Shown here: positions 1-64,000 of the stretch, piece by piece
Position numbering within the stretch: the first letter of the stretch is position 1
How the letters are laid out: each line of letters starts with the position of its first letter
Assembly: GCF_044324785.1 (NCBI RefSeq)
Contig: NZ_CP172127.1
Length of the DNA stretch: 64,000 nt
Strand: one strand, 5' to 3'
Source: Escherichia coli
Lineage (GTDB): Bacteria; Pseudomonadota; Gammaproteobacteria; Enterobacterales; Enterobacteriaceae
Translations under genes and position numbers: made by a program
The notes under the pieces: generated by a model
What the model saw: only the letters and a program-made list of their open reading frames with translations
Database searches by the model: none
Told to the model about the DNA's origin: nothing

Positions 1-2301
1 ATGGCCGTTAAAGCCTCCGGGCGTTTTGTCCCTCCGTCAGCATTTGCCGCAGGCACCGGTAAGGCGTTTACCGGTGCTTATGCATGGAACGCGCCACGCG
101 AGGCTGTCGGGCGCGAAAGACCCCTTACACGTGACGAGATGCGTCAGGTGCAAGGTGTTTTATCCACGATTAACCGCCTGCCTTACTTTTTGCGCTCGCT
201 GTTTACTTCACGCTATGACTACATCCGGCGCAATAAAAGCCCGGTGCACGGGTTTTATTTCCTCACATCCACTTTTCAGCGTCGTTTATGGCCGCGCATT
301 GAGCGTGTGAATCAGCGCCATGAAATGAACACCGACGCGTCGTTGCTGTTTCTGGCAGAGCGTGACCACTATGCGCGCCTGCCGGGAATGAATGACAAGG
401 AGCTGAAAAAGTTTGCTGCCCGTATCTCATCGCAGCTTTTCATGATGTATGAGGAACTCTGCGATGCCTGGGTGGATGCGCATGGCGAAAAAGAATCGCT
501 GTTTACGGATGAGGCGCAGGCACATCTGTATGGTCATGTTGCTGGCGCTGCACGTGCTTTCAATATTTCCCCGCTTTACTGGAAAAAATACCGTAAAGGG
601 CAGATGACCACGAGGCAGGCATATTCTGCCATTGCCCGCCTGTTTAACGATGAGTGGTGGACTCATCAGCTTAAAGGCCAGCGTATGCGCTGGCATGAGG
701 CGTTACTGATTGCTGTCGGGGAGGTCAATAAAGACCGTTCTCCTTATGCCAGTAAACATGCCATTCGTGATGTGCGTGCGCGCCGCCAGGCAAATCTGGA
801 ATTTCTTAAATCGTGTGACCTTGAAAACAAGGAAACCGGCGAGCGCATCGACCTTATCAGTAAGGTGATGGGCAGTATTTCTAATCCAGAAATTCGCCGG
901 ATGGAGCTGATGAACACCATCGCCGGTATTGAGCGTTACGCCGCCGCAGAGGGTGATGTAGGGATGTTTATCACGCTGACCGCGCCGTCAAAGTATCACC
1001 CGACACGTCAGGTCAGAAAAGGCGAAAGTAAAACCGTCCAGCTAAATCACGGCTGGAACGATGAGGCATTTAATCCAAAGGATGCGCAGCGTTATCTCTG
1101 CCGTATCTGGAGCCTGATGCGCACGGCATTCAAGGATAATGATTTACAGGCCTACGGTTTGCGTGTTGTTGAACCACACCACGACGGAACGCCGCACTGG
1201 CATATGATGCTTTTTTGTAATCCACGCCAGCGTAACCAGATTATTGAAATCATGCGTCGCTACGCGCTCAAAGAGGATGGCGACGAAAGAGGAGCTGCGC
1301 GAAACCGTTTTCAGGCAAAACACCTTAACCGGGGCGGTGCTGCGGGATATATCGCGAAATACATCTCAAAAAACATCGACGGCTATGCACTGGATGGTCA
1401 GCTCGATAATGATACCGGTAGACCGCTGAAAGACACAGCTGCGGCTGTTACCGCATGGGCGTCAACGTGGCGCATTCCGCAATTTAAAACGGTTGGTCTG
1501 CCGACAATGGGGGCTTACCGTGAACTACGCAAATTGCCTCGCGGCGTCAGCATTGCTGATGAGTTTGACGAGCGCGTCGAGGCTGCACGCGCCGCTGCAG
1601 ACAGTGGTGATTTTGCGTTGTATATCAGCGCGCAGGGCGGGGCAAATGTCCCGCGCGATTGCCAGACTGTCAGGGTCGCCCGTAGCCCGTCGGATGACGT
1701 TAACGAGTACGAGGAAGAAGTCGAGAGAGTGGTCGGCATTTACGCGCCGCATCTCGGCGCGCGTCATATTCATATCACCAGAACGACGGACTGGCGCATT
1801 GTTCCGAAAGTGCCGGTCGTTGAGCCTTTGACTTTAAAAAGCGGCATCGCCGCGCCTCGGAGTCCTGTCAATAACTGTGGAAAGCTCACCGGTGGTGATA
1901 CTTCGTTACCGGCTCCCACACCTTCTGAGCACGCCGCAGCAGTGCTTAATCTGGTTGATGACGGTGTTATTGAATGGAATGAACCGGAGGTCGTGAGGGC
2001 GCTCAGGGGCGCATTAAAACACGGCCTGAGAAGACCAAACCGTCAGCAAAGAAACGGAAGCCCGTTAAAACCGCATGAAATAGCGCCATCGGCCAGACTG
2101 ACCCGGTCGGAACGAATGCAAATTACCCGTATCCGCGTTGACCTTGCTCAGAACGGTATCAGGCCACAGCGATGGGAGCTTGAGGCGCTGGCGCGTGGTG
2201 CGATGGTGATATTCGATGATAAAAAATATAAGTATGTGGCAAGTAATGTCGATGAGTGGCAGGGTTTTAGTAATGAGTACTTCAGCAAAGAGCTCAAGTA
2301 A
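1..2301 (+). CDS. A: P2-type replication initiator, rolling-circle nicking endonuclease gpA (766 aa)
   Basis: ORF starts with ATG at position 1. HUH-type motif PHWHMML and tyrosine pair GYIAKYISK are visible in the translation. Colinear with the downstream P2-like gene set. Promoter lies outside the window. Confidence 0.9.
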   Translation: MAVKASGRFVPPSAFAAGTGKAFTGAYAWNAPREAVGRERPLTRDEMRQVQGVLSTINRLPYFLRSLFTSRYDYIRRNKSPVHGFYFLTSTFQRRLWPRIERVNQRHEMNTDASLLFLAERDHYARLPGMNDKELKKFAARISSQLFMMYEELCDAWVDAHGEKESLFTDEAQAHLYGHVAGAARAFNISPLYWKKYRKGQMTTRQAYSAIARLFNDEWWTHQLKGQRMRWHEALLIAVGEVNKDRSPYASKHAIRDVRARRQANLEFLKSCDLENKETGERIDLISKVMGSISNPEIRRMELMNTIAGIERYAAAEGDVGMFITLTAPSKYHPTRQVRKGESKTVQLNHGWNDEAFNPKDAQRYLCRIWSLMRTAFKDNDLQAYGLRVVEPHHDGTPHWHMMLFCNPRQRNQIIEIMRRYALKEDGDERGAARNRFQAKHLNRGGAAGYIAKYISKNIDGYALDGQLDNDTGRPLKDTAAAVTAWASTWRIPQFKTVGLPTMGAYRELRKLPRGVSIADEFDERVEAARAAADSGDFALYISAQGGANVPRDCQTVRVARSPSDDVNEYEEEVERVVGIYAPHLGARHIHITRTTDWRIVPKVPVVEPLTLKSGIAAPRSPVNNCGKLTGGDTSLPAPTPSEHAAAVLNLVDDGVIEWNEPEVVRALRGALKHGLRRPNRQQRNGSPLKPHEIAPSARLTRSERMQITRIRVDLAQNGIRPQRWELEALARGAMVIFDDKKYKYVASNVDEWQGFSNEYFSKELK

Positions 2302-2351
2302 TGGTAGAATTAAATATTGTTGTCTAAATATACATATATGGTTAACTGAAC

Positions 2352-3503
2352 ATGAATGTGGTTGATTTATACTCAGGGGTAGGTGGTTTAAGCTTGGGAG
2401 CATCACGGGCAGGCTTTAACTTGGTTGGTGCCGTTGAGTTGGATAAGCATGCAATATTTTCCCATGCTCTTAATTTCCCAAATTCAACACATTTACATAA
2501 AGATGTTAGCAAACTTTCTGCTCATGATATTCTAACAGCTTGTAATGTTAGTAATATTGATTGTGTCATCGGTGGACCACCTTGTCAGGGATTTAGTACA
2601 ATTGGTAAAGGGATGGCTAATGACGTCAGAAATGAATTGTATATTCATTTTTTTAGGTTGGTGAGCGAGTTATCACCTGTTTGTTTCTTGGCAGAGAATG
2701 TTCCTGGGATAATGAATGAAAAATATGATGCAGTTAGAGAAAAAGCATTCTCATTAGTAAAAGACCGATATGTAATATTGAGCCCAATAAAAGTGAATGC
2801 GTCTAATTATGGAGCTCCTACAACTAGAACTAGGATTTTTTTTATCGGATTCAAAAAGGAATTAGCTAATTGTTTAAAAGAATCTGATTTCTTTCCTGTG
2901 CAAGATATTGAGCAAACCTTAGTTAAAGATGCTTTATACGGTATTCCTCGTGTTATAAGAAAAGAATGGCAGCAAGAGGAACAAGGCTGGCGTGAAGTTA
3001 AGATGGATAGGCAAGGATATTTTTTTGATAGACTTTGGAGTAATGTTCCGAATAATGTTGGTGATCCGGAATCTTTAGAAAAATTAAAAAAAGGGTTGGT
3101 CTCCGGTTTCTTGGGAACAATACATACAGATGAGGTTATTAATAGATATAAAAAACTCTCTTTTGGCGAAACTGATAAAATTTCACGATCTCAGAGGTTA
3201 AATCCAAATGGTTTCTGTCCGACGCTAAGGGCTGGAACTGGCAGCGATAAGGGCAGTTATCAAGCAGTTAGGCCGATCCATCCAACGCAGGCTAGAGTTA
3301 TTACTCCACGTGAGGCTGCTCGATTACAAGGTTTTCCTGATTGGTTTAGGTTTCACCCTACTAAGTGGCATAGTTTCAGGCAAATCGGTAATAGCGTTAG
3401 CCCATTAGTAGCTGAAGCTATGCTATTACCGTTATATAAATTATGTCAGTTTTCTAAAGAAGAACTTTCGAATACCACGGAATTACTTTGTAATACTCAA
3501 TAA
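2352..3503 (+). CDS. DNA (cytosine-5)-methyltransferase (383 aa)
   Basis: Canonical C5-MTase motifs in order: motif I DLYSGVGG, motif IV GGPPCQGFS, motif VI FLAENVPG, motif VIII-like TTRTRIFFIG, motif X IGNSVSP. AT-rich relative to flanking phage genes. Starts 51 bp after the gpA stop. Confidence 0.85.
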   Translation: MNVVDLYSGVGGLSLGASRAGFNLVGAVELDKHAIFSHALNFPNSTHLHKDVSKLSAHDILTACNVSNIDCVIGGPPCQGFSTIGKGMANDVRNELYIHFFRLVSELSPVCFLAENVPGIMNEKYDAVREKAFSLVKDRYVILSPIKVNASNYGAPTTRTRIFFIGFKKELANCLKESDFFPVQDIEQTLVKDALYGIPRVIRKEWQQEEQGWREVKMDRQGYFFDRLWSNVPNNVGDPESLEKLKKGLVSGFLGTIHTDEVINRYKKLSFGETDKISRSQRLNPNGFCPTLRAGTGSDKGSYQAVRPIHPTQARVITPREAARLQGFPDWFRFHPTKWHSFRQIGNSVSPLVAEAMLLPLYKLCQFSKEELSNTTELLCNTQ

Positions 3504-3915
3504 AGTTTTTAAGGTTACTATTAGCCTCGGCTTCATCATCTCCAATGTAAAAGCCGAGGTCGTTGGTAATTTCTTCATGGTCTTTTGTAGGAAGTCGTTC
3601 CTCAATAAAGATTCTCTCACGTAAAGACATCGTGGGAACACTAATGTTTTTGACGGTGCCCCAGTCTCCAGAATAAAAGGGCCAAAAATTAATTCGAGAA
3701 TTTTGAAGGAAGCTATCTAATTGCATATCACTGTTTTCGAGAACAATGGCAGTAAAGGTAAGCATTTGCTGACCATCTTTGTAAATAAAATTACATAAAG
3801 GATGGATCATTATATCTGGTCTACCTGTTAATCCAATACTTATGGCACGTTGAGCTGCTTTTATTAAAAGGTGTGGGTACCTTTTAAAAGTGACATCATC
3901 AACAGTTAGATTCAC
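3454..3915 (-). CDS. Hypothetical protein (153 aa), third gene of GHKL-ATPase operon
   Basis: GTG start overlaps the stop of the upstream 177-aa ORF by 4 nt (GTGA). No recognisable motif. 3' end overlaps the MTase 3' end convergently by 50 bp. Confidence 0.55.
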   Translation of the reverse strand: MNLTVDDVTFKRYPHLLIKAAQRAISIGLTGRPDIMIHPLCNFIYKDGQQMLTFTAIVLENSDMQLDSFLQNSRINFWPFYSGDWGTVKNISVPTMSLRERIFIEERLPTKDHEEITNDLGFYIGDDEAEANSNLKNFIEYYKVIPWYSKVLL

Positions 3916-4445
3916 TGGGCAATAATCTTGAGTAAGTAAAGATTGTATTTTTTTAATCGAAAACGCCTAGGGTCTCTTTCTTGAAAATCTCTTCCTAAAG
4001 TTTCAGGAGTTGCATTTAAAGTTATTTTAAATATATCTTTTGGCTTTAACTTACTTACCAATTGAGCAATGTCATTCATTTGCTCATATATTTGGCTTGG
4101 TATGGCATAGTCAAGCCAAATTAGAGAAGGTGCAGCGAAGTCGCTTTGAGTAATAAATTCACTGCTACTTAAAGGTTCTTCTCCTAAATCAATACATGAT
4201 ATAGGTTTGTTAAATTTTTGTCGTTTATGAACGTTAGCATCTACCTCTAGAGAGATCATGTTATTGATTTTTAAAGCATTATGCAGTTGTTTGAAGTCTT
4301 CTAGAAAAGGGCCACCAAACCCGATATAAACATAATCGGATATGTTTACATAGTTGTTGAGTTTTCTGAGCAACTCAATGAATAGATTTCTTTCGACAGC
4401 TTTGTGTTGTCGAAGATGATAAGGAATACTTCCCCCAGTACTCAT
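3912..4445 (-). CDS. Hypothetical protein (177 aa), second gene of GHKL-ATPase operon
   Basis: ATG overlaps the stop of the 488-aa ORF by 4 nt (ATGA). Weak glycine-rich stretch YVYIGFGGPF could be a nucleotide- or SAM-binding loop, but no confident family assignment. Confidence 0.55.
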   Translation of the reverse strand: MSTGGSIPYHLRQHKAVERNLFIELLRKLNNYVNISDYVYIGFGGPFLEDFKQLHNALKINNMISLEVDANVHKRQKFNKPISCIDLGEEPLSSSEFITQSDFAAPSLIWLDYAIPSQIYEQMNDIAQLVSKLKPKDIFKITLNATPETLGRDFQERDPRRFRLKKYNLYLLKIIAQ

Positions 4446-5908
4446 TTTTTTGCCCTCTCTAAAAAATCTTCAAAGCAATAATTACCAATTTCTGTCGGAG
4501 GAACAGAATCATCATCGAAAATGAAAGTGGCAACAGTTTTTATCTCACTCAATCTTCTACTAAATTTTATTTGCTTTAAAGGGTCTGTTTCTTTAGGTAT
4601 TGGCAATGTTGGTTTGAAACTATTCCCACCAATGGATCTATGCACCCGAGACCATTTATCTTCAGGTACTATGCTATCTAGTTTGTCGTTTGTAAGAGGA
4701 ATTGTTTTAGATGTGGAACTAAACATTTGCTGGCGTTCTGGAGAGTTACTTTTCCATCTGTTAGTAAAATCTGTAAATATTTTCAAGCCTTCACGCATGA
4801 AATCTTTAGTAGCCAAATAGATATCAGAATTACCATCAATGCCTCTCTTGGTAGTAGTAATAGGTAATTTTTCAGCTTCATTAGATGTAAAAATAGCTAC
4901 GCCTGCAATTCCAACAAATTGTGTGTGATATTGTGGAACTCCTGCTTCACCCCATCCGGTAAGACGTGTCTTGTCCGCATGAACAACAACACGATCATTG
5001 CAGATAATAGTCCATCCGGCTTTCTCGGAAGTGTTACGTCCAGTAAGGAATGAATTTTCCTCATCTTCTGTCACAAAATCTCTATAGAATCCAACTGCGA
5101 TCTTTATTGAAACTCCATTAGTTTCACCTCTGTAAAAATAAGGCGTGATACCACCTTTTTTCGCTGACACAAGAGCTTCGGTATCGATAATTAATGATGT
5201 CAGATTTGGCTTGACTTCTATATCATTAATATAGACCTTGAAACCTTTATTAAGAATTAGGCTATAATGGTTTGAAACAGAATTGATTAATTTTTGTTGA
5301 AAATCACGATCAACTTTGAAATGGTTTTTTACATCGTCTCTGAGATCGTTAACTATAATTTTTACGCCCGTTGTTTTTAAATCGACATTACCACGTTCGA
5401 GATCTAGTTTCCAGTTTTTATCATTGGATAACCATTCTGGAGAAATTGTAACTTTAAATTCCTCGTCTTTTGTTTTACTTAATACTTGCGATGAAGTGCC
5501 CAACTTAAAAATAGCTCGCTTCATACCTATCCCATAAACACCAATGGTTGGGATATTATCTATGTCTCTTTCATTTGGTCTTCCCATTCGGAAAGCATAG
5601 CTTGTTGCTAAGCTTCCCGAAATTCCGCCACAATTATCTTCAATTGTAAAACCATCTTCATTAAAATTTATTTTTGAGTAAAAACCGTGGTATTTATTTT
5701 CTTCGTTTATTTCTTCATTCGATGATGAAATGGAACGAAGAGCGCCATCAAGACAGTTGTCTAATAAGTCAAGAATAGCATCTTGGAGTTCGATATCCCT
5801 GGTTAACATTTCTACAAAGAAACGTTTTGCAGGAAAAGCTTCGATGATATCGTTTGCCATAGTTATTTTAGTTCCATCTGTGTGATTACTTATAGATATG
5901 TTTACCAT
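4442..5908 (-). CDS. GHKL-superfamily (MutL/GyrB/MORC-like Bergerat fold) ATPase (488 aa)
   Basis: N-box AILDLLDNCLDGA, G1 box IEDNCGGISG and G2 box IGVYGIGMKRA occur in the expected order and spacing in the N-terminal ~130 residues. C-terminal ~350 residues unassigned. First gene of a 3-gene coupled operon. Confidence 0.7.
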   Translation of the reverse strand: MVNISISNHTDGTKITMANDIIEAFPAKRFFVEMLTRDIELQDAILDLLDNCLDGALRSISSSNEEINEENKYHGFYSKINFNEDGFTIEDNCGGISGSLATSYAFRMGRPNERDIDNIPTIGVYGIGMKRAIFKLGTSSQVLSKTKDEEFKVTISPEWLSNDKNWKLDLERGNVDLKTTGVKIIVNDLRDDVKNHFKVDRDFQQKLINSVSNHYSLILNKGFKVYINDIEVKPNLTSLIIDTEALVSAKKGGITPYFYRGETNGVSIKIAVGFYRDFVTEDEENSFLTGRNTSEKAGWTIICNDRVVVHADKTRLTGWGEAGVPQYHTQFVGIAGVAIFTSNEAEKLPITTTKRGIDGNSDIYLATKDFMREGLKIFTDFTNRWKSNSPERQQMFSSTSKTIPLTNDKLDSIVPEDKWSRVHRSIGGNSFKPTLPIPKETDPLKQIKFSRRLSEIKTVATFIFDDDSVPPTEIGNYCFEDFLERAKK

Positions 5909-6136
5909 AAAACAAGGTACAGATCATCGATGTTTAGCACAACATCTTGAGAGTTTCTTGGTAGCATGAGGGGGATTATGCCGCTTATTTTATGATTTTC
6001 AGCTTTGTGCTAATGCATCTAACTGGTGCATGAGTTTGCATTCGCTTTTATTTCAAAGCATGTGGGGGCGTGCTAGTGTTGGTAGAGCTCTGATTTCCTG
6101 ATGCAACTGCATTAAAACCGCCCCATGAAGCGGGCG

Positions 6137-6155
6137 GGCGAGGCGGGGAAAGCAC
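6137..6155. other. cos: P2-type cos site (19-nt cohesive end GGCGAGGCGGGGAAAGCAC)
   Basis: Exact 19-mer present in the GC-rich spacer between the cargo operon and the portal gene Q, where cos lies in P2. The P2 cohesive-end sequence is recalled from memory. Confidence 0.7.
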
Positions 6156-6297
6156 TGCGCGCTGGCGGTGGTGCTGATTTTATTTTTTCAGCGTCTCAGC
6201 GCGTCGTGACGGCGCTTAGTCTGCCCGTTGAGGCGTTGGTGTGTCTGCGGGGTGTTTTGTGCGGTGGTGAGCGTGTGAGGGCGTGATGACGGGGTGT

Positions 6298-6320
6298 AAA
6301 AAAGCCGCCCGCAGGCGGCG
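6298..6320 (-). terminator. Rho-independent terminator downstream of Q
   Basis: Minus-strand hairpin CGCCGCC-TGC-GGGCGGC followed by a T6 run, immediately after the Q stop codon. Confidence 0.65.
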
Positions 6321-6324
6321 ATGT

Positions 6325-7359
6325 TCAGCCGTTGTCAGTGTCCAGTGAGTAGTTTTTAAATCGGATGACCTCCTGACCGAGCCAGCCGTTTATCTCGCGG
6401 ATCCTGTCCTGTAACGGGATAAGCTCATTGCGGACAAAGACCTTTGCCACTTTCTCAATATCACCCAGCGACCCGACGTTCTCCGGCTTGCCGCCCATCA
6501 ACTGAAAGGGGATGCGGTGCGCGTCCAGCAGGTCTGCGGCGCTGGCTTTTTTGATATTAAAAAAATCGTCTTTCGTCGCCACTTCACTGAGCGGGATAAT
6601 TTTAATGCCGTCGGCTTTTCCCTGCGGGGCGTAGAGAAACAGATTTTTAAAGTTGTTGCGGCCTTTCGACTTCACCATGTTTTCGCGGAGCATTTCGATA
6701 TCGTTGCGATCCTGCACGGCGTCGGTGACGTACATGATGTATCCGGCATGTGCGCCGTTTTCGTAATACTTGCGGCGGAACAGCGTGGCCGACTCATTCA
6801 GCCAGGCAGAGTTAAGGGCGCTGAGATATTCCGGCAGGCCGTACAGCTCCTGATTGATATCCGGCTCCAGCAGGTGAAATACGGAGCCGGGCGCGAAGGC
6901 TGTCGGTTCGTTGAAGGACGGCACCCACCAGTAAACATCCTCTTCCACCCCACGGCGGGTATATTTTGCCGGTGAGGTTTCCAGTCTGATGACCTTACCG
7001 GTGGTGCTGTAACGCTTTTCCAGAAACGCATTGCCGAACACCAGAAAATCCAGCACAAAGCGGCTGAAATCCTGCTGGGAAAGCCACGGATGCGGGATAA
7101 ATGTCGAGGCCAGAATATTGCGTTTGACGTAAATCGGTGAGCTGTGATGCACGGCAGCACGCAGACTTTTTGCCAGCCCGGTAAAGCTGACCGGCGGCTC
7201 ATACCATCTGCCGTTACTGATGCATTCGACGTAATCCAGAATGTCACGGCGGTCGAGTACCGGCACCGGCTCGCCAAAGGTGAATGCCTCCATTTTCGGG
7301 GCGCTGGCAGTCATTTTTTTTGCCGCAGGTTGCGGTGTTTTCCCTTTTTTCTTGCTCAT
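6325..7359 (-). CDS. Q: Portal protein gpQ (344 aa)
   Basis: Size, position next to cos and terminase, and sequence are typical of the P2 portal protein. Confidence 0.9.
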   Translation of the reverse strand: MSKKKGKTPQPAAKKMTASAPKMEAFTFGEPVPVLDRRDILDYVECISNGRWYEPPVSFTGLAKSLRAAVHHSSPIYVKRNILASTFIPHPWLSQQDFSRFVLDFLVFGNAFLEKRYSTTGKVIRLETSPAKYTRRGVEEDVYWWVPSFNEPTAFAPGSVFHLLEPDINQELYGLPEYLSALNSAWLNESATLFRRKYYENGAHAGYIMYVTDAVQDRNDIEMLRENMVKSKGRNNFKNLFLYAPQGKADGIKIIPLSEVATKDDFFNIKKASAADLLDAHRIPFQLMGGKPENVGSLGDIEKVAKVFVRNELIPLQDRIREINGWLGQEVIRFKNYSLDTDNG

Positions 7360-9131
7360 CAGTAAAACTCCAGAATGGTGGATGTCAGCGGGGTGCTGAT
7401 ACCGGCGGTGAGTGGCTCATTTAACAGGGCGTGCATGGTCGCCCAGGCGAGGTCGGCGTGGCTGGCTTCCTCGCTGCGGCTGGCTTCATAGGTGGCGCTG
7501 CGTCCGCTGCTGGTCATGGTCTTGCGGATAGCCATAAACGAGCTGGTGATGTCGGTGGCGCTGACGTCATATTCCAGACAGCCACGGCGGATAACGTCTT
7601 TTGCCTTGAGCACCATTGCGGTTTTCATTTCCGGCGTGTAGCGGATATCACGCGCGGCGGGATAGAACGAGCGCACGAGCTGGAACACGCCGACACCGAG
7701 GCCGGTGGCATCAATACCGATGTATTCGACGTTGTATTTTTCGGTGAGTTTGCGGATGGATTCAGCTTGGGTGGCAAAGTCCATGCCTTTCCACTGGTGA
7801 CGCTCAAGTATTCTGAATTTGCCACCGGCCACCACCGGCGGTGCCAGTACCACGCATCCGGCGCTGTCGCCACGGTGTGACGGGTCGTAACCAATCCATA
7901 CCGGGCGGGAGCCGAACGGATTGGCGGCAAACGGCGCATAGTCTTCCCATTCTTCCAGCGTGTCGACCATGCAGCGTTGCAGCTCCTCGAACGGGAACAC
8001 CGATGCCTTGTCGTCAACAAATTCACACATGAACAGGTTTTTAAAATCGTCGGCGCTGTTTTCGCGTTTGAGCTGCTCAATGTCGAACAGCGTGCAGCCG
8101 CCTTTCAGGGCATCCTCAATGGTGACAATCTGCCGCCACTGGCCGTCCGCACAGAGAAGCCCACCGGCAAGGGCGTTATGACTGACGTCGATTTCCACAC
8201 GTTCGGCGGCGCTGGCGCGTCCCCGGTTGAACAGTTCACCTGACCAGAACGGGTAGGCGTCGTGCGCCAGCGTGGACGGGGTGGAGAAATAGGTCGAGCG
8301 CAGGTGACTCTGTGAGGCCATACCTGATGCCACCTTACGCAGTACCTGAAAATTCGGGATCCAGAAAATCTCATCGACGTACAGGTCGCCGTTATGGCTC
8401 TGCGCGGTGTTGGAGTTTGTGCCGAGAAAAATCAGTTTTGCGCCGTTATTGCCCAGGACAATCGGGTCACCGGTCAGGTCAACGTCAACCAGACGGGCAA
8501 AGGCGATGATGTATTCACGGAATACATACGCCTGCGTTTTACTGGCCGACAGAAAAATCTGGTTATGGCCGGTTTTCAGGGCGCGCAGCAGCGCCTCGCG
8601 GGAAAAATAAAACGTTGCGCCAATCTGGCGGGATTTCAGGATATCGCGGATGCGGTGCTCAAGCCCGGCGCGATACCAGTGCAACTGATAGTCGAAAGAC
8701 TGCTCAAAGAAAATCTGCTCCAGCTTTTCGATGGCCTCGTCACTGAAAAAATTCTTTTTCGGTTTGCGACGCCCGCCTTTGTTGCGGTTAGCGACGTTCG
8801 GATTAAGGTCTGCCTCGTTGCCGGTCTGACTGTAGCGGTTTATCCGTGCCAGTCGTTCAATCTGGCGTCCGAGCAGGTCAATTTCCTTGAAGTCACCACC
8901 GGTTTTCTGCGGTTTGATGATGAGCTGGGTCAGTCGCGCTTCCAGACTCATTTCGACACGGCTGATGGGGGCAACGCTGTCCCAGCCGTCGCGCTGTTTC
9001 CAGCTCTGCACCGTCGGGCGTTTCATCTGCAACATGGCGGCAATCTGCGGCACGGAAAACCCCTGCCAGTACAGCAGCGCCGCCTGACGACGCGGGTCGT
9101 GTAAAAGAGTGGTGTCTGTGGTGATGGTCAT
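7359..9131 (-). CDS. P: Terminase large (ATPase) subunit gpP (590 aa)
   Basis: ORF track gives 7359..9161. Start trimmed to the internal Met (MTITTDTTLL) that matches the P2 gpP N-terminus and length. Confidence 0.9.
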   Translation of the reverse strand: MTITTDTTLLHDPRRQAALLYWQGFSVPQIAAMLQMKRPTVQSWKQRDGWDSVAPISRVEMSLEARLTQLIIKPQKTGGDFKEIDLLGRQIERLARINRYSQTGNEADLNPNVANRNKGGRRKPKKNFFSDEAIEKLEQIFFEQSFDYQLHWYRAGLEHRIRDILKSRQIGATFYFSREALLRALKTGHNQIFLSASKTQAYVFREYIIAFARLVDVDLTGDPIVLGNNGAKLIFLGTNSNTAQSHNGDLYVDEIFWIPNFQVLRKVASGMASQSHLRSTYFSTPSTLAHDAYPFWSGELFNRGRASAAERVEIDVSHNALAGGLLCADGQWRQIVTIEDALKGGCTLFDIEQLKRENSADDFKNLFMCEFVDDKASVFPFEELQRCMVDTLEEWEDYAPFAANPFGSRPVWIGYDPSHRGDSAGCVVLAPPVVAGGKFRILERHQWKGMDFATQAESIRKLTEKYNVEYIGIDATGLGVGVFQLVRSFYPAARDIRYTPEMKTAMVLKAKDVIRRGCLEYDVSATDITSSFMAIRKTMTSSGRSATYEASRSEEASHADLAWATMHALLNEPLTAGISTPLTSTILEFY

Positions 9132-9304
9132 GAATACCTCGCCGTGATGAATACACGGCAAGGCTACTGAGTCGCGCCCTGCGATTCGCTAAGGTGCTGT
9201 TGTGTCAGTGATAAGCCATCCGGGACTGATGGCGGAGGATGCGCATCGTCGGGAAACTGATGCCGACATGTGACTCCTCTAATCACTATTCAGGACTCCT
9301 GACA
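9132..9304. promoter_or_regulatory. Divergent late promoter region between P (leftward) and O (rightward)
   Basis: Intergenic spacer between divergently oriented late operons. In P2 this spacer holds the Ogr-dependent late promoters. Individual promoter elements not resolved by eye. Confidence 0.5.
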
Positions 9305-10159
9305 ATGGCAAAAAAAGTCTCAAAATTCTTTCGTATCGGCGTTGAGGGTGACACCTGTGACGGGCGTGTCATCAGTGCGCAGGATATTCAGGAAATGGCC
9401 GAAACCTTTGACCCGCGTGTCTATGGTTGCCGCATTAACCTGGAACATCTGCGCGGCATCCTGCCTGACGGCATTTTTAAACGTTATGGCGATGTGGCCG
9501 AACTGAAGGCCGAAAAGATTGACGATGATTCGGCGCTGAAAGGCAAATGGGCGCTGTTTGCGAAAATCACCCCGACCGATGACCTTATCGCGATGAACAA
9601 GGCCGCGCAGAAGGTCTACACCTCAATGGAAATTCAGCCGAACTTTGCCAACACCGGCAAATGTTATCTGGTGGGGCTGGCCGTCACCGATGACCCGGCA
9701 AGCCTCGGCACGGAATACCTGGAATTCTGCCGCACGGCAAAACACAACCCTCTGAACCGCTTCAAATTAAGCCCTGAAAACCTGATTTCAGTGGCAACGC
9801 CTGTTGAGCTGGAATTTGAAGACCTGCCTGAAACCGTGTTCACCGCCCTGACCGAAAAGGTGAAGTCCATTTTTGGCCGCAAACAGGCCAGCGATGATGC
9901 CCGTCTGAATGACGTGCATGAAGCGGTGACCGCTGTTGCTGAACATGTGCAGGAAAAACTGAGCGCCACTGAGCAGCGCCTCGCGGAGATGGAAACCGCC
10001 TTTTCCGCACTTAAGCAGGAGGTGACTGACAGGGCGGATGAAACCAGCCAGGCATTCACCCGCCTGAAAAACAGTCTCGACCACACCGAAAGTCTGACCC
10101 AGCAGCGCCGCAGCAAGGCCACCGGCGGTGGCGGTGACGCCCTGATGACGAACTGCTGA
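9305..10159 (+). CDS. O: Capsid scaffolding protein gpO (284 aa)
   Basis: ORF track starts at 9239. Trimmed to MAKKVSKFF, which matches the P2 gpO start and length. Confidence 0.9.
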   Translation: MAKKVSKFFRIGVEGDTCDGRVISAQDIQEMAETFDPRVYGCRINLEHLRGILPDGIFKRYGDVAELKAEKIDDDSALKGKWALFAKITPTDDLIAMNKAAQKVYTSMEIQPNFANTGKCYLVGLAVTDDPASLGTEYLEFCRTAKHNPLNRFKLSPENLISVATPVELEFEDLPETVFTALTEKVKSIFGRKQASDDARLNDVHEAVTAVAEHVQEKLSATEQRLAEMETAFSALKQEVTDRADETSQAFTRLKNSLDHTESLTQQRRSKATGGGGDALMTNC

Positions 10160-10216
10160 CCGGCATCAGTCATCCGGGAAAACCTTCACGATTAACCCTT
10201 AATTTCAGGAAAAACT

Positions 10217-11290
10217 ATGCGCCAGGAAACCCGCTTTAAATTTAATGCCTACCTGTCCCGTGTTGCCGAACTGAACGGCATCGACGCCGGTGATGTGTCG
10301 AAAAAATTCACCGTTGAACCGTCGGTCACCCAGACCCTGATGAACACCATGCAGGAGTCCTCTGACTTTCTGACCCGCATCAACATTGTGCCGGTCAGCG
10401 AAATGAAAGGGGAAAAAATTGGCATCGGTGTCACCGGCTCCATCGCCAGCACCACCGACACCGCCGGTGGCACCGAGCGTCAGCCGAAGGACTTCTCGAA
10501 GCTGGCGTCAAACAAGTACGAATGCGACCAGATTAACTTCGATTTTTATATCCGCTACAAAACGCTTGACCTGTGGGCGCGTTATCAGGATTTCCAGCTC
10601 CGTGTCCGTAACGCCATTATCAAACGCCAGTCCCTTGATTTCATCATGGCCGGTTTTAACGGCGTGAAGCGTGCCGAAACCTCTGACCGCAGCAGCAATC
10701 CGATGTTGCAGGATGTGGCGGTCGGCTGGCTGCAGAAATACCGCAATGAAGCACCGGCGCGCGTGATGAGCAAGGTCACTGACGAGGAAGGTCACACGAC
10801 CTCTGAGGTCATCCGCGTGGGTAAGGGCGGTGATTATGCCAGCCTTGATGCACTGGTGATGGATGCGACCAACAACCTGATCGAACCGTGGTATCAGGAA
10901 GACCCTGACCTTGTGGTGATAGTGGGACGTCAGTTACTGGCGGACAAGTATTTCCCCATCGTTAACAAGGAGCAGGACAACAGCGAAATGCTGGCCGCTG
11001 ACGTCATCATCAGCCAGAAACGCATCGGCAACCTGCCAGCGGTACGCGTCCCGTACTTCCCGGCGGATGCGATGCTCATCACGAAGCTGGAAAACCTGTC
11101 CATCTACTACATGGATGACAGCCATCGCCGCGTGATTGAGGAAAACCCGAAACTCGACCGCGTGGAGAACTACGAGTCAATGAACATTGATTACGTGGTG
11201 GAGGACTACGCCGCCGGTTGTCTGGTGGAAAAAATTAAGGTCGGTGATTTCTCCACACCGGCTAAAGCGACCGCAGAGCCGGGAGCGTAA
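10217..11290 (+). CDS. N: Major capsid protein gpN (357 aa)
   Basis: Length and position in the O-N-M-L head module. Confidence 0.9.
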   Translation: MRQETRFKFNAYLSRVAELNGIDAGDVSKKFTVEPSVTQTLMNTMQESSDFLTRINIVPVSEMKGEKIGIGVTGSIASTTDTAGGTERQPKDFSKLASNKYECDQINFDFYIRYKTLDLWARYQDFQLRVRNAIIKRQSLDFIMAGFNGVKRAETSDRSSNPMLQDVAVGWLQKYRNEAPARVMSKVTDEEGHTTSEVIRVGKGGDYASLDALVMDATNNLIEPWYQEDPDLVVIVGRQLLADKYFPIVNKEQDNSEMLAADVIISQKRIGNLPAVRVPYFPADAMLITKLENLSIYYMDDSHRRVIEENPKLDRVENYESMNIDYVVEDYAAGCLVEKIKVGDFSTPAKATAEPGA

Positions 11291-11293
11291 CCG

Positions 11294-12037
11294 ATGACGA
11301 GTCCCGCACAGCGCCACATGATGCGGGTCTCGGCAGCGATGACCGCGCAGCGGGAAGCCGCCCCGCTGCGACATGCAACTGTCTATGAGCAGATGCTGGT
11401 CAAGCTGGCCGCAGACCAGCGCACACTGAAAGCGATTTATTCAAAAGAGCTGAAGGCCGCGAAAAAACGCGAACTGCTGCCGTTCTGGTTGCCGTGGGTG
11501 AACGGCGTGCTGGAGCAGGGCAAAGGTGCACAGGATGACATTCTGATGACGGTCATGCTGTGGCGTCTGGATACCGGCGATATTGCCGGTGCGCTGGAGA
11601 TTGCCCGTTATGCCCTGAAGTACGGTCTGACCATGCCGGGTAAACACCGCCGCACCCCGCCGTACATGTTCACCGAGGAGGTGGCGCTTGCGGCCATGCG
11701 CGCTCACGCTGCCGGTGAGTCTGTGGATACCCGCCTGCTGACGGACACCCTTGAACTGACCGCCACGGCTGACATGCCTGATGAAGTGCGCGCAAAGCTG
11801 CACAAAATCACCGGTCTGTTTCTGCGTGACGCTGGTGATGCCGCAGGGGCGCTGGCGCACCTGCAACGTGCGACACAGCTCGACTGTCAGGCAGGCGTCA
11901 AAAAAGAGATTGAACGACTGGAGCGGGAACTGAAACCGAAGCCGGAGCCACAGCCAAAAGCGGCCACCCGCGCCCCGCGTAAGACCCGGAGTGCGACACC
12001 GGCAAAACGTGGACGCCCGAAAAAGAAAGCCAGTTAA
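11294..12037 (+). CDS. M: Terminase small (endonuclease) subunit gpM (247 aa)
   Basis: Position after N. Basic C-terminal tail. Confidence 0.9.
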   Translation: MTSPAQRHMMRVSAAMTAQREAAPLRHATVYEQMLVKLAADQRTLKAIYSKELKAAKKRELLPFWLPWVNGVLEQGKGAQDDILMTVMLWRLDTGDIAGALEIARYALKYGLTMPGKHRRTPPYMFTEEVALAAMRAHAAGESVDTRLLTDTLELTATADMPDEVRAKLHKITGLFLRDAGDAAGALAHLQRATQLDCQAGVKKEIERLERELKPKPEPQPKAATRAPRKTRSATPAKRGRPKKKAS

Positions 12038-12136
12038 CAACCGAATGCGCCCCGCGCCAGGGCGGCACGCCGGTCAGTGAGGGTGAATCACCTGACACTG
12101 CACCGGCGTCCACCGCCCGACTTTTCAGAGGTAGTC

Positions 12137-12646
12137 ATGATGACGCTGATTATTCCGCGAAAGGAGGCTCCCGTGTCCGGTGAGGGTACGGTGGTCATCC
12201 CGCAACCGGCAGGCGACGAGCCGGTGATTAAAAACACGTTCTTTTTTCCCGATATCGACCCGAAGCGCGTCCGGGAACGTATGCGCCTTGAGCAGACCGT
12301 CGCCCCCGCCCGTCTGCGAGAGGCCATCAAGTCAGGCATGGCTGAAACGAATGCGGAGCTGTACGAGTACCGCGAACAGAAAATTGCTGCCGGTTTTACG
12401 CGTCTGGTGGACGTCCCGGCGGACGACATCGACGGTGAAAGCATCAAAGTTTTTTATTACGAGCGCGCCGTGTGTGCGATGGCGACCGCGTCGCTTTATG
12501 AACGTTATCGCGGTGTGGATGCCAGTGCGAAAGGCGACAAGAAGGCCGACAGCATTGACAGCACCATTGATGAACTGTGGCGGGATATGCGCTGGGCGGT
12601 GGCGCGTATCCAGGACAAGCCACGCTGCATCGTGAGTCAAATCTGA
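12137..12646 (+). CDS. L: Head completion protein gpL (169 aa)
   Basis: ORF track starts at 12077. Trimmed to MMTLIIPRKE, consistent with P2 gpL length. Confidence 0.85.
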   Translation: MMTLIIPRKEAPVSGEGTVVIPQPAGDEPVIKNTFFFPDIDPKRVRERMRLEQTVAPARLREAIKSGMAETNAELYEYREQKIAAGFTRLVDVPADDIDGESIKVFYYERAVCAMATASLYERYRGVDASAKGDKKADSIDSTIDELWRDMRWAVARIQDKPRCIVSQI

Positions 12647-12849
12647 TGAAGACCTTTGCGCTACAGGGCGACACGCTCGACGCCATTTGTGTCCGGTATT
12701 ACGGGCGCACTGAGGGCGTGGTCGAGGCCGTGCTCGCCGCAAATCCGGGACTGGCTGAACTGGGTGCGGTGCTGCCGCACGGCACCGCCGTCGAACTGCC
12801 CGACGTTCAGACCGCGCCCGTGGCTGAAACTGTCAATCTGTGGGAGTAA
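12646..12849 (+). CDS. X: Tail protein gpX (67 aa)
   Basis: ATG overlaps the L stop (ATGA). Translation MKTFALQGDTLDAICVRYYGR. Confidence 0.85.
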   Translation: MKTFALQGDTLDAICVRYYGRTEGVVEAVLAANPGLAELGAVLPHGTAVELPDVQTAPVAETVNLWE

Positions 12850-12852
12850 CAC

Positions 12853-13134
12853 ATGACAGCAGAAGAAAAAAGCGTCCTGTCGCTTTTCATGATTGGGGTG
12901 CTGATTGTTGTCGGCAAGGTGCTTGCCGGTGGTGAACCCATTACCCCGCGTCTGTTTATCGGGCGCATGTTGCTCGGTGGTTTTGTCTCGATGGTTGCCG
13001 GTGTTGTTCTGGTGCAGTTCCCTGACCTGTCACTGCCTGCGGTGTGCGGCATCGGCTCCATGCTGGGTATCGCCGGTTATCAGGTGATTGAGATTGCCAT
13101 TCAGCGCCGCTTTAAGGGCAGGGGGAAACAGTAA
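12853..13134 (+). CDS. Y: Holin gpY (93 aa)
   Basis: Small hydrophobic protein with transmembrane segments, immediately upstream of the endolysin. Confidence 0.85.
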   Translation: MTAEEKSVLSLFMIGVLIVVGKVLAGGEPITPRLFIGRMLLGGFVSMVAGVVLVQFPDLSLPAVCGIGSMLGIAGYQVIEIAIQRRFKGRGKQ

Positions 13135-13631
13135 TGCAGGTAATTAACACGCATCAGAATATCGCCGCCTTTCTCGACATGCTGGCCGTGTCCGAAGGGA
13201 CGGCGAATCATCCGCTGACGAAAAACCGGGGCTATGACGTGATAGTCACCGGACTGGACGGAAAGCCGGAAATTTTCACCGACTACAGTGACCACCCGTT
13301 CGCACATGGCCGACCGGCGAAGGTGTTTAACCGTCGCGGTGAAAAATCAACGGCCTCCGGTCGCTATCAGCAGCTTTACCTGTTCTGGCCGCATTACCGC
13401 AAACAGCTTGCCCTGCCGGATTTCAGTCCGTTGTCACAGGACAGACTCGCCATTCAGTTGATCCGCGAACGCGGTGCACTGGATGACATCCGGGCGGGAC
13501 GTATTGAGCGCGCCATTTCACGCTGTCGCAATATCTGGGCGTCCCTGCCGGGTGCCGGTTACGGTCAGCGTGAGCATTCACTGGAAAAACTGGTCACCGT
13601 CTGGCGTACCGCTGGCGGCGTACCGGCTTAA
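13134..13631 (+). CDS. K: Endolysin (lysozyme-like) gpK (165 aa)
   Basis: Position in the lysis cassette, size, and start overlapping the holin stop. Confidence 0.9.
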   Translation: MQVINTHQNIAAFLDMLAVSEGTANHPLTKNRGYDVIVTGLDGKPEIFTDYSDHPFAHGRPAKVFNRRGEKSTASGRYQQLYLFWPHYRKQLALPDFSPLSQDRLAIQLIRERGALDDIRAGRIERAISRCRNIWASLPGAGYGQREHSLEKLVTVWRTAGGVPA

Positions 13632-13645
13632 ACGGAGTAAACACC

Positions 13646-14071
13646 ATGAAGAAATTATCCCTTTCACTGATGCTGAACGTGTCGCTGGCGCTGATGCTGG
13701 CACTGTCCCTGATTTACCCGCAGAGCGTGGCCGTCAGTTTTGTCGCTGCCTGGGCGATTCTGGCGACGGTTATCTGTGTGGTTGCCGGTGGTGTCGGCGT
13801 TTATGCCACTGAGTATGTGCTGGAACGCTACGGGCGGGAGCTGCCGCCGGAGTCGCTGGCCGTGAAGATTGTCATGTCGCTGTTTTTGCAGCCAGTGCCG
13901 TGGTGCAGACGGGCGGCGGCTCTGGTGGTGATGGTGGCGACATTTATCTCGCTGGTCGCTGCCGGGTGGATTTTTACCGCGCTGATTTATCTCGTGGCGT
14001 CGGTGTTCTTCCGGCTGATACGTACGGCCTGCCGTCAACGTCTTGAGGGGCGGGAACCATGTCAAAGCTGA
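13646..14071 (+). CDS. lysA: Lysis timing protein LysA (141 aa, membrane)
   Basis: Hydrophobic ORF following K, as in P2. Confidence 0.8.
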   Translation: MKKLSLSLMLNVSLALMLALSLIYPQSVAVSFVAAWAILATVICVVAGGVGVYATEYVLERYGRELPPESLAVKIVMSLFLQPVPWCRRAAALVVMVATFISLVAAGWIFTALIYLVASVFFRLIRTACRQRLEGREPCQS

Positions 14072-14484
14072 TGATTGTGATGGTTGTGTTGTTATCGCTG
14101 GCGGTGGCGGGGCTGTTTCTGGCGAAGCATGAAAACGCCAGCCTGCGCGCCTCGCTGGACAGGGTGAACAACGTCGCCAGTGAACAGCAGACGACCATCA
14201 CCATGCTGAAAAATCAGCTTCATGTTGCCCTCACCAGGGCAGACAAAAACGAGCTGGCGCAGGTGGCACTGCGTCAGGAACTGGAGAACGCCGCGAAGCG
14301 TGAAGCACAGCGCGAGAAAACCATCACGAGGTTACTTAATGAAAACGAAGATTTTCGCCGCTGGTACGGCGCTGACCTGCCTGATGCTGTGCGCCGGTTG
14401 CACCAGCGCCCCGCCTGCACCGACGCCAGTGATTGTCCACAACGCCTGCCCGAAAGTGAGCCTTTGCCCGATGCCGGGCAGTGA
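14059..14484 (+). CDS. lysB: LysB, Rz-like inner-membrane spanin (141 aa)
   Basis: N-terminal transmembrane segment followed by a coiled-coil-like region. Position after lysA. Confidence 0.8.
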   Translation: MSKLMIVMVVLLSLAVAGLFLAKHENASLRASLDRVNNVASEQQTTITMLKNQLHVALTRADKNELAQVALRQELENAAKREAQREKTITRLLNENEDFRRWYGADLPDAVRRLHQRPACTDASDCPQRLPESEPLPDAGQ

Positions 14485-14629
14485 CCCGCAGACGAACGGT
14501 GATTTAAGTGCCGATATCCGGCAGCTTGAGAACGCGCTGGCACGCTGTGCCAGCCAGGTAAAAATGATTAAACACTGTCAGGACGAAAACGATGCTCAAA
14601 CCCGACAGCCTGCGCAGGGCGCTGACTGA
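14339..14629 (+). CDS. lysC: LysC, Rz1-like outer-membrane lipoprotein spanin (96 aa), embedded out of frame in lysB
   Basis: Internal start MKTKIFAAGTALTCLMLCAGC with lipobox LCAGC. Lies in the +1 frame overlapping the 3' part of lysB and the start of R. Confidence 0.7.
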   Translation: MKTKIFAAGTALTCLMLCAGCTSAPPAPTPVIVHNACPKVSLCPMPGSDPQTNGDLSADIRQLENALARCASQVKMIKHCQDENDAQTRQPAQGAD

Positions 14630-15059
14630 TGCCGTCACGGTGCTGAAAACCAGTCCCGAGATGTTGCGGATATTCGTGGATAACGGGAGTATTGCCTCCA
14701 CGCTGGCGACGTCGTTGTCATTCGAAAAGCGTTACACGCTCAATGTGATTGTGACCGACTTTACCGGTGATTTTGACCTGCTCATCGTGCCGGTGCTGGC
14801 GTGGCTGCGGGAAAATCAGCCCGACATCATGACCACCGACGAAGGTCAGAAAAAAGGTTTCACGTTTTATGCAGACATCAACAATGACAGCAGCTTTGAT
14901 ATCAGCATCAGCCTGATGCTGACCGAGCGCACGCTGGTCAGTGAGGTGGACGGCGCGCTGCATGTGAAGAATATCCCGGAACCCACGCCGCCGGAGCCGG
15001 CCACCCGCCCGATGGAGCTTTATATCAATGGCGAACTGGTGAGCAAGTGGGATGAATGA
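14592..15059 (+). CDS. R: Tail completion protein gpR (155 aa)
   Basis: Position and size. Confidence 0.85.
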   Translation: MLKPDSLRRALTDAVTVLKTSPEMLRIFVDNGSIASTLATSLSFEKRYTLNVIVTDFTGDFDLLIVPVLAWLRENQPDIMTTDEGQKKGFTFYADINNDSSFDISISLMLTERTLVSEVDGALHVKNIPEPTPPEPATRPMELYINGELVSKWDE

Positions 15060-15504
15060 GTTTAAGCGTTTTGAAGACCGGCTGACCGGACTGACTGAGT
15101 CGCTGTCACCGTCAGGGCGTCGGCGACTGAGCGCCGAACTGGCGAAACGTCTGCGGCAGAGTCAGCAGCGTCGGGTGATGGCACAGAAAGCCCCGGATGG
15201 CACACCCTATGCGCCACGCCAGCAGCAGAGCGCCAGAAAAAAGACCGGTCGTGTTAAGCGAAAAATGTTTGCGAAACTTATCACCAGTCGTTTTTTGCAT
15301 ATCCGCGCCAGCCCGGAACAGGCATCAATGGAATTTTACGGCGGGAAGTCGCCGAAAATCGCCAGTGTGCATCAGTTCGGTCTGTCGGAAGAAACCCGGA
15401 AAGACGGTAAGAAAATTGATTATCCGGCGCGTCCTCTGCTCGGCTTTACCGGTGAGGATGTGCAGATGATTGAAGAGATTATCCTGGCTCACCTTGAGCG
15501 TTAG
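15052..15504 (+). CDS. S: Tail completion protein gpS (150 aa)
   Basis: Position and size. Overlaps the R stop. Confidence 0.85.
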   Translation: MNEFKRFEDRLTGLTESLSPSGRRRLSAELAKRLRQSQQRRVMAQKAPDGTPYAPRQQQSARKKTGRVKRKMFAKLITSRFLHIRASPEQASMEFYGGKSPKIASVHQFGLSEETRKDGKKIDYPARPLLGFTGEDVQMIEEIILAHLER

Positions 15505-16131
15505 TTTTATCCAGGCAGAGGCTGATGCGCAATTAAACATTGAGCGGCCATGCTGGTCGCTCAATGTTTAGAGGTTTATGAGTGATTTTTATTTGATGCT
15601 TTGTATTCTAAAACCTTCTTATTGGCGTAAAAGAATTTTGTATATGACAGGAATATAACCAGACCTGAAGTGAAATAGACGAGGGATAGTATTAATAATG
15701 CTTTTTTGTGACTGTTATTATCTTTAATCTCCTGGCTTAACCATTCGGAGTCCTCCTCGTTTAGCTGTAAGAGCTTATTGCAGGCGATCTCAGGAAGTGT
15801 GTCTTTTATAAATACGTTTTGCAGTCTCTTGCAATCGGCAAGGCTATAAGTTTTATTAAATTCAACTGCTTTATTTTTGAAGGATAAAAGAACTTTGTCA
15901 CTATAAACATAGTACATCATGTTTTTATATGGTATGCCTATGGCATCCCTTACTATAACGGATTGTACGTTGTGTATGTAACATGCGAGGAGAATGTAAA
16001 AAATACTGGCCAGAATTACAATTATTGTTTTAATTATGTGTAGACTGGCCCCCTGAATCTCCAGACAACCAATATCACTTAAATAAGTGATAGTCTTAAT
16101 ACTAGTTTTTAGACTAGTCATTGGAGAGCAG

Positions 16132-16497
16132 ATGATTGATGTCTTAGGACCGGAGAAACGCAGACGGCGTACTACACAGGAAAAGATCGCTATTGTTCAG
16201 CAGAGTTTTGAACCGGGAATGACGGTCTCCCTTGTTGCCCGGCAACACGGTGTGGCAGCCAGCCAGTTATTTCTCTGGCGCAAGCAATACCAGGAGGGAA
16301 GTCTTACTGCTGTGGCCGCAGGAGAGCAGGTCGTTCCTGCCTCTGAACTTGCTGCTGCCATGAAGCAGATTAAAGAACTCCAGCGCCTGCTCGGCAAAAA
16401 AACGATGGAAAATGAACTCCTTAAAGAAGCCGTTGAATACGGGCGTGCAAAAAAGTGGATAGCGCACGCGCCCTTATTGCCCGGGGATGGGGAGTAA
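16132..16497 (+). CDS. insC: IS2 transposase OrfA, InsC (121 aa)
   Basis: Start [24 protein letters not shown] with upstream GGAGAG Shine-Dalgarno. HTH-containing N-terminus. The GTG at 16087 in the ORF track is rejected as the start. Confidence 0.9.
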
Positions 16498-17360
16498 GCT
16501 TAGTCAGCCGTTGTCTCCGGGTGTCGCGTGCGCAGTTGCACGTAATTCTCAGACGAACCGATGACTGGAAAGATGGTCGCCGCAGCCGTCACTCAGATGA
16601 TACGGATGTGCTTCTCCGTATACACCATGTTATCGGAGAGCTGCCCACGTATGGTTATCGTCGGGTATGGGCGCTGCTTCGCAGACAGGCCGAACTTGAT
16701 GGTATGCCTGCGATCAATGCCAAACGTGTTTACCGGATCATGCGCCAGAATGCGCTGTTGCTTGAGCGAAAAACCGCTGTACCGCCATCGAAACGGGCAC
16801 ATACTGGCAAAGTGGCCGTGAAAGAAAGCAATCAACGATGGTGCTCTGACGGGTTCGAGTTCCGCTGTGATAACGGAGAAAAACTGCGAGTCACGTTCGC
16901 GCTGGACTGCTGTGACCGTGAGGCACTGCACTGGGCAGTCACTACGGGCGGCTTCGACAGTGAAACAGTACAGGACGTAATGCTGGGAGCGGTGGAACGC
17001 CGCTTCGGCAACGAGCTTCCGGCGTCTCCAGTAGAGTGGCTGACGGATAATGGTTCATGCTACCGGGCTAATGAAACACGGCAGTTTGCCCGGATGTTGG
17101 GGCTTGAACCGAAGAACACGGCGGTGCGGAGTCCGGAGAGTAACGGCATAGCAGAGAGCTTCGTGAAAACGATAAAGCGTGACTACATCAGTATCATGCC
17201 TAAACCAGACGGGTTAACGGCAGCAAAGAACCTTGCAGAGGCGTTCGAGCATTATAACGAATGGCATCCGCATAGTGCACTGGGTTATCGCTCGCCACGG
17301 GAATATCTGCGGCAGCAGGCCAGTAATGGGTTAAGTGATAACAGGTGTCTGGAAATATAG
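16455..17360 (+). CDS. insD: IS2 transposase OrfB, InsD (301 aa, DDE catalytic domain)
   Basis: Overlaps insC in the -1 frame, the typical IS3-family frameshift arrangement. Translation [19 protein letters not shown].... Confidence 0.9.
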
Positions 17361-17780
17361 GGGCAAATCCAATGTGTGGTGGTTTTGTTATGTCACCCCA
17401 GATGCGAGTAAGAAAAAAATACGATGTTTTTAGTTTTCCATCAATCAGTCCCTGCTGTATCATTCTCACATTTTCAATGCCTGATACATTGATTCCGTTA
17501 ATTATTTTAAATAGTTGAATGTCGCGCCACTCGCGGTCAAGTCTTTTTAATTTTTTGTCTGAATATCCAAAATTGAAATAATGTGCAATAAGCCTCATAA
17601 GGTTACTTTTACCAAAGCTAAAAAATGCTAATACTGCAAAGCTACAAAGGAAAAAAACGATTAGCCCCCACACATTAGTCACATTATAGCTGACCATTAC
17701 GCTCTCCTTGAATGTTGTCTGGTAGTTCTACAAATGAATCCAGATAGCATAACTTTTATATATTGTGCAATCTCACATGC

Positions 17781-18416
17781 ATGAACACTCTCGCAAATAT
17801 TCAGGAACTCGCGCGTGCACTGCGCAACATGATCCGCACCGGTATTATCGTCGAAACCGACCTTAACGCCGGTCGCTGCCGTGTGCAGACCGGCGGCATG
17901 TGCACCGACTGGCTTCAGTGGCTGACCCATCGCGCCGGACGTTCGCGCACATGGTGGGCACCTTCCGTGGGGGAACAGGTGCTGATTCTGGCCGTGGGCG
18001 GTGAACTCGACACGGCGTTCGTTCTGCCGGGGATTTATTCCGGCGATAACCCCGCGCCGTCTGCGTCGGCGGATGCCCTGCATATCCGTTTCCCTGACGG
18101 GGCGGTGATTGAGTATGAACCTGAAACCAGTGCGCTCACGGTAAGCGGAGTTAAAACGGCCAGCGTGATGGCTTCTGATTCTGTTACTGCCACGGTGCCG
18201 GTGGTTATGGTGAAAGCATCAACCCGCATCACCCTGGACACACCGGAAGTGGTCTGCACCAACAAACTGACTACCGGCACGCTGGAAGTGCAGAAGGGCG
18301 GGACGATGCGCGGCAACATTGAACACACCGGCGGTGAACTCTCATCAAACGGTAAGGTACTGCATACCCATAAACACCCCGGCGACAGCGGCGGCACAAC
18401 CGGGAGTCCTTTATGA
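17781..18416 (+). CDS. V: Baseplate spike/assembly protein gpV (211 aa)
   Basis: ORF track starts at 17763. Trimmed to MNTLANIQELARALRN. Confidence 0.9.
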   Translation: MNTLANIQELARALRNMIRTGIIVETDLNAGRCRVQTGGMCTDWLQWLTHRAGRSRTWWAPSVGEQVLILAVGGELDTAFVLPGIYSGDNPAPSASADALHIRFPDGAVIEYEPETSALTVSGVKTASVMASDSVTATVPVVMVKASTRITLDTPEVVCTNKLTTGTLEVQKGGTMRGNIEHTGGELSSNGKVLHTHKHPGDSGGTTGSPL

Positions 18417-18760
18417 CAGCGCGTTATCTCGGAATGAATCGCAGTGATGGCCTGACTGTCACTGACCTTGAGCATATCAGCCAGAGTATCGGCGATATCC
18501 TGCGCACACCGGTCGGCTCACGGGTGATGCGTCGTGATTACGGCTCGTTGCTGGCATCAATGATTGACCAGCCGCAGACCCCGGCGCTTGAGTTGCAGAT
18601 TAAGGTCGCCTGTTACATGGCGGTGCTGAAATGGGAACCCCGCGTCACCCTGTCATCCGTCACCACTGAGCGCAGTTTTGACGGGCGAATGACGGTCACG
18701 TTAACCGGCCAGCACAACGACACCGGCCAGCCACTTTCATTAACCATCCCTGTGAGTTGA
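18413..18760 (+). CDS. W: Baseplate protein gpW (115 aa)
   Basis: Position and size. Overlaps the V stop. Confidence 0.9.
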   Translation: MTARYLGMNRSDGLTVTDLEHISQSIGDILRTPVGSRVMRRDYGSLLASMIDQPQTPALELQIKVACYMAVLKWEPRVTLSSVTTERSFDGRMTVTLTGQHNDTGQPLSLTIPVS

Positions 18761-18764
18761 AACC

Positions 18765-19673
18765 ATGCCGATTATCGACCTGAACCAGCTACCCGCACCG
18801 GATGTGGTCGAGGAGCTGGACTTTGAAAGCATTCTCGCTGAACGCAAGGCGACACTGATTTCCCTTTACCCGGAAGATCAGCAGGAGGCGGTCGCCCGTA
18901 CCCTGACACTGGAATCTGAGCCTCTCGTCAAACTGCTGGAAGAAAATGCTTATCGTGAGCTTATCTGGCGTCAGCGTGTGAATGAGGCCGCACGGGCGGT
19001 GATGCTGGCCTGTGCCGCCGGTAATGACCTTGATGTGATTGGTGCCAATTACAACACCACGCGCCTGACTATCACCCCGGCAGATGATTCGACCATTCCG
19101 CCGACACCGGCAGTGATGGAATCTGACACCGATTATCGGCTGCGTATTCAGCAGGCGTTTGAAGGTTTAAGCGTCGCCGGGTCGGTGGGTGCCTATCAGT
19201 ATCATGGCCGCAGTGCCGACGGGCGTGTCGCGGATATCTCTGTCACCAGTCCGTCTCCGGCCTGCGTCACTATCTCTGTGCTGTCACGTGAAAATAACGG
19301 CGTCGCATCCGAAGACCTGCTGGCTGTGGTGCGTAACGCCCTTAATGGCGAGGACGTCAGGCCGGTGGCCGACCGCGTGACCGTGCAGTCTGCCGCCATC
19401 GTTGAATACCAGATAAACGCCACGCTTTACCTTTACCCTGGTCCCGAAAGCGAACCCATCCGCGCTGCCGCTGTGAAAAAGCTGGAAGCGTATATCACGG
19501 CACAGCACAGGCTGGGGCGCGACATCCGTCTGTCTGCCATTTATGCCGCTTTGCATGTGGAAGGTGTGCAGCGTGTCGAACTGGCTGCACCACTGGCCGA
19601 CATCGTGCTCAACAGTACGCAGGCGTCTTTCTGTACCGAATACCGCGTCGTGACCGGAGGCTCGGATGAGTGA
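18765..19673 (+). CDS. J: Baseplate protein gpJ (302 aa)
   Basis: Position and size. Confidence 0.9.
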   Translation: MPIIDLNQLPAPDVVEELDFESILAERKATLISLYPEDQQEAVARTLTLESEPLVKLLEENAYRELIWRQRVNEAARAVMLACAAGNDLDVIGANYNTTRLTITPADDSTIPPTPAVMESDTDYRLRIQQAFEGLSVAGSVGAYQYHGRSADGRVADISVTSPSPACVTISVLSRENNGVASEDLLAVVRNALNGEDVRPVADRVTVQSAAIVEYQINATLYLYPGPESEPIRAAAVKKLEAYITAQHRLGRDIRLSAIYAALHVEGVQRVELAAPLADIVLNSTQASFCTEYRVVTGGSDE

Positions 19674-20196
19674 TTCGCGACTGCTGCCGACCGGCTCATC
19701 ACCGCTTGAGGTCGCCGCCGCAAAAGCCTGTGCGGAAATTGAAAAAACGCCGGTCAGTATTCGTGAGCTGTGGAACCCGGACACCTGTCCGGCAAATCTG
19801 CTGCCGTGGCTGGCGTGGGCGTTTTCGGTCGACAGGTGGGATGAAAAGTGGCCGGAAGCGACAAAACGCGCCGTTATCCGCGATGCGTATTTCATCCACT
19901 GTCATAAAGGCACAATAGGTGCAATCCGGCGTGTGGTGGAGCCGCTCGGCTATCTCATCAACGTGACGGAGTGGTGGGAAAACAGTGACCCGCCCGGCAC
20001 CTTCCGGCTTGATATTGGTGTACTGGAAAGCGGCATCACAGAGGCAATGTATCAGGAAATGGAACGGCTGATTGCTGATGCCAAACCTGCAAGCCGCCAC
20101 CTTATTGGCCTGAACATTACCCGGGACATTCCCGGCTACCTGTTCGCCGGTGGTGTGGCTTACGACGGCGATGTAATTACGGTTTACCCCGGATAA
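19666..20196 (+). CDS. I: Baseplate/tail fibre attachment protein gpI (176 aa)
   Basis: Position and size. Overlaps the J stop. Confidence 0.9.
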   Translation: MSDSRLLPTGSSPLEVAAAKACAEIEKTPVSIRELWNPDTCPANLLPWLAWAFSVDRWDEKWPEATKRAVIRDAYFIHCHKGTIGAIRRVVEPLGYLINVTEWWENSDPPGTFRLDIGVLESGITEAMYQEMERLIADAKPASRHLIGLNITRDIPGYLFAGGVAYDGDVITVYPG

Positions 20197-20206
20197 GTGA
20201 GGAATA

Positions 20207-22525
20207 ATGAGCACAAAATTCAGAACCGTTATCACCACTGCCGGTGCAGCAAAGCTGGCAGCGGCAACCGCACCGGGAGGGCGGAAGGTCAACATTACCA
20301 CGATGGCCGTCGGGGATGGCGGTGGTAAATTGCCTGTCCCGGATGCCGGACAGACCGGGCTTATCCACGAAGTCTGGCGACATGCGCTGAACAAAATCAG
20401 CCAGGACAAACGAAACAGTAATTATATTATCGCAGAGCTGGTTATTCCGCCGGAGGTGGGCGGTTTCTGGATGCGTGAGCTTGGCCTGTACGATGATGCG
20501 GGAACGTTAATTGCTGTGGCGAACATGGCCGAAAGTTATAAGCCAGCTCTCGCCGAAGGCTCAGGGCGTTCGCAGACCTGTCGCATGGTCATCATCGTCA
20601 GCAGTGTGGCCTCAGTGGAGCTGACCATTGACACCACAACAGTGATGGCGACGCAGGATTACGTTGATGACAAAATTGCAGAGCACGAACAGTCACGACG
20701 TCACCCGGACGCCTCGCTGACCGCCAAAGGTTTTACTCAGTTAAGCAGTGCGACCAACAGCACGTCTGAAACACTGGCCGCAACGCCGAAAGCGGTAAAG
20801 GCCGCGTATGACCTTGCTAACGGGAAATATACTGCGCAGGATGCCACCACAGCGCGAAAAGGTCTTGTCCAGCTCAGTAGTGCCACCAACAGCACGTCTG
20901 AAACGCTCGCTGCAACACCAAAAGCGGTAAAAGCAGCATATGACCTGGCTAACGGGAAATATACCGCACAGGACGCCACCACCGCGCGAAAAGGCCTTGT
21001 CCAGCTAAGTAGCGTCACCAACAGCGATTCTGAAACGCTTGCGGCAACGCCAAAGGCGGTTAAGACAGCGTATGACCTTGCTAACGGGAAATACACTGCA
21101 CAGGATGCCACCACAGCGCGAAAAGGGCTTGTCCAGCTCAGTAGCGCCACCAACAGTGATTCTGAAACCCTCGCGGCAACGCCAAAAGCAGTGAAGTCTG
21201 CCTATGACAATGCTGAAAAACGTCTTCAGAAAGATCAGAACGGTGCGGATATTCCGGGAAAGGATACCTTCACGAAAAATATCGGTGCCTGTCGTGCTTA
21301 TAGCGGCGCTTTGAGCACTGAAGCCGGAAACTGGACAACCGCTCAGTTTATTGAATGGCTGGATTCCCGTGGTGCATTTAATCATCCGTACTGGATGTGC
21401 AAAGGCTCCTGGTCATATGCAAATAACAAAATCATTACGGATACCGGATGTGGTGATATCCACCTGGCTGGTTGTGTCGTCGAGGTCATGGGAACTAAAT
21501 CTGCAATCACTATCCGAGTGACCACGCCGACAACATCAAGCGGTGGCGGTACAACCAGCGCGCAATTCACTTACATTAATCATGGGGACGGCTACTCCCC
21601 CGGCTGGCGTCGTGACTGGAATCGTCAGGGCGACGCAATGACCGGAACGATTAATCAGGATGGCGGAAGCCAGAATGCCTATATGTCTACGGCCTTATGT
21701 TCAGGCACCAGAGGCGGCAAAAAATATCTCAGAAAGTTTCGTGGTGGAGAAGGAGACACTATCTGGCATGAAACAGTACAGGGCGGGGTAGTTCGCTGGG
21801 CGACTGGTAATACTGATGCTCAGGAAGAATTATCACTCAGCTCCGCTTATGGTCTCCGTTCAAGAGGTGAGATTACATCAAGCAGTGCTAATGGTCTGCG
21901 CATTGCTTATGGCAATTATGGATTCTTTATCAGGAATGATGGCAGCAGCACTTATTTTATGTTGACTAAATCAGGTGACAGATTAGGCACTTATAATAAT
22001 TTAAGACCACTGATTATAAATGATGCCACGGGTGCTGTATCAATGGGGCATGGCCTGAGTGTTACTGGTGATATTGCCTCAAGTACCAAAGTACGTGCCG
22101 GTAGCGGGAAAAAATTCACGGTCAGCAGCAGTAATACATCCACGAAGGAAGCCGCATTCAATTTGTGGGGAAACTCAAGTCGTCCGGTGGTGGCTGAATT
22201 AGGTGATGATGCAGGCTGGCATTTTTACAGTCAGAGAAATACAGATAACAGCATCACTTTTGCTGTTAACGGGCAGGTATCACCATCTAACTATAGTAAT
22301 TTTGATTCACGCTATGTCCGGGATATCCGGCTTGGTGGTGCTGCCACATACAAACCTGCGAACAATGGCATGACATGGACACATCAGGCACCGTCCGGGT
22401 GTGTATATTCCGGCATTATTGTTCAGGATACCGGCTCAAACTCTGCCGATAACATTGGTGGCGTATATTACAGACCGGTGCAGAAATACATTAACGGGAC
22501 ATGGTATAACGTGGCACAGGTATAA
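20207..22525 (+). CDS. H: Tail fibre protein gpH (772 aa) with internal tandem repeats and divergent distal half
   Basis: Conserved N-terminus MSTKFRTVITTAGAAKLAAA, then a repeat block, then an AT-richer C-terminal half. Confidence 0.85.
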   Translation: MSTKFRTVITTAGAAKLAAATAPGGRKVNITTMAVGDGGGKLPVPDAGQTGLIHEVWRHALNKISQDKRNSNYIIAELVIPPEVGGFWMRELGLYDDAGTLIAVANMAESYKPALAEGSGRSQTCRMVIIVSSVASVELTIDTTTVMATQDYVDDKIAEHEQSRRHPDASLTAKGFTQLSSATNSTSETLAATPKAVKAAYDLANGKYTAQDATTARKGLVQLSSATNSTSETLAATPKAVKAAYDLANGKYTAQDATTARKGLVQLSSVTNSDSETLAATPKAVKTAYDLANGKYTAQDATTARKGLVQLSSATNSDSETLAATPKAVKSAYDNAEKRLQKDQNGADIPGKDTFTKNIGACRAYSGALSTEAGNWTTAQFIEWLDSRGAFNHPYWMCKGSWSYANNKIITDTGCGDIHLAGCVVEVMGTKSAITIRVTTPTTSSGGGTTSAQFTYINHGDGYSPGWRRDWNRQGDAMTGTINQDGGSQNAYMSTALCSGTRGGKKYLRKFRGGEGDTIWHETVQGGVVRWATGNTDAQEELSLSSAYGLRSRGEITSSSANGLRIAYGNYGFFIRNDGSSTYFMLTKSGDRLGTYNNLRPLIINDATGAVSMGHGLSVTGDIASSTKVRAGSGKKFTVSSSNTSTKEAAFNLWGNSSRPVVAELGDDAGWHFYSQRNTDNSITFAVNGQVSPSNYSNFDSRYVRDIRLGGAATYKPANNGMTWTHQAPSGCVYSGIIVQDTGSNSADNIGGVYYRPVQKYINGTWYNVAQV
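20726..21225 (+). repeat. About 3.8 tandem copies of a 132-bp (44-aa) unit inside H
   Basis: Peptide unit QLSSATNS(T/D)SETLAATPKAVKAAYDLANGKYTAQDATTARKGLV recurs with Q codons at 20738, 20870, 21002 and 21134. Confidence 0.9.
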
Positions 22526-22528
22526 TTT

Positions 22529-23056
22529 ATGCAGCATTTGATAAATATAACCGCGGGTAATCCAAAAACGGTTGAACAATATCAATTGACAAAGGACTTT
22601 GATGTTGTCTGGTTTTTTACAGAAGATGGTAAGAACTGGTACGAAGAACAAAAGTATTTTGCTGATGACACGATAAAAATAGCGTACGACAAGGATAATA
22701 TTATCCGCTATGTGGAAAAAGATGTGACAGCTATCAGACCAGATGGATTAAGTGTGGTTGAAGTGGCGGATATTACTGCTAACCGACGGGCGGACATTTC
22801 AGGGAACTGGATGTTTAAGGACGGCAAAGTGATTAAACGCATTTATACGGCAGAGGAATTGCAGCAGCAGGCAGAAAACCGGAAAGCCAGACTTCTTGCA
22901 GATGCTGAATCCGTGATTTTGCCACTGGAGCGCGCTGTCAGGCTGAACATGGCAACAGATGAGGAGCGTAGCCGACTGGAAGCATGGGAACGCTACAGTG
23001 TTCTGGTCAGCCGTGTGGATCCTGCAAATCCTGAATGGCCGGAAATGCCGCAATAA
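22529..23056 (+). CDS. G: Tail fibre assembly chaperone gpG (175 aa)
   Basis: Immediately downstream of H. AT-rich like the distal part of H. Confidence 0.8.
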
Positions 23057-23381
23057 GTGATATGATCTCTTGTGTTAGTTAACATAGCTATAGTACAGAG
23101 TAAGGCCTAATCTGACAGTCCGCTCTGTGCTAGGAGCGGACATTATCAACATCATGCTATGTTAATGTATAAAGTGAAGATAAATTGATATAATAAGGCC
23201 ACCATGAATATTTCAGAACCTTGTCAAAAGGTTTGCACATACTCTAGTCTTGCAATGTGTAGTTGATAGTTCCACTGAGGAGGTTCTTCGACATTCTTTA
23301 TAAAAATGTACATTTTCATCAATAATAAGAGGTAAAAGGGCTTTAATGGTTTTTTGTGGATGTTATTTCTACTCATAAATT

Positions 23382-23410
23382 TTGAGATAAGTATTGAGTT
23401 GAGATAAAAT
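23382..23410 (+). promoter_or_regulatory. Putative sigma70 promoter for the 175-aa cargo gene
   Basis: -35 TTGAGA at 23382..23387, 17-bp spacer, -10 TAAAAT at 23405..23410. AAGGA Shine-Dalgarno about 8 nt before the ATG at 23446. Confidence 0.4.
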
Positions 23411-23445
23411 TAAACTCGTTAAATTCACCTTTAAAAGGATAAAGC

Positions 23446-23973
23446 ATGGACTGGAAAGATCTTGCATCAACCGCTGTGTATACAGGTATGACTGATGAAA
23501 ATGAAAGCATATGGGAACGTGTTGATGGGGTTGACGTTGCCTTCATAGGTGCCTTTCTTACTGCGCACTTGAGCCTTGAAAAGTATATTACTGATTATCT
23601 TGGATTAAGATATCCTTCGTTAGCTTGGGGTGATGCAAAACTCACATTTTCACAAAAAATAGCTTTAATACAACATGAGCCTGCAACCCCCCCTTATGAT
23701 GAAATATATTTAAGAATAAAAGACTTTAACAGCATAAGAAATAAAATCAGTCATCAATTGAATTATCAGATTACGGATAAAGAAAAAAGTAAGTTTGTGG
23801 ACTTCTACATGAAGATTACTAAAGCCAGTAAAACTAAACCAAATATTGATATTGATAACATGGCAGATTTGTTGGATTTTTTCGTATCGATGACAAAATC
23901 CTATTTTGCTAGTGCTATTTCTTGTTATCACTATAATAAAAAGGTTGCAGGTAAAAGTAATAAAATTGATTAA
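23446..23973 (+). CDS. Hypothetical cargo protein (175 aa) with Rx4H HEPN-like motif
   Basis: Very AT-rich gene in the G-to-FI gap, where P2 carries Z/fun. Motif IRNKISH (R-x4-H) in the middle of the protein. Good Shine-Dalgarno. Confidence 0.55.
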   Translation: MDWKDLASTAVYTGMTDENESIWERVDGVDVAFIGAFLTAHLSLEKYITDYLGLRYPSLAWGDAKLTFSQKIALIQHEPATPPYDEIYLRIKDFNSIRNKISHQLNYQITDKEKSKFVDFYMKITKASKTKPNIDIDNMADLLDFFVSMTKSYFASAISCYHYNKKVAGKSNKID

Positions 23974-24271
23974 TAAAACTGGACTTAGGGATAATTAATA
24001 TATAGACGTTCTATCATTTTTAGAGTGTGCGGCAGCTCCATACATTCATGCGGATGTCAGCACCTCGCTCAAAGCAGACAGTCAGATTTGATAGCGTTTG
24101 GACTATGTAAATAGTCAGTTGGAAAATGAGTGAGTACAAATCAGGACAGGCGGGCGAATTGCCCGCCTTTTCTTTATCTGTTGTTTCATCCACTGACCAG
24201 CCAGGTCAAATAGCGTCTCATGCTCTGCCCAACAGAAAATAGTTGCACCCATTAACCACGGAGTTAAACGG

Positions 24272-25462
24272 ATGAGTGACTATCATCACGGCGTGCAGGT
24301 GCTGGAGATTAACGACGGCACCCGCGTCATTTCCACCGTATCCACGGCCATTGTCGGCATGGTCTGCACGGCCAGCGATGCGGATGCGGAAACCTTCCCC
24401 CTCAATAAACCGGTGCTGATTACCAATGTGCAGAGCGCAATTGCAAAGGCTGGTAAAAAAGGCACGCTGGCGGCATCGTTGCAGGCCATCGCCGACCAGT
24501 CAAAACCGGTCACCGTTGTCGTGCGTGTGGAAGACGGCACCGGCGACGACGAGGAAACGAAACTCGCGCAGACCGTTTCCAATATCATCGGCACCACCGA
24601 CGAAAACGGTCAGTACACCGGACTGAAAGCCCTGCTGGCGGCGGAGTCGGTAACCGGTGTTAAACCGCGTATTCTCGGCGTGCCGGGACTGGACACCAAA
24701 GAGGTGGCTGTTGCACTGGCATCAGTCTGTCAGAAGCTGCGCGCTTTCGGGTATATCAGCGCATGGGGCTGTAAAACTATTTCCGAGGTGAAAGCCTACC
24801 GCCAGAATTTCAGCCAGCGTGAGTTGATGGTCATCTGGCCGGATTTCCTCGCATGGGATACGGTCACCAGTACCACCGCCACCGCGTATGCCACCGCCCG
24901 TGCGCTGGGTCTGCGCGCTAAAATCGACCAGGAGCAGGGCTGGCATAAAACACTGTCCAACGTTGGGGTGAACGGTGTTACCGGCATCAGCGCCTCTGTA
25001 TTCTGGGATTTGCAGGAGTCCGGCACCGATGCTGACCTGCTTAATGAGTCAGGCGTCACTACGCTGATTCGCCGCGACGGTTTCCGCTTCTGGGGTAACC
25101 GTACCTGCTCTGATGATCCGCTGTTCCTCTTTGAAAACTACACCCGCACCGCGCAGGTGCTGGCCGACACGATGGCTGAGGCGCACATGTGGGCGGTGGA
25201 CAAGCCCATCACCGCAACGCTGATTCGCGACATCGTTGACGGCATCAATGCCAAATTCCGTGAGCTGAAAACAAACGGCTATATCGTGGATGCGACCTGC
25301 TGGTTCAGCGAAGAATCCAACGATGCGGAAACCCTCAAGGCCGGAAAACTGTATATCGACTACGACTATACACCGGTGCCTCCTCTCGAAAACCTGACCC
25401 TGCGCCAGCGTATTACCGATAAATACCTGGCAAATCTGGTCACCTCGGTTAACAGCAATTAA
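24272..25462 (+). CDS. FI: Tail sheath protein gpFI (396 aa)
   Basis: Size and position. Confidence 0.9.
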   Translation: MSDYHHGVQVLEINDGTRVISTVSTAIVGMVCTASDADAETFPLNKPVLITNVQSAIAKAGKKGTLAASLQAIADQSKPVTVVVRVEDGTGDDEETKLAQTVSNIIGTTDENGQYTGLKALLAAESVTGVKPRILGVPGLDTKEVAVALASVCQKLRAFGYISAWGCKTISEVKAYRQNFSQRELMVIWPDFLAWDTVTSTTATAYATARALGLRAKIDQEQGWHKTLSNVGVNGVTGISASVFWDLQESGTDADLLNESGVTTLIRRDGFRFWGNRTCSDDPLFLFENYTRTAQVLADTMAEAHMWAVDKPITATLIRDIVDGINAKFRELKTNGYIVDATCWFSEESNDAETLKAGKLYIDYDYTPVPPLENLTLRQRITDKYLANLVTSVNSN

Positions 25463-25474
25463 GGAGCCTGACCG

Positions 25475-25993
25475 ATGGCAATGCCGCGCAAACTCAAGTT
25501 AATGAACGTCTTTCTGAACGGCTACAGCTATCAGGGCGTTGCAAAGTCCGTCACGCTGCCAAAACTGACCCGTAAGCTCGAAAACTATCGCGGTGCGGGG
25601 ATGAACGGCAGCGCACCGGTAGACCTCGGCCTTGATGACGATGCGCTGTCAATGGAGTGGTCGCTCGGTGGTTTCCCGGATTCGGTTATCTGGGAGCTTT
25701 ACGCAGCAACCGGTGTGGATGCCGTGCCGATTCGTTTTGCAGGCTCTTACCAGCGCGACGATACCGGCGAAACGGTGGCCGTCGAGGTAGTCATGCGTGG
25801 ACGTCAGAAAGAAATCGACACCGGAGAGGGTAAACAGGGAGAAGACACCGAGTCGAAAATCTCCGTGGTCTGCACCTATTTCCGGCTGACGATGGACGGT
25901 AAGGAGCTGGTCGAAATCGACACCATCAACATGATTGAGAAGGTGAACGGCGTCGACCGGCTGGAGCAACACCGCCGCAATATCGGCCTGTGA
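25475..25993 (+). CDS. FII: Tail tube protein gpFII (172 aa)
   Basis: Size and position. Confidence 0.9.
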   Translation: MAMPRKLKLMNVFLNGYSYQGVAKSVTLPKLTRKLENYRGAGMNGSAPVDLGLDDDALSMEWSLGGFPDSVIWELYAATGVDAVPIRFAGSYQRDDTGETVAVEVVMRGRQKEIDTGEGKQGEDTESKISVVCTYFRLTMDGKELVEIDTINMIEKVNGVDRLEQHRRNIGL

Positions 25994-26049
25994 TTTTCAT
26001 CCGGTCAGCCAGGCTGACCGGTTAACCCTGATTCAGAAGTGAGAAAACC

Positions 26050-26325
26050 ATGAACAAAGAAAATGTGATTACCCTGGACAATCCGGTCAAGCGTGGTGAG
26101 CAGGTTATCGAACAGGTCACGCTGATGAAACCCAATGCCGGGACGCTGCGCGGTGTCAGTCTGGCTGCGGTCGCGAACTCCGAAGTCGATGCACTGATTA
26201 AAGTGCTGCCGCGCATGACGGCACCGATGCTGACCGAACAGGAGGTCGCCGCGCTGGAACTGCCTGACCTTGTGGCGCTGGCCGGTAAGGTGGTCGGTTT
26301 TTTGTCGCCGAACTCGGTGCAGTGA
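26050..26325 (+). CDS. E: Tail assembly chaperone gpE (91 aa)
   Basis: Position between FII and T. Ends ...KVVGFLSPNSVQ. Confidence 0.85.
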   Translation: MNKENVITLDNPVKRGEQVIEQVTLMKPNAGTLRGVSLAAVANSEVDALIKVLPRMTAPMLTEQEVAALELPDLVALAGKVVGFLSPNSVQ

Positions 26326-26477
26326 CGTTTCCGAAAAATCTCTCGGTCGATGACCTGATGGCGGATGTGGCAGTGATATTTCACTGGCCGCCATCAGAAC
26401 TGTATCCCATGAGCCTGACCGAACTCATCACATGGCGCGAAAAGGCGCTCCGGCGAAGCGGAAACACGAATGAGTAA
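26050..26477 (+). CDS. E': gpE+E' product of programmed -1 frameshift (about 142 aa)
   Basis: Slippery T-run GGTTTTTTG at about 26296..26304 near the end of E. The -1 frame stays open to TAA at 26475..26477, overlapping the T start. Matches the known P2 E/E' arrangement. Confidence 0.6.
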
Positions 26478-28917
26478 CAATGTAAAATTACAGGTATTGC
26501 TCAGGGCTGTTGACCAGGCATCCCGCCCGTTTAAATCCATCCGCACAGCGAGCAAATCGCTGTCGGGGGATATCCGGGAAACACAAAAATCACTGCGCGA
26601 GCTGAACGGTCACGCATCCCGTATTGAGGGATTCCGCAAGACCAGTGCACAGCTCGCCGTGACTGGTCAGGAACTGAAAAAAGCCAGACAGGAAGCCGCA
26701 GCTCTGGCTGTCCAGTTTAAAAATACTGAACGACCGACAAATGCACAGGCAAAGGCAATGGAAGCCGCGCGTAAAAATGCGTCTGAGTTACAGGTGAAAT
26801 ATAACAGCCTGAGATTGTCGGTACAGCGCCAGCGTCAGGAATTGAGTCAGGCGGGTATTAATACCCGTAATCTGGCGCATGATGAACGAGGACTGAAAAA
26901 CCGTATCAGTGAAACCACCGCACAGCTTAACCGGCAGCGTGACGCGCTGGCGCGTGTCAGTGCACAACAGGCAAAACTTAACGCAGTAAAACAGCGTTAT
27001 CAGGCCGGAAAGGAACTGGCCGGAAATATGGCCTCGGTGGGCGCTGCCGGTGTGGGGATTGCGGCGGCGGGAACGATGGCCGGAGTTAAGCTGCTGATGC
27101 CCGGTTATGAGTTTGCGCAGAAAAACTCAGAATTGCAGGCCGTGCTCGGTGTGGCAAAAGACTCCACCGAAATGGCTGCACTACGCAAGCAGGCGCGTCA
27201 GCTCGGCGACAATACCGCAGCCTCGGCAGATGATGCAGCTGGTGCGCAGATTATTATTGCGAAAGCCGGTGGGGATGTTGATGCCATTCAGGCGGCAACG
27301 CCGGTCACGCTGAATATGGCGCTGGCGAACCGTCGCACAATGGAAGAAAACGCCGCCCTGCTGATGGGGATGAAATCCGCCTTTCAGCTTTCAAACGATA
27401 AGGTCGCTCATATCGGGGATGTTCTCTCCATGACGATGAACAAAACCGCCGCTGATTTTGACGGCATGAGCGATGCGCTGACCTATACCGCACCAGTGGC
27501 AAAAAATGCCGGTGTCAGCATTGAAGAAACCGCCGCAATGGTCGGGGCGCTGCATGATGCAAAAATCACAGGCTCAATGGCGGGGACGGGAAGCCGTGCC
27601 GTGTTAAGCCGCCTGCAGGCACCGACGGGAAAAGCATGGGATGCACTCAAAGAGCTTGGTGTGAAAACCTCAGACAGCAAGGGAAACACCCGACCAGTAT
27701 TTACCATTCTGAAAGAAATGCAGGCCAGTTTTGAGAAAAACCGGCTCGGTACTGCCCAGCAGGCTGAATACATGAAAACCATTTTCGGGGAGGAGGCCAG
27801 TTCAGCCGCCGCCGTGCTGATGACTGCCGCCTCAACCGGAAAGCTGGACAAACTGACCGCTGCGTTTAAAGCCTCAGACGGAAAGACCGCAGAGCTGGTA
27901 AATATCATGCAGGACAACCTCGGCGGTGAATTTAAGGAGTTTCAGTCCGCTTATGAGGCGGTGGGGACTGACCTGTTTGACCAGCAGGAAGGCGCACTGC
28001 GTAAGCTCACGCAGACGGCCACAAAGTATGTGTTAAAACTCGACGGCTGGATCCAGAAAAACAAATCACTGGCGTCAACCATCGGCCTCATTGTCGGTGG
28101 CGCGCTGGCGCTTATTGGCATCATCGGTGCCATTGGTCTGGTAGCCTGGCCGGTTATCACCGGCATCAATGCCATCATCGCGGCAGCAGGCGCAATGGGG
28201 GCAATCTTCACGACGGTTGGCAGTGCTGTTATGACCGCCATCGGGGCGATTAGCTGGCCGGTTGTGGCCGTGGTGGCCGCAATTGTCGCCGGGGCGTTGC
28301 TTATCCGTAAATACTGGGAGCCTGTCAGCGCATTCTTTGGCGGTGTGGTTGAAGGGCTGAAAGTGGCATTTGCGCCGGTGGGGGAACTGTTCACGCCACT
28401 TAAGCCGGTGTTTGACTGGCTGGGTGAAAAGTTACAGGCCGCGTGGCAGTGGTTTAAAAACCTGATTGCCCCGGTCAAAGCCACTCAGGACACCCTGAAC
28501 AGTTGCCGTGACACGGGGGTCATGTTCGGGCAGGCACTGGCTGACGCGCTGATGCTGCCGCTTAATGTGTTCAACAAACTGCGCAGCGGTATTGACTGGG
28601 TACTGGAAAAACTCGGCGTCATCAACAAAGAGTCTGACGCACTTGACCAGACTGCCGCCAGAACTCATGCCGCCACGTATGGCACAGGTGATTATATTCC
28701 GGCGACCGGCTCTTATGCGGGGTATCAGGCTTACCAGCCGGTCACGGCACCGGCTGGCCGCTCTTATGTGGACCAGAGTAAAAACGAATATCACATCAAT
28801 CTGACGGGCGGTACTGCGCCGGGGACACAGCTCGACCGCCATTTACAGGATGCGCTCGAAAAATACGAGCGGGATAAACGTGCGCGCGCCCGTGCCAGCA
28901 TGATGCATGACGGTTAA
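26470..28917 (+). CDS. T: Tail tape measure protein gpT (815 aa)
   Basis: Size, coiled-coil N-terminus, hydrophobic glycine/alanine-rich central segment. Confidence 0.9.
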   Translation: MSNNVKLQVLLRAVDQASRPFKSIRTASKSLSGDIRETQKSLRELNGHASRIEGFRKTSAQLAVTGQELKKARQEAAALAVQFKNTERPTNAQAKAMEAARKNASELQVKYNSLRLSVQRQRQELSQAGINTRNLAHDERGLKNRISETTAQLNRQRDALARVSAQQAKLNAVKQRYQAGKELAGNMASVGAAGVGIAAAGTMAGVKLLMPGYEFAQKNSELQAVLGVAKDSTEMAALRKQARQLGDNTAASADDAAGAQIIIAKAGGDVDAIQAATPVTLNMALANRRTMEENAALLMGMKSAFQLSNDKVAHIGDVLSMTMNKTAADFDGMSDALTYTAPVAKNAGVSIEETAAMVGALHDAKITGSMAGTGSRAVLSRLQAPTGKAWDALKELGVKTSDSKGNTRPVFTILKEMQASFEKNRLGTAQQAEYMKTIFGEEASSAAAVLMTAASTGKLDKLTAAFKASDGKTAELVNIMQDNLGGEFKEFQSAYEAVGTDLFDQQEGALRKLTQTATKYVLKLDGWIQKNKSLASTIGLIVGGALALIGIIGAIGLVAWPVITGINAIIAAAGAMGAIFTTVGSAVMTAIGAISWPVVAVVAAIVAGALLIRKYWEPVSAFFGGVVEGLKVAFAPVGELFTPLKPVFDWLGEKLQAAWQWFKNLIAPVKATQDTLNSCRDTGVMFGQALADALMLPLNVFNKLRSGIDWVLEKLGVINKESDALDQTAARTHAATYGTGDYIPATGSYAGYQAYQPVTAPAGRSYVDQSKNEYHINLTGGTAPGTQLDRHLQDALEKYERDKRARARASMMHDG

Positions 28918-28931
28918 GGAGGTGACGAAAA

Positions 28932-29411
28932 ATGATGCTCGCGTTAGGTATGTTTGTTTTTATGCGCCAGACGCTGCCACACCAGACCATGCAGCGTGAA
29001 TCAGATTATCGCTGGCCGTCAAATTCCCGTATCGGTAAACGGGACGCCTACCAGTTTCTCGGTGTGGGTGAGGAAAACATCACGCTTGCCGGTGTGCTTT
29101 ATCCAGAACTGACCGGCGGCAAGCTGACGATGACCACGCTCAGGCTGATGGCAGAGGAAGGCCGGGCGTGGCCGTTGCTGGATGGCACCGGCATGATTTA
29201 CGGCATGTATGTCATCAGCAGGGTGAGTGAAACAGGGAGTATTTTCTTTGCAGACGGCACACCCCGGAAAATTGATTTTACGTTGTCGCTCACCCGCGTT
29301 GATGAATCACTGGCCGCGCTTTATGGCGATATCGGTAAACAGGCGGAATCGCTCATCGGTAAGGCTGGCAGTATGGCGACTAAATTCACGGGTATGACGG
29401 GGGCGGGATAA
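28932..29411 (+). CDS. U: Tail protein gpU (159 aa)
   Basis: Position and size. Confidence 0.9.
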   Translation: MMLALGMFVFMRQTLPHQTMQRESDYRWPSNSRIGKRDAYQFLGVGEENITLAGVLYPELTGGKLTMTTLRLMAEEGRAWPLLDGTGMIYGMYVISRVSETGSIFFADGTPRKIDFTLSLTRVDESLAALYGDIGKQAESLIGKAGSMATKFTGMTGAG

Positions 29412-30574
29412 TGCTGGACGCGCTGACATTTGATGCAGGCAGTACGCTGACGCCGGATTACATGCTGATGCTCGACAGCAGGGATATTACCGGCAATATC
29501 AGCGACCGTCTGATGAGCATGACCCTGACGGATAACCGGGGCTTTGAGGCTGACCAGCTTGATATTGAACTGAACGATGCCGACGGGCAGGTCGGGCTGC
29601 CGGTTCGTGGCGCTGTCCTGACGGTGTATATCGGCTGGAAAGGTTTTGCCCTGGTATGCAAAGGGAAATTTACCGTTGATGAGGTTGAACACCGGGGCGC
29701 ACCGGATGTGGTCACCATCCGCGCCCGGAGTGCAGATTTCCGCGGGACGCTCAATTCCCGCCGTGAAGGCTCCTGGCATGACACCACGCTCGGTGCGATT
29801 GTTGAGGCGATAGCCTCCCGTAACAGACTGGAAGCCAGTGTCGCTCCGTCACTGGCCGGAATTAAAATCCCGCACATCGACCAGTCGCAGGAGTCTGATG
29901 CGAAATTCCTGACCCGTCTTGCAGAACGCAACGGCGGTGAGGTGTCGGTAAAAATGGGAAAACTGCTGTTTCTCAAAGCGGGGCAGGGGGTGACTGCCAG
30001 CGGTAAAAAAATCCCGCAGATTACCATCACCCGCAGCGACGGTGACCGTCATCATTTTGCGATTGCTGACCGTGGCGCCTATACCGGCGTAACGGCAAAG
30101 TGGTTACACACCAAAGACCCGAAGCCACAAAAGCAGAAGGTAAAACTGAAACGCAAAAAGAAAGAGAAACACCTGCGCGCACTGGAGCACCCGAAAGCGA
30201 AACCAGTCACGCAGAAGAAAGCGCCAAAAGTACCGGAAGCACGCGAAGGTGAATACATGGCTGGTGAGGCTGACAACGTTTTTGCCCTGACCACGGTATA
30301 TGCCACGAAAGCGCAGGCCATGCGCGCCGCTCAGGCGAAGTGGGATAAGCTGCAACGGGGCGTTGCGGAGTTCTCCATCAGTCTGGCTACTGGTCGGGCA
30401 GATATTTACACGGAAACGCCGGTCAAAGTGTCAGGCTTTAAGCGCGTCATAGACGAGCAGGACTGGACAATCACTAAGGTGACACATTTTCTGAATAATA
30501 GCGGCTTCACGACGTCCTTAGAGCTTGAGGTCAGGCTTTCTGATGTGGAGTACGAAACAGAAGATGATGAGTGA
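29411..30574 (+). CDS. D: Tail protein gpD (387 aa)
   Basis: Position and size. Start overlaps the U stop. Confidence 0.9.
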   Translation: MLDALTFDAGSTLTPDYMLMLDSRDITGNISDRLMSMTLTDNRGFEADQLDIELNDADGQVGLPVRGAVLTVYIGWKGFALVCKGKFTVDEVEHRGAPDVVTIRARSADFRGTLNSRREGSWHDTTLGAIVEAIASRNRLEASVAPSLAGIKIPHIDQSQESDAKFLTRLAERNGGEVSVKMGKLLFLKAGQGVTASGKKIPQITITRSDGDRHHFAIADRGAYTGVTAKWLHTKDPKPQKQKVKLKRKKKEKHLRALEHPKAKPVTQKKAPKVPEAREGEYMAGEADNVFALTTVYATKAQAMRAAQAKWDKLQRGVAEFSISLATGRADIYTETPVKVSGFKRVIDEQDWTITKVTHFLNNSGFTTSLELEVRLSDVEYETEDDE

Positions 30575-30655
30575 TGTCTTTATTTTATCTGTTTGTTTTA
30601 TAAGGATAAATTAACTAAAATGGCACCATCAACAAAACCGGAAGAGGTGCTCGCG

Positions 30656-30874
30656 ATGTTTCATTGTCCTTTATGCCAGCATGCCGCACATGCGCGTACA
30701 AGCCGCTATATCACTGACACGACAAAAGAGCGTTATCACCAGTGTCAGAACGTGAATTGCAGCGCCACGTTCATCACTTATGAGTCGTTACAGCGATACA
30801 TCGTGAAGCCGGGAGAAGTCCACGCCGTAAGACCGCACCCGTTGCCGTCAGGGCAGCAAATTATGTGGATGTAA
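30656..30874 (+). CDS. ogr: Late gene transcriptional activator Ogr, zinc finger (72 aa)
   Basis: MFHCPLCQHAAHARTSRY...CQNVNCSATF with a four-Cys zinc motif. ORF track start at 30593 trimmed to the internal Met. Confidence 0.9.
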   Translation: MFHCPLCQHAAHARTSRYITDTTKERYHQCQNVNCSATFITYESLQRYIVKPGEVHAVRPHPLPSGQQIMWM

Positions 30875-30885
30875 TTACAAACAGG

Positions 30886-30911
30886 AAGCCCCTCAGTCGA
30901 GGGGCTTTTTT
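30886..30911 (+). terminator. Rho-independent terminator after ogr
   Basis: Hairpin AGCCCCTC-AGTC-GAGGGGCT followed by a T6 run. Confidence 0.7.
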
Positions 30912-30975
30912 GTCGATGTGGTCAATGTGTGGACGTGACCAGAAATAAATCCTTTTATTTCATTGTATTACGCGT

Positions 30976-31002
30976 AAAAAATAAGCCCGTGTAAGGGAGA
31001 TT
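30976..31002. other. attR: Prophage attR core (P2 27-bp att core AAAAAATAAGCCCGTGTAAGGGAGATT)
   Basis: Exact 27-mer at the junction between ogr and the host gene yegQ. Coincides with the 3' end of cyaR. The P2 core sequence is recalled from memory. Confidence 0.7.
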
Positions 31003-31062
31003 ACACAGGCTAAGGAGGTGGTTCCTGGTACAGCTAGCATTTTATGGGTTATGTTTTTCAGC
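30976..31062 (-). ncRNA. cyaR: CyaR (RyeE) Hfq-dependent small RNA, 87 nt
   Basis: Minus strand reads GCTGAAAAACATAACCCATAAAATGCTAGCTGTACCAGGAACCACCTCCTTAGCCTGTGTAATCTCCCTTACACGGGCTTATTTTTT: a CCUCCUU seed loop and a terminal hairpin with U-run. Lies between yegQ and the prophage end, as in K-12. Confidence 0.85.
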
Positions 31063-31146
31063 GAAACGGATGATAACCTTAATAAATGCAGCTGTATGTG
31101 ATCGGTTTCTAAGAATTTTCCATCCGGGAAAAATAATCGAAATTAA

Positions 31147-32508
31147 TCACTTACCGTGGGGGTTACGCGTGGTTTCCCCGGAGAAATTACGCATCAGCAG
31201 CGCGTAATTTAGCTCAAGATCCTGCGGCACCGGGATCCACACAGTATAACCATCGCCCGGTGCGACCGGCATTGCTTCGCCTTTGGCGTTTTCCATGTGC
31301 TCAAGGGTAAAGTTAATGTTCCCTTGCGGCGTCATCAGCTCAAGGCTGTCGCCAACGGAGAATTTATTTTTCACCGCTACCGCCGCGAGGTCGCCCTTGC
31401 GCTCACCGGTAAACTCACCAACAAACTGCTGGCGGTCAGAAACTGAATAACCGTATTCGTAGTTCTGATAATCGTCGTGAGTATGACGACGCAGGAAACC
31501 TTCGGTATAGCCACGATGCGCCAGACCTTCCAGAGTTTCCAGCAGGCTGGTATCGAACGGTTTGCCCGCAGCGGCGTCATCGATAGCTTTACGGTAAACC
31601 TGTGCGGTGCGTGCGCAATAGTAGAAAGATTTAGTACGGCCTTCGATTTTCAGCGAATGCACGCCCATTTTGGTCAGGCGTTCAACGTGGGCGATAGCGC
31701 GCAGATCTTTCGAGTTCATGATGTAAGTGCCGTGCTCATCTTCAAACGCGGTCATATACTCGCCCGGACGCTGGGCTTCTTCGATCATAAACACTTTGTC
31801 GGTTGGCGCGCCGATACCCAGCGTCGGCTCAACATTTTGCACCGGAATCGGCTCGTACTTGTGCACGATGTTGCCAACGTCATCTTCTTTCCCTTCCTGG
31901 ACGTTGTACTCCCAGCGGCAGGCGTTGGTGCAGGTGCCCTGGTTCGGGTCGCGCTTGTTGATATAGCCAGAGAGCAGGCAGCGACCGGAGTAGGCCATGC
32001 ACAGCGCGCCGTGAACGAAGATTTCGATCTCCATATCTGGCACCTGATTGCGGATCTCTTCAATCTCTTCCAGCGACAGCTCGCGAGAGAGGATCACGCG
32101 GGTCAGGCCCATTTGCTGCCAGAATTTCACCGTCGCCCAGTTCACGGCGTTAGCCTGTACCGAGAGATGGATCGGCATTTCAGGGAAGTGCTCACGCACC
32201 AGCATAATCAGCCCAGGATCGGACATTATCAGCGCATCCGGCCCCATTTCCACCACCGGTTTCAGGTCACGGATAAAGGTTTTCAGCTTGGCGTTGTGCG
32301 GTGCAATGTTGACCACGACATAAAACTTTTTCCCCAGCGCATGGGCTTCATTAATGCCGAGCTGAAGATTTTCGTGGTTGAATTCGTTGTTGCGCACACG
32401 CAGGGAGTAACGCGGCTGGCCCGCATAAACAGCATCTGCGCCATAAGCGAAAGCGTAACGCATATTTTTCAGCGTTCCCGCCGGGGAAAGGAGTTCCGGT
32501 TTAAACAT
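31147..32508 (-). CDS. yegQ: Peptidase U32-family protein YegQ (RlhA, 23S rRNA hydroxycytidine synthase), 453 aa
   Basis: Full-length translation is recognisable as E. coli YegQ. Confidence 0.9.
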   Translation of the reverse strand: MFKPELLSPAGTLKNMRYAFAYGADAVYAGQPRYSLRVRNNEFNHENLQLGINEAHALGKKFYVVVNIAPHNAKLKTFIRDLKPVVEMGPDALIMSDPGLIMLVREHFPEMPIHLSVQANAVNWATVKFWQQMGLTRVILSRELSLEEIEEIRNQVPDMEIEIFVHGALCMAYSGRCLLSGYINKRDPNQGTCTNACRWEYNVQEGKEDDVGNIVHKYEPIPVQNVEPTLGIGAPTDKVFMIEEAQRPGEYMTAFEDEHGTYIMNSKDLRAIAHVERLTKMGVHSLKIEGRTKSFYYCARTAQVYRKAIDDAAAGKPFDTSLLETLEGLAHRGYTEGFLRRHTHDDYQNYEYGYSVSDRQQFVGEFTGERKGDLAAVAVKNKFSVGDSLELMTPQGNINFTLEHMENAKGEAMPVAPGDGYTVWIPVPQDLELNYALLMRNFSGETTRNPHGK

Positions 32509-32709
32509 AATTCTCTCGTTCTGATGACAGGTCAGATCCGCTTCACCTGATGAAGCGGCCAGGGGAGTGCCCCCACTTTAAGGGCGGGCATTGTAGCGCA
32601 ATCGTTGGGGTTGGCTCCAGTGTAATTGTGATGAGCTTTTCGATGCCTGGCGTACAATTGACATCAGAATTGAGTATATTTACGACCGTGAATGCTAAGG
32701 AGTTAAAAC

Positions 32710-33315
32710 ATGTGGATGTTAAAGAAGGGAATCACGCTGGCTCTGTTGGTTCTGTTTTCTCTGCCCGCTACTGCCGGTCTTTCGCTGGAGGAGACTGCTC
32801 GTAAGGTGATTATCGGCTTTCAGCAAAAAGATGCTCAATTAATCAACTCGTTAATTGATAAAAAAACGGGGTTGTATGTTCTCTTCCAGCGTGGCGCTTC
32901 GATGGATGTCGAAAATTTTAAGTCAATTGATTTTAAAACGCCTGTTCCCGAGTATTTGCTGTGGCCTTCGGCAGGGGAACATATTCCGCGAGATGAAGAG
33001 TTTGATAAGAAAACTATCCCGGAATTTGACTGTGAACGTGGTTGGAATAAGCACGGATATTTTATTAGCAGCAGCGATACACACCATAAAGTCAGCCGTA
33101 ATTTGGTCTTCACGCAGATGTTTGGTTCACCGCGAAACACTATTTCTGATGCGCAGATTGCCGCAGCGCGTCGAATGGAGTACGGGGCCGTGCGTGTGGT
33201 CGCTGCGCCAGAAGGGGGTAGCGATGGACTGGTATTTTATTTAAGTCAACTTTACGGTTATGACCGTGACTGGTATCTGACGGTGGTGGATCAGATTGGT
33301 GATTGTGGGGCGTGA
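32710..33315 (+). CDS. Hypothetical secreted protein (201 aa)
   Basis: N-terminal signal peptide MLKKGITLALLVLFSLPATA. No recognisable family. In an islet that, as far as I recall, is absent from the K-12 yegP-yegQ interval. Confidence 0.6.
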   Translation: MWMLKKGITLALLVLFSLPATAGLSLEETARKVIIGFQQKDAQLINSLIDKKTGLYVLFQRGASMDVENFKSIDFKTPVPEYLLWPSAGEHIPRDEEFDKKTIPEFDCERGWNKHGYFISSSDTHHKVSRNLVFTQMFGSPRNTISDAQIAAARRMEYGAVRVVAAPEGGSDGLVFYLSQLYGYDRDWYLTVVDQIGDCGA

Positions 33316-33345
33316 TAAAGATTTATTCGCCCGCAAGCAGTGATG

Positions 33346-34746
33346 CTATTTAAAAGGTATGTAACCCCTTAATCTGTTGTGAAGTTCCGGATTGCGGGTA
33401 AAAAGCGCCTGAAGTTGCTGACGCTGGGGAGCATTCGGTTGAATGCCCGAAAGATTGAAATTGCGTTGCCATATTGCGAGCTGTTTATCTGCAAATTCTT
33501 CAGTTAGTTTGTGTTGCGATTGCAGAAGAAGAATTAAACCGTCCCATTTGTTCAAGTTATGATACAACCGACAATATGCGCAAGCATGTTTAACTGACGG
33601 TGCGTTTTCCAGCAACTGACGTATTTCCTCGAACGTGAGCGGAACGCGACACCATACACAGATGTTAACCATAAATCGAAGCCCGGAGGCGTCCGGGTTA
33701 GCCAGTGTGGTCAGAATAATCCCTTTGGCACCACCATCAGGATTGGCTTTCGCAAGAATATACATAGCGGCTAATCGCAGTGGGAATACATCCTGTGATA
33801 ATCCCCATTCAGCCAGTTTTAAAATATTGGCATCATGAATGGAGTCCAGCCCGTATAAAGCTGCCCGGCGCTGTGAGGGAGTATATTCAGTCGAGGTGAC
33901 AACATGACGCCAGAATTGCGCAACATCCATGACGTCATTAAGCATGTTTTTAGCGCGTAGACGGATCAACATATTGTTATCCAGCAGTAATGCGCTGTAC
34001 AACGCCGGAGGAATTTCTATAGCTCGGTCAGTAAGGCTAAACAACGTTGCTTGTCGAATACGCGGCCAGCGGTCTTTTAACAGACGAGTTAATACCGCTT
34101 CGCTTAACGGTAATTGTTGACGCAGCCAGTGGGTGACCGCCAGCATTCGTAAACCTTCGTCGGGCTGCTTGAGTATTAAAAGCAGCGAAGATTCATCATT
34201 AAAGTAGCCATATTCAATCAGCGTTTGTAATACTGCGCGGGAGAGTTTTTTATCAGGGCAAGTAAGCCAACACGTTAATTGTGGACGGCTATTTTCTGTC
34301 AATAAAAATCTAAGTATCTCGTCTACAAATGCACGGTGATCGTAACGCTGGCATTGGAGAAGGTTACGTATCATGGGAAGATTAACGGCAAATGCCGCTG
34401 CATTCTTATCCTTCTTTAAATGACGTAACGCTATGGTTGCAGCAAGGCGAACCTCTTTTACCCAGTCATTAGCTGCAAGTAATAATTCTTCTATAGCTGC
34501 AACATCCTCTTTTTGTCCCAGACATTGCACGGCCTTTTCTCGTATATATCCATTGTGGTGATGGGTAAGCTGGCAAAGAACCAGAGTATCGTTGAGATCA
34601 CAATCATGCGCTATATAATTGCCTGGATCGGCTATCATCGCCTGGAGTTGTTGCTGGATAAGAAATAATTCACAGTCAACAGAATTATTCATTTCGACAT
34701 TAAACAAAACCCTGCGTGTAAATAATGTACGCAATCCTTTGAGCAT
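33346..34746 (-). CDS. Hypothetical HEAT/ARM-like repeat protein (466 aa)
   Basis: Recurrent approximately VRxxAxxAL helical-repeat signatures (KEVRLAATIALRHL, WPRIRQATLFSL, FPLRLAAMYILAK). Lower GC than flanking core genes. Confidence 0.6.
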   Translation of the reverse strand: MLKGLRTLFTRRVLFNVEMNNSVDCELFLIQQQLQAMIADPGNYIAHDCDLNDTLVLCQLTHHHNGYIREKAVQCLGQKEDVAAIEELLLAANDWVKEVRLAATIALRHLKKDKNAAAFAVNLPMIRNLLQCQRYDHRAFVDEILRFLLTENSRPQLTCWLTCPDKKLSRAVLQTLIEYGYFNDESSLLLILKQPDEGLRMLAVTHWLRQQLPLSEAVLTRLLKDRWPRIRQATLFSLTDRAIEIPPALYSALLLDNNMLIRLRAKNMLNDVMDVAQFWRHVVTSTEYTPSQRRAALYGLDSIHDANILKLAEWGLSQDVFPLRLAAMYILAKANPDGGAKGIILTTLANPDASGLRFMVNICVWCRVPLTFEEIRQLLENAPSVKHACAYCRLYHNLNKWDGLILLLQSQHKLTEEFADKQLAIWQRNFNLSGIQPNAPQRQQLQALFTRNPELHNRLRGYIPFK

Positions 34747-34868
34747 AATTTTCCTTATCAGTTATGAGGAGAAAACTCATTTCATGATTAATAATTTCTT
34801 GAGGGATAGTAACTCTGTGGTGAGAGAAAATAAAGCCGGACGCCAACAACCCACGCCCGGCATCGTAA

Positions 34869-35201
34869 TTACGTATTGTCTTTCACCGTCTGGCTTGTGC
34901 CATTGGCTTTAACGGAGGCAATTCCGGTTTCACGAGATTGCGCGGTGGCGTACATCTGGCTGGAGCCGATAATTTGATGATTGGCGGCTTTCAGATTGAA
35001 ATAGAATTTGCCGTTGCTTGCCGTTTTTTTCTCATAGCGTTCTTCTTGCGGGCTGTTGCTACGCACCGACGCGATGCCCTTTTCCGCAGAGGCTTTTGAT
35101 GTATACAGCTCGCTGGTGAGGATAGTCTCACCATTGCCCGCTTTTAGCACAAACCGAAATTGATTATCACTGCTCTTACTGAGTTCAAACCAACCAGCCA
35201 T
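34869..35201 (-). CDS. yegP: DUF1508-family protein YegP (110 aa)
   Basis: MAGWFELSKSSDNQFRFVLKAGNGE.... ORF track start at 35240 trimmed. Confidence 0.85.
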   Translation of the reverse strand: MAGWFELSKSSDNQFRFVLKAGNGETILTSELYTSKASAEKGIASVRSNSPQEERYEKKTASNGKFYFNLKAANHQIIGSSQMYATAQSRETGIASVKANGTSQTVKDNT

Positions 35202-35380
35202 AATGACTCCTTGATTGAAATTGCGTATCGAAAACAGCATCTAAAAGGACTGTTTACCGATTAAAGTATGAGCGATTTTCTGGTGCCTGCCAGGGCGAAG
35301 AGATAATGTCAGTTTGCTGACCATGCGTGGAATAATGTTGCCGGATGCGGCGTGAATGCCTTCTCCGGCAGGTAAAAATG

Positions 35381-36103
35381 TTAAACGATGCGGCAGGCGT
35401 CGGCTTCCCAGCGGTAACCGACGCCGTAAACGGCGCGGATAAATGACTGTTCGGCGTCGAGAGATTCCAGCTTGCGACGCAGGTTTTTAATGTGGCTGTC
35501 GATGGTGCGGTCGGTTACTACGCGGTAGTCGTCATAAAGATGATTGAGCAATTGCTCGCGGGAGAACACTTTTCCTGGTTCATGAGAGAGCGTTTTCAGC
35601 AGACGAAATTCCGCAGGCGTCAGGTCAAGCATTTTACCGCGCCATGAAGCCTGAAAACGACCTTCGTCGATAATCAACGGGCTTTCAGCATCCTGTTGCT
35701 GCAACTCACGCTGCGGTTTGCAACGGCGCAAAATGGTTTTGACGCGCGCTACCACTTCCCGTGGGCTGTACGGTTTGCAGATGTAGTCATCTGCGCCAAT
35801 TTCCAGCCCCAGCAGGCGGTCGATCTCTTCGATTTTTGCTGTCACCATCACGATCGGAATGTCAGAAAAATGACGAATCTCCCGACACAGCGTCAGGCCA
35901 TCGGTACCTGGCAGCATCAGATCGAGCAGGATCAGATCCGGCGGCGACTGGTGAACGTAGGGCAGTACCTGATCGCCGTGGCTGATAAGCGTCGGCGCAT
36001 AGCTCGCAGCACGCAGATAATCAATGAGCAACTGCCCCAGCTTCGGTTCATCTTCCACGATCAAAATACGCGGTGTGTTTTCGTCGATTGGTAACTCGGT
36101 CAT
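35381..36103 (-). CDS. baeR: Envelope-stress response regulator BaeR (240 aa)
   Basis: OmpR-family receiver plus winged-helix domains. Overlaps the baeS stop. Confidence 0.95.
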
Positions 36104-37503
36104 ACTTCTCTCTGTAAATCCCGTTCCAGCGGTAACTCTACTGTAATGCTTACCCCGCCAAAAGGCGAATGGGCAGCAATAATGCGGCCATTATGGGCTT
36201 CAACAATGTTCAGGCAAATCGCCAGCCCCAGCCCGGAACCGCCGCTGGCGCGGTTGCGGGAACCTTCGGTGCGATAAAAACGTTCAAACAATTTTTGTAG
36301 CTGATCGTCACTGACGCCCGGCGCGCTGTCAGCAAAGGTCAGGCGCACCGTTTTGTCGTGCTGCTCGGCAGAGATTTTCAGGCTGCCGCCACTGTCAGTG
36401 TAGCGCAGGCTGTTTTCCAGTAAGTTATTGAATAACTGCATTAAACGGTCGCGATCGCCAAATACGGTAATACTGTCTGGCAGGGAAAATTGCAGTTTCA
36501 GGCCACGGCTGGCGAATCGTTCGCGAAATGCGCCGCCCGCCACTTCCAGCAGTGGGATCAAATCTACCGGTGCTTTTTGATAGGCGAGAGCGCCTTCATC
36601 AGACATCGACAACTGATGGAGATCGTCAACCAGTTTGGTCAGTGTACCGACCTCCGCCTGTAAAGACGCCACCGTCTCCGGCGTGAATTTACGCACGCCA
36701 TCCTGAATGGCTTCCAGTTCACCGCGCAGCACCGCTAATGGCGTACGCAGTTCGTGAGAAATATCGGCCATAAAATCGCGCCGCATTTGCTGGTTTTTCT
36801 CCAGCGTGCTGGCAAGCTGGTTGAAGTCTTGCGCCAGTTTGCCCAGTTCATCTTCACTGGTGGGCGTCACGCGGGTTGTGAAATCGCCCGCCGCCAGTTT
36901 GTGCGTGCCGTCCACCAGCCGTTTGACCGGGGCCAACAGACCACGCGCCAGCAGAAAGGTGGCGAGCGCCGCGAGTAACGTTGCCAGGGCGACAATCAGC
37001 CAGCTGGTTTGCCGCTGTTGTTTATCGAAATTGATATCAGTATTGCGGGTCAGTCGCTCAACAGGGGAGGCAATCACCGCACCCACTTCCGCACCGTTGA
37101 CCAGAATGGGTCGCCGTGTACCGTCAGGTGGAATCGGCGCTCGCGGACCAACCAGCACTTTGTTGTTTTGATCAACCACCCAGAACTGAGTACGCCAGCC
37201 GTGTGGTGGCATACCCGGGCCGGGTTTATCTTCCGAATTATCGTGTTCAAATGAGCGCAGGATCTGAAAGACAAAGCGATCATTGTTGCGCAGGAAGCGC
37301 CAGTTGCCATGCTGCGCATACTGCTCGCCAAGCGCATCACTTAACAGTTGTAATCGCTGTTCATTACCATGCTTGATGTAATCAATAAAGCCACGCTCAA
37401 AACTGATACGCACCGCCCAGTGCATACTGATCAGCAAGACAATGCAGGTGGCGAAAATCGCCAGAAACAGTTTACCGGTAATACCGGGTCGCCAGAACTT
37501 CAT
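36100..37503 (-). CDS. baeS: Sensor histidine kinase BaeS (467 aa)
   Basis: Transmembrane segments, HAMP, H-box HELRTPL and ATPase domain. Upstream of baeR. Confidence 0.95.
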
Positions 37504-38915
37504 TGCGCGCTCCTTTTTCGCCGCGAAATAGCTACATTTTGATGCGTATCGTTCGGCACTCTGGCAAAGATGAACGCCGGAAGGGCGATGATCAACGCCA
37601 TGCTAAGCCAGGTGTACATAAAGACGGTTTGTGTGGTGCCGCTGTCGATGCTGACATGCTGCGAACCAAAAAGCCCCAGCAACAGCCCGGCGATGGTGAC
37701 GCCGATACTCATCGACAATTGCATAATCATCGACAGCAGACTGTTGCCGCTGCTCGCCAGATTGTCCGGAAGATCTTTCAGCGTCAGGGTGTTCATGGAG
37801 GAGAAACGGGTCGAGTTGACCATCCCTTGTAAAAACAGGACGAACGGCAAAACGTAGTACCAGCCCAGCAGAGCGGTAGTCATAAACAATAGGGTGACCA
37901 GCGACAGACCCAGCGTGGTCGCCACCAGTACCCGACGATAACCAAAGCGATTCACTACCTGTACCACAATTCGCTTCATCCCCATGCTGCCGAGCACCAT
38001 CGGGATCATCATCAGTCCGGCATGAAACGGTGAGAAGCCAAGGCCAATTTGCAGGAAAACCGGCGTCATAAAGGGCAACATGCCGCTACCGATACGTCCG
38101 GCAAAACTCCCCGCCAGGCCCAGCGAAAAGGTACGAGTGCGGAACAGTTTCAGACTGAAAAGAGCGCGGTTGTTATTTCTGGCGTGCAGCAGATAAAGCA
38201 CCAGTGCTACCACGCCAACAGCGACCAGGCCAGTAATCGCCAGCGGCGATAAACCTGTACCTTTACTGCCATCCAGCGCCAGGGTTAATACCGCCATGCC
38301 AACCGCCAGCAATAAAAAGCCGGAAAGATCAAAGCGCCGCGTCTGCATGGTGTAGTTCGGCATCAACATTAGTGTTGCGATCGCACCGATAATCCCCACC
38401 GGAATGTTGATCAAAAAGATCCAGTGCCACGATGCGTACTCCACCAGCAGACCGCCGAGCGCCGGACCCAGCAGCGGACCGACCTGACCGGGCAGTGTGA
38501 CAAAGGTCATCGCCGCCATATATTGCTCGCGCGGTACGATTTTCATCACCGTCAATCTGCCGACCGGCACCATCATCGCACCGCCAACGCCCTGTAACGC
38601 GCGTGCCAGCAACAGTTCGTTTAGCGTGCCGGAAAGCGCGCAAAACAGTGAACCGAGAGTAAACAGTACGATGGCGGTAAAGAAAATATTGCGCACGCCG
38701 ACTTTGTCCGCCAGCCAGCCGCTGGCGGGCAGCATCACCGCCACGGTCAGCACATAAGAGACAATGACCATGTGCATATGCAACGGACTTTCCCCGAGGC
38801 TTTGCGCCATTGAGGGAAGCGCGGTGTTGACGATGGTGGTGTCCAGCGACTGCATAAAGAAGCCGAAAGCCACAATCCACAATTGCCAGCGGGTGCTGTC
38901 GGGAAGATCTGTCAT
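37500..38915 (-). CDS. mdtD: MFS transporter MdtD (471 aa)
   Basis: Polytopic MFS protein. Position in the mdtABCD-baeSR operon. Confidence 0.95.
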
Positions 38916-41900
38916 TTACTCGGTTACCGTTTGTTTAGGTTTACGCGAAAAACGCAGCCGCAGACGGTCGAAAAAGAGATACACCACCGGCGTGGTATAC
39001 AGCGTCAGAAGCTGGCTCATTACCAGACCGCCGACAATGGTGATCCCCAGGGGTTGGCGCAGCTCCGAACCGTCACCGCCCGACAATACCAGCGGCAGCG
39101 CGCCAAACAGCGCCGCCAGGGTAGTCATCATAATCGGGCGAAAACGCAGCAGACAGGCCTGGAAAATAGCTTCCTGCGGCGTCAGGTTACCGTGCCGTTG
39201 GGCTTCAAGCGCAAAATCGACCATCATAATGGCGTTTTTCTTCACGATGCCGATTAATAGCATGATCCCTATCAGGGCGATTAGGCTGAACGGGGCATTG
39301 AACAGCTCCAGCGCCAACAGCGCTCCAACGCCCGCCGAGGGCAGGGTGGAGAGAATCGTCAGCGGATGTACGTAACTCTCGTAAAGGATACCCAGCACGA
39401 TATACACCGTGGCGATGGCGGCGATAATCAGGATCACCTGCGAGTTCATCGTCTCCTGGAACACCTGCGCTGTTCCGGCAAAACTGCCGCGCACCGTCGA
39501 AGGCACGCCAAGTTGCGTCATTGCGCGATCGATCGCCGCACTGGCGTCCGAGAGCGATTTTCCGGTCGGCAGGTTAAACGAAATGGTCGAGGCTGCCGAT
39601 AACCCCTGATGATTCACCGACAGCGGAGCATTCGCCGGTTGCCATTTAGCGAAATACGACAGCGGGATCGCTTTTCCTTCGTTATTGATAACGAACATTT
39701 TTTCCAGCGCACTGATGTCCTGGGTATAGCGCGGATCCACTTCCATCACCACTTTATACTGGTTCATCGGCTGGTAAATGGTCGAGATTTGTCGCTGACC
39801 GAAGGCGTTATTTAACAGGCTGTTGGCGGCCTGCACGTCGATTCCCAGCCGTGCCATAGTGTCGCGGTCGTAAACCAGATTCATCTCCGCGCCGTTATCC
39901 TGCTGGTCGGAGTTCACGTCCGCCAGTTCCGGCAATGTCGCCAGTTTTTTGCGGATTTTCGGCTCCCATTCGCGCAGTGCCGCCAGGTCGTCGGACAGCA
40001 ACGTGTACTGATAGCTGGCGTTCGACTGACGTCCGCCAACGCGAATATCCTGTACCGCCATCAGGAACAGATTCGCCCCCGGTTCTTTCGCCAGCTTCAC
40101 CCGCAGACGGTCGATAATTTGCTGCGCCGTTTCGCTGCGTTCGCCGCGTGGCTTGAGGGTGATAAACATCATCCCGCTGTTCACCCGCGAACCGCCGGTA
40201 AATCCGGTGACATTATCCACTGCCGGATCGTCACGGATAATTTTCATGAAATCCTGCAACTTACCGCGCATCGCCTGAAACGAAATACTCTGATCCGCCT
40301 GTATCCCGCCCATCAACACGCCGGTGTCCTGCTCCGGGAAGAAGGTTTTCGGGATCGAGATATATAGCCAGATATTCAGCGCAATGGTGCCAAGCAGCAC
40401 CACGCCCACCAGACGGGTATGATTGAGCACCCATTTCAGTGACTTGCCGTAGCTTTGTTGCAGGGCTACCAACATGCGACCAAAACCACGCAGACGCTTT
40501 TGCTCGCGCGGCTTGCTGGCTTTCAGCATCCAGCCGCACATCATCGGCGTTAGCGTCAGGGAAACCAGCAACGAAATCCCAATGGCGACAGAAAGCGTCA
40601 CGGCAAATTCGCGTAACAGGCGGCCCGGCAATCCGCCCATCAACAGTAGCGGCAGGAACACCGCCACCAGTGACAGACTCATTGATAGCACCGTAAAGCC
40701 GACTTCACGGGTGCCTTGCAGCGCGGCCTGTAGCGGTTTCATCCCCGCTTCCAGATGACGGGCAATGTTTTCCAGCACCACGATGGCGTCATCCACCACA
40801 AAGCCAGTGGCGATGGTGAGCGCCATTAACGACAGGTTATTGAGACTGAATCCGCACAGGTACATCGCCGCAAAAGTACCAATCAGCGAAACCGGCACCG
40901 CAACGGCGGGAATAATAGTGGCGCGACCCGAGCGTAGGAATAAAAAGACCACCAGAATCACCAGCGCCACCGAGATAATCAACGTTTGCTCGACTTCCTC
41001 CAGCGAGGCGCGAATGGTGGGGGAGCGATCCTGAGCAATTTGCAGATCAATCGCCGCCGGAATGGTCTCCTGCAACTCCGGTAATTTTGCCCGGATGCTG
41101 TCAACCGTCTGGATAATATTGGCTTCCGGCAGCTTGCGGATCATCAGCAAAATAGCCGGTTTGGCGTTGGTCATCCCGGCGTTGCGCACATCCTGCACTG
41201 AGTCGGTCACCGTCGCCACATCGCCCAGACGAACCGCGCCGCCGTTGTTGTAATGAATAATTAACGGCTGATATTCAGCGGCGGTTTTTAGCTCATCATT
41301 GGTCTGGATCTGCCAGCGGTGAGTGCTATCTTCCAGCGCCCCCTGCGGTTTACGCACGTTGGCATTGCTGATGGCAGTGCGAACATCGTCCAGCGACACG
41401 CCCTGATTAAACAGCGCCTGCGGATTCAGCCCGACGCGCACGGCGGGCAGTGAGCTGCCGCCAACATCGACATCACCGACACCGTCGATTTGCGAAATCG
41501 TCGGAGCCAGCTGCGTCGAGGCGAAATCGTACAGTTCACCCTGCGAATAAGTATCGGATGTCAGCGTGAGGATCATAATTGGCGCATCCGACGGGTTCGC
41601 TTTGCGATAGGTCGGACGGCTGGGCATCCCACTGGGCAGCAAACTTTGTGCAGCGTTGATCGCCGCCTGCACATCACGCGCTGCGCCGTTGATATCCCGG
41701 TCAAAATCAAACTGCAAAATAATGCGCGTGCTGCCGAGCGAACTACTGGAGGTCATTTCACTAACCCCGGCAATGCGCCCAAGTGAGCGTTCCAGCGGTG
41801 TGGCAACGGAAGACGCCATTGTCTCCGGCGATGCACCGGGCAGCGAGGCGCTGACCATAATCACCGGAAAATCGACCTGTGGCAGCGGGGCGACCGGCAG

Positions 41901-41993
41901 CATACGGAAGCCCAGTATGCCGCACAGGGTAATGGCGACCGACAGTAAAATCGTCGCCACCGGGCGGTAAATGAAGAGGGCAAAAAACTTCAC
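38916..41993 (-). CDS. mdtC: RND multidrug efflux pump subunit MdtC (1025 aa)
   Basis: RND architecture. Operon position. Confidence 0.95.
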
Positions 41994-44900
41994 TTACGCC
42001 TCCTCTTCATGACGAGCAAAGCGGCTTTTGGTCCACAATGCCAGACGGTCGAATAGCAGATAAATCACCGGCGTGGTAAACAGCGTCAGCACCTGGCTGA
42101 CAATCAGACCGCCGACCATGCCGATCCCTAACGGACGACGCAGTTCCGCGCCGACCCCGGTACTCAACATCAGCGGCAGCGCGCCAAGCAGAGCCGCCAG
42201 GGTGGTCATCAGGATCGGACGAAAACGCAACAGACAAGCCTGGTAGATTGCATCGCGTGGCGACATGCCTTGCTCGCGCTCAGCAGCCAGCGCGAAGTCG
42301 ATCATCATGATGGCGTTCTTCTTCACGATACCGATCAGCAAAATAATGCCGATAATCGCAATCACATCCAGCTCGCTACCGGCAATCAGTAGCGCCAGCA
42401 GTGCGCCGACCCCTGCGGTGGGTAGCGTCGAGAGAATGGTGATCGGGTGAATAAAGCTCTCGTACAGAATGCCGAGCACGATATACATCGCCACCACCGC
42501 CGCGACAATCAGCCAGACAGTGCTGCCAAGCGCCGACTGGAAGGCGAGGGTGCTGCCCTGGAACTGCGTGGTGATATCCACTGGCAGATTCAGCGTCTTC
42601 TCGGTGTCCATAATCGCCTGCACCGCATCGCCCAGCGAATAGTTATCCGGCACGTTAAAGGAGATGGTCGTTACCGGGAACTGATCCAGATGGTTGATGG
42701 AAAGCGGCGCAAAACGCTGCTCAATTTTGGCAATTGAGCTTAACGGCACCACGCCACCGTCGCTGCTGGTCAGGCGAATGGTATCCAGCGCCGCGAGGCC
42801 TGGGGTATTTTCGGTGTTGTGTTCCAGCACTACGCGATACTGGTTAGCCTGAGTATAAATAGTGGAAATCAGCCGCTGACCAAACGCGTTGTACAGGGCG
42901 TTATCGACATCCGCCATGCTGATCCCCAGACGGCTGGCGCTGTCGCGATCAACGTTGACATACGCCACCAGCCCTTGGTCCTGCCAGTCGCTGGAGACAT
43001 CAGAAAGCTGTGGCAGTTGCTGGAGTTTTTCCATCAACTGTGGCACCCAGGTACTGAGCGCATCCAGTGACGTGGCCTGTAAGGTAAACTGGTACTGGGT
43101 GCGGCTGACCTGAGTATCAATAGTCAGGTCCTGCGTTGGTTGCAGGAAGAGATCGACGCCCGGCACTTTATCTACTGCCGTTTGCAAACGAGCGATGACT
43201 TTTTGCACCCGATCATCACGTTCATCCAACGGTTTGAGGTTGATCTGTAAACGCGCACTGTTCAGCGACGGGTTAGTGCCATCAACGCCAACAAATGAGG
43301 TCAGGCTTTGCACTGCCGGATCCTGCAAAATCACATCCGCGACCTGGCGTTGCCGCTGGGCCATATTGGCAAAGGAGCTGGATTGCGGTGCCTGCAAAGT
43401 GCCCTGAATAATGCCGTTGTCCTGTACCGGGAAGAAACCTTTCGGAATGAACACCCACAACAGCACGCTAAGCAGCAGCGTGCTGAGCGCCACGCTTAAG
43501 GTCAGCCACGGATGATTCAGCACTTTCGCCAGTCCCTGACCATAGGCGGCGATTATCCTGTCGAACATTTTTTCCGAGGCACGGGAGAAGCGGTTCTGTT
43601 TACGCAGCGACTCCTGGCTGAGCATCCGCGCACACATCATCGGTGTCAGGGTCAGCGACACCACGGCTGAGATCAAAATCGCGACTGCCAGAGTAATAGC
43701 AAATTCGCGGAACAGTCGCCCGACGATATCGCCCATAAATAGCAGTGGGATCAACACTGCAATCAGTGAGAAGGTCAGCGAGATAATGGTAAAGCCGATT
43801 TCACCCGCGCCCTTGAGCGCCGCCGCCAGCGGTTTTTCGCCTTTTTCGATATAGCGGGAAATGTTTTCGATTACCACGATGGCGTCATCGACCACGAATC
43901 CGGTGGCGATAGTTAACGCCATCAGCGTCAGGTTATTGATTGAAAAATCGAGAAACACCATAACCGCAAAGGTGCCAATTAACGACAGCGGCACTGCGAC
44001 GCCAGGAATGATGGTCGCCGGAATATTGCGCAAAAACAGGTAGATAATCATGACTACCAGCGCGATAGCCATCATCAGTTCAAACTGGGTATCGTCGACC
44101 GATGCGCGGATGTTGGTGGTGCGGTCAGAAAGCACCGTCACTTTTACCGATTTCGGCAAACTCTCGGTGAGTTGTGGCAGCATCTGCCGGATGCTGTCGG
44201 CGGTGGAGATAATGTTAGCACCGGGCTGGCGCTGAACATTCATCACAATGGCCTGTTCTTTGTTCGCCCACGCGCCGAGCCAGCTGTTTTCTGCTCCTTG
44301 CTCTACGGTTGCGACATCGCCCAGACGAATCGGCGCGCCGTTCTGGTAGGCGATGATCAGCTGGCGATACTCTTCGGCGGATTGCATCTGGTCGTTCGCG
44401 GAAAGTGTGACCGCACGAGAAGGGCCGTCGAGGCTACCTTTTGCCGAGTTAACGTTAGCGCCGGTAATAGCGGTGCGCACGGTTTCGCTGGTCAGGCCGA
44501 GGGCGGCAATCGCCTGGGCGTTAAGTTTGACGCGAACAGCCGGACGCTGGCCGCCGGAAAGCGTCACCAGGCCGACGCCGGAAATCTGCGAGATTTTCTG
44601 CGCGACGCGGGTTTCCACCATATCTTCCACTTGCGTCATTGGCATGGCGGTTGAGGTGACGGCGAGCGTCATGATTGGTGGATCTGCCGGGTTCACTTTG
44701 CTGTAAACCGGCGGGTTAGGCAGATCGCCCGGCAACAAGTTGGTCGCAGCGTTAATCGCGGCCTGCACCTCCTGCTCGGCGACATCGAGCGGTAATGTTA
44801 GCTGGAACTGCAAAGTGATAACTGACGCACCGCCGGAACTTTGCGACGACATCTGTTTCAGGCCGGACATCTGCCCGAACTGGCGTTCGAGCGGCGCGGT

Positions 44901-45116
44901 AACGGCAGAGGTCATGACATCCGGGCTCGCACCTGGGTAGAGCGTGACCACCTGAATGGTCGGATAGTCCACTTCCGGCAGCGCCGAAACGGGCAGGGCG
45001 CGATAACCGATAATCCCGGCGAGTAAGATCGCCACCATCAGCAGCGTGGTGGCGACAGGACGCATAATAAACAGGCGCGACGGGCCGCCTGTGCTGCTAG
45101 GAGGTAACACCTGCAT
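41994..45116 (-). CDS. mdtB: RND multidrug efflux pump subunit MdtB (1040 aa)
   Basis: RND architecture. Operon position. Confidence 0.95.
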
Positions 45117-46363
45117 CAGGAGCGTGCTCCTTTTTTCGCGTATTCGCGGCTGGTGGCTTTCTCTTCCGGAGTGGTGGCGCTCTGGGCTTCCACCACTTCC
45201 ACTTTCGCCCCTTCGGTCAGGCGATCAATGCCGTCTGTCACCACGCGGTCGCCCGCAGAAATACCTGCGCGGATCACCACTTTCTGACTGTCCTGAATGC
45301 CCGGCGTCACCAGATGTTTGCTGACCTTGTTTTCGCTATTCAGCACCCAGACAAAATGGCCTTCATTGCCCATTTGCAGGGCGGCGGTGGGGATCACCAC
45401 GGCGTTTTGTTCGGTGTCGACTAACATACGCGCGTTAACAAACTGATTGGGAAACAGCGCATCCTCCTGATTATTAAAGCGTGCTTTCACTTTAATCGTA
45501 CCGGTAGTGGCATCGATTTGGTTATCGAGACTTAACAGCGTGCCTTCACTTAATTTCTTCGAGTTGGTGCGATCCCAGGCTTCAACAACCAGCGGTTTTC
45601 CGGCTTTTTGCGCCTGTACTACGGTAGTGATATCGCTTTCCGGCAGGGTAAAGAGCAAATCGATAGGATGCGTCTGGGTGATCACCACAATCCCGGTGGT
45701 ATCACCACTGGAGATTTGGTTACCAACATCAACCTGCTTGAGACCAACGCGACCATCGACTGGTGCGGTGATGCGGCTCCAGTCGAGTTGCAGCTGCGCG
45801 CTGGCGACGCTTGCTTCATCAGCCTTAATGGTGCCTTCTGTTTCACTGACCAGCGCTTGTTGGGCATCCAGTTCCTGACGAGATACGAGATTGGTTTTTA
45901 CCAGTTGTTGATAACGCGCCAGGTCACGGCGGGCGTTGGCAAGCGTGGCTTTATCTTTTGCCAGTTGGCCCTGGGCTTGTGCTAATGCAACTTTGAACTG
46001 GCTGGGGTCAATTTCTGCCAATAAATCGCCTGCTTTGACCTGCTGGCCTTCCTGGAAATGTAACGCCATCAGTTGACCGTCCACGCGGCTGCGCACCGTA
46101 ACGGTATTAGCGGCGGTAATGGTGCCAAGCCCGGTGAGATAACGTGGCACAGCTTGTTCTACGGCAGTCGCCGCCTGAACCGGGGCTAATGGGCCGGCAC
46201 GCATACCACGGCGACCACCCGCTGGCGATTGCTGCGCTTGTTTGGTCGCCCCTGGGGCTGCACTCTGGGAGTCATTGCGGCCTTGCCAGAACCAGAATGC
46301 GGCGATGGCGGCGATAACCACCACGATTACGATTACCCAACGGGATTTATAACTGCCTTTCAT
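45116..46363 (-). CDS. mdtA: RND efflux membrane fusion protein MdtA (415 aa)
   Basis: ORF track start at 46510 trimmed to [15 protein letters not shown] (signal/anchor). Confidence 0.9.
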
Positions 46364-46587
46364 CGTTAAGAGTTTCTCTTCCTGAAACGTTTCGCGGAAT
46401 GATACTAGTGTAGCCAGCCAATAAGGGAGAAAAATGGAGGAATTATGAAACACTGTCGGGAATCGTCTGAATGACGGGCACATTTGCGAGCACGCATCCA
46501 GTAATAACACATGAAACTATTTTATCTACGCGTTAGCGATAGACTGCTTGCATGGCGAAAGGAGGTAAGCCGACGATTTCAGCGGGA

Positions 46588-46735
46588 CGCTGAAACGGGA
46601 AAGCCCCTCCCGAGGAAGGGGCCATAAATAAGGAAAGGGTCATGATGAAGCTACTCATCATCGTGGTGCTCTTAGTGATTAGCTACCCAGCATACTAAGA
46701 CTACCAGGGCGGGGGAAACCCCGCTCTACCCTCAC
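46588..46735 (-). ncRNA. sibB: Sib antisense sRNA, antitoxin to the first ibs (boundaries approximate)
   Basis: In the Ibs/Sib family the antitoxin RNA is encoded antisense and spans the whole toxin ORF. Minus-strand hairpin GGCCCCTTCC-TCG-GGAGGGGC at about 46596..46619 is a plausible 3' terminator. Ends not determined. Confidence 0.4.
46642..46698 (+). CDS. ibsB: Ibs-family type I toxin peptide (18 aa, MMKLLIIVVLLVISYPAY)
   Basis: Short hydrophobic ORF with AAGGAAAGGG Shine-Dalgarno. Copy adjacent to mdtA. Symbol assigned by synteny and similarity to K-12 IbsB as recalled. Confidence 0.7.
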   Translation: MMKLLIIVVLLVISYPAY

Positions 46736-46914
46736 TCCTGAAAGTATGCCTTCACGATAAGATTGTCAATCTGCAGGCTTTGCAGTCTGCGATCCTGCCA
46801 GCAAATATTCTTTGCGAGACGTTACGCAATAATCACATGTGAAACTATTTTATCCGCAAGTCAGCGATAGACTGCATTCAGGGCGAAAGGAGGTAAGCCG
46901 ATGATTTCAGCGGG

Positions 46915-47062
46915 ACGCTGAAACGGGAAAGCCCCTCCCGAGGAAGGGGCCTTAAATAAGGAAAGGGTCATGATGAAGTGGATCATCATCGTGGTGCTCT
47001 TAGTCATAAGCTTCCCGGCTTACTAAGACTACCAGGGCGGGGGAACCCCCGCTCTACCCTCA
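46915..47062 (-). ncRNA. Sib antisense sRNA for the middle ibs copy (boundaries approximate)
   Basis: Same architecture as the first unit, shifted by one repeat period. Confidence 0.4.
46969..47025 (+). CDS. Ibs-family type I toxin peptide (18 aa, MMKWIIIVVLLVISFPAY), middle copy
   Basis: Second repeat unit. Same architecture as the other two copies. Confidence 0.7.
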
Positions 47063-47244
47063 CTCCTGAAAGTATGCCTTCACGATAAGATTGTCAATCT
47101 GCAGGCTTTGCAGTCTGCGATCCTGCCAGCAAATATTCTTTGCGAGTCGTTACGCAATAATCACAGAGGAAACTATTTTGTTCACGCGTTAGCGATAGAC
47201 TGCATTCAGGGCGAAAGGAGGTAAGCCGACGATTTCAGCGGGAC

Positions 47245-47392
47245 GCTGAAACGGGAAACCCTCTCCCGGAGAAGAGGGCTTTTAATAAGGAAAGGGTTAT
47301 GATGAAGCACGTCATCATACTGGTGATACTCTTAGTGATTAGCTTCCAGGCTTACTAAGAACACCAGGGGGAGGGGGAAACCTCTCCCTAAC
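47245..47392 (-). ncRNA. sibA: Sib antisense sRNA for the third ibs copy (boundaries approximate)
   Basis: Same architecture as the first unit, shifted by two repeat periods. Confidence 0.4.
47299..47358 (+). CDS. ibsA: Ibs-family type I toxin peptide (19 aa, MMKHVIILVILLVISFQAY)
   Basis: Third repeat unit adjacent to yegL. IbsA-like. Confidence 0.7.
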   Translation: MMKHVIILVILLVISFQAY

Positions 47393-47578
47393 CCTCACTC
47401 CTGAAATTATGTCACTCCGCCCTTAGTGTCAATCGACGGCTCTCCGTTCTTGCGAGGCGAATAGCAAAATTTTCTGCGCCGCCGGGCCTAATTCTGAAAG
47501 TTTCTTCGTTTGCTCTTATTTCATTGTTGCGGTCGGTATGATACCGGGCCTCAATAATTCTCTAAGAAAGGATTTCTT

Positions 47579-48238
47579 ATGAGCGAACAAATCACGTTTG
47601 CCACCAGCGATTTTGCCAGTAACCCGGAACCACGTTGCCCCTGCATTTTGCTGTTGGATGTTTCTGGTTCGATGAGTGGTAGACCTATTAATGAACTTAA
47701 CGCCGGATTGGTTACCTTTCGCGATGAACTGCTTGCCGACCCGCTGGCCTTAAAAAGAGTGGAACTCGGCATTGTGACGTTCGGCCCGGTGCATGTGGAA
47801 CAACCCTTTACCAGCGCCGCTAATTTTTTCCCGCCCATCCTGTTTGCCCAAGGCGATACACCAATAGGCGCTGCCATTACCAAAGCCCTGGATATGGTAG
47901 AGGAGCGCAAACGTGAGTATCGTGCAAATGGTATTTCGTATTATCGCCCGTGGATTTTCCTGATCACCGATGGCGCTCCAACCGATGAGTGGCAGGCTGC
48001 CGCCAACAAAGTGTTTCAGGGGGAAGAAGATAAGAAGTTTGCCTTCTTTTCCATCGGTGTTCAGGGGGCGGATATGAAGACTTTGGCACAAATCAGCGTT
48101 CGTCAGCCTTTTCCACTGCAGGGATTACAATTCCGTGAACTGTTTAGCTGGTTATCCAGTTCACTGCGTTCGGTTTCCCGCTCCACGCCGGGAACGGAAG
48201 TTGTGCTGGAAGCGCCAAAAGGCTGGACGTCAGTGTGA
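47579..48238 (+). CDS. yegL: von Willebrand factor A domain protein YegL (219 aa)
   Basis: MIDAS motif [11 protein letters not shown] near the N-terminus. Confidence 0.9.
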
Positions 48239-48996
48239 GCTGGCGTCTGGTCTATGCATCAACCGTTGGAACGTCGCACATCAGCGCGGACTTGCCTTGC
48301 CAGGATGCCTGCCAGATGCAGGTTGCCTGGTTAAATGACCAGCAGCCATTATTGTCGGTATTTGTCGCTGATGGCGCAGGCAGTGTCTCGCAGGGTGGCG
48401 AAGGCGCGATGCTCGCCGTCAATGAAGCGATGGCTTATATGTCGCAAAAAGTGCAGGGCGGGGAATTGGGGCTTAATGATGTCCTCGCCACGGATATTGT
48501 GCTGACCGTTCGTCAGCGACTTTTTGCCGAGGCGGAAGCCAAAGAATTAGCTGTTCGCGATTTTGCCTGCACGTTTCTGGGACTGATTTCATCGCCTAAC
48601 GGCACCCTGATTATGCAGATTGGCGATGGCGGCGTGGTGGTAGATTTGGGGCACGGTCTGCAACTGCCGCTCACGCCGATGGTGGGTGAATATGTCAACA
48701 TGACGCACTTCATTACCGATGAAGATGCGGTTTCCAGACTGGAAACTTTCACCAGCACTGAGCGTGCGCACAAAGTTGCAGCATTTACGGATGGTATCCA
48801 GCGGCTGGCGTTAAATATGCTGGATAATTCTCCCCATGTGCCTTTCTTTACCCCGTTTTTCAATGGGCTGGCGTCAGCAACGCAGGAACAACTCGATTTA
48901 TTACCTGAATTGTTAAAGCAGTTTTTGTCCAGCCCGGCGGTAAACGAGCGTACCGATGATGATAAAACGTTGGCACTGGCGCTGTGGACAGAATGA
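48235..48996 (+). CDS. yegK: PP2C-type Ser/Thr phosphatase YegK/PphC (253 aa)
   Basis: Overlaps the yegL stop. PP2C-like aspartate-rich motifs (FVADGAGS). Confidence 0.85.
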
Positions 48997-49060
48997 ACAT
49001 CGCATGGCGGTTGAAGACAACAGTTCAACCGCCAGTTTAAGCAATCAATATAATGGCTGG

Positions 49061-49522
49061 TTAGCGAACTAATTTTGCTCTTAGCTCGTCGGCTTCTTCT
49101 TTTGGATAGGTGACCAATAAAGGATCAATGGTATAACCGCCGTAAATTTTATCCCCGCGTGTATACATCCAGTCTGAAATATCTTCTTTCTTGATTTTCC
49201 ACTCCTGACCATATTCTACGTTTGTAACAATACCAGGGTCATTGCTTATTACGCCAATAAACATGCCGTTAGAATAAGTGACATCCGTGAGCCAGAAATG
49301 CTCGGTTCTTCCGTGATCGGTTATCGGGGCTTTGACTGCGAAAGTATCGGCATCTTTTTTATTCATAACCTCGATGAATTTATCAGTTTCTTTCCGCGCA
49401 TGTTGAATGGCGTCAGACATCGCTTGTTTATCATAACCTCCCGTCACTAACGTATCCGAAACTTCACTAAAGCCCGCGGTAGTAAAAAATAGCAGACTCA
49501 ACATAAGTAATATCTTTTTCAT
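49061..49522 (-). CDS. yegJ: Secreted DUF2314-family protein YegJ (153 aa)
   Basis: Signal peptide MKKILLMLSLLFFTTAGFS. Position. Confidence 0.85.
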   Translation of the reverse strand: MKKILLMLSLLFFTTAGFSEVSDTLVTGGYDKQAMSDAIQHARKETDKFIEVMNKKDADTFAVKAPITDHGRTEHFWLTDVTYSNGMFIGVISNDPGIVTNVEYGQEWKIKKEDISDWMYTRGDKIYGGYTIDPLLVTYPKEEADELRAKLVR

Positions 49523-49722
49523 TTTTTCTCCAGAATCCCTGTGTAGTAAAAGTTAGCAATAAACCTGTGGAAGTGAATCATTATCAGGTTGGAATTGAAT
49601 TGTATCCTGATGAAATTGCATTATCATTTTTATTCTTGAGTGGGACTCTTCCCATATAGAAATAATTATAATAGGCAGTGTTATTATTCATTGAAATATA
49701 ATATGACTGCCCTTGAAACATT

Positions 49723-51669
49723 ATGAAGACAAATATAAAAGTATTTACATCGACAGGTGAATTGACCACTCTCGGGCGTGAACTGGGCAAAGGTGGCGAA
49801 GGCGCGGTTTATGATATCGAGGAGTTAGTCGATAGCGTCGCCAAGATTTATCACACGCCGCCACCCGCCTTAAAACAGGACAAACTTGCCTTTATGGCTG
49901 CGACAGCTGATGCGCAGTTGCTGAATTATGTCGCCTGGCCGCAGGCAACGCTTCACGGTGGACGAGGCGGAAAAGTAATCGGTTTTATGATGCCAAAAGT
50001 TTCTGGTAAAGAACCGATTCATATGATCTATAGCCCGGCACATCGTCGTCAACGTTACCCTCATTGTGCGTGGGATTTTCTACTCTATGTTGCGCGCAAT
50101 ATTGCTTCATCTTTTGCTACGGTTCACGAGCACGGGCATGTCGTGGGTGACGTAAACCAGAACAGCTTTATGGTAGGCCGTGACAGCAAAGTGGTGTTGA
50201 TTGATAGCGACTCCTTTCAGATTAACGCCAATGGCACACTGCATTTATGCGAAGTCGGCGTGTCGCATTTTACGCCGCCAGAGCTGCAAACCTTGCCATC
50301 ATTTGTCGGCTTTGAACGCACCGCGAATCACGATAATTTTGGCCTTGCGTTGCTGATTTTTCACGTCTTGTTTGGTGGTCGGCATCCTTATTCCGGTGTA
50401 CCGCTTATCTCTGATGCGGGTAATGCACTGGAGACGGATATTGCCCATTTCCGTTATGCCTACGCATCAGATAATCAGCGACGTGGTTTAAAACCGCCGC
50501 CACGATCTATTCCGCTGTCGATGTTACCAGGTGATGTTGAAGCCATGTTTCAGCAGGCATTCACGGAAAGTGGCGTGGCAACCGGGCGTCCGACGGCAAA
50601 AGCGTGGGTAGCGGCACTTGATTCTCTACGCCAACAGTTAAAGAAATGTACCGTTTCGGCAATGCATGTTTACCCCGGTCATTTGACTGACTGCCCGTGG
50701 TGTGCGCTGGATAATCAAGGCGTTATCTATTTTATTGATCTCGGCGAAGAGGTCATTACCACCAGCGGTGATTTTGTGCTGGCGAAAGTCTGGGCGATGG
50801 TGATGGCGTCAGTTGCACCACCAGCATTGCAACTGCCATTACCCGATCATTTCCAACCGACTGGCAGGCCGCTTCCTTTAGGCCTGTTACGGCGTGAATA
50901 CATCATTCTGATTGAGATCGGACTGTCAGCGTTATCGCTGTTGCTTTGCGGCCTTCAGGCAGAACCGCGTTATATTATTTTGGTTCCTGTGCTGGCGGCT
51001 ATCTGGATTATTGGCAGCCTGACAAGCAAAGCGTACAAAGCAGAAATCCAGCAACGCCGTGAGGCGTTTAATCGCGCGAAAATGGACTATGACCATTTAG
51101 TCAGCCAGATCCAACGGTTGGGCGGGCTGGAAGGTTTTATCGCCAAACGGACGATGCTCGAAAAAATGAAGGACGAAATTCTTGGGTTACCGGAAGAAGA
51201 GAAACGCGCTCTGGCAGCACTTCAGGACACCGCAAGGGAACGGCAGAAGCAGAAGTTTCTGGAGGGATTTTTTATTGATGTTGCCTCTATTCCCGGCGTT
51301 GGCCCTGCGCGTAAAGCGGCGTTACGGTCCTTTGGTATTGAAACGGCGGCAGACGTTACCCGACGGAGCGTTAAGCAAGTTAGAGGTTTTGGTGATCATC
51401 TGACCCAGGCGGTTATCGACTGGAAAGCAAGTTGCGAACGCCGTTTTGTGTTCAGGCCGAATGAAGCGGTAACGCCAGCAGACAGACAAGCGGTAATGGC
51501 AAAAATGGCCGCCAAACGACATCGGCTGGAATCGACGTTGACTGTCGGCGCGACAGAGTTGCAGCGATTCCGCCTTCATGCTCCAGCACGGACCATGCCG
51601 TTGATGGAACCTTTACGTCAGGCGGCAGAAAAACTGGCTCAGGCGCAGGCTGATTTAAGCCGTTGCTGA
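49723..51669 (+). CDS. yegI: Eukaryotic-like Ser/Thr protein kinase YegI (648 aa)
   Basis: Glycine-rich loop LGKGGEGAVY, catalytic-loop-like HGHVVGDVNQNSFMV, C-terminal transmembrane and coiled-coil region. Confidence 0.9.
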   Translation: MKTNIKVFTSTGELTTLGRELGKGGEGAVYDIEELVDSVAKIYHTPPPALKQDKLAFMAATADAQLLNYVAWPQATLHGGRGGKVIGFMMPKVSGKEPIHMIYSPAHRRQRYPHCAWDFLLYVARNIASSFATVHEHGHVVGDVNQNSFMVGRDSKVVLIDSDSFQINANGTLHLCEVGVSHFTPPELQTLPSFVGFERTANHDNFGLALLIFHVLFGGRHPYSGVPLISDAGNALETDIAHFRYAYASDNQRRGLKPPPRSIPLSMLPGDVEAMFQQAFTESGVATGRPTAKAWVAALDSLRQQLKKCTVSAMHVYPGHLTDCPWCALDNQGVIYFIDLGEEVITTSGDFVLAKVWAMVMASVAPPALQLPLPDHFQPTGRPLPLGLLRREYIILIEIGLSALSLLLCGLQAEPRYIILVPVLAAIWIIGSLTSKAYKAEIQQRREAFNRAKMDYDHLVSQIQRLGGLEGFIAKRTMLEKMKDEILGLPEEEKRALAALQDTARERQKQKFLEGFFIDVASIPGVGPARKAALRSFGIETAADVTRRSVKQVRGFGDHLTQAVIDWKASCERRFVFRPNEAVTPADRQAVMAKMAAKRHRLESTLTVGATELQRFRLHAPARTMPLMEPLRQAAEKLAQAQADLSRC

Positions 51670-51681
51670 GCAAGTTTTCAA

Positions 51682-53034
51682 TTAACGAAACACCACTTCC
51701 GCCCAGCGTGCCAGCCCGGCGGTGACGGAGCCAAAGTCATCGCCACCTGCAATCGGAATGCCCGGCAACTGTTCTGTCAGCGCTTTTTTAATCAGCGGTG
51801 AACGGGCGCTACCGCCGGTCAGATAGATAACATCCGGTTTTTCCTGGGCGTTATCCAGCGCCAGTTGCACCTGTTCCAGAATCCGCGCCAGCGGCTGGCT
51901 GAGGGCGCTTTCCAGCCCTTGTCGGCTAATCAGCGTTGCCAATTCATCGCTGATAAACGGCAGTGAGGCGCGGGTTTCCGCTACGCTTGAAAGCGCAATT
52001 TTGCTCTCTTCTGCGCTGCGCACCAGGCGATAGCTTAAACGCTGACGCCAGACTTTCTGTAACAGGGCCACTTTCTCCGGTTCGCGGGCATCGCGTACCA
52101 GATCGTTAAGCAGACGACCGTTGGCACTACTGTAGAAATCACTTTGCGCAGGGACGTCGTTGATGGCAACCGCATTCCACCACGGCAGGATCGGCAGGGC
52201 GATGCCTTTTTCGGTTTCGCCACCCATGCCAAGTAACGGCATCAGGTTTTTAAACGCCAGCGCGATATCCAGATCGTTACCACCAATACGGCAACCACTG
52301 TGACCCAGCAGGCTGGCTTCACGATCGAGACGCGAACGCCACTGCGGCCCCATCAGCAGCAATGAACAGTCAGTCGTACCACCGCCGATATCCACCACCA
52401 GCACCCGTTTTTCTTCCTGCAAGGTGGCTTCGTAATCCAGCCCAGCCGCGACCGGCTCGTACTGGAATACCACGTCCCTGAATCCGGCACGCTTCGCCGC
52501 GCGTTCCAGAATCCCTTGCGCCTGGGCGTTTGCTTCATCGCCGCCCAGCCCCTGGAAGTTGATCGGGCGACCAATCACCGCCTGAGTAATCGCTTCTGGC
52601 AGCTGCGCCTGCGCCTGCTGGCGAATGTGCAACATCATTGCGCAGACCAGATCCTCAAACAGCGCTACCTGCTGCGGTTTTAAGCCGCTGGCACCGAGGA
52701 ACGATTTTGGTGATTTCACAAACCACACTTCTTCTGGATCATCAATGTACTGTGCCAGTGAGGAAAGACCGAACTGCACGCTTTTCGCCGTAACATCGAT
52801 ATCTTCTTCGCGGTTATAACGAATCGCCCGACGCAACAGCGCCTGCGTTTCATCGTCGTCTGCCGGAACATCATGATGGCGGTACAGCCATTCGCTTACC
52901 GCTTCACGCGTTGGCGCGCAAAGCATTGAAGGCAGCAGCGTGCTGTCGTTTTCCATTTTTAGCAAGTGCGGTTTACCGTCACGCATGACCGCCACTGAAC
53001 AGTTTGCTGTACCGTAATCAAAACCAATAAACAC
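51682..53034 (-). CDS. yegD: Hsp70/actin-fold ATPase YegD (450 aa)
   Basis: GTG start giving (M)FIGFDYGTANCSVAV. DxGGGTTD phosphate-2 motif present. ORF track start at 53097 rejected. Confidence 0.9.
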   Translation of the reverse strand: MFIGFDYGTANCSVAVMRDGKPHLLKMENDSTLLPSMLCAPTREAVSEWLYRHHDVPADDDETQALLRRAIRYNREEDIDVTAKSVQFGLSSLAQYIDDPEEVWFVKSPKSFLGASGLKPQQVALFEDLVCAMMLHIRQQAQAQLPEAITQAVIGRPINFQGLGGDEANAQAQGILERAAKRAGFRDVVFQYEPVAAGLDYEATLQEEKRVLVVDIGGGTTDCSLLLMGPQWRSRLDREASLLGHSGCRIGGNDLDIALAFKNLMPLLGMGGETEKGIALPILPWWNAVAINDVPAQSDFYSSANGRLLNDLVRDAREPEKVALLQKVWRQRLSYRLVRSAEESKIALSSVAETRASLPFISDELATLISRQGLESALSQPLARILEQVQLALDNAQEKPDVIYLTGGSARSPLIKKALTEQLPGIPIAGGDDFGSVTAGLARWAEVVFR

Positions 53035-53167
53035 GAAATAATCCCCATGCCGGTGAAGAAGGGGCGTGACTTTAGCGAAATGTTGCCGTCGCGACAACCG
53101 GAATATGAAAGCAAAGCGTAGCGTCTGAATAACGTTTATGCTGAAAGCGGATTAACAAGGAGATGCG

Positions 53168-54025
53168 ATGTATACCCTGAACTGGCAGCCGCCATATGAC
53201 TGGTCGTGGATGTTGGGATTTCTCGCCGCCCGTGCGGTGAGCGGTGTTGAAACGGTTGCGGACGATTATTATGCCCGTAGTCTGGAGGTGGGCGAATATC
53301 GCGGCGTGGTGACTGCTATTCCGGATATAGCCAGCCATACTCTGCACATAAATTTAAGTGCAGGTTTAGAACCTGTTGCCGCTGAGTGTCTGGCGAAAAT
53401 GAGCCGCCAGTTTGATCTGCAATGTCACCCGCAGATTGTTAACGGTGCGTTGGGCAAGTTAGGCGCGGCGCGGCCCGGATTGCGTTTACCCGGCAGTGTT
53501 GATGCTTTTGAGCAGGGCGTGCGGGCGATTTTAGGCCAACTGGTGAGCGTGGCGATGGCGGCAAAATTGACCGCCAGAGTGGCACAGCTTTATGGCGAAC
53601 GGCTGGATGATTTTCCGGACTATGTCTGCTTCCCCACGCCTCAGCGGCTGGCTGCAGCCGACCCGCAGGCATTAAAAGCGTTAGGTATGCCGTTGAAACG
53701 GGCAGAGGCACTGATTCATCTGGCAAATGCGGCGCTGGAGGGCACCTTACCAATGACAATTCCGGGCGACGTAGAACAAGCGATGAAAACGCTGCAAACT
53801 TTTCCGGGTATCGGGCGCTGGACGGCGAATTATTTCGCCTTACGTGGCTGGCAGGCGAAAGATGTTTTCCTGCCGGATGATTATCTGATTAAACAGCGAT
53901 TTCCGGGAATGACACCGGCACAAATCCGCCGTTATGCCGAACGCTGGAAGCCCTGGCGTTCTTATGCGCTGTTGCATATCTGGTATACGGAAGGCTGGCA
54001 ACCAGACGGAACGGACGAATTGTAG
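53168..54025 (+). CDS. alkA: 3-methyladenine DNA glycosylase II AlkA (285 aa)
   Basis: MYTLNWQPPYDWSWMLGFLAARAV.... HhH-GPD motif GIGRWTANYFALRG with catalytic Asp context. Confidence 0.9.
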   Translation: MYTLNWQPPYDWSWMLGFLAARAVSGVETVADDYYARSLEVGEYRGVVTAIPDIASHTLHINLSAGLEPVAAECLAKMSRQFDLQCHPQIVNGALGKLGAARPGLRLPGSVDAFEQGVRAILGQLVSVAMAAKLTARVAQLYGERLDDFPDYVCFPTPQRLAAADPQALKALGMPLKRAEALIHLANAALEGTLPMTIPGDVEQAMKTLQTFPGIGRWTANYFALRGWQAKDVFLPDDYLIKQRFPGMTPAQIRRYAERWKPWRSYALLHIWYTEGWQPDGTDEL

Positions 54026-54062
54026 GCCTGATACGCCGCATCAGTCGATGGGGAAGCACGCC

Positions 54063-57000
54063 TTAGTTAATCGCGAAATAACTGCTATTCACCAGCAAAT
54101 CCAGCGGTTGGGCATCGGCAATCACATCGCCATAAATCAGATCGACGCCGATGCCAGAAAGCGTATCCATCACCAGGGGTAAAACGACTGGCCCGGCGAT
54201 GGTCTTCATCCCGAGCCGCTGAGCGTGCCCCTGAATGATCGTAATCAGCATCTCATCCATCAAATTTCCCTGCACGTTGGCGCATAACTCACCATCAAGT
54301 AGCAGATAATCTGCCATATTTGCTTTCAGCGAGTTGAAGATTTGCAGATCGCGGCCCACCTGACTGAATACGATCCGACATCCCGCCAGCCGCAGTTTTT
54401 GCACGCTTTCTGCGTGATCTAAAATCGCGTCTGCCGGAATAATCAGATGTAATAACCGTGGTGGTATAGGGCTATTTTCCAGCTGCTCAATTAGTTCATT
54501 CACCAGCGTGGCGCTACTCAAACCGGCAACGGAAAGGGGGAGGGCGATGCTTAAGCCTTTACTGGCAATCGCTTTTGCGGCCTGCTGGAAAAAATCGTGG
54601 AATACCCGTCGGTCAAGAGCATGGCTAAGTGCCGGATCGCTGAAGCTACGACGAAATGTTTGTTCATCAATAATCTCGCCTTCGCAACTCCAGAGCTTAA
54701 GTGAAATCAGCCACAAATTACGTGCTTCCGGGATCCGCGGCGAAGCGACACCGTGGGCGATCATCATCAACTGATTTTCTTTAATCATCCGCCACTGTTC
54801 ATCAAGCGATATCGCCGCCCGTTCGCTATGTGCGGCAGCTTGCTGTGGTTCGTAAACCGTCACGCGGCCCCGTCCACCATTTTTGGAGGCATAACAGGCG
54901 ATATCAGCCTGCGACATCACTTCTGCCGCCTGATGATTGTTGTCATCAATCAAGGTAATCCCGGCACTGGCACCTACCCGATGTACACGTCCTTCCCATA
55001 TAAAGTGATAGTCATTCACGGCACTGATAATGCGTGTAGCGATAAAACGCGCGCTTTCAACATTACAGTCTGGTAGCAGCAGACCAAATTCATCCCCACC
55101 GAGTCGCGCCAGCACGTCGCTGGAGCGCAGCATACTCAGCATCAACGACGCCAGTTCGCGCAGCAAAGCGTCGCCAGCGGCGTGCCCGGCGCTGTCATTC
55201 ACCGCTTTAAAGCGATCAAGATCGATAAACACCAGTGCATGTCGCTGATGTGTACTGTTTACCGTTTGCAGCAGGATGCGTAGTTGTTTCTCAAAACTGG
55301 CGCGGTTGGCGAGATGCGTCAGTGCATCATGGGAGGCGCTGTAGCTCAGCTGGCGCAGCATTTTACGCGATTCGGTGACGTCCTGAATCACCAGAACCGA
55401 ACCAATATTGCTGCCGTCCAGAGTACTTAACGGCGTAATACTGTAATGCACGTCGTAGCTGCCGCCGCTTCGGCAGTGCAACACCACATCTTGTTCAATC
55501 GCGGAACGTGAGGTGTCGGCACTGTAAATGTTCTCCATTAATGGTCCGTTGTCGCCAAAAGTAATATGCAACACCGTCAGGAGTGGAACACCTAACGCTT
55601 CTTCCTGCGTCCAGCCGCTCATCTTCTCCGCCACCGGATTCATAAAGGTAATTTTCATTGCCATATCAATACAGACCACGGCTTCGCCGATGGAATCCAG
55701 CGTTATGTGCAGGCGCTCTTTTTCCTGAAACAATGCCTCGTTAAGCTGTTTCACTTCGGTCATATCCATATTAATGCCGAGCAGGCGTTCGACTTCGCCT
55801 TCTTTATTCAGTACCCGGTTGGCGAGGGCGCGGATATGGCGAATACCGTCTTTCACGGTAATGCGAAATTCCAGTTTAAAGGGAGAGCGTGATTGCAATG
55901 AATCGCGAATCACTTTTTCGGCGTGCTGGCGATCTTCCGGCAGCACGCAGTCGTACCACACCTGCCAGTTCGGTTTGATATGCGGAGGAATTTCATACAG
56001 CTCGAACATCCGCTTATCCCAGCTAAAAATATTCGGCTTAAGCTCCCACTCCCAGATGCCAATCCCGCCCGCTTCGTTAGCCAGCGTGATGCGCTCCATC
56101 AGTTGCTGGTTCACCTGTTCGGTGCGTTTTAGCTCGTTAATGTCTTCAATCTGAGCGATAAAATAGAGCGGCGTGCCATCCGTGTGGCGCACCAGTGAGA
56201 CGGCAAGCAACGCCCAGACAACATCGCCATTGCGGTTGTAGTAGCGTTTTTCCATTGAATAGGTGTTTATTTCACCGCTTATCAGCTTTTCAACCTGTTG
56301 GAGATCTTTATTGAGATCCTCCGGCCAGGTCAGTTGCTGAAAGGTGAGTCCGCGCAGCTCTTCCTGACTGTAACCGAGAAACTGGCAGAGCGCTTTGTTG
56401 GATTGCAGCCATTGCCCCTCGGTGCCCACTAATGCCATGCCGATGGCGGAATATTCCATGGCATTACGAAAACGGGTTTCGCTTTCAGAGATGTGTTTGC
56501 GTTCCGCACGAAAGGCATACATCACCATCGTCATGATGTTGGCGGGCAGCAGGATCAGCAAAAACGGTAGCCACGGCATATGGCTCATCAGGTATGTACG
56601 CGGCGTAGCAAGCAGGGAGGGATCAGCGGCCATCATCAGTGACACCATCATCACCGTGGTAAGGAAGATCAAAAAGGCTTCCATTCGTGGCAGGCGCACG
56701 GCGCTCCACATCAACAGCACAATAATGAAAGTAAAAGGCCACGGCAGATACAGCATCGAAAGCCAGCTTAACGTCAGTGTGATGGCCAACGTGAGCAGCG
56801 ACTCAAAAAGCAACCGTGGGTTGCGATGGCGCAGCAGATAGTGTGGTTTAAATAACAATCCCAGCGGCACCAGTGCCAGTGCGCCGATGGATTCTGAAAG
56901 TACCCATATCAAAAATGCCCTGAGAGGATCGTCTCCGGGCGTCAGCAGGACAACCAGAACACCCCCCAACAGAGGCGGAACAATGGCGCTGCCGAGTGCC

Positions 57001-57380
57001 AGACGCAGCCAGTCAGCCAGATTTTGCAATGGGTTATACCACGGCAGCAATTTACGCAGTAGCACTGCCCCGACCACGGCTTCAACAATATTGATGGTCG
57101 TCCAGGTCATGTTCAGCGAGCTGGTGGAAAAAAGCAGGATGGATGCGGCGATATTTCCCAGTGAGCAGCTCAGCGCAATCCCCGGCCACATGCGCCCGGC
57201 ATGGCGATAAAACGCCACCATCATGATGGACGTCGGGAACCACAGTGGGGCGAGTTGGGTGCCAAACTGCGAAAGCTCAAGCGAGAAAAGGGTAAAGATA
57301 AACGAGACTAAACCTAAACTGACCAGGTGAAGCAGCGGGTGGGGCAGGGCAATTAATACATGCTGTGATTGTTTGCTCAT
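54063..57380 (-). CDS. dgcE: Diguanylate cyclase DgcE (YegE), MASE1-PAS-GGDEF-EAL (1105 aa)
   Basis: N-terminal polytopic membrane domain, PAS repeats, GGDEF motif (RLGGDEFGLLL) and EAL-like C-terminus. Confidence 0.9.
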   Translation of the reverse strand: MSKQSQHVLIALPHPLLHLVSLGLVSFIFTLFSLELSQFGTQLAPLWFPTSIMMVAFYRHAGRMWPGIALSCSLGNIAASILLFSTSSLNMTWTTINIVEAVVGAVLLRKLLPWYNPLQNLADWLRLALGSAIVPPLLGGVLVVLLTPGDDPLRAFLIWVLSESIGALALVPLGLLFKPHYLLRHRNPRLLFESLLTLAITLTLSWLSMLYLPWPFTFIIVLLMWSAVRLPRMEAFLIFLTTVMMVSLMMAADPSLLATPRTYLMSHMPWLPFLLILLPANIMTMVMYAFRAERKHISESETRFRNAMEYSAIGMALVGTEGQWLQSNKALCQFLGYSQEELRGLTFQQLTWPEDLNKDLQQVEKLISGEINTYSMEKRYYNRNGDVVWALLAVSLVRHTDGTPLYFIAQIEDINELKRTEQVNQQLMERITLANEAGGIGIWEWELKPNIFSWDKRMFELYEIPPHIKPNWQVWYDCVLPEDRQHAEKVIRDSLQSRSPFKLEFRITVKDGIRHIRALANRVLNKEGEVERLLGINMDMTEVKQLNEALFQEKERLHITLDSIGEAVVCIDMAMKITFMNPVAEKMSGWTQEEALGVPLLTVLHITFGDNGPLMENIYSADTSRSAIEQDVVLHCRSGGSYDVHYSITPLSTLDGSNIGSVLVIQDVTESRKMLRQLSYSASHDALTHLANRASFEKQLRILLQTVNSTHQRHALVFIDLDRFKAVNDSAGHAAGDALLRELASLMLSMLRSSDVLARLGGDEFGLLLPDCNVESARFIATRIISAVNDYHFIWEGRVHRVGASAGITLIDDNNHQAAEVMSQADIACYASKNGGRGRVTVYEPQQAAAHSERAAISLDEQWRMIKENQLMMIAHGVASPRIPEARNLWLISLKLWSCEGEIIDEQTFRRSFSDPALSHALDRRVFHDFFQQAAKAIASKGLSIALPLSVAGLSSATLVNELIEQLENSPIPPRLLHLIIPADAILDHAESVQKLRLAGCRIVFSQVGRDLQIFNSLKANMADYLLLDGELCANVQGNLMDEMLITIIQGHAQRLGMKTIAGPVVLPLVMDTLSGIGVDLIYGDVIADAQPLDLLVNSSYFAIN

Positions 57381-57697
57381 TACCGCTTTATCCGCAAGAC
57401 CAGGTCGCCAGTATTCGTTTCTGTGTTTATGCTAGTACAAAAGTTTTACATTTTATATGCGAATTGCTCATAAAGTGACGTAAAGGCGGATAATTTGCGC
57501 AACTGCGTATAACAATTTTTACCTTGTATAAAACTGATCAACGTAATTTGCCACCGGGAATTCTTCGTCAACAATTAACTCTGAGCGCGCGGCAACGCTA
57601 TTCGACTGGTATCAGGCGGATGAAATCCCTATAATTGCCGCGTTTGGCGCTTCGTCGCCCCCTTCCTAACATCCAGGTTAATCAGGTCGCTAAATAT

Positions 57698-58339
57698 ATG
57701 ACTGATCAGTCTCATCAGTGCGTCATTATCGGTATCGCTGGCGCATCGGCTTCCGGCAAGAGTCTTATTGCCAGTACCCTTTATCGTGAATTACGTGAGC
57801 AAGTCGGTGATGAACACATCGGCGTAATTCCCGAAGACTGCTATTACAAAGATCAAAGCCATCTGTCGATGGAAGAACGCGTTAAGACCAACTACGACCA
57901 TCCCAGCGCGATGGATCACAGCCTGCTGCTTGAGCATTTACAAGCGTTGAAACGCGGCTCGGCAATTGACCTGCCGGTTTACAGCTATGTTGAACATACG
58001 CGTATGAAAGAAACGGTGACGGTTGAGCCGAAGAAAGTCATCATTCTCGAAGGCATTTTGCTGCTGACGGATGCGCGTTTGCGTGACGAACTTAACTTCT
58101 CAATTTTCGTTGATACCCCGCTGGATATCTGCCTGATGCGCCGCATCAAGCGTGACGTTAACGAGCGTGGGCGTTCAATGGATTCAGTGATGGCGCAATA
58201 TCAAAAAACCGTGCGCCCGATGTTCCTGCAATTCATTGAGCCTTCTAAACAATATGCGGACATTATCGTGCCGCGCGGCGGGAAAAACCGCATCGCCATC
58301 GATATATTGAAAGCGAAAATAAGTCAGTTCTTTGAATAA
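57698..58339 (+). CDS. udk: Uridine/cytidine kinase Udk (213 aa)
   Basis: P-loop [14 protein letters not shown] track start at 57635 trimmed to MTDQSHQ. Confidence 0.9.
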
Positions 58340-58430
58340 GCTTGATAAATTGTGTACCGTTCAGTGATAACCTGGTATGCCCTTGACGTAATTGGCGTTA
58401 AGGGAGTGATGCACGAAAGGAGAAAATGCC

Positions 58431-59012
58431 ATGCGTCTGTGTGACCGAGATATTGAAGCCTGGCTTGATGAAGGCCGTTTGTCGATCAACCCACGTCCGC
58501 CAGTGGAGCGTATTAACGGCGCGACGGTGGATGTGCGCCTGGGCAATAAATTTCGTACCTTCCGTGGTCACACGGCAGCGTTTATCGATCTGAGCGGTCC
58601 CAAAGATGAAGTGAGCGCCGCGCTTGACCGCGTGATGAGCGATGAGATCGTACTCGATGAAAGCGAGGCGTTTTATCTTCACCCAGGAGAGCTGGCGCTG
58701 GCGGTGACGCTGGAGTCGGTGACGCTGCCAGCCGATCTGGTGGGATGGCTGGACGGTCGTTCCTCACTGGCGCGTCTGGGGCTGATGGTGCACGTCACCG
58801 CGCACCGTATCGATCCGGGCTGGTCTGGCTGTATTGTGCTGGAGTTCTACAACTCCGGTAAGCTGCCGCTGGCGCTGCGTCCGGGCATGTTAATTGGTGC
58901 GCTGAGCTTTGAGCCGCTTTCCGGCCCGGCGGCGCGACCTTACAACCGCCGTGAAGATGCGAAATATCGCAACCAGCAGGGCGCGGTAGCCAGCCGAATC
59001 GATAAAGACTAA
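58431..59012 (+). CDS. dcd: dCTP deaminase Dcd (193 aa)
   Basis: [21 protein letters not shown]..., a highly conserved enzyme. Confidence 0.95.
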
Positions 59013-59033
59013 TTCAGGCCCATTGAGGATACC

Positions 59034-60887
59034 ATGAGACGATTTCTGACGACGCTGATGATACTCCTGGTCGTGCTGGTGGCCGGGTTATCTGCGTTAG
59101 TGTTGCTGGTGAATCCGAATGATTTCCGCGACTATATGGTCAAGCAAGTTGCTGCACGTAGCGGTTATCAATTGCAGCTCGACGGGCCACTGCGTTGGCA
59201 CGTTTGGCCGCAGCTTAGTATCCTCTCCGGGCGAATGTCTCTCACTGCCCAGGGCGCGAGCCAGCCACTGGTTCGCGCAGACAACATGCGTCTGGACGTG
59301 GCGCTTTTACCACTGCTGAGTCATCAACTGAGCGTTAAGCAGGTGATGCTAAAAGGGGCAGTGATCCAACTGACGCCGCAGACGGAAGCGGTACGCAGTG
59401 AAGATGCCCCGGTTGCACCACGCGACAATACCTTGCCGGATCTGTCAGATGATCGCGGATGGTCGTTTGATATATCCAGTCTTAAGGTGGCGGACAGCGT
59501 GCTGGTGTTCCAGCATGAAGATGACGAGCAGGTGACAATCCGCAATATCCGCCTGCAAATGGAACAAGATCCCCAACATCGTGGCTCATTTGAGTTCTCC
59601 GGGCGGGTTAATCGCGATCAGCGCGATCTCACGATATCCCTTAACGGTACGGTAGATGCTTCTGATTATCCGCATGATTTAACGGCGGCTATTGAACAAA
59701 TTAACTGGCAGTTGCAGGGTGCAGATTTACCAAAACAAGGTATTCAGGGGCAGGGGAGTTTCCAGGCCCAGTGGCAGGAGTCACATAAACGCCTTTCATT
59801 TAACCAAATCAGTTTGACCGCCAATGACAGTACGCTGAGCGGGCAAGCACAGGTCACGCTGACAGAGAAACCGGAATGGCAGCTGAGGCTGCAATTCCCG
59901 CAACTGAATCTTGACAACCTCATCCCGCTTAAAGAAACAGCGAACGGTGAAAACGGTGCCGCGCAGCAGGGGCAGAGCCAATCCACGTTGCCGCGCCCGG
60001 TCATTTCTTCGCGTATTGATGAACCGGCCTATCAGGGATTGCAAGGCTTTACGGCTGATATTTTGTTGCAGGCCAGTAACGTGCGCTGGCGCGGAATGAA
60101 TTTTACAGATGTTGCCACGCAAATGACCAACAAATCGGGTCTGCTGGAAATTACTCAACTGCAGGGCAAACTTAACGGTGGGCAGGTTTCACTGCCGGGC
60201 ACGCTGGACGCGACATCAATAAATCCGCGGATAAACTTCCAGCCACGGCTGGAAAACGTTGAGATTGGTACCATTCTGAAGGCGTTTAACTATCCGATTT
60301 CGTTGACCGGAAAAATGTCACTGGCTGGTGATTTCTCCGGTGCTGACATAGATGCCGACGCATTCCGCCACAACTGGCAAGGACAGGCACATGTCGAAAT
60401 GACCGACACACGCATGGAAGGGATGAACTTCCAGCAGATGATTCAGCAAGCGGTAGAGCGTAATGGTGGTGATGTGAAGGCCGCTGAAAACTTCGATAAC
60501 GTGACGCGTCTTGACCGCTTTACCACCGATTTGACGTTGAAGGATGGCGTCGTGACGTTAAACGACATGCAAGGTCAATCGCCTGTGCTGGCGCTTACAG
60601 GGGAAGGTATGTTGAATCTGGCAGATCAAACCTGCGATACCCAGTTTGATATTCGGGTCGTGGGTGGCTGGAACGGGGAAAGCAAACTGATTGATTTCCT
60701 CAAAGAAACGCCAGTACCGCTGCGGGTTTATGGCAACTGGCAGCAACTTAATTACAGCCTGCAAGTGGATCAGTTACTGCGTAAACACTTACAGGACGAA
60801 GCGAAACGTCGCCTGAATGACTGGGCCGAGCGGAATAAAGATTCCCGCAATGGCAAAGATGTGAAGAAGTTGCTGGAGAAGATGTAA
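59034..60887 (+). CDS. asmA: Outer-membrane assembly protein AsmA (617 aa)
   Basis: N-terminal signal/anchor, then a long beta-rich domain. Position after dcd. Confidence 0.9.
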   Translation: MRRFLTTLMILLVVLVAGLSALVLLVNPNDFRDYMVKQVAARSGYQLQLDGPLRWHVWPQLSILSGRMSLTAQGASQPLVRADNMRLDVALLPLLSHQLSVKQVMLKGAVIQLTPQTEAVRSEDAPVAPRDNTLPDLSDDRGWSFDISSLKVADSVLVFQHEDDEQVTIRNIRLQMEQDPQHRGSFEFSGRVNRDQRDLTISLNGTVDASDYPHDLTAAIEQINWQLQGADLPKQGIQGQGSFQAQWQESHKRLSFNQISLTANDSTLSGQAQVTLTEKPEWQLRLQFPQLNLDNLIPLKETANGENGAAQQGQSQSTLPRPVISSRIDEPAYQGLQGFTADILLQASNVRWRGMNFTDVATQMTNKSGLLEITQLQGKLNGGQVSLPGTLDATSINPRINFQPRLENVEIGTILKAFNYPISLTGKMSLAGDFSGADIDADAFRHNWQGQAHVEMTDTRMEGMNFQQMIQQAVERNGGDVKAAENFDNVTRLDRFTTDLTLKDGVVTLNDMQGQSPVLALTGEGMLNLADQTCDTQFDIRVVGGWNGESKLIDFLKETPVPLRVYGNWQQLNYSLQVDQLLRKHLQDEAKRRLNDWAERNKDSRNGKDVKKLLEKM

Positions 60888-60939
60888 GACAAGTTATGCA
60901 GATGGCGGCGTCAATTTGTCGCCATCTGTATTTATAGTA

Positions 60940-61230
60940 CTAAGCAGCATGTGGATATTGAACTTCAATACGTTGAATATGCAATCCTGCATGAGCCATC
61001 ATGGTGATCAATTTATCGATACTAAAGATCTGGATCTTACCTCTGGCAAGTTCAGATATGCGAGGTTGAGTGACCCCTAAAGCAGACGCTGCCTGAGCCT
61101 GGCTAAACCCTTGTTGTTCAATCCAGTTATTAATGATCGTAACAAGTTCGGCACGGATCCGCATATTTTCCGCTTGTTCAGGGGTGTCACTCACCGCATC
61201 CCACACACTATCAAAGGTTTCAATTTTCAT
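60940..61230 (-). CDS. XRE-family HTH antitoxin (HigA-like), 96 aa
   Basis: HTH segment FSQAQAASALGVTQPRISELARGK. Start at the internal Met with strong AGGAG Shine-Dalgarno. Directly downstream of the toxin gene. Confidence 0.7.
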   Translation of the reverse strand: MKIETFDSVWDAVSDTPEQAENMRIRAELVTIINNWIEQQGFSQAQAASALGVTQPRISELARGKIQIFSIDKLITMMAHAGLHIQRIEVQYPHAA

Positions 61231-61513
61231 TTTTCCGCTCCTGAACAAGTTCTTTATAGCGTCGTTTGGCTAAATCAATATCCGATTGACTGGTAGTCTG
61301 TGTTTTCTTTTGAAAACAATGCAATACGTAAACCGCTTCTTCAAATTTTGCGACATACATGACGCGATAGATCCCATCAGCATCGCGAGTACGAATCTCT
61401 CGCACACCAGGGCCGATAGTTGAAAAAGGTTTCCAGTCGTATGGGTTTAACCCTTGTTGGATCCTGTCGAGACGATTCTGGAAATGCGCGTAAATCGTCA
61501 AGACTGGTATCAA
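61220..61513 (-). CDS. RelE/ParE-superfamily toxin (HigB/Gp49-like), 97 aa
   Basis: Small basic protein with C-terminal region ...GIYRVMYVAKFEEAVYVLHCFQKKTQ.... Toxin-first gene order typical of higBA modules. Confidence 0.65.
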   Translation of the reverse strand: MIPVLTIYAHFQNRLDRIQQGLNPYDWKPFSTIGPGVREIRTRDADGIYRVMYVAKFEEAVYVLHCFQKKTQTTSQSDIDLAKRRYKELVQERKNEN

Positions 61514-61609
61514 GAAAAGCCAGCTTTTTTCTCATTACTCCATCCTTAGATTATACTAAATTTTGTATAAATCAAATGCGCAGTTTGAACCTGCGCATTT
61601 GATGTTTTA

Positions 61610-63193
61610 TCACACCTCGTACTCCATCTCGCCATCCTTACGCAGCGGAATAATTTGCACCTTCTGCACGCGATGGCTTTCCACCTGCAACGTTTTAAGC
61701 AAATAATCTCCCACCTGCACTTCTTCGCCAGGTTTTGGAATGCGCTGCAAATATTCCATCAATAGCCCGGCAATGGTGTGATATTCACGTTTCTCGTCCA
61801 GCGGCAGCGGCACATATTGCACCAGATCCTCCAGCGGCATATGACCATTCGCCGTCCAGGAACCGTCCGCATTCTTCTGAATATCATGGCGGGCGTCGAT
61901 CTCTTCCACTTCGTTCGGTAAGTTACCGGCAATGGTTTCTGTGACATCACTTAATGTCACAATCCCTTCCACCGAGCCAAACTCATCCACCACAAAAGCA
62001 AAGTGTGTGCGGGCATTACGGAACTGCTCCAGGGCAGGTAACAACGGCAAGGTTTCCGGGAACACCAGCGGCTGGCGAATCAACACCCGCAGGTTGAGCG
62101 GTTCGCCGCGCAGAGACTGTTGTAGCAGGTCGATAACGTGAACAACACCGAGCAAATCTTCCGCGTCGTCACCGTCGGTAACCACCAGCCGCGTATGCTG
62201 ATTTCGCTCCAGCAACTGGCGGATTTCCTCTTCCGGCGCGTTGAGATCGATATGCTCAATATCGTGGCGCGACGTCATAATGCTGCTGACGGTACGCTGG
62301 TTAAGATTAAGGACCCGCTCAATCATCCGCCGCTCCTGCGGATTAAAGATCTGCTGGTTACCATGATCCACCAGCATGGACGCGGTTTCGGCGTCCAGTT
62401 CCGCATCTTCTTTTTGCCCGCTAAGCAGGCGCATTACCGCTTCGGTAGTCCGCTGGCGCAGCGTCTGGTTAGCGGAAAGAAAACGTCGCCGGTTAAAGAT
62501 AGCCAACTGATTGAGCGCCTCGATCATCACCGAGAAACCAATGGCAGCGTACAGGTAGCCTTTCGGAATGACGAAGCCGAAACCTTCCGCCACCAGGCTA
62601 AAGCCAATCATCAACAGGAAGCTTAAGCAGAGAATAACGATGGTCGGGTGACTGTTAACAAATTGCGTTAACGGCTTGCTGGCCATCAACATCAGGCTAA
62701 TAGCGATAACCACGGCGGCCATCATGACCAGTAAATGGTCGACCATCCCGACGGCGGTAATCACCGAGTCGAGTGAGAAGATGGCGTCCAGTACCACAAT
62801 TTGTGTCACCACCCCCCAGAACTTCGCACCTTTGCGTTGTGTGGGGTTATTGCTGTCTTTCCCCTCCAGCCGTTCGTTCAGCTCCATCGTGGCTTTGAAC
62901 AGCAGGAAGAAACCACCAAACAGCATGATTAAGTCGCGGGCGCTAAAGGTAAACGAGCGGAAGCTGAACAGCGGTTGAGTCAGGGTGACCAGCCAGGAGA
63001 TAGACGCCAGCAGTAACAGGCGCATTAACATCGCCAGCAGCAGCCCGGTAACCCGTGCGCGGTCGCGCTGCTTCGGCGGTAGTTTTTCGGCGAGGATGGC
63101 AATAAAGACCAGGTTATCAATGCCGAGGACCAGTTCGATCACAATCAGCGTGATTAACCCGGCCCAGATAGACGGATCGGCAATCCATTCCAT
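61610..63193 (-). CDS. yegH: TerC-family membrane protein with CBS/CorC domains, YegH (527 aa)
   Basis: Start trimmed to [12 protein letters not shown]. TerC-like transmembrane N-terminus and CBS pair in the C-terminal half. Confidence 0.85.
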
Positions 63194-63661
63194 AGTAAGT
63201 ACAAAACCTATTCGTTGTATGACAAATGTCACAATTCGATCATGGATAAATCGGGGCAAAAATGCAATGTTGCAGCACTATTTATCTCATATTATTTGAG
63301 GGTAATAACCTCACATTATCCCTGAATTAAAAGTGGTAATAATAAAACATTATTTAAGAAATATCGCATGTGGAGACACAGTATTAAATATTGTCAACCT
63401 AAAGAAACTCCTAAAAAACATATTGAATGACACTTAATATAATTCTTAAAAATAGCCAATTGCCGAATTGTTACCTTGCCTGCTATTCCGTTAGCTGTAA
63501 CACTTCCTCCTGCATTATTGGAGAGCCAATATTCAATTACCATAATGTCACCTTATATTCGGAAGTTAATTTCCGCAATAACCCTTTCTCATCAACGATT
63601 GTATGCAGAGAGGGTTTGAAAAATTGAGCTAAATCAGTGTATTGGTAGCTAAAAAGCCAGG

Positions 63662-63673
63662 GGCGGTAGCGTG
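63662..63673 (+). promoter_or_regulatory. ops element (GGCGGTAGCGTG) within a JUMPstart sequence upstream of wza
   Basis: Exact ops 12-mer inside CAGTGTATTGGTAGCTAAAAAGCCAGGGGCGGTAGCGTG (63635..63673). Expected RfaH-dependent antitermination site of the colanic acid operon leader. Confidence 0.7.
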
Positions 63674-63851
63674 TCTGGATGCCTGAAAGACCAGTCTGAA
63701 TTATTCTGTCAATAGCCTGCGGATGAAATCAATTTTTTTAGGACTGATGCCAGTTAAATTTTTATTCAATTAACTGCAAGGTAAATGTGCATGGCGACAT
63801 TGCTATTAATAGTGCACAGGATAATTACTCTGCCAAAGTGATAAATAAACA

Positions 63852-64000
63852 ATGATGAAATCCAAAATGAAATTGATGCCATTATTGGTGTCAGTAACCT
63901 TGATAAGCGGTTGCACAGTACTTCCGGGCAGCAATATGTCTACGATGGGTAAAGACGTCATCAAACAGCAGGACGCTGATTTCGATCTCGACAAAATGGT
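63852..64000 (+). CDS. wza: Capsular polysaccharide export lipoprotein Wza, 5' end only (truncated by window)
   Basis: MMKSKMKLMPLLVSVTLISGCTVLPGS with lipobox ISGC. The ORF runs off the window end. Confidence 0.85.
   Translation, partial: MMKSKMKLMPLLVSVTLISGCTVLPGSNMSTMGKDVIKQQDADFDLDKM

Follow-up and report, generated by a model that had tools for sequence, protein, structure and literature searches.

In a P2-like prophage of Escherichia coli, the gene of a C5 DNA cytosine methyltransferase that follows the replication gene A appears to possess a promoter-like signal of its own, a predicted extended -10 sigma-70 element of the type that does without a -35 box. We consider it probable that this methylase is the modification component of a three-gene cassette in the cos-proximal hotspot of P2-like prophages, further comprising a MORC-like GHKL ATPase and a PF20553 protein, and that it is expressed from its own promoter as well as by read-through from upstream. 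The original prediction had placed the gene behind A with no obvious dedicated promoter; this is contradicted by the sequence TGgTAGAAT at 2302-2310, which is conserved and moves with the cassette into non-P2 contexts. All positions refer to the window, i.e. the whole stretch of 64,000 nucleotides that was analysed, and the features are collected in Table 1.

Table 1 Features of the methylase cassette and its surroundings in the window
Feature	Position	Strand	Remarks
P2-type gene A, replication endonuclease	1..2301	+	ORF of 766 aa, stop TAA 2299-2301; so annotated in EC77 and EC05
Predicted extended -10 sigma-70 element TGgTAGAAT (TGGTAGAAT)	2302..2310	+	Conserved in homologous cassettes
Conserved box ATGGTTAA, consensus cATGGTTAt	2338..2345	+	6-14 nt 5' of the ATG; GGTT at 2340-2343 invariant; alignment A1
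C5 DNA cytosine methyltransferase gene	2352..3503	+	ORF call, 383 aa, all six conserved motifs
PF20553 (Methyltransf_35) gene, class-I SAM-methyltransferase fold	3454..4445	-	Convergent with the methylase gene
MORC-like GHKL ATPase gene	4442..5861	-	472 aa; first gene of the minus-strand operon
Upstream region of the minus-strand operon	5862..6117	-	Sole consensus candidate CTGAAA-16-CATAAT at 6002..5975
Terminator-like hairpin	6118..6137	-	Terminator scan
P2-type cos cohesive-end sequence GGCGAGGCGGGGAAAGCAC	6137..6155	.	Sequence read directly; presumed cos
Second terminator-like hairpin	6304-6319	-	Terminator scan

The methylase gene as hotspot cargo

The methylase is matched over its full length by PF00145 (Pfam, E 1e-57) and scores 168 bits against the TIGR00675 cutoff of 100.65, and a PDB sequence search returned 3G7U as the closest solved structure (E 1e-156). 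Its motifs stand in canonical order, namely I (DLYSGVGG, residue 5), IV (PCQGFS, 77), VI (ENV, 115), VIII (TTRTR, 157), IX (TPREAARLQGF, 318) and X (GNSV, 346), and a variable target-recognition region separates VIII from IX, as is characteristic of C5 DNA cytosine methyltransferases. With these motifs intact and both families matched, the enzyme looks catalytically intact, in line with the original prediction that it has every catalytic motif and is probably active. The description of the gene as cargo placed directly after A behind an AT-rich spacer also stands: the stop codon of A (2299-2301) and the ATG at 2352 are separated by 50 bp (2302-2351) with 24% G+C. A consensus scan requiring a -35 box reported no -35/-10 pair on the plus strand of 2250-2351, just as no convincing pair had been recognized before, and a scan of the same region found no terminator on this strand, hence none between A and the methylase gene.

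Between roughly 2200 and 6000, G+C drops from ~54% to ~35%. Portal and terminase genes occupy the minus strand from 6325, and GGCGAGGCGGGGAAAGCAC at 6137-6155 is presumably the P2 cos end. Because A, the low-G+C cargo, the portal and terminase genes and cos are so placed, we assign the locus to the cos-proximal gpA-gpQ cargo hotspot, the position of which was described by Rousset et al. 2022 (PMC9122126). Relative to other E. coli P2-like prophages the backbone is homologous up to 2235, inside A, and again from 6101 onwards; homology to a diverged Enterobacter cassette begins at 2272, and the 3' end of A (2236-2301, the last ~22 codons) is mosaic, differing between prophages by cargo. These breaks in homology (2235; 2272) indicate that the last part of A, stop codon included, belongs to the DNA that moves together with the cargo. 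The tails of A found with different cargo differ around a common G-A-x-V-x-(Y/F)-x-x-K-K motif, and several cassette-bearing phages have tails with a similar end, (Y/F)FSKExK-stop, encoded by cassette-linked DNA.

The cargo was present in 2 of 5,426 complete E. coli genomes and its flanks in 2,157, and a search by DNA of the phage GenBank collection gave no match. It resembles known P2 hotspot cargo (old/tin of P2; Rousset et al. 2022, PMC9122126) in its place between A and the portal gene next to cos, in its low G+C (~35% vs ~54%) and in being swapped between otherwise near-identical prophages, and it differs from the systems of that study in being rare and in not belonging to those curated or tested there. 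The exact trio (WP_021517198, WP_021517197 and a HATPase_c_3 protein) is nevertheless listed among the P2-hotspot arrangements in Table S5A of the same paper (PMC9122126), so that the cassette is already catalogued. Literature searches, including by Pfam name and protein accession, found no functional study of the trio.

A predicted extended -10 element upstream of the methylase gene

The predicted element adjoins the stop codon of A and consists of a TG (2302-2303, at -15/-14) one base 5' of the hexamer TAGAAT (2305-2310), which has the T-12, A-11 and T-7 of an extended -10; its -35 region is poor (3/6). TGn-extended -10 promoters work without a good -35 box, and since TGGTAGAAT is of this class, a scan that requires a -35 box cannot report it. 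From the usual distance between -10 and start, transcription is predicted to begin at ~2316-2319. The element is like extended -10 (TGn) promoters of E. coli in having the TG one base 5' of a TAnnnT hexamer and a weak or absent -35, and unlike them in adjoining the stop codon of the upstream gene. Taken alone, TGGTAGAAT in the window is weak evidence for a promoter, the pattern TGNTANAAT having only 4 matches in the 64-kb window compared to 7.9 expected from shuffles, and the weight of the argument comes from the comparison of homologues.

Hereto, upstream regions were gathered from cassettes found via the PF20553 protein and from 44 viral contigs found via the methylase. Among 30 homologous upstream regions, none identical to another, 28 have TGnTAnnnT 35-55 nt 5' of the ATG, a count that includes related sequences and thus does not represent independent events, against a mean of 1.3 and a maximum of 6 in 2,000 shuffles; only 3 further matches occur elsewhere in the 30 regions. 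In an alignment of 15 diverged cassettes (A1), the invariant columns 5' of the leader are T2299, T2302, G2303, T2305, A2306, A2309 and T2310, which, T2299 aside, correspond to the TG, T-12/A-11 and A-8/T-7 in diverged flanks. The positions kept across homologues are those known to contact sigma-70, and the bases between and around them vary, as in TGGTAGAAT, TGATAAGAT, TGGTACAAT, TGTTATAAT and TGGTATGAT.

The element is kept whatever the upstream gene is, be it A, a 178-aa ORF (Enterobacter), a 63-aa ORF (Cronobacter), DinI (Klebsiella), a TacT toxin (Pectobacterium island) or lambdoid prophage genes. In three variants the methylase gene is co-directional inside the operon; those of Aeromonas and Pseudomonas are without the motif, and that of Vibrio has it only at -24, which falls outside the -55..-35 window of the count. 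Together these comparisons argue for a conserved promoter-like signal of the -35-less type in front of the methylase gene.

In 20 of 28 homologues, the window included, the ATG or GTG that overlaps the motif either stands in the wrong frame or has stops after it; because the frame is closed or shifted in these, coding constraint is excluded as the cause of the conservation. An N-terminal extension of the methylase from the ATG at 2301 was rejected, as it meets a stop after 8 codons in the window. In 8 of the 28 homologues (L003 8146-8095, L005, L009, L027-L029 and L032 among them) the overlapping ATG opens an in-frame 17-codon extension (MVE[CY][RK]I[IF]NW...), by which automatic ORF calls give a 400-aa methylase, e.g. 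in L003. Many of these extended-frame leaders carry a GATC (Dam site) just 3' of the -10; the window lacks it. Within the methylase gene, an extended -10 on the antisense strand (2529-2537) was taken as a chance occurrence, being common to only 1 of 14 homologues checked (L030).

From the predicted start, the methylase leader is AU-rich, ~35 nt long and without Shine-Dalgarno sequence. No conserved RNA structure was found in this 5' leader (RNAalifold -1.2 kcal/mol, no covariation), and Rfam gave only a sub-threshold chance match. The ATPase gene also has no normal Shine-Dalgarno sequence, and before its ATG, at about 5875-5882 on the minus strand, stands gATGGgAt, which is akin to the conserved box of the methylase leader (Table 1). 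Both boxes could be atypical ribosome-binding sites or sites for a regulator.

Partner genes and distribution of the trio

The sole consensus candidate for a promoter of the minus-strand operon is not conserved in homologues, and alignment upstream of the ATPase gene revealed conserved blocks without a consistent -10. One block, GAATGCAAAnnCATGCA, is conserved at about 6020-6050 (minus strand) in several cassettes (alignment A5), and the related GCATGCATTTTGATGCA occurs in other P2 contexts; it might serve as an operator or promoter element, or belong to the P2 backbone. The two terminator-like hairpins (6118-6137 and 6304-6319) are predicted to insulate this operon from the late portal/terminase operon. 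At the other end, 50 nt (3454-3503) are common to the methylase and PF20553 ORFs in a tail-to-tail overlap, and the terminator scan found none between the two genes on either strand, so each transcript is expected to continue antisense into the neighbouring gene. This overlap is kept in the subgroup of cassettes with 80% identity and not in that with 60-66%.

Neither in the PF20553 protein nor in the ATPase was a nuclease or another effector domain detected. PADLOC and NCBIfam gave no meaningful matches for the two partners, searches of PDB sequences and profiles only marginal matches to MORC3 (E about 0.1), and both fall into PHROG families of unknown function.

Viral loci whose methylase reaches 60% identity or more number 44, 21 from P2-like phages and 23 from other phages, and in every one of them the methylase gene is accompanied by a convergent pair of PF20553 and GHKL ATPase genes. 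Conservation is higher for the methylase (80-83%) than for the partners (62-76%). The trio is further present in a lambdoid prophage carried by 173 E. coli genomes, with a methylase that is 64-66% identical and partners that are only 34-41% identical; this cassette has the same layout, with TGTTATAAT at -41, in another type of prophage and at another insertion point than in the window. It was also found in Tn7-like elements of Aeromonas and Vibrio, in integrase islands of Pectobacterium and Burkholderia, in Pseudomonas, and in a Pantoea-like lambdoid context. The higher conservation of the methylase together with the strict trio is what a fixed functional module would be expected to show. An orphan anti-restriction methylase would be unlinked to restriction-type partners, and here the pair is never missing from the 44 loci. 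Because the linkage is strict and the trio recurs across elements, the methylase is best regarded as a fixed operon partner and not as a free anti-restriction enzyme, so the question whether it serves the adjacent operon or the infecting phage leans, from these genomic comparisons, to the former; a partner role and an anti-restriction role during infection are not exclusive.

Several cassettes carry additional genes. In Burkholderia (L078) a Vsr gene lies beside the ATPase gene. In Vibrio and Aeromonas (L076/L013) the trio is Tn7-like cargo adjoining tnsE, with an extra 610-aa HATPase_c_3 gene in Vibrio, and in Serratia plymuthica (L008) there is an HNH_2 gene plus a second methylase paired with a 574-aa HATPase_c_3 protein. 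A distant relative in Desulfuromonadales has no nearby methylase gene and a truncated ATPase.

With convergent type II restriction-modification (R-M) modules the cassette shares a separate methylase unit that faces its partners with a tail-to-tail overlap and no terminator, strict co-inheritance, and a Vsr gene beside one variant. It differs in lacking a controller (C) protein, and the partners showed neither the fold nor a motif of a restriction endonuclease; since no cognate restriction endonuclease was found next to the methylase, the cassette falls outside the definition of a type II R-M system. It also resembles the predicted R-M operons in which MORC/paraMORC GHKL ATPases occur (Iyer, Abhiman and Aravind 2008, PMC2292703), as here too an ATPase with GHKL and S5 domains is linked to a cytosine methylase in a conserved neighbourhood. 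A trio of C5-methylase, HATPase_c_3 (HEF_HK) plus Response_reg_2 has also been described computationally (PMC8011034). Vsr or HNH neighbours, present in some cases, are a further likeness, and the cassette differs from both in its third partner, a PF20553 protein of SAM-methyltransferase fold instead of a helicase, nuclease or receiver-like domain.

Expression of the methylase and alternative explanations

From the sequence elements, conservation, synteny and protein folds observed here we infer promoter activity, read-through and self-marking by 5-methylcytosine, which would act together as follows. In the lysogen, the -35-independent extended -10 promoter (2302-2310), as part of the cassette, would sustain constitutive sigma-70 transcription of the methylase gene, the transcript running through the unstructured AU-rich leader of ~35 nt that has no Shine-Dalgarno sequence. 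We agree with the original prediction that, with the early operon repressed, a methylase serving for protection has to be expressed independently of it, and other systems of this hotspot worked from their native promoters (PMC9122126). As no terminator stands between A and the methylase gene, read-through from the P2 early operon is likely and would add a burst of methylase on infection or induction. An unterminated methylase gene next to a partner operon insulated by two terminators would favour expression of the methylase before or above that of its partners on entering a new host. 5-methylcytosine might then be the mark by which the MORC-like ATPase and the PF20553 protein tell self DNA, an idea in keeping with the R-M association predicted for prokaryotic MORC/paraMORC ATPases (PMC2292703); that methylation protects against the partners is a hypothesis, because no nuclease or effector domain was found in either.

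A promoter-like signal of its own is ordinary for prophage cargo that must work in the lysogen, and the conserved element and the arrangement are in this respect nothing exceptional. Scans that require a -35 box miss extended -10 promoters, which comparison across mobile contexts can recover. The analysis moreover sets out where a widespread three-gene module (methylase, MORC-like ATPase and PF20553 protein) begins and ends and what it consists of, so that it can be cloned as a unit. What stays interesting is the MORC-type cassette itself and a possible built-in order of expression. Tentatively, and with more doubt than conviction, we suggest that the three proteins constitute a nuclease-less, methylation-marked system of self/non-self discrimination, a bacterial counterpart of MORC-and-5mC genome defence for which P2-like and lambdoid prophages, Tn7-like transposons and genomic islands are the vehicles. 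In P2, the place of the methylase gene at the unterminated end of the early operon and the insulation of the partner operon would then provide 'methylase first' timing on lysogenisation of a new host.

The same data can be read differently. It seems improbable to us that the methylase gene has no working promoter and is expressed by early-operon read-through in lytic growth only, its product being an anti-restriction enzyme that pre-methylates progeny DNA. The gene has the orientation of A and begins 50 bp downstream with neither a terminator nor a -35/-10 pair in between, and phage-borne orphan methylases acting against restriction are well known. However, the extended -10 is conserved in non-phage and non-P2 contexts that have no early operon upstream, and an autonomous anti-restriction enzyme does not need the strict linkage to PF20553 and ATPase genes in 44 of 44 loci. 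We give very little credence to TGGTAGAAT being conserved as the start of an N-terminally extended isoform, or as a cassette-boundary or recombination signal, instead of as a promoter. The motif does lie near the junction of backbone and cargo, but cassette homology runs 5' of it to about 2268-2272; the 17-codon extension is in frame in 8 of 28 homologues, including the 400-aa ORF of L003, yet the frame is closed or shifted in the 20 others, and the pattern of invariant positions fits sigma-70 contacts and not codons.

A further explanation concerns the state of the cassette in this particular prophage. The adjacent operon assumed by the original prediction is indeed present, but its PF20553 gene is frameshifted in the window: a run of seven T (3941-3947) replaces the eight of E. 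coli EC77 and EC05 and of two IMG/VR copies, and this 1-nt deletion splits the 330-aa ORF, which is intact in EC77 and EC05, into ORFs of 177 and 153 aa joined by a GTGA overlap. The missing T may reflect an assembly error in the homopolymer or a genuine loss of function, and the frameshift may leave the methylase in effect an orphan in the window. That the cassette is decaying here, the restriction-like side being killed and the methylase persisting as a solitary epigenetic or protective enzyme, is possible, although we lean against it. The deletion relative to these four copies speaks for decay, as does one more locus (L038) with only a partial PF20553 match. Over 4.5 kb, however, the single missing T is the only difference from EC77 in otherwise 100% identical sequence, which is typical of long-read assembly errors in homopolymers, and a 2026 preprint reports pseudogenes to be rare in these hotspots.

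Several complete RefSeq E. coli chromosomes (EC05, EC13, KOr021 and PE15) start, like the window, exactly at the ATG of gene A, probably because software rotated these assemblies to a 'replication' gene; such a rotated start suggests an origin in long-read assembly, which is relevant to the homopolymer frameshift. Just beyond cos, 8 bp at 6188-6195 (TCAGCGTC) are missing from EC05, which also has five substitutions between 6252 and 6361 compared to the window; EC77 is identical to the window in both places.

Follow-up and report, generated by a model that had tools for sequence, protein, structure and literature searches.

A P2-type cos site with a probable extended packaging signal beside an exchangeable cargo cassette in an apparently intact prophage of Escherichia coli

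Introduction

The cos site of phage lambda is organised as cosQ, cosN and cosB, that is, a nicking site with 5' cohesive ends and recognition repeats on one side of it. In P2-like phages and prophages, the slot between gpA and gpQ, beside cos, has been described as a hotspot of diversity and defence genes (Rousset 2022, PMC9122126; bioRxiv 2026.02.27.708500), in which pseudogenes are reported to be rare (bioRxiv 2026.02.27.708500). For prophages of the 186 type the hotspot had been described earlier (Odegrip 2006; Dodd and Egan 1996; cited in PMC9122126 and PMC5694545). GHKL ATPases of the MORC/paraMORC class occur in operons of restriction-modification (R-M) type (Iyer, Abhiman and Aravind 2008, PMC2292703).

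The present analysis concerns a 64-kb stretch of Escherichia coli DNA, hereafter the window, and within it the region around a 19-nt cohesive-end sequence. The layout is ordinary, and both the cos sequence and the cos-adjacent hotspot are already known. The account that we regard as highly probable is that the window contains the cos of an apparently intact P2-like prophage, with an extended packaging signal and an exchanged cargo beside it, and that this neighbourhood carries no reliable meaning for the order of packaging.

Results and Discussion

Cohesive-end sequence and gene order

The cohesive end and the conserved prophage features around it are located as follows.

6137..6155, plus strand: cohesive-end sequence (cos cleavage region), GGCGAGGCGGGGAAAGCAC, 19/19 identical to P2 cosL/cosR
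1..2301, plus strand: gpA replication endonuclease, left border of the hotspot
6304..6319, minus strand: tQ-like rho-independent terminator of the late P-Q operon; P2 tQ is annotated at the equivalent place
6325..7359, minus strand: portal gpQ (Pfam Phage_portal), right border of the hotspot
7359..9131, minus strand: large terminase gpP (Pfam Terminase_5/6N/6C)
11294..12037, plus strand: small terminase gpM (Pfam Phage_term_smal)

The sequence GGCGAGGCGGGGAAAGCAC was matched only once in the 64-kb window, even when up to 3 mismatches were allowed (0.02 matches expected by chance). Base 1 of the P2 reference (AF063097/NC_001895), in which cosL is annotated at bases 1-19 and cosR at bases 33575-33593, aligned exactly to window position 6137. 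At least 12 further phage genome records, including those of Wphi, fiAA91-ss, R18C, PSP3, 186 and EtG, begin at the base homologous to 6137, as expected for a physical terminus. The same 19-mer was the commonest cohesive-end variant among 116 cos arms taken from viral contigs (62 arms), and it fits the P2-type consensus GGCG(A/T)GGCGGGG(A/T)AAGCA(C/T). The exact match to the annotated P2 ends and the single occurrence in the window bear out the earlier note, which had taken the 19-mer for a P2-type cohesive end, and the alignment around cos with P2, 186, P4 and other P2-like genomes upheld its assignment to cos. On the strength of these sequence comparisons, 6137..6155 is very probably the cos packaging site of a P2-like prophage.

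The gene order was gpA, the C5 methylase, the ATPase/PF20553 pair, cos, Q, P, O, N, M and the tail genes, as far as ogr at ~30.9 kb.

Proposed extended anatomy of cos

Conserved sequence was found on both sides of the cohesive end, most of it on the side of the cargo.

6101..6136, plus strand: proximal right arm of cos, ATGCAACTGCATTAAAACCGCCCCATGAAGCGGGCG, 36 bp, common to P2, 186, P4 and a Cronobacter phage
6156..6162, plus strand: portal-side TGCGCGC, directly after the cohesive end, nearly invariant across elements
6014..6041, plus strand: distal cos repeats, TGCAT (6014..6018), GGTGCAT (6025..6031) and TTGCAT (6036..6041)

Homology with phages of unrelated cargo resumes at ~6101. The element TGCAACTGCATTAAAACCG(C/A)CCC...AAG(C/T)GGGC(G/A) directly precedes the cohesive end in the window, P2, 186 and P4, with P2 diverging upstream of TGCATT. 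Positions 6101..6155 match P4 and 186 and constitute the conserved flank (~36 bp on the right-arm side plus the cohesive end); a figure of 55 bp for cos is given in the literature (PMC2231350, PMC9594776). On the left, portal side, P4 keeps only (T/C)GCGCGC as similarity. Window positions 6164..6288 are dispensable, because they are absent altogether from the Cronobacter phage with an orthologous cassette.

The distal repeats stand at ~-123, ~-112 to -110 and ~-101/-100 from the cohesive end, offsets that agree within 1 nt in the window, P2, 186 and P4; the 55-60 bp between these repeats and the proximal arm are unrelated in the same four elements. The TGCAT repeats and the 36-bp arm are also at fixed offsets in the Cronobacter orthologue. 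The 116 cos arms were grouped into 78 clusters with unrelated cargo-side sequence (-300 to -131). TGCAT was present at -112..-110 in 63, at -102..-100 in 61 and at -125..-120 in 45 of the 78 clusters, with a background of 0.0013 per position, figures to be read with the limit that the clusters were set on -300 to -131 and some shared ancestry in -130..-96 is possible, though in P4, 186 and P2 this stretch cannot otherwise be aligned. At a given offset, TGCAT was absent from about 15-17 of the 78 clusters.

We conclude from this conservation that the packaging signal probably spans roughly 6014..6162 and not the 19 nt alone. The TGCAT repeats are most likely recognition sites of the terminase, probably of its small subunit gpM. 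Cosmids with longer cos flanks are transduced 1e4 to 5e4-fold better than those with short ones (PMC9594776). In the arrangement proposed, cos would be multipart, composed of the 19-nt end, the 36-bp cargo-side arm and three TGCAT repeats on the same strand ~100-125 bp out, and the sequence between the distal and the proximal elements would be free to vary.

The repeats at 6014..6041 could instead be a conserved promoter/operator module that drives the hotspot cargo and is no part of cos. In the window and in Cronobacter they do precede the cargo operon, and the mapped old-tin starts of P2 put the -35 region on the first TGCAT repeat. However, P4 and 186 have the repeats at the same offset and no leftward gene to drive there: the genes adjoining them, P4 psu and 186 orf97, are transcribed towards cos, so that in these elements the repeats are not a leftward cargo promoter. 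P4, moreover, has only packaging in common with P2 (PMC9122126), and the rise of transduction with longer cos flanks (PMC9594776) also speaks for packaging. A promoter module is therefore considered improbable, and the assignment of the repeats to cos is preferred.

Inside the conserved arm, a GC-rich hairpin (6118..6137) followed by TTTTAAT is terminator-like on the minus strand, where it is directed into the cassette; P2 and the Cronobacter phage have it too. Its interpretation as a conserved fold was rejected, as 186 breaks 2 of the 6 pairs without compensation, which leaves conservation of the sequence only. The hairpin could be a second barrier to read-through from the late operon.

Cargo genes

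The cassette between gpA and cos comprises three genes.

4442..5860, minus strand: GHKL + S5-type ATPase, 472 aa; the longest ORF reaches 5908, an extension that is unsupported
3454..4445, minus strand: PF20553 gene, product with a class-I SAM methyltransferase fold, split into ORFs 3912..4445 and 3454..3915
2352..3503, plus strand: C5 cytosine DNA methyltransferase (Dcm type), 50 bp after the gpA stop

For the ATPase, the start at 5860 is the one at which RefSeq begins the protein in two related genomes; the PHROG profile aligns from residue 15, 120 homologues have lengths of 461-474 aa, and the N-terminus of the Cronobacter orthologue is conserved only from that Met. The distance of about 230 bp previously given between cos and the ATPase operon holds for the ATG of the longest ORF at 5908 (228 bp), and becomes 276 bp when measured to the supported start. 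The AlphaFold model of the ATPase (pLDDT 80) had its best fold matches with Hsp90/TRAP1, GyrB and SMCHD1 over ~400 residues, and comparison of this fold detected no domain beyond GHKL and the S5-like transducer.

The PF20553 gene is split by the loss of 1 nt in the T-run 3948..3954, which is T7 here and T8 in all 8 of the related prophages, where the gene is intact (330 codons). The change from T8 to T7 reflects either an error in sequencing the homopolymer or an inactivation of recent date. The predicted structure of the product (pLDDT 91) had a class-I SAM-methyltransferase fold, with distant matches only (best Trm1, TM 0.43).

The dcm gene converges on the minus-strand operon with a 3' overlap of 50 bp (3454..3503). 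The 50 bp from the gpA stop to the dcm start (2302..2351) are on the same strand as both genes and have no terminator-like hairpin. The methylase may be co-transcribed with the early replication operon in lytic growth, its partners being read from the opposite strand.

Of the three proteins, PADLOC matched its models to Dcm alone. The ATPase and PF20553 had no match above the cut-off in PADLOC and NCBIfam, the sole NCBIfam match being a far sub-threshold MzaB; both belong to PHROGs families of unknown function, a sequence search of the PDB found nothing, and a literature search on PF20553 found no report. Known RNA families were likewise not found in 1..12000. WonAB/VcSduA was considered as the identity of the cargo and set aside, the paper dealing with different systems. 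The cargo genes are convergent as in R-M systems. A type II R-M system was also rejected: a methyltransferase is present, but no nuclease domain or fold was found, PF20553 having that of a SAM methyltransferase and the ATPase only GHKL and the transducer.

The pair of ATPase and PF20553 genes, with a C5 methylase next to it, was also seen in Vibrio cholerae (beside TnsC/D/E of a Tn7-like element), in Pseudomonas syringae (chromosomal), in Burkholderia (in an integrase island, together with Vsr) and in Serratia; no nuclease was recognised in these loci outside P2 phages. A second, longer HATPase_c_3 protein (574-610 aa) is sometimes found alongside the module outside P2 phages. An orthologous trio, 70-79% identical, occupies the corresponding position of a Cronobacter P2-like prophage, with its orientation unchanged. 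It is possible, though doubtful, that the cargo is an undescribed nuclease-free, methylation-linked defence or epigenetic module, moving as one unit among defence-type slots of mobile elements, namely the P2 hotspot, integrase islands and a Tn7-like element.

Promoter of the ATPase operon

5975..6002, minus strand: best candidate sigma-70 promoter of the ATPase operon, CTGAAA, 16 nt, CATAAT; 1 found vs 0.8 expected

The earlier note held that 5909..6136 must contain the operon promoter. This interval is a likely place for one, the P2 old-tin promoter having been mapped in its equivalent, but "must" claims too much: P and Q are read in the operon's own direction and towards the cassette, with only terminator-like hairpins between. 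The interval itself also needs amendment, since ~125 bp of it (6014..6136) are conserved cos and the gene starts at 5860. Scanning of the interval on the minus strand for consensus promoters gave a single match at chance level, the candidate at 5975..6002, whose position is similar to that of the mapped P2 old promoter. The scan of the Cronobacter orthologue found none, and in a control on P2 the experimentally mapped old promoter was not detected; the scanner is uninformative and cannot decide the promoter, because it found nothing at either place. Footprinting against Cronobacter and P2 revealed only short AT-rich strings in common.

The annotated old-tin transcript starts of P2, 33424/33426, correspond to -151/-149 from cos. 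In our reading of the P2 old promoter, the -35 is TTGAAT at -115..-120, overlapping the first TGCAT repeat, and the -10 is TAAAAA at -138..-143. By analogy, the promoter of the ATPase operon is most likely placed between 5861 and ~6013, possibly reaching into the repeats. A lysogenic promoter would occupy the ~150 bp that separate the ATG at 5860 from the distal cos repeats, and may overlap the repeats as the P2 old promoter does.

Alternatively, the ATPase operon would have no dedicated promoter and would be read through from the late P-Q operon across cos. The ATPase operon shares the minus strand with Q and P, and the sole consensus promoter in the interval is a chance-level match, with none in the Cronobacter orthologue; this silence of the scanner means little, however, since it also missed the real P2 promoter. 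Between Q and the cassette there are two T-tailed terminator-like hairpins (6304..6319 and 6118..6137), the P2 old-tin operon, at the equivalent location, has mapped starts of its own, and hotspot systems are active when cloned with their native upstream regions (PMC9122126). Expression only late would also be odd for the partner of a prophage-borne methylase. Little weight is consequently given to read-through, and a promoter of the operon's own is favoured. Should that promoter abut or overlap the repeats, terminase binding and cargo transcription might, as a more remote possibility, be mutually exclusive, with the cargo off once packaging starts.

Position of the cargo and order of packaging

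The side of cos on which cargo is found differs between P2-like and P4-like elements. In 71 P2-like contigs, 58 clusters were on the right-arm side vs 17 on the left-end side, and in 7 P4-like contigs the figures were 2 and 7. By annotation, the gop-beta-cII genes of P4 follow cos at the left end. With P2 and P4 cargo on opposite sides of cos, packaging in either direction puts one of the two cargo types at the first-packaged end, and cos-adjacent cargo cannot in general be at the last-packaged end.

It had been claimed from the adjacency to cos that the cassette is the last DNA packaged. In that case it would be the last DNA into the head and the first injected, which would explain the build-up of cargo there. 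It counts for this explanation that the DNA of P2, 186 and P4 is joined to the tail at one particular end, as Chattoraj and Inman reportedly found in 1974. A position at the end could also give early expression, by the example of lambda, of which the last-packaged end is generally held to exit first (PMC10287942). Against this, the cargo is expressed from the prophage or from the circular form, in which the ends are joined, and circular monomers are the substrate of P2 packaging (PMC2231350). Most of the conserved recognition sequence is on the cargo side of the nicks, which by analogy with lambda cosB would point, if anything, to the first-packaged end. The claim is unsupported, as the sequence itself gives no packaging polarity, and the P4-like satellites, which have the same oriented cos and the same terminase and carry their variable region on the other side, speak against it. 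That being packaged last explains the build-up of cargo beside cos is unlikely, and we retain the reading in which adjacency to cos says nothing reliable on packaging order.

Hotspot and exchange of the cassette

The location of the cassette in a recombination-prone cargo hotspot of the P2 family, also stated previously, was confirmed: the slot between gpA and gpQ beside cos is published (PMC9122126), and the edges of the exchanged block could be mapped. The cassette has a GC content of 32-43% vs 52-59% in the flanks. Among complete E. coli genomes it was present in 2/5426, the cos/portal flank being present in 2152/5426; in the phage records searched, the cassette was found in none. The cargo would be a foreign, low-GC module of three genes, with dcm on the strand of gpA and the GHKL-ATPase/PF20553 operon running leftward from cos, like P2 old-tin.

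In 8 related prophages the cassette differs from that of the window at 1 to 15 sites in 3.8 kb; the divergence of gpA in the same 8 prophages is 1.7-3%, and that on the Q/P side 2.2-2.8% in 7 of them, the remaining one (EC77) being identical from 1820 rightward. The edges of the low-divergence block are at 1812..2220 in gpA (left) and at 6188..6197, just past cos (right). A nearly identical cassette in backbones mostly 2-3% diverged indicates exchange of the cassette by homologous recombination in the conserved flanks. The module would be swapped between P2 backbones in this way, the crossovers falling within the 3' part of gpA on one side and, on the other, inside the conserved core of cos or shortly past it.

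The EC05 prophage is without 8 bp (CAGCGTCT) at 6188..6195, where the window has the near-repeat CAGCGTCT / CAGCGCGT. This indel is the right edge of the block in which EC05 is identical to the window, ~33 bp past the cohesive end.

State of the prophage

The packaging genes Q, P, O, N and M are intact, and the prophage is apparently intact within the window, with int, C, cox and B falling outside it. The window begins exactly at the start codon of gpA, as does the EC05 chromosome record (NZ_CM169495.1, position 1). The source assembly was probably rotated to start at gpA as a "replication" gene, which would put the int-C-cox-B part at the far end of the record. Shortly beyond an ogr-like zinc-finger gene (30593..30874) the prophage comes to its end, and a host gene for a U32-family peptidase follows, which occupies the minus strand from 32508 to 31147. 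No tRNA genes were found in the 64-kb window, so that the attachment site is not a tRNA.

That the 19-mer is a relic in a defective prophage, its packaging role lost, is very improbable, for although the window holds only part of the prophage and one cargo gene is frameshifted, the cos region from 6081 to 6187 is identical in the 8 related prophages with all conserved elements intact, and Q, P, O, N, M, sheath, tape measure, D and ogr are all full-length.

Implications

The location in itself adds little, as the cos of P2 is textbook knowledge and the cos-adjacent hotspot is published. For annotators, the ~150 bp of 6014..6162 should be counted as packaging signal when the boundaries of cargo are drawn or "native promoters" are cloned, and packaging order should not be inferred from adjacency to cos. 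The rare, conserved three-gene module of uncharacterised function is a reasonable candidate for defence assays.

Comparison with known systems

In general terms, the cos of lambda is alike in combining a nicking site with recognition elements that are repeated, on one side of it, over a distance of up to ~100 bp. The sequences are not similar, and the overhang is 19 nt here vs 12 nt in lambda. P2 packages circular monomers and not concatemers, unlike lambda (PMC2231350).

For the cargo ATPase, the MORC/paraMORC GHKL ATPases are the nearest described class. They are alike in the combination of GHKL with an S5-like transducer and in the linked cytosine methylase, with Vsr too in Burkholderia. 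A helicase or nuclease partner, however, was not found for the cargo ATPase, the constant partner of which is a protein with a SAM-methyltransferase fold.

With the hotspots of P2-like phages and P4 (PMC9122126), the locus shares highly variable genes beside cos, between conserved core genes, that are exchanged across diverged elements. The occupant here differs in not being a recognised defence system, with Dcm alone matching PADLOC models, and the P4 hotspot differs in being on the opposite side of cos.

The closest comparison is that with the cos/old-tin region of P2 (AF063097/NC_001895). The P2 cargo is orf91, tin and old vs dcm, the GHKL ATPase and PF20553 here, the sequence from ~-96 to -38 is not alignable, and the window interval is 15-20 bp longer around the promoter. 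On the other hand, the 19-nt cohesive ends do not differ at all, the arm TGCATTAAAACCGCCCC.TGAAGCGGGCG differs by one base only, and the distance to the GGTGCATGAG.TTGCATT element is unchanged. Both have the order gpA - cargo - cos - Q - P, and in both the cos-proximal cargo operon runs leftward, its start in P2 being ~150 bp inside cos.

Follow-up and report, generated by a model that had tools for sequence, protein, structure and literature searches.

A P2-type lysC o-spanin gene overlapping lysB and R in an Escherichia coli prophage, and its models in public records

Layout of the lysis cassette and identity of lysC

We analyzed a 64,000-nucleotide stretch of an Escherichia coli chromosome (here called the window), the first part of which is occupied by a P2-like prophage that extends from the replication gene A (1..2301) to about 30.6 kb, where it adjoins E. 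coli chromosomal genes. Family matches and the P2 GenBank record place the lysis genes in the order Y-K-lysA-lysB-lysC-R-S, as in P2. The features of this region are as follows, with the evidence for each in parentheses.

12853..13134, plus strand: Y, holin (PF04550, 143.6 bits)
13134..13631, plus strand: K, endolysin (P2 order and coordinates)
13646..14071, plus strand: lysA (NF038378, phrog_162)
14059..14484, plus strand: lysB, i-spanin of 141 aa with an N-terminal transmembrane segment (TIGR03495, P2 LysB match)
14328..14332, plus strand: Shine-Dalgarno sequence GAGGT, with 7 nt separating GAGG from the ATG (read from the sequence)
14339..14629, plus strand: lysC coding sequence, probable o-spanin, a 96-aa prolipoprotein (open reading frame and translation, P2 LysC match, NF038368, PF23793, phrog_456)
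14339..14398, plus strand: predicted signal peptide of 20 codons, with n-region MKTK (+2), h-region IFAAGTALTCLML and lipobox L-C-A-G (hydropathy, homologues)
14339..14484, plus strand: dual-coding stretch of 146 nt, lysB in frame 0 and lysC in frame +1 (coordinates, substitution counts)
14399..14401, plus strand: Cys21 codon, predicted lipid-modified first residue of the 76-aa mature LysC (conservation)
14485..14591, plus strand: 107 nt in which lysC is the sole reading frame (third-position substitution excess)
14536..14554, plus strand: hairpin inside lysC, GCTGGCAC-GCT-GTGCCAGC, with an 8-bp GC-rich stem (P2 feature 8399..8417)
14592..15059, plus strand: R, tail completion gene, sharing its first 38 nt with the end of lysC (PF06891, 153 bits)

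A first-pass annotation of this DNA had proposed, at 14339 to 14629, an Rz1-like lipoprotein gene, lysC, that was embedded out of frame in lysB, ran into R, and formed an overlapping spanin pair with lysB. We found an open reading frame of 96 codons on the plus strand at exactly these positions; its ATG is at 14339, its TGA ends at 14629, and the product begins MKTKIFAAGTALTCLMLCAGCTSAPP / MKTKIFAAGTALTCLMLCAGCTSAPPAPTPVIVHNACPKV. Since (14339 − 14059) mod 3 equals 1, lysC lies in the +1 frame relative to lysB, and the out-of-frame arrangement therefore stands, as does the overlap with R, which covers 38 nt (14592..14629). The description of lysC as embedded does not. The two genes share 146 nt (14339..14484), but lysC continues for 145 nt beyond the lysB stop codon, making the architecture overlapped rather than embedded and distinguishing it from the Rz1 family, in which the o-spanin gene is wholly contained.

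The assignment to the P2 LysC family was borne out by several comparisons. LysC is identical to P2 LysC (AAM83596) at 93 of 96 residues (97%), and LysB to P2 LysB at 134 of 141. The NF038368 model ("Rz1-like lysis system protein LysC"), whose cut-off is 27 bits, matched over profile positions 1 to 85 of 85 with 128.9 bits, and the TIGR03495 LysB model, whose cut-off is 92.75 bits, scored 171.5 bits. In the Pfam scan PF23793 (LysC) scored 63.5 bits, again with a cut-off of 27, and there were matches to PHROGs 456 and 89, both described as "Rz-like spanin." Across 2.5 kb around lysC, DNA identity to phage P2 and phages closely related to it is 96.8 to 97.7%. The comparison with P2 lysC that the first-pass annotation had proposed as a check showed that the P2 GenBank record has lysC in the equivalent 291 nt, flanked by lysB and R. 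The coordinates of gpR in P2 are likewise equivalent to those of R here, and the layout relative to lysB and R agrees both with that record and with the description in PMC3091744. The model matches, this layout, the neighboring LysB-family i-spanin gene and the P2-type lysis cassette together characterize a member of the P2 LysC family. A search by sequence for a solved structure of LysC gave none, the sole match having a meaningless E value of 0.24. We put at about 0.96 the probability that 14339..14629 is lysC, the o-spanin gene of a P2-like prophage in the E. coli chromosome.

Other parts of the prophage were also recorded. An IS3-family, IS2-like element (~16020..17375) sits within an orf30 homologue between S and V. 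It comprises orfA (16087..16497) and orfB (16455..17360) and is 99.5% identical to copies in most E. coli genomes. The leftover orf30 open reading frame (15576..16121, minus strand, 181 aa) matches only positions 105 to 261 of the 261-position phrog_2407. Between the replication gene A and the portal gene Q, the variable region of P2 holds cargo at 2352..5908. This comprises a Dcm-type C5 cytosine methyltransferase gene (2352..3503, plus strand; PADLOC MTase_II, 316 bits), a gene for a 488-aa HATPase_c_3 protein (4442..5908, minus strand), and a Methyltransf_35 gene on the minus strand that is divided between two open reading frames (3912..4445 and 3454..3915, matching profile positions 2 to 158 and 170 to 307), perhaps split by a frameshift. 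PADLOC gave no match for the HATPase and Methyltransf_35 proteins. The cargo may be a restriction or defense-type module. Downstream of the tail-fiber genes H and G (20207..23056) lies a 175-aa open reading frame (23446..23973, plus strand) that is equal in length to the G-like open reading frame at 22529..23056 and had no Pfam or PADLOC match; it may be a second tail-fiber assembly gene or belong to an alternative fiber cassette. The host flank of the prophage (31147..46510) begins with a yegQ-like U32 peptidase gene (31147..32508, minus strand), and the open reading frames after it resemble baeSR and mdtABCD in size and order only. Such a flank would put the prophage at the site of a cryptic P2 remnant in E. 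coli K-12.

Coding status and translation start of lysC

Long open reading frames in alternative frames are common in this part of the prophage: four spurious ones of 112 to 136 aa lie within 12.3 to 14.1 kb. We therefore rejected the length of the lysC open reading frame as evidence for the gene, and this abundance is what speaks for regarding lysC as a chance open frame in GC-rich coding DNA from which no protein is made. What raises lysC above chance is its homology, its conserved ribosome-binding site and start codon, and, where it is the sole reading frame, an excess of substitutions at third codon positions.

We compared the DNA of eight diverged P2/186-like phages: the prophage in the window, P2, 186, PSP3, EtG, BIS20, Klebsiella ST147-VIM1phi7.1 and Yersinia YenM_201.16. 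The last six have 70 to 74% DNA identity and the same Shine-Dalgarno sequence. The Shine-Dalgarno core AGGTTACT and the ATG were invariant in all eight, AGGTTACTnnATG was retained at the start of the lysC frame in each, and every one had an intact lysC frame of 96 to 104 codons. Against phage 186, the 107 nt covered by lysC and by no other gene carried substitutions in the ratio 8:6:18 by lysC codon position, an excess at third positions (binomial P = 0.006) of the kind expected of coding DNA. In the 146 dual-coding nucleotides the ratio was 6:12:12, with the fewest substitutions at lysC first positions, which are second positions in lysB. Among protein homologues, 59 full-length clusters showed no disruption of the frame down to 61% identity, and the curated family models far exceed their cut-offs. 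Genetic evidence in P2 points the same way (PMC3091744, PMC5707550, PMC3556154). The chance-frame reading is thus effectively refuted already, and we give it a negligible probability.

With the coding status of lysC settled to this degree, we considered where its translation begins. A longer open reading frame of 135 aa starts at an ATG at 14222 but is excluded by the upstream sequence in relatives, since the lysC ATG is immediately preceded by a TGA in EtG, and the frame is open for only four codons ahead of it in 186, PSP3 and BIS20. A later start, at Met16 (14384), would give an 81-aa cytoplasmic protein lacking a signal peptide. This start is used by PGAP in E. coli EC77, E70 and KL53, and 31 of the 120 homologue clusters listed begin MLC[AV]G. 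It would, however, leave just five residues ahead of the invariant cysteine, making export and lipidation impossible, and no Shine-Dalgarno sequence precedes Met16. The 15 upstream codons keep an n- and h-region pattern of constant length in 69 clusters, the match to the NF038368 profile begins with residue 4 of the 96-aa product, and the curated records of P2, 186 and PSP3 have the 96-aa start. We consider initiation at Met16 very improbable and take the ATG at 14339 as the start codon of lysC.

Lipoprotein signal and proposed spanin role

The h-region of the predicted LysC signal peptide has a mean Kyte-Doolittle hydropathy of 2.05 over residues 5 to 17; for residues 4 to 22 of LysB, the mean is 2.89. 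A lipobox, LCAGC, had been noted in the first-pass annotation and is present at lysC codons 17 to 21 (14387..14401). The same annotation had named loss of the lipobox in homologous phages as the result that would count against it, and the homologues instead kept the motif. A protein search returned 197 LysC homologues; in the 120 clusters listed, from which the motif counts were made, [LM][CS]x[GAS]C occurred at the aligned position in 116, with LCAGC itself in 89, and the four clusters without it were truncated or aberrant gene models. In 69 homologue clusters the cysteine at residue 21 followed a signal peptide with a constant length of 20 residues and the pattern M-K/R-x-x-x-F/Y-A-A-G-x-x-L-x-x-L-M-L-C-A-G.

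In an alignment of 60 full-length LysC sequences, down to 61% identity, 59 had Cys21 and every one had Thr22. Cys37, Cys43, Cys70 and Cys80 were each present in at least 58, and the block NGDLSADIRxLExAL was invariant or nearly so. The lipobox is noncanonical. Its cysteine at position −3 means that LysC does not match the core pattern of PROSITE PS51257, and we therefore relied on conservation to place the lipidation site. SpaninDB (Kongari et al. 2018) likewise notes the PROSITE mismatch of P2 LysC, for which it gives the Shine-Dalgarno sequence GAGGT, the lipobox LCAG, lengths of 96 aa and, for the mature protein, 76 aa, and LipoP sites at 20 and 17. Two other cysteines were considered and rejected as lipidation sites: Cys14 is replaced by Tyr in 22 of the 60 sequences, and Cys18, whose −1 residue would be Leu, is Ser in some relatives. 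These replacements point to Cys21 as the probable lipidation site.

The charged n-region, hydrophobic h-region, lipobox and invariant cysteine are those of an o-spanin lipoprotein signal. Thr at +2 and Ser at +3 of Cys21, with no Asp for Lol avoidance, predict sorting to the outer membrane. The mature protein of 76 aa has 9 prolines and four further cysteines; a proline-rich N-terminal part is followed by the conserved NGDLSADIRxLExAL core with those cysteines. All four would be periplasmic and could form disulfide links, and LysB has two cysteines predicted to be periplasmic. Intermolecular disulfides are near-universal among two-component spanins (PMC6139136).

Overlapped two-component spanins have P2 lysB/lysC as their type example (PMC6139136, PMC3556154, PMC3091744). 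In the current model, the lipoprotein o-spanin resides in the outer membrane's inner leaflet and binds the C terminus of the inner-membrane i-spanin, and spanin complexes are held in the peptidoglycan mesh until the endolysin clears it, whereupon the membranes fuse (PMC6139136). On this basis, the late O-operon mRNA of the prophage would be read in two frames over lysB/lysC. Some ribosomes would traverse lysB, while others would initiate at the internal ATG preceded by GAGG and produce the 96-aa prolipoprotein in the +1 frame. Mature LysC would then bind the periplasmic C terminus of the inner-membrane LysB, forming a complex that crosses the peptidoglycan mesh to bridge the periplasm, and would help to disrupt the outer membrane at phage release. 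By analogy with work on P2 and lambda, we infer that this LysC is lipidated, sorted to the outer membrane and bound to LysB, and that it takes part in membrane fusion.

The P2 GenBank record words the function of lysC differently, as "non-essential; regulation of lysis," and LysC might accordingly be read as mainly a regulator of lysis timing rather than a membrane-fusion subunit. LysC nevertheless has every anatomical feature of an o-spanin and is paired with an i-spanin. Markov is said to have found in 2004 that lambda Rz/Rz1 mutants are complemented by P2 lysB plus lysC. The field classes LysC as a spanin (PMC6139136, SpaninDB), and P2 without spanin function gives rise to spherical cells (PMC5707550, citing Markov 2004). 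A mainly regulatory LysC seems to us improbable, and we favor the o-spanin role.

Altering the first two prolines of LysC shifts lysis timing in P2 (PMC3556154), both prolines are present here (APPAP), and early-lysis alleles hint at a contribution to timing. The hairpin inside lysC is labeled in the P2 record "putative transcription attenuator; O operon." It has a minimum free energy of −14.3 kcal/mol (z = −2.0). A T-run is absent from it, and a terminator scan did not report it. It is conserved in the P2 lineage only, being absent in 186, PSP3, EtG and the Klebsiella and Yersinia relatives, and we rejected it as a conserved element for this reason. The genes are tightly packed, lysC starting inside lysB and ending 38 nt inside R, and the hairpin is stable; translation of lysC through it into the start of R might therefore couple spanin and tail-completion expression or attenuate the O operon, with LysC also affecting lysis timing. 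We regard this coupling as unlikely.

lysC in public records and its relation to known spanins

The lysC gene of P2-type prophages is already known and very common in E. coli, and nothing about its presence here is scientifically new: lysC DNA was found in 1,608 of 5,426 complete RefSeq E. coli genomes (about 30%). The first-pass annotation had also claimed that automated callers often drop such genes. That holds historically and for several phage records, but not for the E. coli genomes sampled from current RefSeq. In a sample of 40 E. coli matches spread down the ranking, 39 covered most or all of the query, and the coding sequence was named lysC in all 39.

The start codons in these records are another matter. 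Each of four RefSeq E. coli records examined begins lysC late, by 45 nt in three and by 33 nt in one, giving products of 81 aa (MLCAGC...) and 85 aa, respectively, and leaving 5 to 9 residues before the predicted lipidated cysteine. EC77, one of the records with the Met16 start, matches 701 nt of the window at 100% identity. The P2, 186 and PSP3 records have the full 291-nt lysC, whereas those of EtG, BIS20 and ST147-VIM1phi7.1 have a lysC of only 159 nt (52 aa), and lysC annotation is absent from those of YenM_201.16, fiAA91-ss and L-413C. Embedded and overlapped o-spanin genes have been described as mostly unannotated, often with wrong start codons (Kongari et al., PMC6139136). LysC matched two PHROG families, phrog_456 over its full length (102 positions) and the 62-position phrog_952 through residues 36 to 96 only, and it looks as if phrog_952 was built from lysC gene models truncated at the 5' end.

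Where the lysC model is shortened or missing, the signal peptide and lipobox are lost and the identity of the product as an outer-membrane lipoprotein is hidden. Screens of deposited prophage protein sets for spanins or lipoproteins would misclassify truncated lysC entries. The practical value of the present analysis lies in annotation: lysC can now be retrieved under its name, yet the start codon in public models is often placed too far downstream.

The closest known system is P2 itself. P2 LysC has the same 96-aa length, Shine-Dalgarno sequence, +1-frame start inside lysB, stop inside R and lipobox (LCAG|C), and it occupies the same place in the Y-K-lysA-lysB-lysC-R-S cassette. Three substitutions, R2K, V11A and P34H, separate the protein here from it. 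The first two, in the signal peptide, are conservative; position 34 is Tyr in most LysC relatives (60 full-length sequences). Unlike P2, the prophage has an orf30 interrupted by the IS3-family element, and its cargo genes differ from those of P2. Orf28 of 186 and gp12 of PSP3 (Eganvirus) are also 96 aa long, with the same overlapped arrangement and Shine-Dalgarno core, and with the signal peptide, cysteines and NGDLSADIR core conserved, at about 72 to 75% protein identity, but these phages lack the P2-type hairpin inside lysC.

Lambda Rz1 belongs to the same functional class. It is a small outer-membrane lipoprotein that contains proline, its gene lies in the +1 frame of an i-spanin gene, and it works with a partner anchored N-terminally in the inner membrane, as LysC would. 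Sequence similarity to lambda Rz1 was not found: the Pfam scan at E ≤ 0.01 gave PF23793 alone, and the PHROG matches are P2 type. With no Pfam family other than PF23793 matched, LysC appears to be a functional analogue of lambda Rz1 and no sequence relative. The two also differ in architecture and composition. The Rz1 gene lies entirely within Rz, but lysC extends beyond lysB into R, and mature LysC has 76 aa and four further cysteines, whereas Rz1, according to the literature, has about 40 aa and one.

What the first reader, a model, noticed from the sequence alone, without database searches (positions are those of the whole stretch)
15505..17780. Cargo membrane-protein gene between S and V inactivated by an intact IS2
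P2 has S directly followed by V; here an AT-rich minus-strand gene is inserted. It is split by a full 1331-bp IS2 flanked by ATGTG direct repeats. Removing IS2 and one repeat copy restores a single 261-aa ORF with two hydrophobic helices. Small membrane proteins at such prophage positions are often superinfection-exclusion or abortive-infection factors. Its disruption suggests recent loss of a possibly costly function.
Basis: seen in the sequence. Interest (0 to 1): 0.5.

Follow-up and report, generated by a model that had tools for sequence, protein, structure and literature searches.

The report
P2 gene orf30 split by IS2
A jumping gene (IS2) has very recently landed in orf30, a long-known, dispensable membrane-protein gene of phage P2 whose function is still unknown, so this is an ordinary knockout rather than a new cargo gene.

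Summary
The sequence observation holds. A 1331-bp IS2-type element (window 16041-17371) sits between 5-bp ATGTG repeats. Removing it plus one repeat restores a 261-aa minus-strand ORF at 34% GC.

The premise is wrong. P2 does not have S directly followed by V. The restored protein is 99.2% identical to P2's own annotated, nonessential Orf30, which lies between S and V in P2.

- **Intact copies are common.** The gene is uninterrupted in 461 of 5426 complete E. coli genomes.
- **The insertion is recent.** E. coli EC77 carries the same prophage, 99.99% identical over 24.8 kb, with the site empty.
- **It has happened before.** A second, independent IS2 insertion lies 36 bp away in strain GPEC1054.
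- **Loss is probably neutral.** Nothing shows the gene was costly.

Orf30 has three hydrophobic helices, not two. The predicted topology is N-terminus out and C-terminus in, with a conserved cytoplasmic loop and a periplasmic domain that always holds two cysteines. It belongs to PHROG 2407 (function unknown). Members only 17-25% identical keep the same S-V position in P2-like prophages. No defence, Pfam, PDB or fold match gives a function, so a role in phage exclusion remains a guess (about 0.3). Interest is low.

The parts
17372..17697 (-). 5' fragment of orf30 (gene nt 1-326, codons 1-108 plus 2 nt). It encodes TM1 and the whole conserved cytoplasmic loop, and includes the right copy of the target duplication.
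   Evidence: 99.2% aa identity of the rejoined ORF to P2 Orf30
17200..17697 (-). Truncated fusion ORF that can still be translated: Orf30 aa 1-108 followed by 57 IS2-encoded residues (165 aa). It lacks TM2, the periplasmic domain and TM3.
   Evidence: ORF list and translation
17372..17376 (.). Right copy of the 5-bp target-site duplication ATGTG (orf30 nt 322-326, CACAT in gene sense)
   Evidence: the EC77 empty site has a single copy
16041..17371 (+). IS2-type insertion sequence (IS3 family), 1331 bp, with its transposase genes on the opposite strand to orf30
   Evidence: length, inverted repeats; 95.7% gap-free to K-12 IS2A; 100% identical copies in many E. coli genomes
16132..16497 (+). IS2 insC (orfA, 121 aa), identical to K-12 InsC
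16455..17360 (+). IS2 insD (orfB, 301 aa). The A6G -1 frameshift site lies at 16449-16455.
   Evidence: 291/302 compared positions identical to K-12 InsD
16036..16040 (.). Left copy of the 5-bp target-site duplication ATGTG
15576..16040 (-). 3' fragment of orf30 (gene nt 322-786). It encodes TM2, the periplasmic two-cysteine domain, TM3, the lysine-rich tail and the stop codon.
15535..15569 (.). Hairpin AAACATTGAGCG-N11-CGCTCAATGTTT between the convergent S and orf30 genes. It corresponds in position to P2's annotated putative rho-independent terminator of the O operon.
   Evidence: sequence; P2 annotation 9397-9433
17698..17780 (.). 83-bp orf30-V intergenic region, identical to P2. In P2 it holds the Ogr activator-binding site and the late promoter pV. 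A strong AAGGAG ribosome-binding site for orf30 lies just upstream of its ATG. No orf30 promoter was identified.
   Evidence: identical 89 nt in window and P2; no consensus promoter on the minus strand here
15052..15504 (+). gpS (tail completion), flanking gene, intact
17781..18416 (+). gpV (baseplate spike), flanking gene, intact and divergent from orf30

Best explanation
**What it is (shown).** The window holds a P2-type (Peduovirus) prophage integrated next to the sRNA gene cyaR, downstream of yegQ. Between the tail-completion gene S and the baseplate-spike gene V it carries P2's own accessory gene orf30, transcribed divergently from V. An IS2-family element transposed into codon 108-109 of orf30, at the start of the second transmembrane helix, and made the usual 5-bp duplication.

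**How recent (shown).** The insertion is very recent. An otherwise 99.99% identical prophage in E. coli EC77 has the empty site. Neither gene half has picked up any further change. The element is identical to active copies elsewhere.

**Consequence (shown / inferred).** It is shown that full-length Orf30 cannot be made. It is inferred that at most an N-terminal fragment fused to IS2-encoded residues remains, keeping TM1 and the cytoplasmic loop. All other prophage genes in the window remain intact except one frameshifted cargo gene near window 3947-3953 (see the passing notes).

**Why it happened (inferred).** The knockout is most likely a neutral hit in a dispensable, AT-rich accessory gene, not selection against a costly function.

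**What Orf30 is (predicted).**
- It is a three-helix inner-membrane protein with its N-terminus in the periplasm.
- An ~80-aa positively charged loop faces the cytoplasm. It is the most conserved part and carries the motif D-x-Q-L-F-[KR]-x-x-N-G-I-N-V.
- An ~85-aa periplasmic beta-sheet/helix domain carries an invariant pair of cysteines, probably a disulfide.
- The lysine-rich C-terminal tail is cytoplasmic.

**What it does (guess, about 0.3).** Its most likely role is a prophage-expressed envelope factor that interferes with other phages at or after DNA entry. No test here supports any specific function.
For: **Identity**
- The rejoined ORF is 99.2% identical to P2 Orf30 (AF063097, annotated 'nonessential') and sits in the same place and orientation.
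- It matches phrog_2407 at E=4e-148.
- The prophage backbone is about 96% identical to P2.

**The event**
- The element is 1331 bp with an ATGTG duplication. It is 95.7% identical, gap-free, to K-12 IS2A, which also has a 5-bp duplication.
- 100% identical copies exist in other genomes.
- EC77 provides the empty site, with only three differences in 24.8 kb.

**Dispensability and neutrality**
- P2 relatives WPhi and L-413C lack the gene (PMC2771037).
- The P2-type S gene is in 1575 genomes, but P2-type orf30 is in only 463.

**Real coding gene under constraint**
- All seven diverged alleles compared (down to 88% nt identity to the window; 86% between the two most diverged) are exactly 786 nt with no stop codon or indel.
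- dN/dS is 0.42-0.53 between the more diverged alleles (0.25-0.33 for the four closest pairs, which have few substitutions), against 0.0-0.32 (mostly below 0.2) for R, S, V and W.

**Topology**
- Three hydrophobic segments.
- Net charge is +5 in loop 1 and +2 in the tail, and about 0 in loop 2. Loop 2 holds exactly two cysteines in 29 of 29 family members.
- The AlphaFold model has pLDDT 84 and pTM 0.75.

**Hints of a host-side or competitive role**
- Homologues 17-25% identical keep the S-V slot in Yersinia, Gibbsiella and other prophages. Of 92 IMG/VR loci, 86 have both V and S flanking; the other six lack one flank and are short loci of 2.8-3.6 kb, so the missing flank is probably cut by the end of the fetched DNA.
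- One locus has tandem paralogues.
- A solitary copy is fixed next to cyaR in Enterobacter cloacae.
Against: - **Expression unknown.** No promoter for orf30 was found, so expression in the lysogen is unproven.
- **Neutrality not proven.** A second independent IS2 insertion lies 36 bp away in GPEC1054. In the same prophage a second cargo gene is frameshifted relative to EC77. Both could hint at selection or at an IS2 hot spot.
- **A fragment may persist.** The truncated N-terminal fragment might keep some activity.
- **Source genome not found.** It is not among the 5426 complete E. coli genomes searched, so the junction cannot be cross-checked in a second assembly.
Confidence: 0.88

Rival explanations
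1. One reading: a novel cargo gene, absent from P2, was acquired between S and V. It encodes a small superinfection-exclusion or abortive-infection membrane protein and was lost because it was costly.
For: - The gene is AT-rich (34% GC against 57-58%).
- It is membrane-embedded.
- It lies at a locus the literature calls a horizontally acquired variable region (PMC3091744).
- Other P2-like contigs carry extra cargo in the same slot.
Against: - P2 itself has this gene, at 99.2% identity, so it is not new cargo.
- There is no similarity to any PADLOC defence model or Pfam family.
- The gene is uninterrupted in 461 of 463 carrier genomes, and dN/dS stays below 1 (0.25-0.53), which argues against a general cost.
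Confidence: 0.08
2. Recurrent, non-neutral inactivation. Either orf30 is a preferred IS2 target, or its loss is favoured in some hosts, so that IS2 knockouts arise repeatedly.
For: - There are two independent IS2 insertions, made by two different IS2 variants in opposite orientations. They lie 36 bp apart, at gene nt 322-326 (the window) and 358-362 (GPEC1054).
- The window's prophage also has a 1-bp deletion that splits a second cargo gene, while all structural genes are intact.
Against: - Only 2 of 463 carrier genomes lack a near-full-length copy.
- A rough estimate of my own gives about 0.4 chance hits: 786 bp in a roughly 5-Mb genome, a median of 4 IS2 places per genome, and 463 carriers. 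Finding one in the database is therefore unremarkable.
- The second cargo lesion lies in a T7/T8 homopolymer and may be a sequencing error.
Confidence: 0.15
3. Orf30 serves the phage's own lytic cycle, for example membrane-associated tail or baseplate assembly, lysis timing, or protecting progeny from adsorbing to debris. It would then not be a lysogenic-conversion factor.
For: - It keeps a fixed position beside V and S across very divergent P2-like phages.
- Its start codon lies about 20 nt from the conserved Ogr-site element of the late promoter pV, so its expression could be coupled to late transcription.
Against: - It is annotated nonessential in P2 and is absent from WPhi and L-413C (PMC2771037).
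- It is transcribed opposite to both late operons.
- A solitary copy is kept in Enterobacter cloacae chromosomes with no phage genes around it.
Confidence: 0.15
4. Assembly artefact: the IS2 was misplaced by the assembler and orf30 is really intact.
For: - IS elements are common sources of misassembly.
- The source genome could not be found for cross-checking.
Against: - The exact 5-bp target duplication, the full-length element and clean junctions are the signature of true transposition.
- A comparable real event exists in a finished genome.
Confidence: 0.02

Closest known systems
Bacteriophage P2 orf30 (AF063097 9439-10224; protein AAD03281; PHROG 2407)
   Same: It is the same gene: 99.2% aa identity, 261 aa, between S and V, divergent from V, with identical intergenic regions.
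   Different: Here it is interrupted at codon 108-109 by IS2. The exact allele, once rejoined, matches E. coli EC77 at 100% rather than P2 at 99.5% nt.
IS2 (IS3 family; K-12 IS2A, insC/insD)
   Same: 1331 bp, gap-free alignment, identical InsC, A6G frameshift site and a 5-bp target duplication.
   Different: Only 95.7% nt identity to K-12 IS2A. It is a variant that RefSeq labels 'IS3 family transposase', and identical copies are widespread in E. coli.
The other P2 accessory (moron) loci: tin/old between A and Q, and Z/fun between G and FI
   Same: These are AT-rich, nonessential genes at fixed variable slots of P2-like phages (PMC3091744; PMC9122126; bioRxiv 10.1101/2024.10.15.618418). The window also has AT-rich cargo at both of those slots.
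   Different: tin, old and fun have shown anti-phage phenotypes. orf30 has none reported in the papers I could search. The two hotspot surveys read here describe other P2 hotspots and do not mention the S-V slot. Unlike those slots, the S-V slot is usually held by one protein family in very divergent forms.
Small inner-membrane superinfection-exclusion proteins encoded inside or beside tail genes (HK97 gp15, T4 Imm, T5 Llp/phi80 Cor). Cited from my own knowledge, not tested here.
   Same: A prophage- or phage-encoded membrane protein lying next to tail genes, nonessential and fast-evolving. This is a functional analogy only.
   Different: No sequence or fold similarity to anything annotated was detected. 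Orf30 is larger (261 aa, 3 TM, two soluble domains). No exclusion phenotype is known.
Pfam DUF6216 (PF19723), uncharacterised proteobacterial membrane proteins
   Same: Similar size. 3 of 29 Orf30-family members match at E<=0.001 and 6 at E<=0.1. One AFDB structural neighbour is annotated DUF6216.
   Different: P2 Orf30 itself does not match the Pfam model even at E<=10. DUF6216 has no known function either.

Membership tests
P2 Orf30 / PHROG 2407 | Full-length sequence homology to P2 Orf30 | tested here: met
   99.2% aa identity over 261 of 261 residues; phrog_2407 E=4.1e-148 over 1-261
P2 Orf30 / PHROG 2407 | Position between gpS and gpV, transcribed divergently from V | tested here: met
   Window S 15052-15504(+), orf30 17697-15576(-), V 17781-18416(+). 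Same layout in P2 and in 86 of 92 IMG/VR loci; the other six lack one flank and are short loci, probably cut at an end.
P2 Orf30 / PHROG 2407 | Intact open reading frame of about 250-265 aa | tested here: not met
   The ORF is split by IS2. It is restored only in silico. This copy is a disrupted allele (pseudogene) of the family.
IS2 (IS3 family) | 1331-bp element with imperfect terminal inverted repeats | tested here: met
IS2 (IS3 family) | orfA/orfB (insC/insD) with an A6G -1 frameshift site | tested here: met
   InsC identical to K-12, InsD 291/302 compared positions, A6G at 16449-16455
IS2 (IS3 family) | 5-bp target-site duplication | tested here: met
   ATGTG on both sides. K-12 IS2A has ATTAC and GPEC1054 has ATTAT.
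IS2 (IS3 family) | Near-identity to the reference IS2 sequence | tested here: inconclusive
   95.7% nt identity, gap-free, to K-12 IS2A. It is a clear IS2 relative, at the border of what would be called an isoform.
Known anti-phage defence or superinfection-exclusion proteins | Homology to a described defence or exclusion protein | tested here: not met
   PADLOC 0 families at E<=1; no Pfam hit; no informative fold match
Known anti-phage defence or superinfection-exclusion proteins | Expression from the repressed prophage | not tested
   No promoter was identified by the consensus scan, and no transcriptome data for P2 lysogens were found in the papers searched.
Known anti-phage defence or superinfection-exclusion proteins | Reduced plating or DNA entry of a challenging phage | not testable with these tools
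   Needs an experiment
Pfam DUF6216 | Match to PF19723 above threshold | tested here: not met
   Orf30 has no hit at E<=10. Only 3 of 29 distant relatives match at E<=0.001.

The most novel reading that the evidence does not exclude
The Orf30 family (PHROG 2407) may not be a random moron. It may be a long-resident, fast-diversifying inner-membrane determinant of P2-like phages, held at the S-V slot across hosts from Escherichia to Yersinia and Gibbsiella. In this reading it acts at the envelope against competing phages. Supporting hints are its occasional duplication in tandem and its retention as a solitary host gene at the cyaR attachment site of Enterobacter cloacae after the prophage decayed. 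The window would then show one of at least two independent IS2 knockouts of this determinant.
Probability: 0.3. Interest if true: 0.45.

Novelty: already known. Interest (0 to 1): 0.2.

Why it matters
As submitted, it matters little. An IS2 hit in a dispensable prophage gene is routine genome decay, and the gene has been annotated in P2 since the genome was deposited.

The useful points are these.

- **The record is corrected.** The gene is P2 orf30, not new cargo.
- **A natural mutant pair exists.** The EC77 prophage (intact) and this prophage (IS2 knockout) are 99.99% identical. Together with the GPEC1054 allele they could be used to test what orf30 does.
- **orf30 is an open question.** It is the one classic P2 accessory locus with no reported function in the papers searched. 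The two hotspot surveys read here do not mention its slot.
- **The family is better described.** The family-wide features found here give concrete handles for that test: fixed position, three transmembrane helices, a conserved cytoplasmic motif, an invariant periplasmic cysteine pair, and a solitary copy in E. cloacae.

Tried and rejected
- **Function by homology.** PADLOC, Pfam on Orf30 and NCBIfam (only a sub-threshold hit of 15 bits against a cut-off of 120) found nothing. The PDB sequence-profile search gave only noise at E=0.08.
- **Word-indexed protein search.** It found only 5 clusters and understated the family. The full HMMER scan found 44 representatives.
- **The same junction elsewhere.** It is in 0 of 5426 complete E. 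coli genomes. Hits labelled 'IS2 | phage baseplate protein' (H53 and others) turned out to be an unrelated IS2 insertion inside a baseplate gene of another prophage.
- **Promoter for orf30.** The consensus scan found none on the minus strand near 17698-17900, and total counts did not exceed the shuffled controls. An alignment of V-orf30 intergenic regions showed only the conserved Ogr-site element.
- **Related loci.** The search for related loci on the whole-family alignment failed for lack of a conserved stretch. Two subfamily alignments worked.
- **Extra cargo genes in the S-V slot of other contigs.** There were no PADLOC hits. The only NCBIfam hit was a T6SS-immunity-like lipoprotein.
- **Literature.** No paper in the held library gives orf30 a function. 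The Christie & Calendar 2016 P2 review is not held. DUF6216 has no functional literature.
- **Remnants of S or V next to the solitary E. cloacae gene.** None were found by tblastn or blastn. The 'prophage remnant' reading therefore rests only on its position next to cyaR and its low GC content.
Full report
**1. The observation**

Reading window 14800-18400 and listing ORFs shows gpS at 15052-15504 (+) and gpV at 17781-18416 (+). Between them lies a low-GC stretch interrupted by an element with the ends TAGACTGGCCCC... and ...GGGGCAAATCCA.

A script gave these results.
- The element spans 16041-17371 and is 1331 bp, with imperfect terminal inverted repeats.
- ATGTG lies at 16036-16040 and at 17372-17376.
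- Removing the element and one repeat yields a single 261-aa minus-strand ORF from 17697 down to 15576.
- Its GC content is 34%, against 57-58% in the flanks.

The hydropathy scan finds three hydrophobic segments (aa 9-28, 109-131, 220-241), not two.

**2. What the gene is**

A tblastn search of the restored protein against 50,697 phage records hits bacteriophage P2 itself at 99.2% identity over all 261 residues. The feature there is annotated 'orf30: Orf30'. The P2 record places orf30 ('nonessential') at 9439-10224, between S and V on the opposite strand. It is flanked by the putative terminator of the O operon and by the Ogr-binding site and late promoter pV.

The literature already describes orf30 as a 786-bp ORF of unknown function between S and V. 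It is absent from WPhi and L-413C (PMC2771037). It is one of three loci (TO region, Z/fun, orf30) where P2-like phages carry horizontally acquired genes (PMC3091744; see also PMC6823313).

The prophage backbone (window 6000-30900) is about 96% identical to P2.

**3. What the insertion is, and how recent**

The element aligns gap-free over 1331 bp with K-12 IS2A at 95.7% identity. InsC is identical, InsD matches at 291 of 302 compared positions, and the A6G frameshift site is present. K-12 IS2A likewise has a 5-bp duplication. Copies 100% identical to the window's element occur in many E. coli chromosomes and plasmids.

The restored orf30 DNA is 100.0% identical to an uninterrupted gene in E. 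coli EC77. Local BLAST against the EC77 region shows 99.99% identity over window 3577-16041 and 17372-29697. The only differences are:
- the IS2 plus its duplication;
- a 1-bp deletion in a T-run near window 3947-3953;
- one SNP at 26349.

EC77 is thus the empty-site version of the same phage, and the insertion is very recent.

The host flanks are at most 98-98.5% identical to any of 5426 complete E. coli genomes. The orf30::IS2 junction occurs in none of them. The same phage therefore sits in two different host backgrounds, and the source genome is outside that collection.

**4. How common are intact and disrupted copies**

P2-type orf30 is present in 463 of 5426 complete E. coli genomes, and 461 of these have a near-full-length uninterrupted copy. 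The P2-type S gene is present in 1575 genomes. So roughly three in ten genomes with a P2-type S gene carry this orf30 type.

One of the two exceptions is strain GPEC1054. It has an independent IS2 insertion:
- the element is canonical IS2, 99.85% identical to K-12 IS2A;
- the duplication is ATTAT, at gene nt 358-362;
- the transposase is co-oriented with orf30.

This lies 36 bp from the window's site (nt 322-326), where the element is in the opposite orientation. Both insertions fall in the AT-rich stretch that encodes TM2.

By my rough estimate, a few thousand IS2 placements across 463 carriers and a 786-bp target give about 0.4 chance hits. One database case is therefore not significant, although a local hot spot cannot be excluded.

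**5. Is orf30 a real, constrained gene?**

Seven alleles were compared: the window, P2, two Yersinia phages, two Peduovirus isolates and vB_EcoM-12474II. All are exactly 786 nt with no indel or stop codon, although they diverge down to 88% nt identity from the window (86% between the two most diverged alleles). Nei-Gojobori dN/dS is 0.42-0.53 between the more diverged alleles and 0.25-0.33 for the four closest pairs, which have few substitutions. For R, S, V and W in the same genomes it ranges from 0.0 to 0.32 and is mostly below 0.2.

The protein is under purifying selection, but it evolves several times faster than its structural neighbours.

**6. The wider family**

The word-indexed search found only 5 clusters. 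A full HMMER scan of 1.84 billion representatives with a profile found 44, about 25 of them full-length (250-270 aa) and 17-31% identical to P2 Orf30. All ten distant members tested hit phrog_2407 strongly. P0026 finds P2 orf30 back by tblastn at E of about 1e-7.

Genomic contexts show a fixed position.
- P0026 (Yersinia spp.), P0032 (Gibbsiella greigii) and P0047 all lie between gpS and gpV of P2-like prophages, divergent from V.
- Of 92 IMG/VR loci recovered with two subfamily alignments, 86 have V upstream and S downstream, even where S is only 43-55% identical. The other six lack one flank; they are short loci (2.8-3.6 kb), so the flank is probably cut by the end of the fetched DNA.
- One contig has two divergent paralogues in tandem beside V.
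- A solitary member is present in many Enterobacter cloacae genomes. It lies between yegQ and yegS, 144 bp beyond the cyaR terminator. This is the same locus where the window's prophage is integrated (CyaR_RyeE at 30979-31064).

All members examined are 30-36% GC in flanks that are mostly 49-61% GC; in L011 the S-side flank, which includes the DUF4062 gene, is itself 34% GC. Pfam DUF6216 matches 3 of 29 members, but not Orf30 itself.

**7. Anatomy of the protein**

Across the 29-sequence alignment:
- the N-terminus has no positive charge;
- loop 1 (aa 29-108) has a mean net charge of +5 and is the most conserved segment, with the motif D-x-Q-L-F-[KR]-x-x-N-G-I-N-V and invariant G68 and G87;
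- loop 2 (aa 132-219) is about neutral and holds exactly two cysteines in every member;
- the C-terminal tail has a net charge of +2.

By the positive-inside rule this gives an N-out, C-in topology, with loop 1 cytoplasmic and loop 2 periplasmic. The cysteine pair fits a periplasmic disulfide.

AlphaFold with the 29-sequence alignment gives pLDDT 84 and pTM 0.75. It shows three long helices, a small helical loop-1 domain, and a four-strand sheet plus two helices in loop 2.

No annotated structural relative was found.

The IS2 sits exactly at the start of TM2. The remaining 165-aa ORF (17200-17697) keeps TM1 and the conserved loop, but loses everything beyond.

**8. Mechanism and rivals**

What is shown is the identity of the gene and element, the recency of the insertion, and the loss of the full-length protein.

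What is inferred is that the loss is neutral. The gene is nonessential and patchily distributed. It is intact in nearly all carriers and shows no sign of a general cost.

The function remains unknown. My best guess, at about 0.3, is an envelope-level factor acting on competing phages. The grounds are membrane location, fast evolution, a fixed slot beside tail genes, tandem duplication, and retention as a lone host gene in E. cloacae. No homology or fold evidence supports it.

A lytic-cycle role, an IS2 hot spot or selected loss, and an assembly artefact are the rivals. They are weighed in the report sections.

**9. Verdict**

The finding is real but ordinary, and its framing as new cargo relative to P2 is mistaken. 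Novelty: already known. Interest: 0.2. The only mildly novel thread is the family-level picture of Orf30. This natural knockout, together with its 99.99% identical intact twin, would help to test it.

Noticed in passing
window 3947-3953 (T-run); ORFs 3912-4445(-) and 3454-3915(-): Relative to the 99.99% identical EC77 prophage, the window has T7 instead of T8. This splits EC77's 330-aa 'O-methyltransferase' cargo gene into 177-aa and 153-aa ORFs. So a second accessory gene of this prophage is disrupted, or else this is a homopolymer sequencing error.
   Followed up: partly
window 2352-5908 (A-Q / tin-old hotspot): The AT-rich cargo here is not tin/old. It comprises a Dcm-like type II cytosine methyltransferase (2352-3503, PADLOC MTase_II E=8e-95), the split O-methyltransferase, and a 488-aa protein annotated as ATP-binding in EC77. 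The last two have no PADLOC hit.
   Followed up: partly
window 23446-23973 (Z/fun hotspot, 34% GC): A 175-aa hypothetical protein occupies the Z/fun slot between G and FI. It has no PADLOC hit.
   Followed up: partly
window 30979-31064 (-): The sRNA gene cyaR (Rfam CyaR_RyeE, 100.7 bits) lies just beyond the ogr end of the prophage, next to yegQ. The prophage is integrated at the cyaR locus.
   Followed up: yes
window 30900-64000 compared with window 3577-29697: The prophage is 99.99% identical to one in E. coli EC77 (bovine milk, Italy). The host flanks (yegQ, baeSR, mdtABCD) are at most 98-98.5% identical to any of 5426 complete E. coli genomes. This points to recent horizontal spread of the phage into a host lineage outside that collection.
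   Followed up: partly
L118 (E. coli GPEC1054, NZ_CM142793.1) 2170-3500: An independent insertion of canonical IS2 into orf30 at gene nt 358-362 (duplication ATTAT). It lies 36 bp from the window's site and in the opposite orientation.
   Followed up: yes
L015 2501-3265 (Enterobacter cloacae): A solitary Orf30-family gene (254 aa, 36% GC) lies 144 bp downstream of the cyaR terminator, between yegQ and yegS. No other phage genes are nearby, and it is conserved in many E. cloacae genomes. It may be a domesticated remnant of a P2-like prophage.
   Followed up: partly
L014 2501-3271 and 3400-4158: Two divergent Orf30-family paralogues (P0021 and P0044) lie in tandem beside a V-W-J' remnant.
   Followed up: partly
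L011 6877-8226; L109 3416-4237; L112 3379-4119; L033 1465-2399: In other P2-like contigs the S-V slot holds extra cargo next to the Orf30-family gene. Examples are a DUF4062 protein (449 aa), a 273-aa membrane protein, a 246-aa protein with a CxxC...REH motif, and a 180-aa protein plus a T6SS-immunity-like lipoprotein (NF045617, E=5e-20). None is in PADLOC.
   Followed up: partly
window 20207-22525: The tail-fibre gene H encodes 772 aa, and EC77's tail fibre gene is the same length. From memory, P2 gpH is about 669 aa, so the receptor-binding end probably differs from P2.
   Followed up: no

Follow-up and report, generated by a model that had tools for sequence, protein, structure and literature searches.

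Genes and features at the S-V junction

The stretch of DNA analysed here, 64 kb in length and referred to below as the window, is a P2 prophage as judged by its sequence, with 98% identity to phage P2 (AF063097) across gene S, the hairpin studied here and orf30. Gene S (15052-15504, + strand), which encodes the tail completion protein, is the last gene of the late O operon of P2 (O-N-M-L-X-Y-K-lysABC-R-S), and its transcript would enter the hairpin (15534-15570, assigned to neither strand) after a spacer of 29 nt (15505-15533, + strand) that is specific to the orf30 module. The 3' part of orf30 (15576-16041, - strand; approximately residues 108-261 of Orf30) is convergent with S and has its stop codon 5 nt from the hairpin. 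It is followed by an IS2 element of about 1331 bp (16042-17371, + strand), inserted in orf30 with the target duplication ATGTG and with borders good to 1-2 nt, and then by the 5' part of orf30 (17372-17697, - strand; residues 1 to approximately 109). The intergenic region between orf30 and V (17698-17780, + strand) carries the P2 pV late promoter, for which an activator site is annotated in P2. The right end of the orf30 module lies before the ATG of V at 17781, where homology to other P2-like phages resumes. The transcription start of the V operon is annotated in P2 (AF063097, position 10308; window 17781) on the A of this ATG, giving a leaderless mRNA, and no Shine-Dalgarno-like sequence precedes V in any of the S-V gap types described below.

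The accessory gene had been described in a preliminary description of this DNA as a cargo membrane gene. What had gone unrecognised is its identity as P2 orf30, its disruption by IS2 and the existing annotation of the hairpin next to it. orf30 is a non-essential, AT-rich gene of 261 aa with very few homologues; Orf30 had no match in Pfam or PADLOC and matched only a PHROG family of unknown function. The open reading frame at 15576-16121 (- strand, 181 aa) is a chimera consisting of the C-terminal part of Orf30 and 27 codons from the end of IS2. The S-V distance in the window, 2276 bp, is the sum of the 940 bp found in P2, the 1331 bp of IS2 and the 5-bp duplication. The orf30::IS2 junction was absent among the complete RefSeq E. 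coli genomes searched. Exactly at the 3' edge of the hairpin the GC content falls from about 47% to about 30%.

The hairpin corresponds base for base, over 37 identical nt, to positions 9397..9433 of P2, which are labelled "putative rho-independent terminator for O operon" in the P2 record (AF063097 / NC_001895). It is already known, its annotation in the P2 reference genome going back decades. Both its sequence and its site between S and orf30 are those of the P2 O-operon terminator; the hairpin is no different, and it is the neighbouring orf30, broken by IS2, that differs here. It is an ordinary hairpin except that it has no usual U-run. No 3'-end mapping and no treatment of the hairpin were found in the papers searched on orf30, the P2 terminator and P2 transcriptomes, and the label "terminator" remains putative.

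Sequence and folding of the hairpin

The hairpin consists of a 5' arm (15534-15550), a loop TGC (15551-15553) and a 3' arm (15554-15570). The perfect 12-bp inverted repeat noticed previously, AAACATTGAGCG (15535-15546) and CGCTCAATGTTT (15558-15569), is present exactly as given, but its length was understated: the perfect arms comprise 13 nt (15534-15546 and 15558-15570) and are continued by the pair G15547·T15557, two C-G pairs and an A-T pair up to the 3-nt loop, making 17 pairs in total with 94% complementarity. In the RNA, a core of nine pairs (seven G-C, one A-U and one G·U; GAGCGGCCA-UGC-UGGUCGCUC) is flanked by an A/U-rich base, UAAACAUU / AAUGUUUA. The hairpin is strong, as had been claimed, with a predicted folding energy of -25.8 kcal/mol (z = -7.2) for RNA of the + strand and -21.3 kcal/mol (z = -6.5) for RNA of the - strand, and none of 200 shuffled sequences folded as well. 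Its placement between convergent 3' ends also holds: the S stop codon (15502-15504) is 29 nt away on one side and the stop codon of the minus-strand ORF (15576-15578) 5 nt away on the other.

No close inverted repeat in the 64-kb window is longer. The window has just two loci where perfect arms of at least 12 nt enclose a loop of 3-20 nt, and when 64-kb sequences were simulated with a first-order Markov model, 5% of them contained repeats of this kind. Next in length among the close inverted repeats is one at 61571-61603, whose 16-nt arms contain a single mismatch and which has a loop of 1 nt and flanks rich in T. It is located just 3' of the ORF at 61610-63259 on the minus strand and probably represents an ordinary terminator. 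When the hairpin was searched on both strands against Rfam 15 at a permissive threshold, the only family matched was mir-9256, with 30 bits against a gathering score of 80, which is a generic hairpin-shaped match.

The S-V slot in P2-like phages

Three variable regions have been described in P2, i.e., TO, Z/fun and orf30 (PMC3091744), and the S-V (orf30) slot is already recognised as a variable region of P2-like phages. The S-V gap was compared here in 87 loci, namely those of P2, of six P2-like phages from GenBank and of 80 IMG/VR contigs located by means of gpS. A 66-bp gap without cargo (type A) was present in 49 loci, the orf30 module of 938 or 940 bp (type B) in 28, a 1040-bp module (type C) in two and a 1256-bp module (type D) in seven; one locus (L008) stops short of V, so that no gap could be taken from it. 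In every comparison homology broke off 0-2 nt past the S stop codon and returned at the V ATG, and in 55 relatives without orf30 it ended at window position 15506. The hairpin is therefore part of the orf30 module instead of the S backbone, with 29 nt of the module between it and the border. The comparison with cargo-less P2-like phages, which the preliminary description had proposed, gave the same picture: their S-V gap is 66 bp and this hairpin is missing from it.

The 71-nt stretch formed by spacer and hairpin was found only in 21 phage records, all of them carrying orf30. Of 5426 complete E. coli genomes, 369 contain the hairpin, each in one or two copies and invariably in the chromosome, and in the four carrier genomes examined it lies in P2-type prophages. 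As far as these comparisons of sequence go, the hairpin arrived with the orf30 module, and it was never seen without orf30. It was also considered as a REP/BIME-like repeat or the end of a mobile element, and rejected as such, because the window has a single copy, E. coli genomes have no more than one or two, and phage records have it only together with orf30.

Reverse-oriented cargo is also present in the slot in types C and D and in the 186-like phage vB_EcoM-613R3, and in each of the three a strong hairpin of its own separates the convergent stop codons. That of type D is a canonical A-tract/U-tract bidirectional terminator, AAAAGGCCAGTTATTGGCCTTTT. For fun(Z), the other reverse-oriented accessory gene of P2, the annotated terminator abuts the stop codon. 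The recurrence of independently acquired hairpins at this convergent junction argues for a transcriptional role. The Enterobacter homologue of Orf30 (39% identity) has a terminator-like hairpin unrelated to the present one. The organisation of the S-V slot is clear from the survey: the intergenic region is exchanged as a whole, every reverse-oriented cargo coming with its own 3' hairpin and every module with its own pV promoter. In vB_EcoM-613R3 (L099, 2957-3046), where the reverse-oriented cargo is 'YjcF', a tRNA T-arm-like fragment, GGGTTCGATTCCC, adjoins the stop codon. No tRNA gene was found there by ARAGORN, and the fragment may be the remnant of a tRNA-linked attachment site.

The cargo-less phages have a different GC hairpin, GCCGCCGG-TATGAC-CCGGCGGC, which also lacks a U-run and lies inside the pV promoter region. 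It has a stem of 8-9 pairs, is located at 3486-3507 in phage L-413C (L007) and is the same in 49 cargo-less loci. Within the gap of 66-68 bp it sits between the TGT...ACA activator site and the leaderless start of V. A GC hairpin of unrelated sequence occurs at the same place in PSP3 (L098, approximately 2970-2996). With the structure kept and the sequence not, these hairpins may mean that the pV promoter incorporates a terminator or attenuator of the O operon.

The arrangement resembles that of phage 'moron' cassettes, which, as reported by Hendrix, Juhala and co-workers, consist of a promoter, a gene and a terminator inserted between phage genes. As in the morons and in the P2 variable regions, an AT-rich, non-essential, reverse-oriented gene occupies a variable slot with its own 3' hairpin. 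Unlike a moron, however, the orf30 module also provides pV, the promoter from which the essential operon downstream is transcribed, and it replaces the entire S-V intergenic region instead of being inserted into it.

Conservation of the hairpin and its spacer

Among 32 distinct type-B sequences, the 29-nt spacer has one segregating site, and the spacer together with the lower stem has three in 55 positions. This is lower than the 28% of third-codon positions that segregate in S (binomial P = 2.5e-5) and lower than the 21.6% found in orf30 (P = 1e-3). Even where the orf30 alleles in the same slot share only 80-87% amino-acid identity, the spacer is 100% and the hairpin 95-100% identical. The variation within the hairpin is concentrated in the apical 11 nt.

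The survey of about 100 loci and E. coli ATCC 8739 yielded 11 hairpin haplotypes, among which, at this low divergence, there were no compensatory changes from one Watson-Crick pair to another. Transitions that keep a G·U pair numbered five for RNA of the + strand against two for RNA of the - strand, or six against two when the fixed G·T is included, and the difference was not significant. A few loci have variants that break the stem (a 2-nt deletion, T>G and T>C), which shows that an intact stem is not an absolute requirement. Taken as comparative evidence, the conservation moderately supports a function, and the low diversity could partly be that of a young, recombining module and not the result of selection.

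Comparison with intrinsic terminators

The preliminary description had noted that no U-run flanks the hairpin on either strand, and this was borne out. With a re-implemented d'Aubenton-Carafa score the tails scored 0.4-1.1, whichever stem boundary was assumed, and a consensus terminator scan called nothing at the hairpin. The tails past the full stem are GAGGUUUAUG (+ strand) and AUUGCGCAUC (- strand), while past the nine-pair core the sequence is that of the 3' half of the A/U-rich base given above. The canonical terminator at the same site in the type D module has tail scores of 3.7-4.4, and the other four terminators annotated in P2 all have U-runs. Since the U-run is missing here, unlike in those four, the annotation in the P2 record depends on the stem alone. 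Of the features of an intrinsic terminator, the stable GC-rich stem-loop is thus present and the U-rich tract of about 7-9 nt directly 3' of the stem is not, and classic intrinsic termination by this hairpin is doubtful.

The palindrome can nevertheless be read as laid out like a bidirectional terminator whose A and U tracts have degenerated. It shares with canonical bidirectional terminators such as that of type D the position between convergent stop codons, the GC-rich core and the A/U-rich base. The base differs, however, in having only 4 U in 8 and a score of about 0.8-0.9 as compared with 3.7-4.4, and the stem, with its 17 pairs, is unusually long.

Possible roles of the hairpin

Based on these results, the hairpin is probably a non-canonical terminator or insulator where S and orf30 meet, which would also define stable 3' ends. 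Nascent RNA of either strand would fold into the GC-rich nine-pair core extended by the A/U-rich base, and the folded RNA would pause or halt RNA polymerase and so mark a defined 3' end. Late transcription would in this way be kept from passing antisense through orf30, and transcription of orf30 from passing antisense into S, R and the lysis genes. Because there is no U-run, classic intrinsic termination is probably weak, and collision of polymerases or another factor would more likely complete termination; the hairpin could also shield the resulting 3' ends from exonucleases. The bidirectional terminator suggested in the preliminary description is upheld to this extent, i.e., by the annotation in P2 and by the hairpins of all reverse-cargo modules, but it is weakened by the missing U-run, which makes classic intrinsic termination doubtful and leaves the terminator putative.

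A precedent could be provided by the collision-type terminators (Ju et al. 2019, cited in Wang et al., bioRxiv 10.1101/2022.10.23.513370). According to the latter, stem-loops unlike intrinsic terminators are needed at convergent E. coli genes to position collisions of polymerases and bring about bidirectional termination. The present hairpin is likewise a stem-loop unlike an intrinsic terminator in a convergent gene pair; it lies between the stops at 15504 and 15576 and folds on both strands. On the other hand, S belongs to the late lytic genes, whereas expression of orf30 presumably takes place in the prophage, so that strong simultaneous transcription of the two may be rare. According to another report (PMC4824070), the ribosome represses terminators that lie a few bases past a stop codon. 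Such masking favours an action on the S transcript, with 29 nt between stop codon and hairpin, over a co-translational action on the orf30 transcript, with 5 nt. The need for a terminator of the O operon is, however, not obvious, because transcripts continuing from S into V would be sense transcripts and would do no harm.

The main rival explanation, which corresponds to the RNA-stability element of the preliminary description, is that the hairpin is a stabiliser or processing site of RNA 3' ends and not a terminator, polymerase being stopped elsewhere, e.g., by Rho acting on untranslated antisense RNA. The hairpin could then block 3'-5' exonucleases in the manner of the REP-type hairpins of 3' untranslated regions, or be cut by RNase III as in the retroregulation by lambda sib, and in either case it would set the half-life of the S-end mRNA, the orf30 mRNA or both. 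The high stability of the stem on both strands and the lack of a U-run would suit such a role, as would the distance of 5 nt from the orf30 stop codon, where, going by the same report (PMC4824070), shielding by the ribosome hinders termination during transcription and not protection afterwards. The conservation of the spacer and lower stem would also agree with it, but the same conservation and the same position are predicted for a terminator. Typical substrates of RNase III have helices of approximately 20 pairs. The stem of 17 pairs falls short of this, and Rfam offered nothing beyond the sub-threshold match to mir-9256. A role of this kind is possible, although it is considered clearly less probable than the non-canonical terminator or insulator.

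Two further explanations are both poorly supported. It is unlikely that the palindrome is functionless and has simply been inherited within a module that is young and nearly clonal. The lack of covariation among the haplotypes, the natural variants that break the stem and an overall divergence among carriers of just 2-5% would all be expected if this were the case, but a palindrome of such length, the longest of its kind in 64 kb, is improbable by chance. In addition, variation in the spacer and lower stem is far below that in the third positions of S or in the adjacent orf30, whose products diverge to 80% amino-acid identity at the same loci, and a hairpin occurs at the equivalent position in every reverse-cargo module examined. 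Still more improbable is the notion that the hairpin acts at the DNA level only, as a recombination site, mobile-element end or cruciform left from or used in the delivery of orf30, with no role in RNA. The hairpin does always travel with orf30, and the drop in GC content coincides with its 3' edge. However, as the homology breaks at the S stop codon, 29 nt upstream, the hairpin is ruled out as the insertion junction; the right border of the module is the ATG of V and has no related repeat; and the hairpin occurs once per prophage, with no copy elsewhere in the window or, in the phage records and carrier genomes examined, outside P2 prophages. The earlier suggestion of a remnant of the insertion event is not supported, on these same points. 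Moreover, no recombinase or integron-type gene lies alongside, the only nearby transposase being that of the later IS2, and both the other cargo modules of the slot and the Enterobacter homologue of orf30 have hairpins unrelated to this one.

As an extension of the non-canonical terminator or insulator favoured here, it may tentatively be speculated that the hairpin is a dedicated insulator without a U-run, working by collision or as a roadblock, and that selection has favoured it for separating an accessory gene expressed from the prophage from a strong convergent late operon, and that such structures are a general way of ending the O operon in Peduoviridae. If this were true, the general end of the O operon would include the unrelated GC hairpins in the 66-68-bp gaps of the cargo-less P2-like and PSP3-like phages. 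The hairpin in itself matters little, and the S/orf30 junction could be a convenient natural example in which to examine termination of a non-canonical or collision type at the boundary between a phage gene and an accessory gene.

Divergence of orf30 alleles

In four of the IMG/VR and phage loci compared (L089, L090, L092 and L093, with orf30 at 2001-2786 in each), the orf30 alleles diverge down to 80% amino-acid identity. Their nucleotide identity is 81-95% and patchy along the gene, whereas both flanking intergenic regions are 95-100% identical. This suggests fast or diversifying evolution, or exchange of alleles, of the accessory membrane protein.
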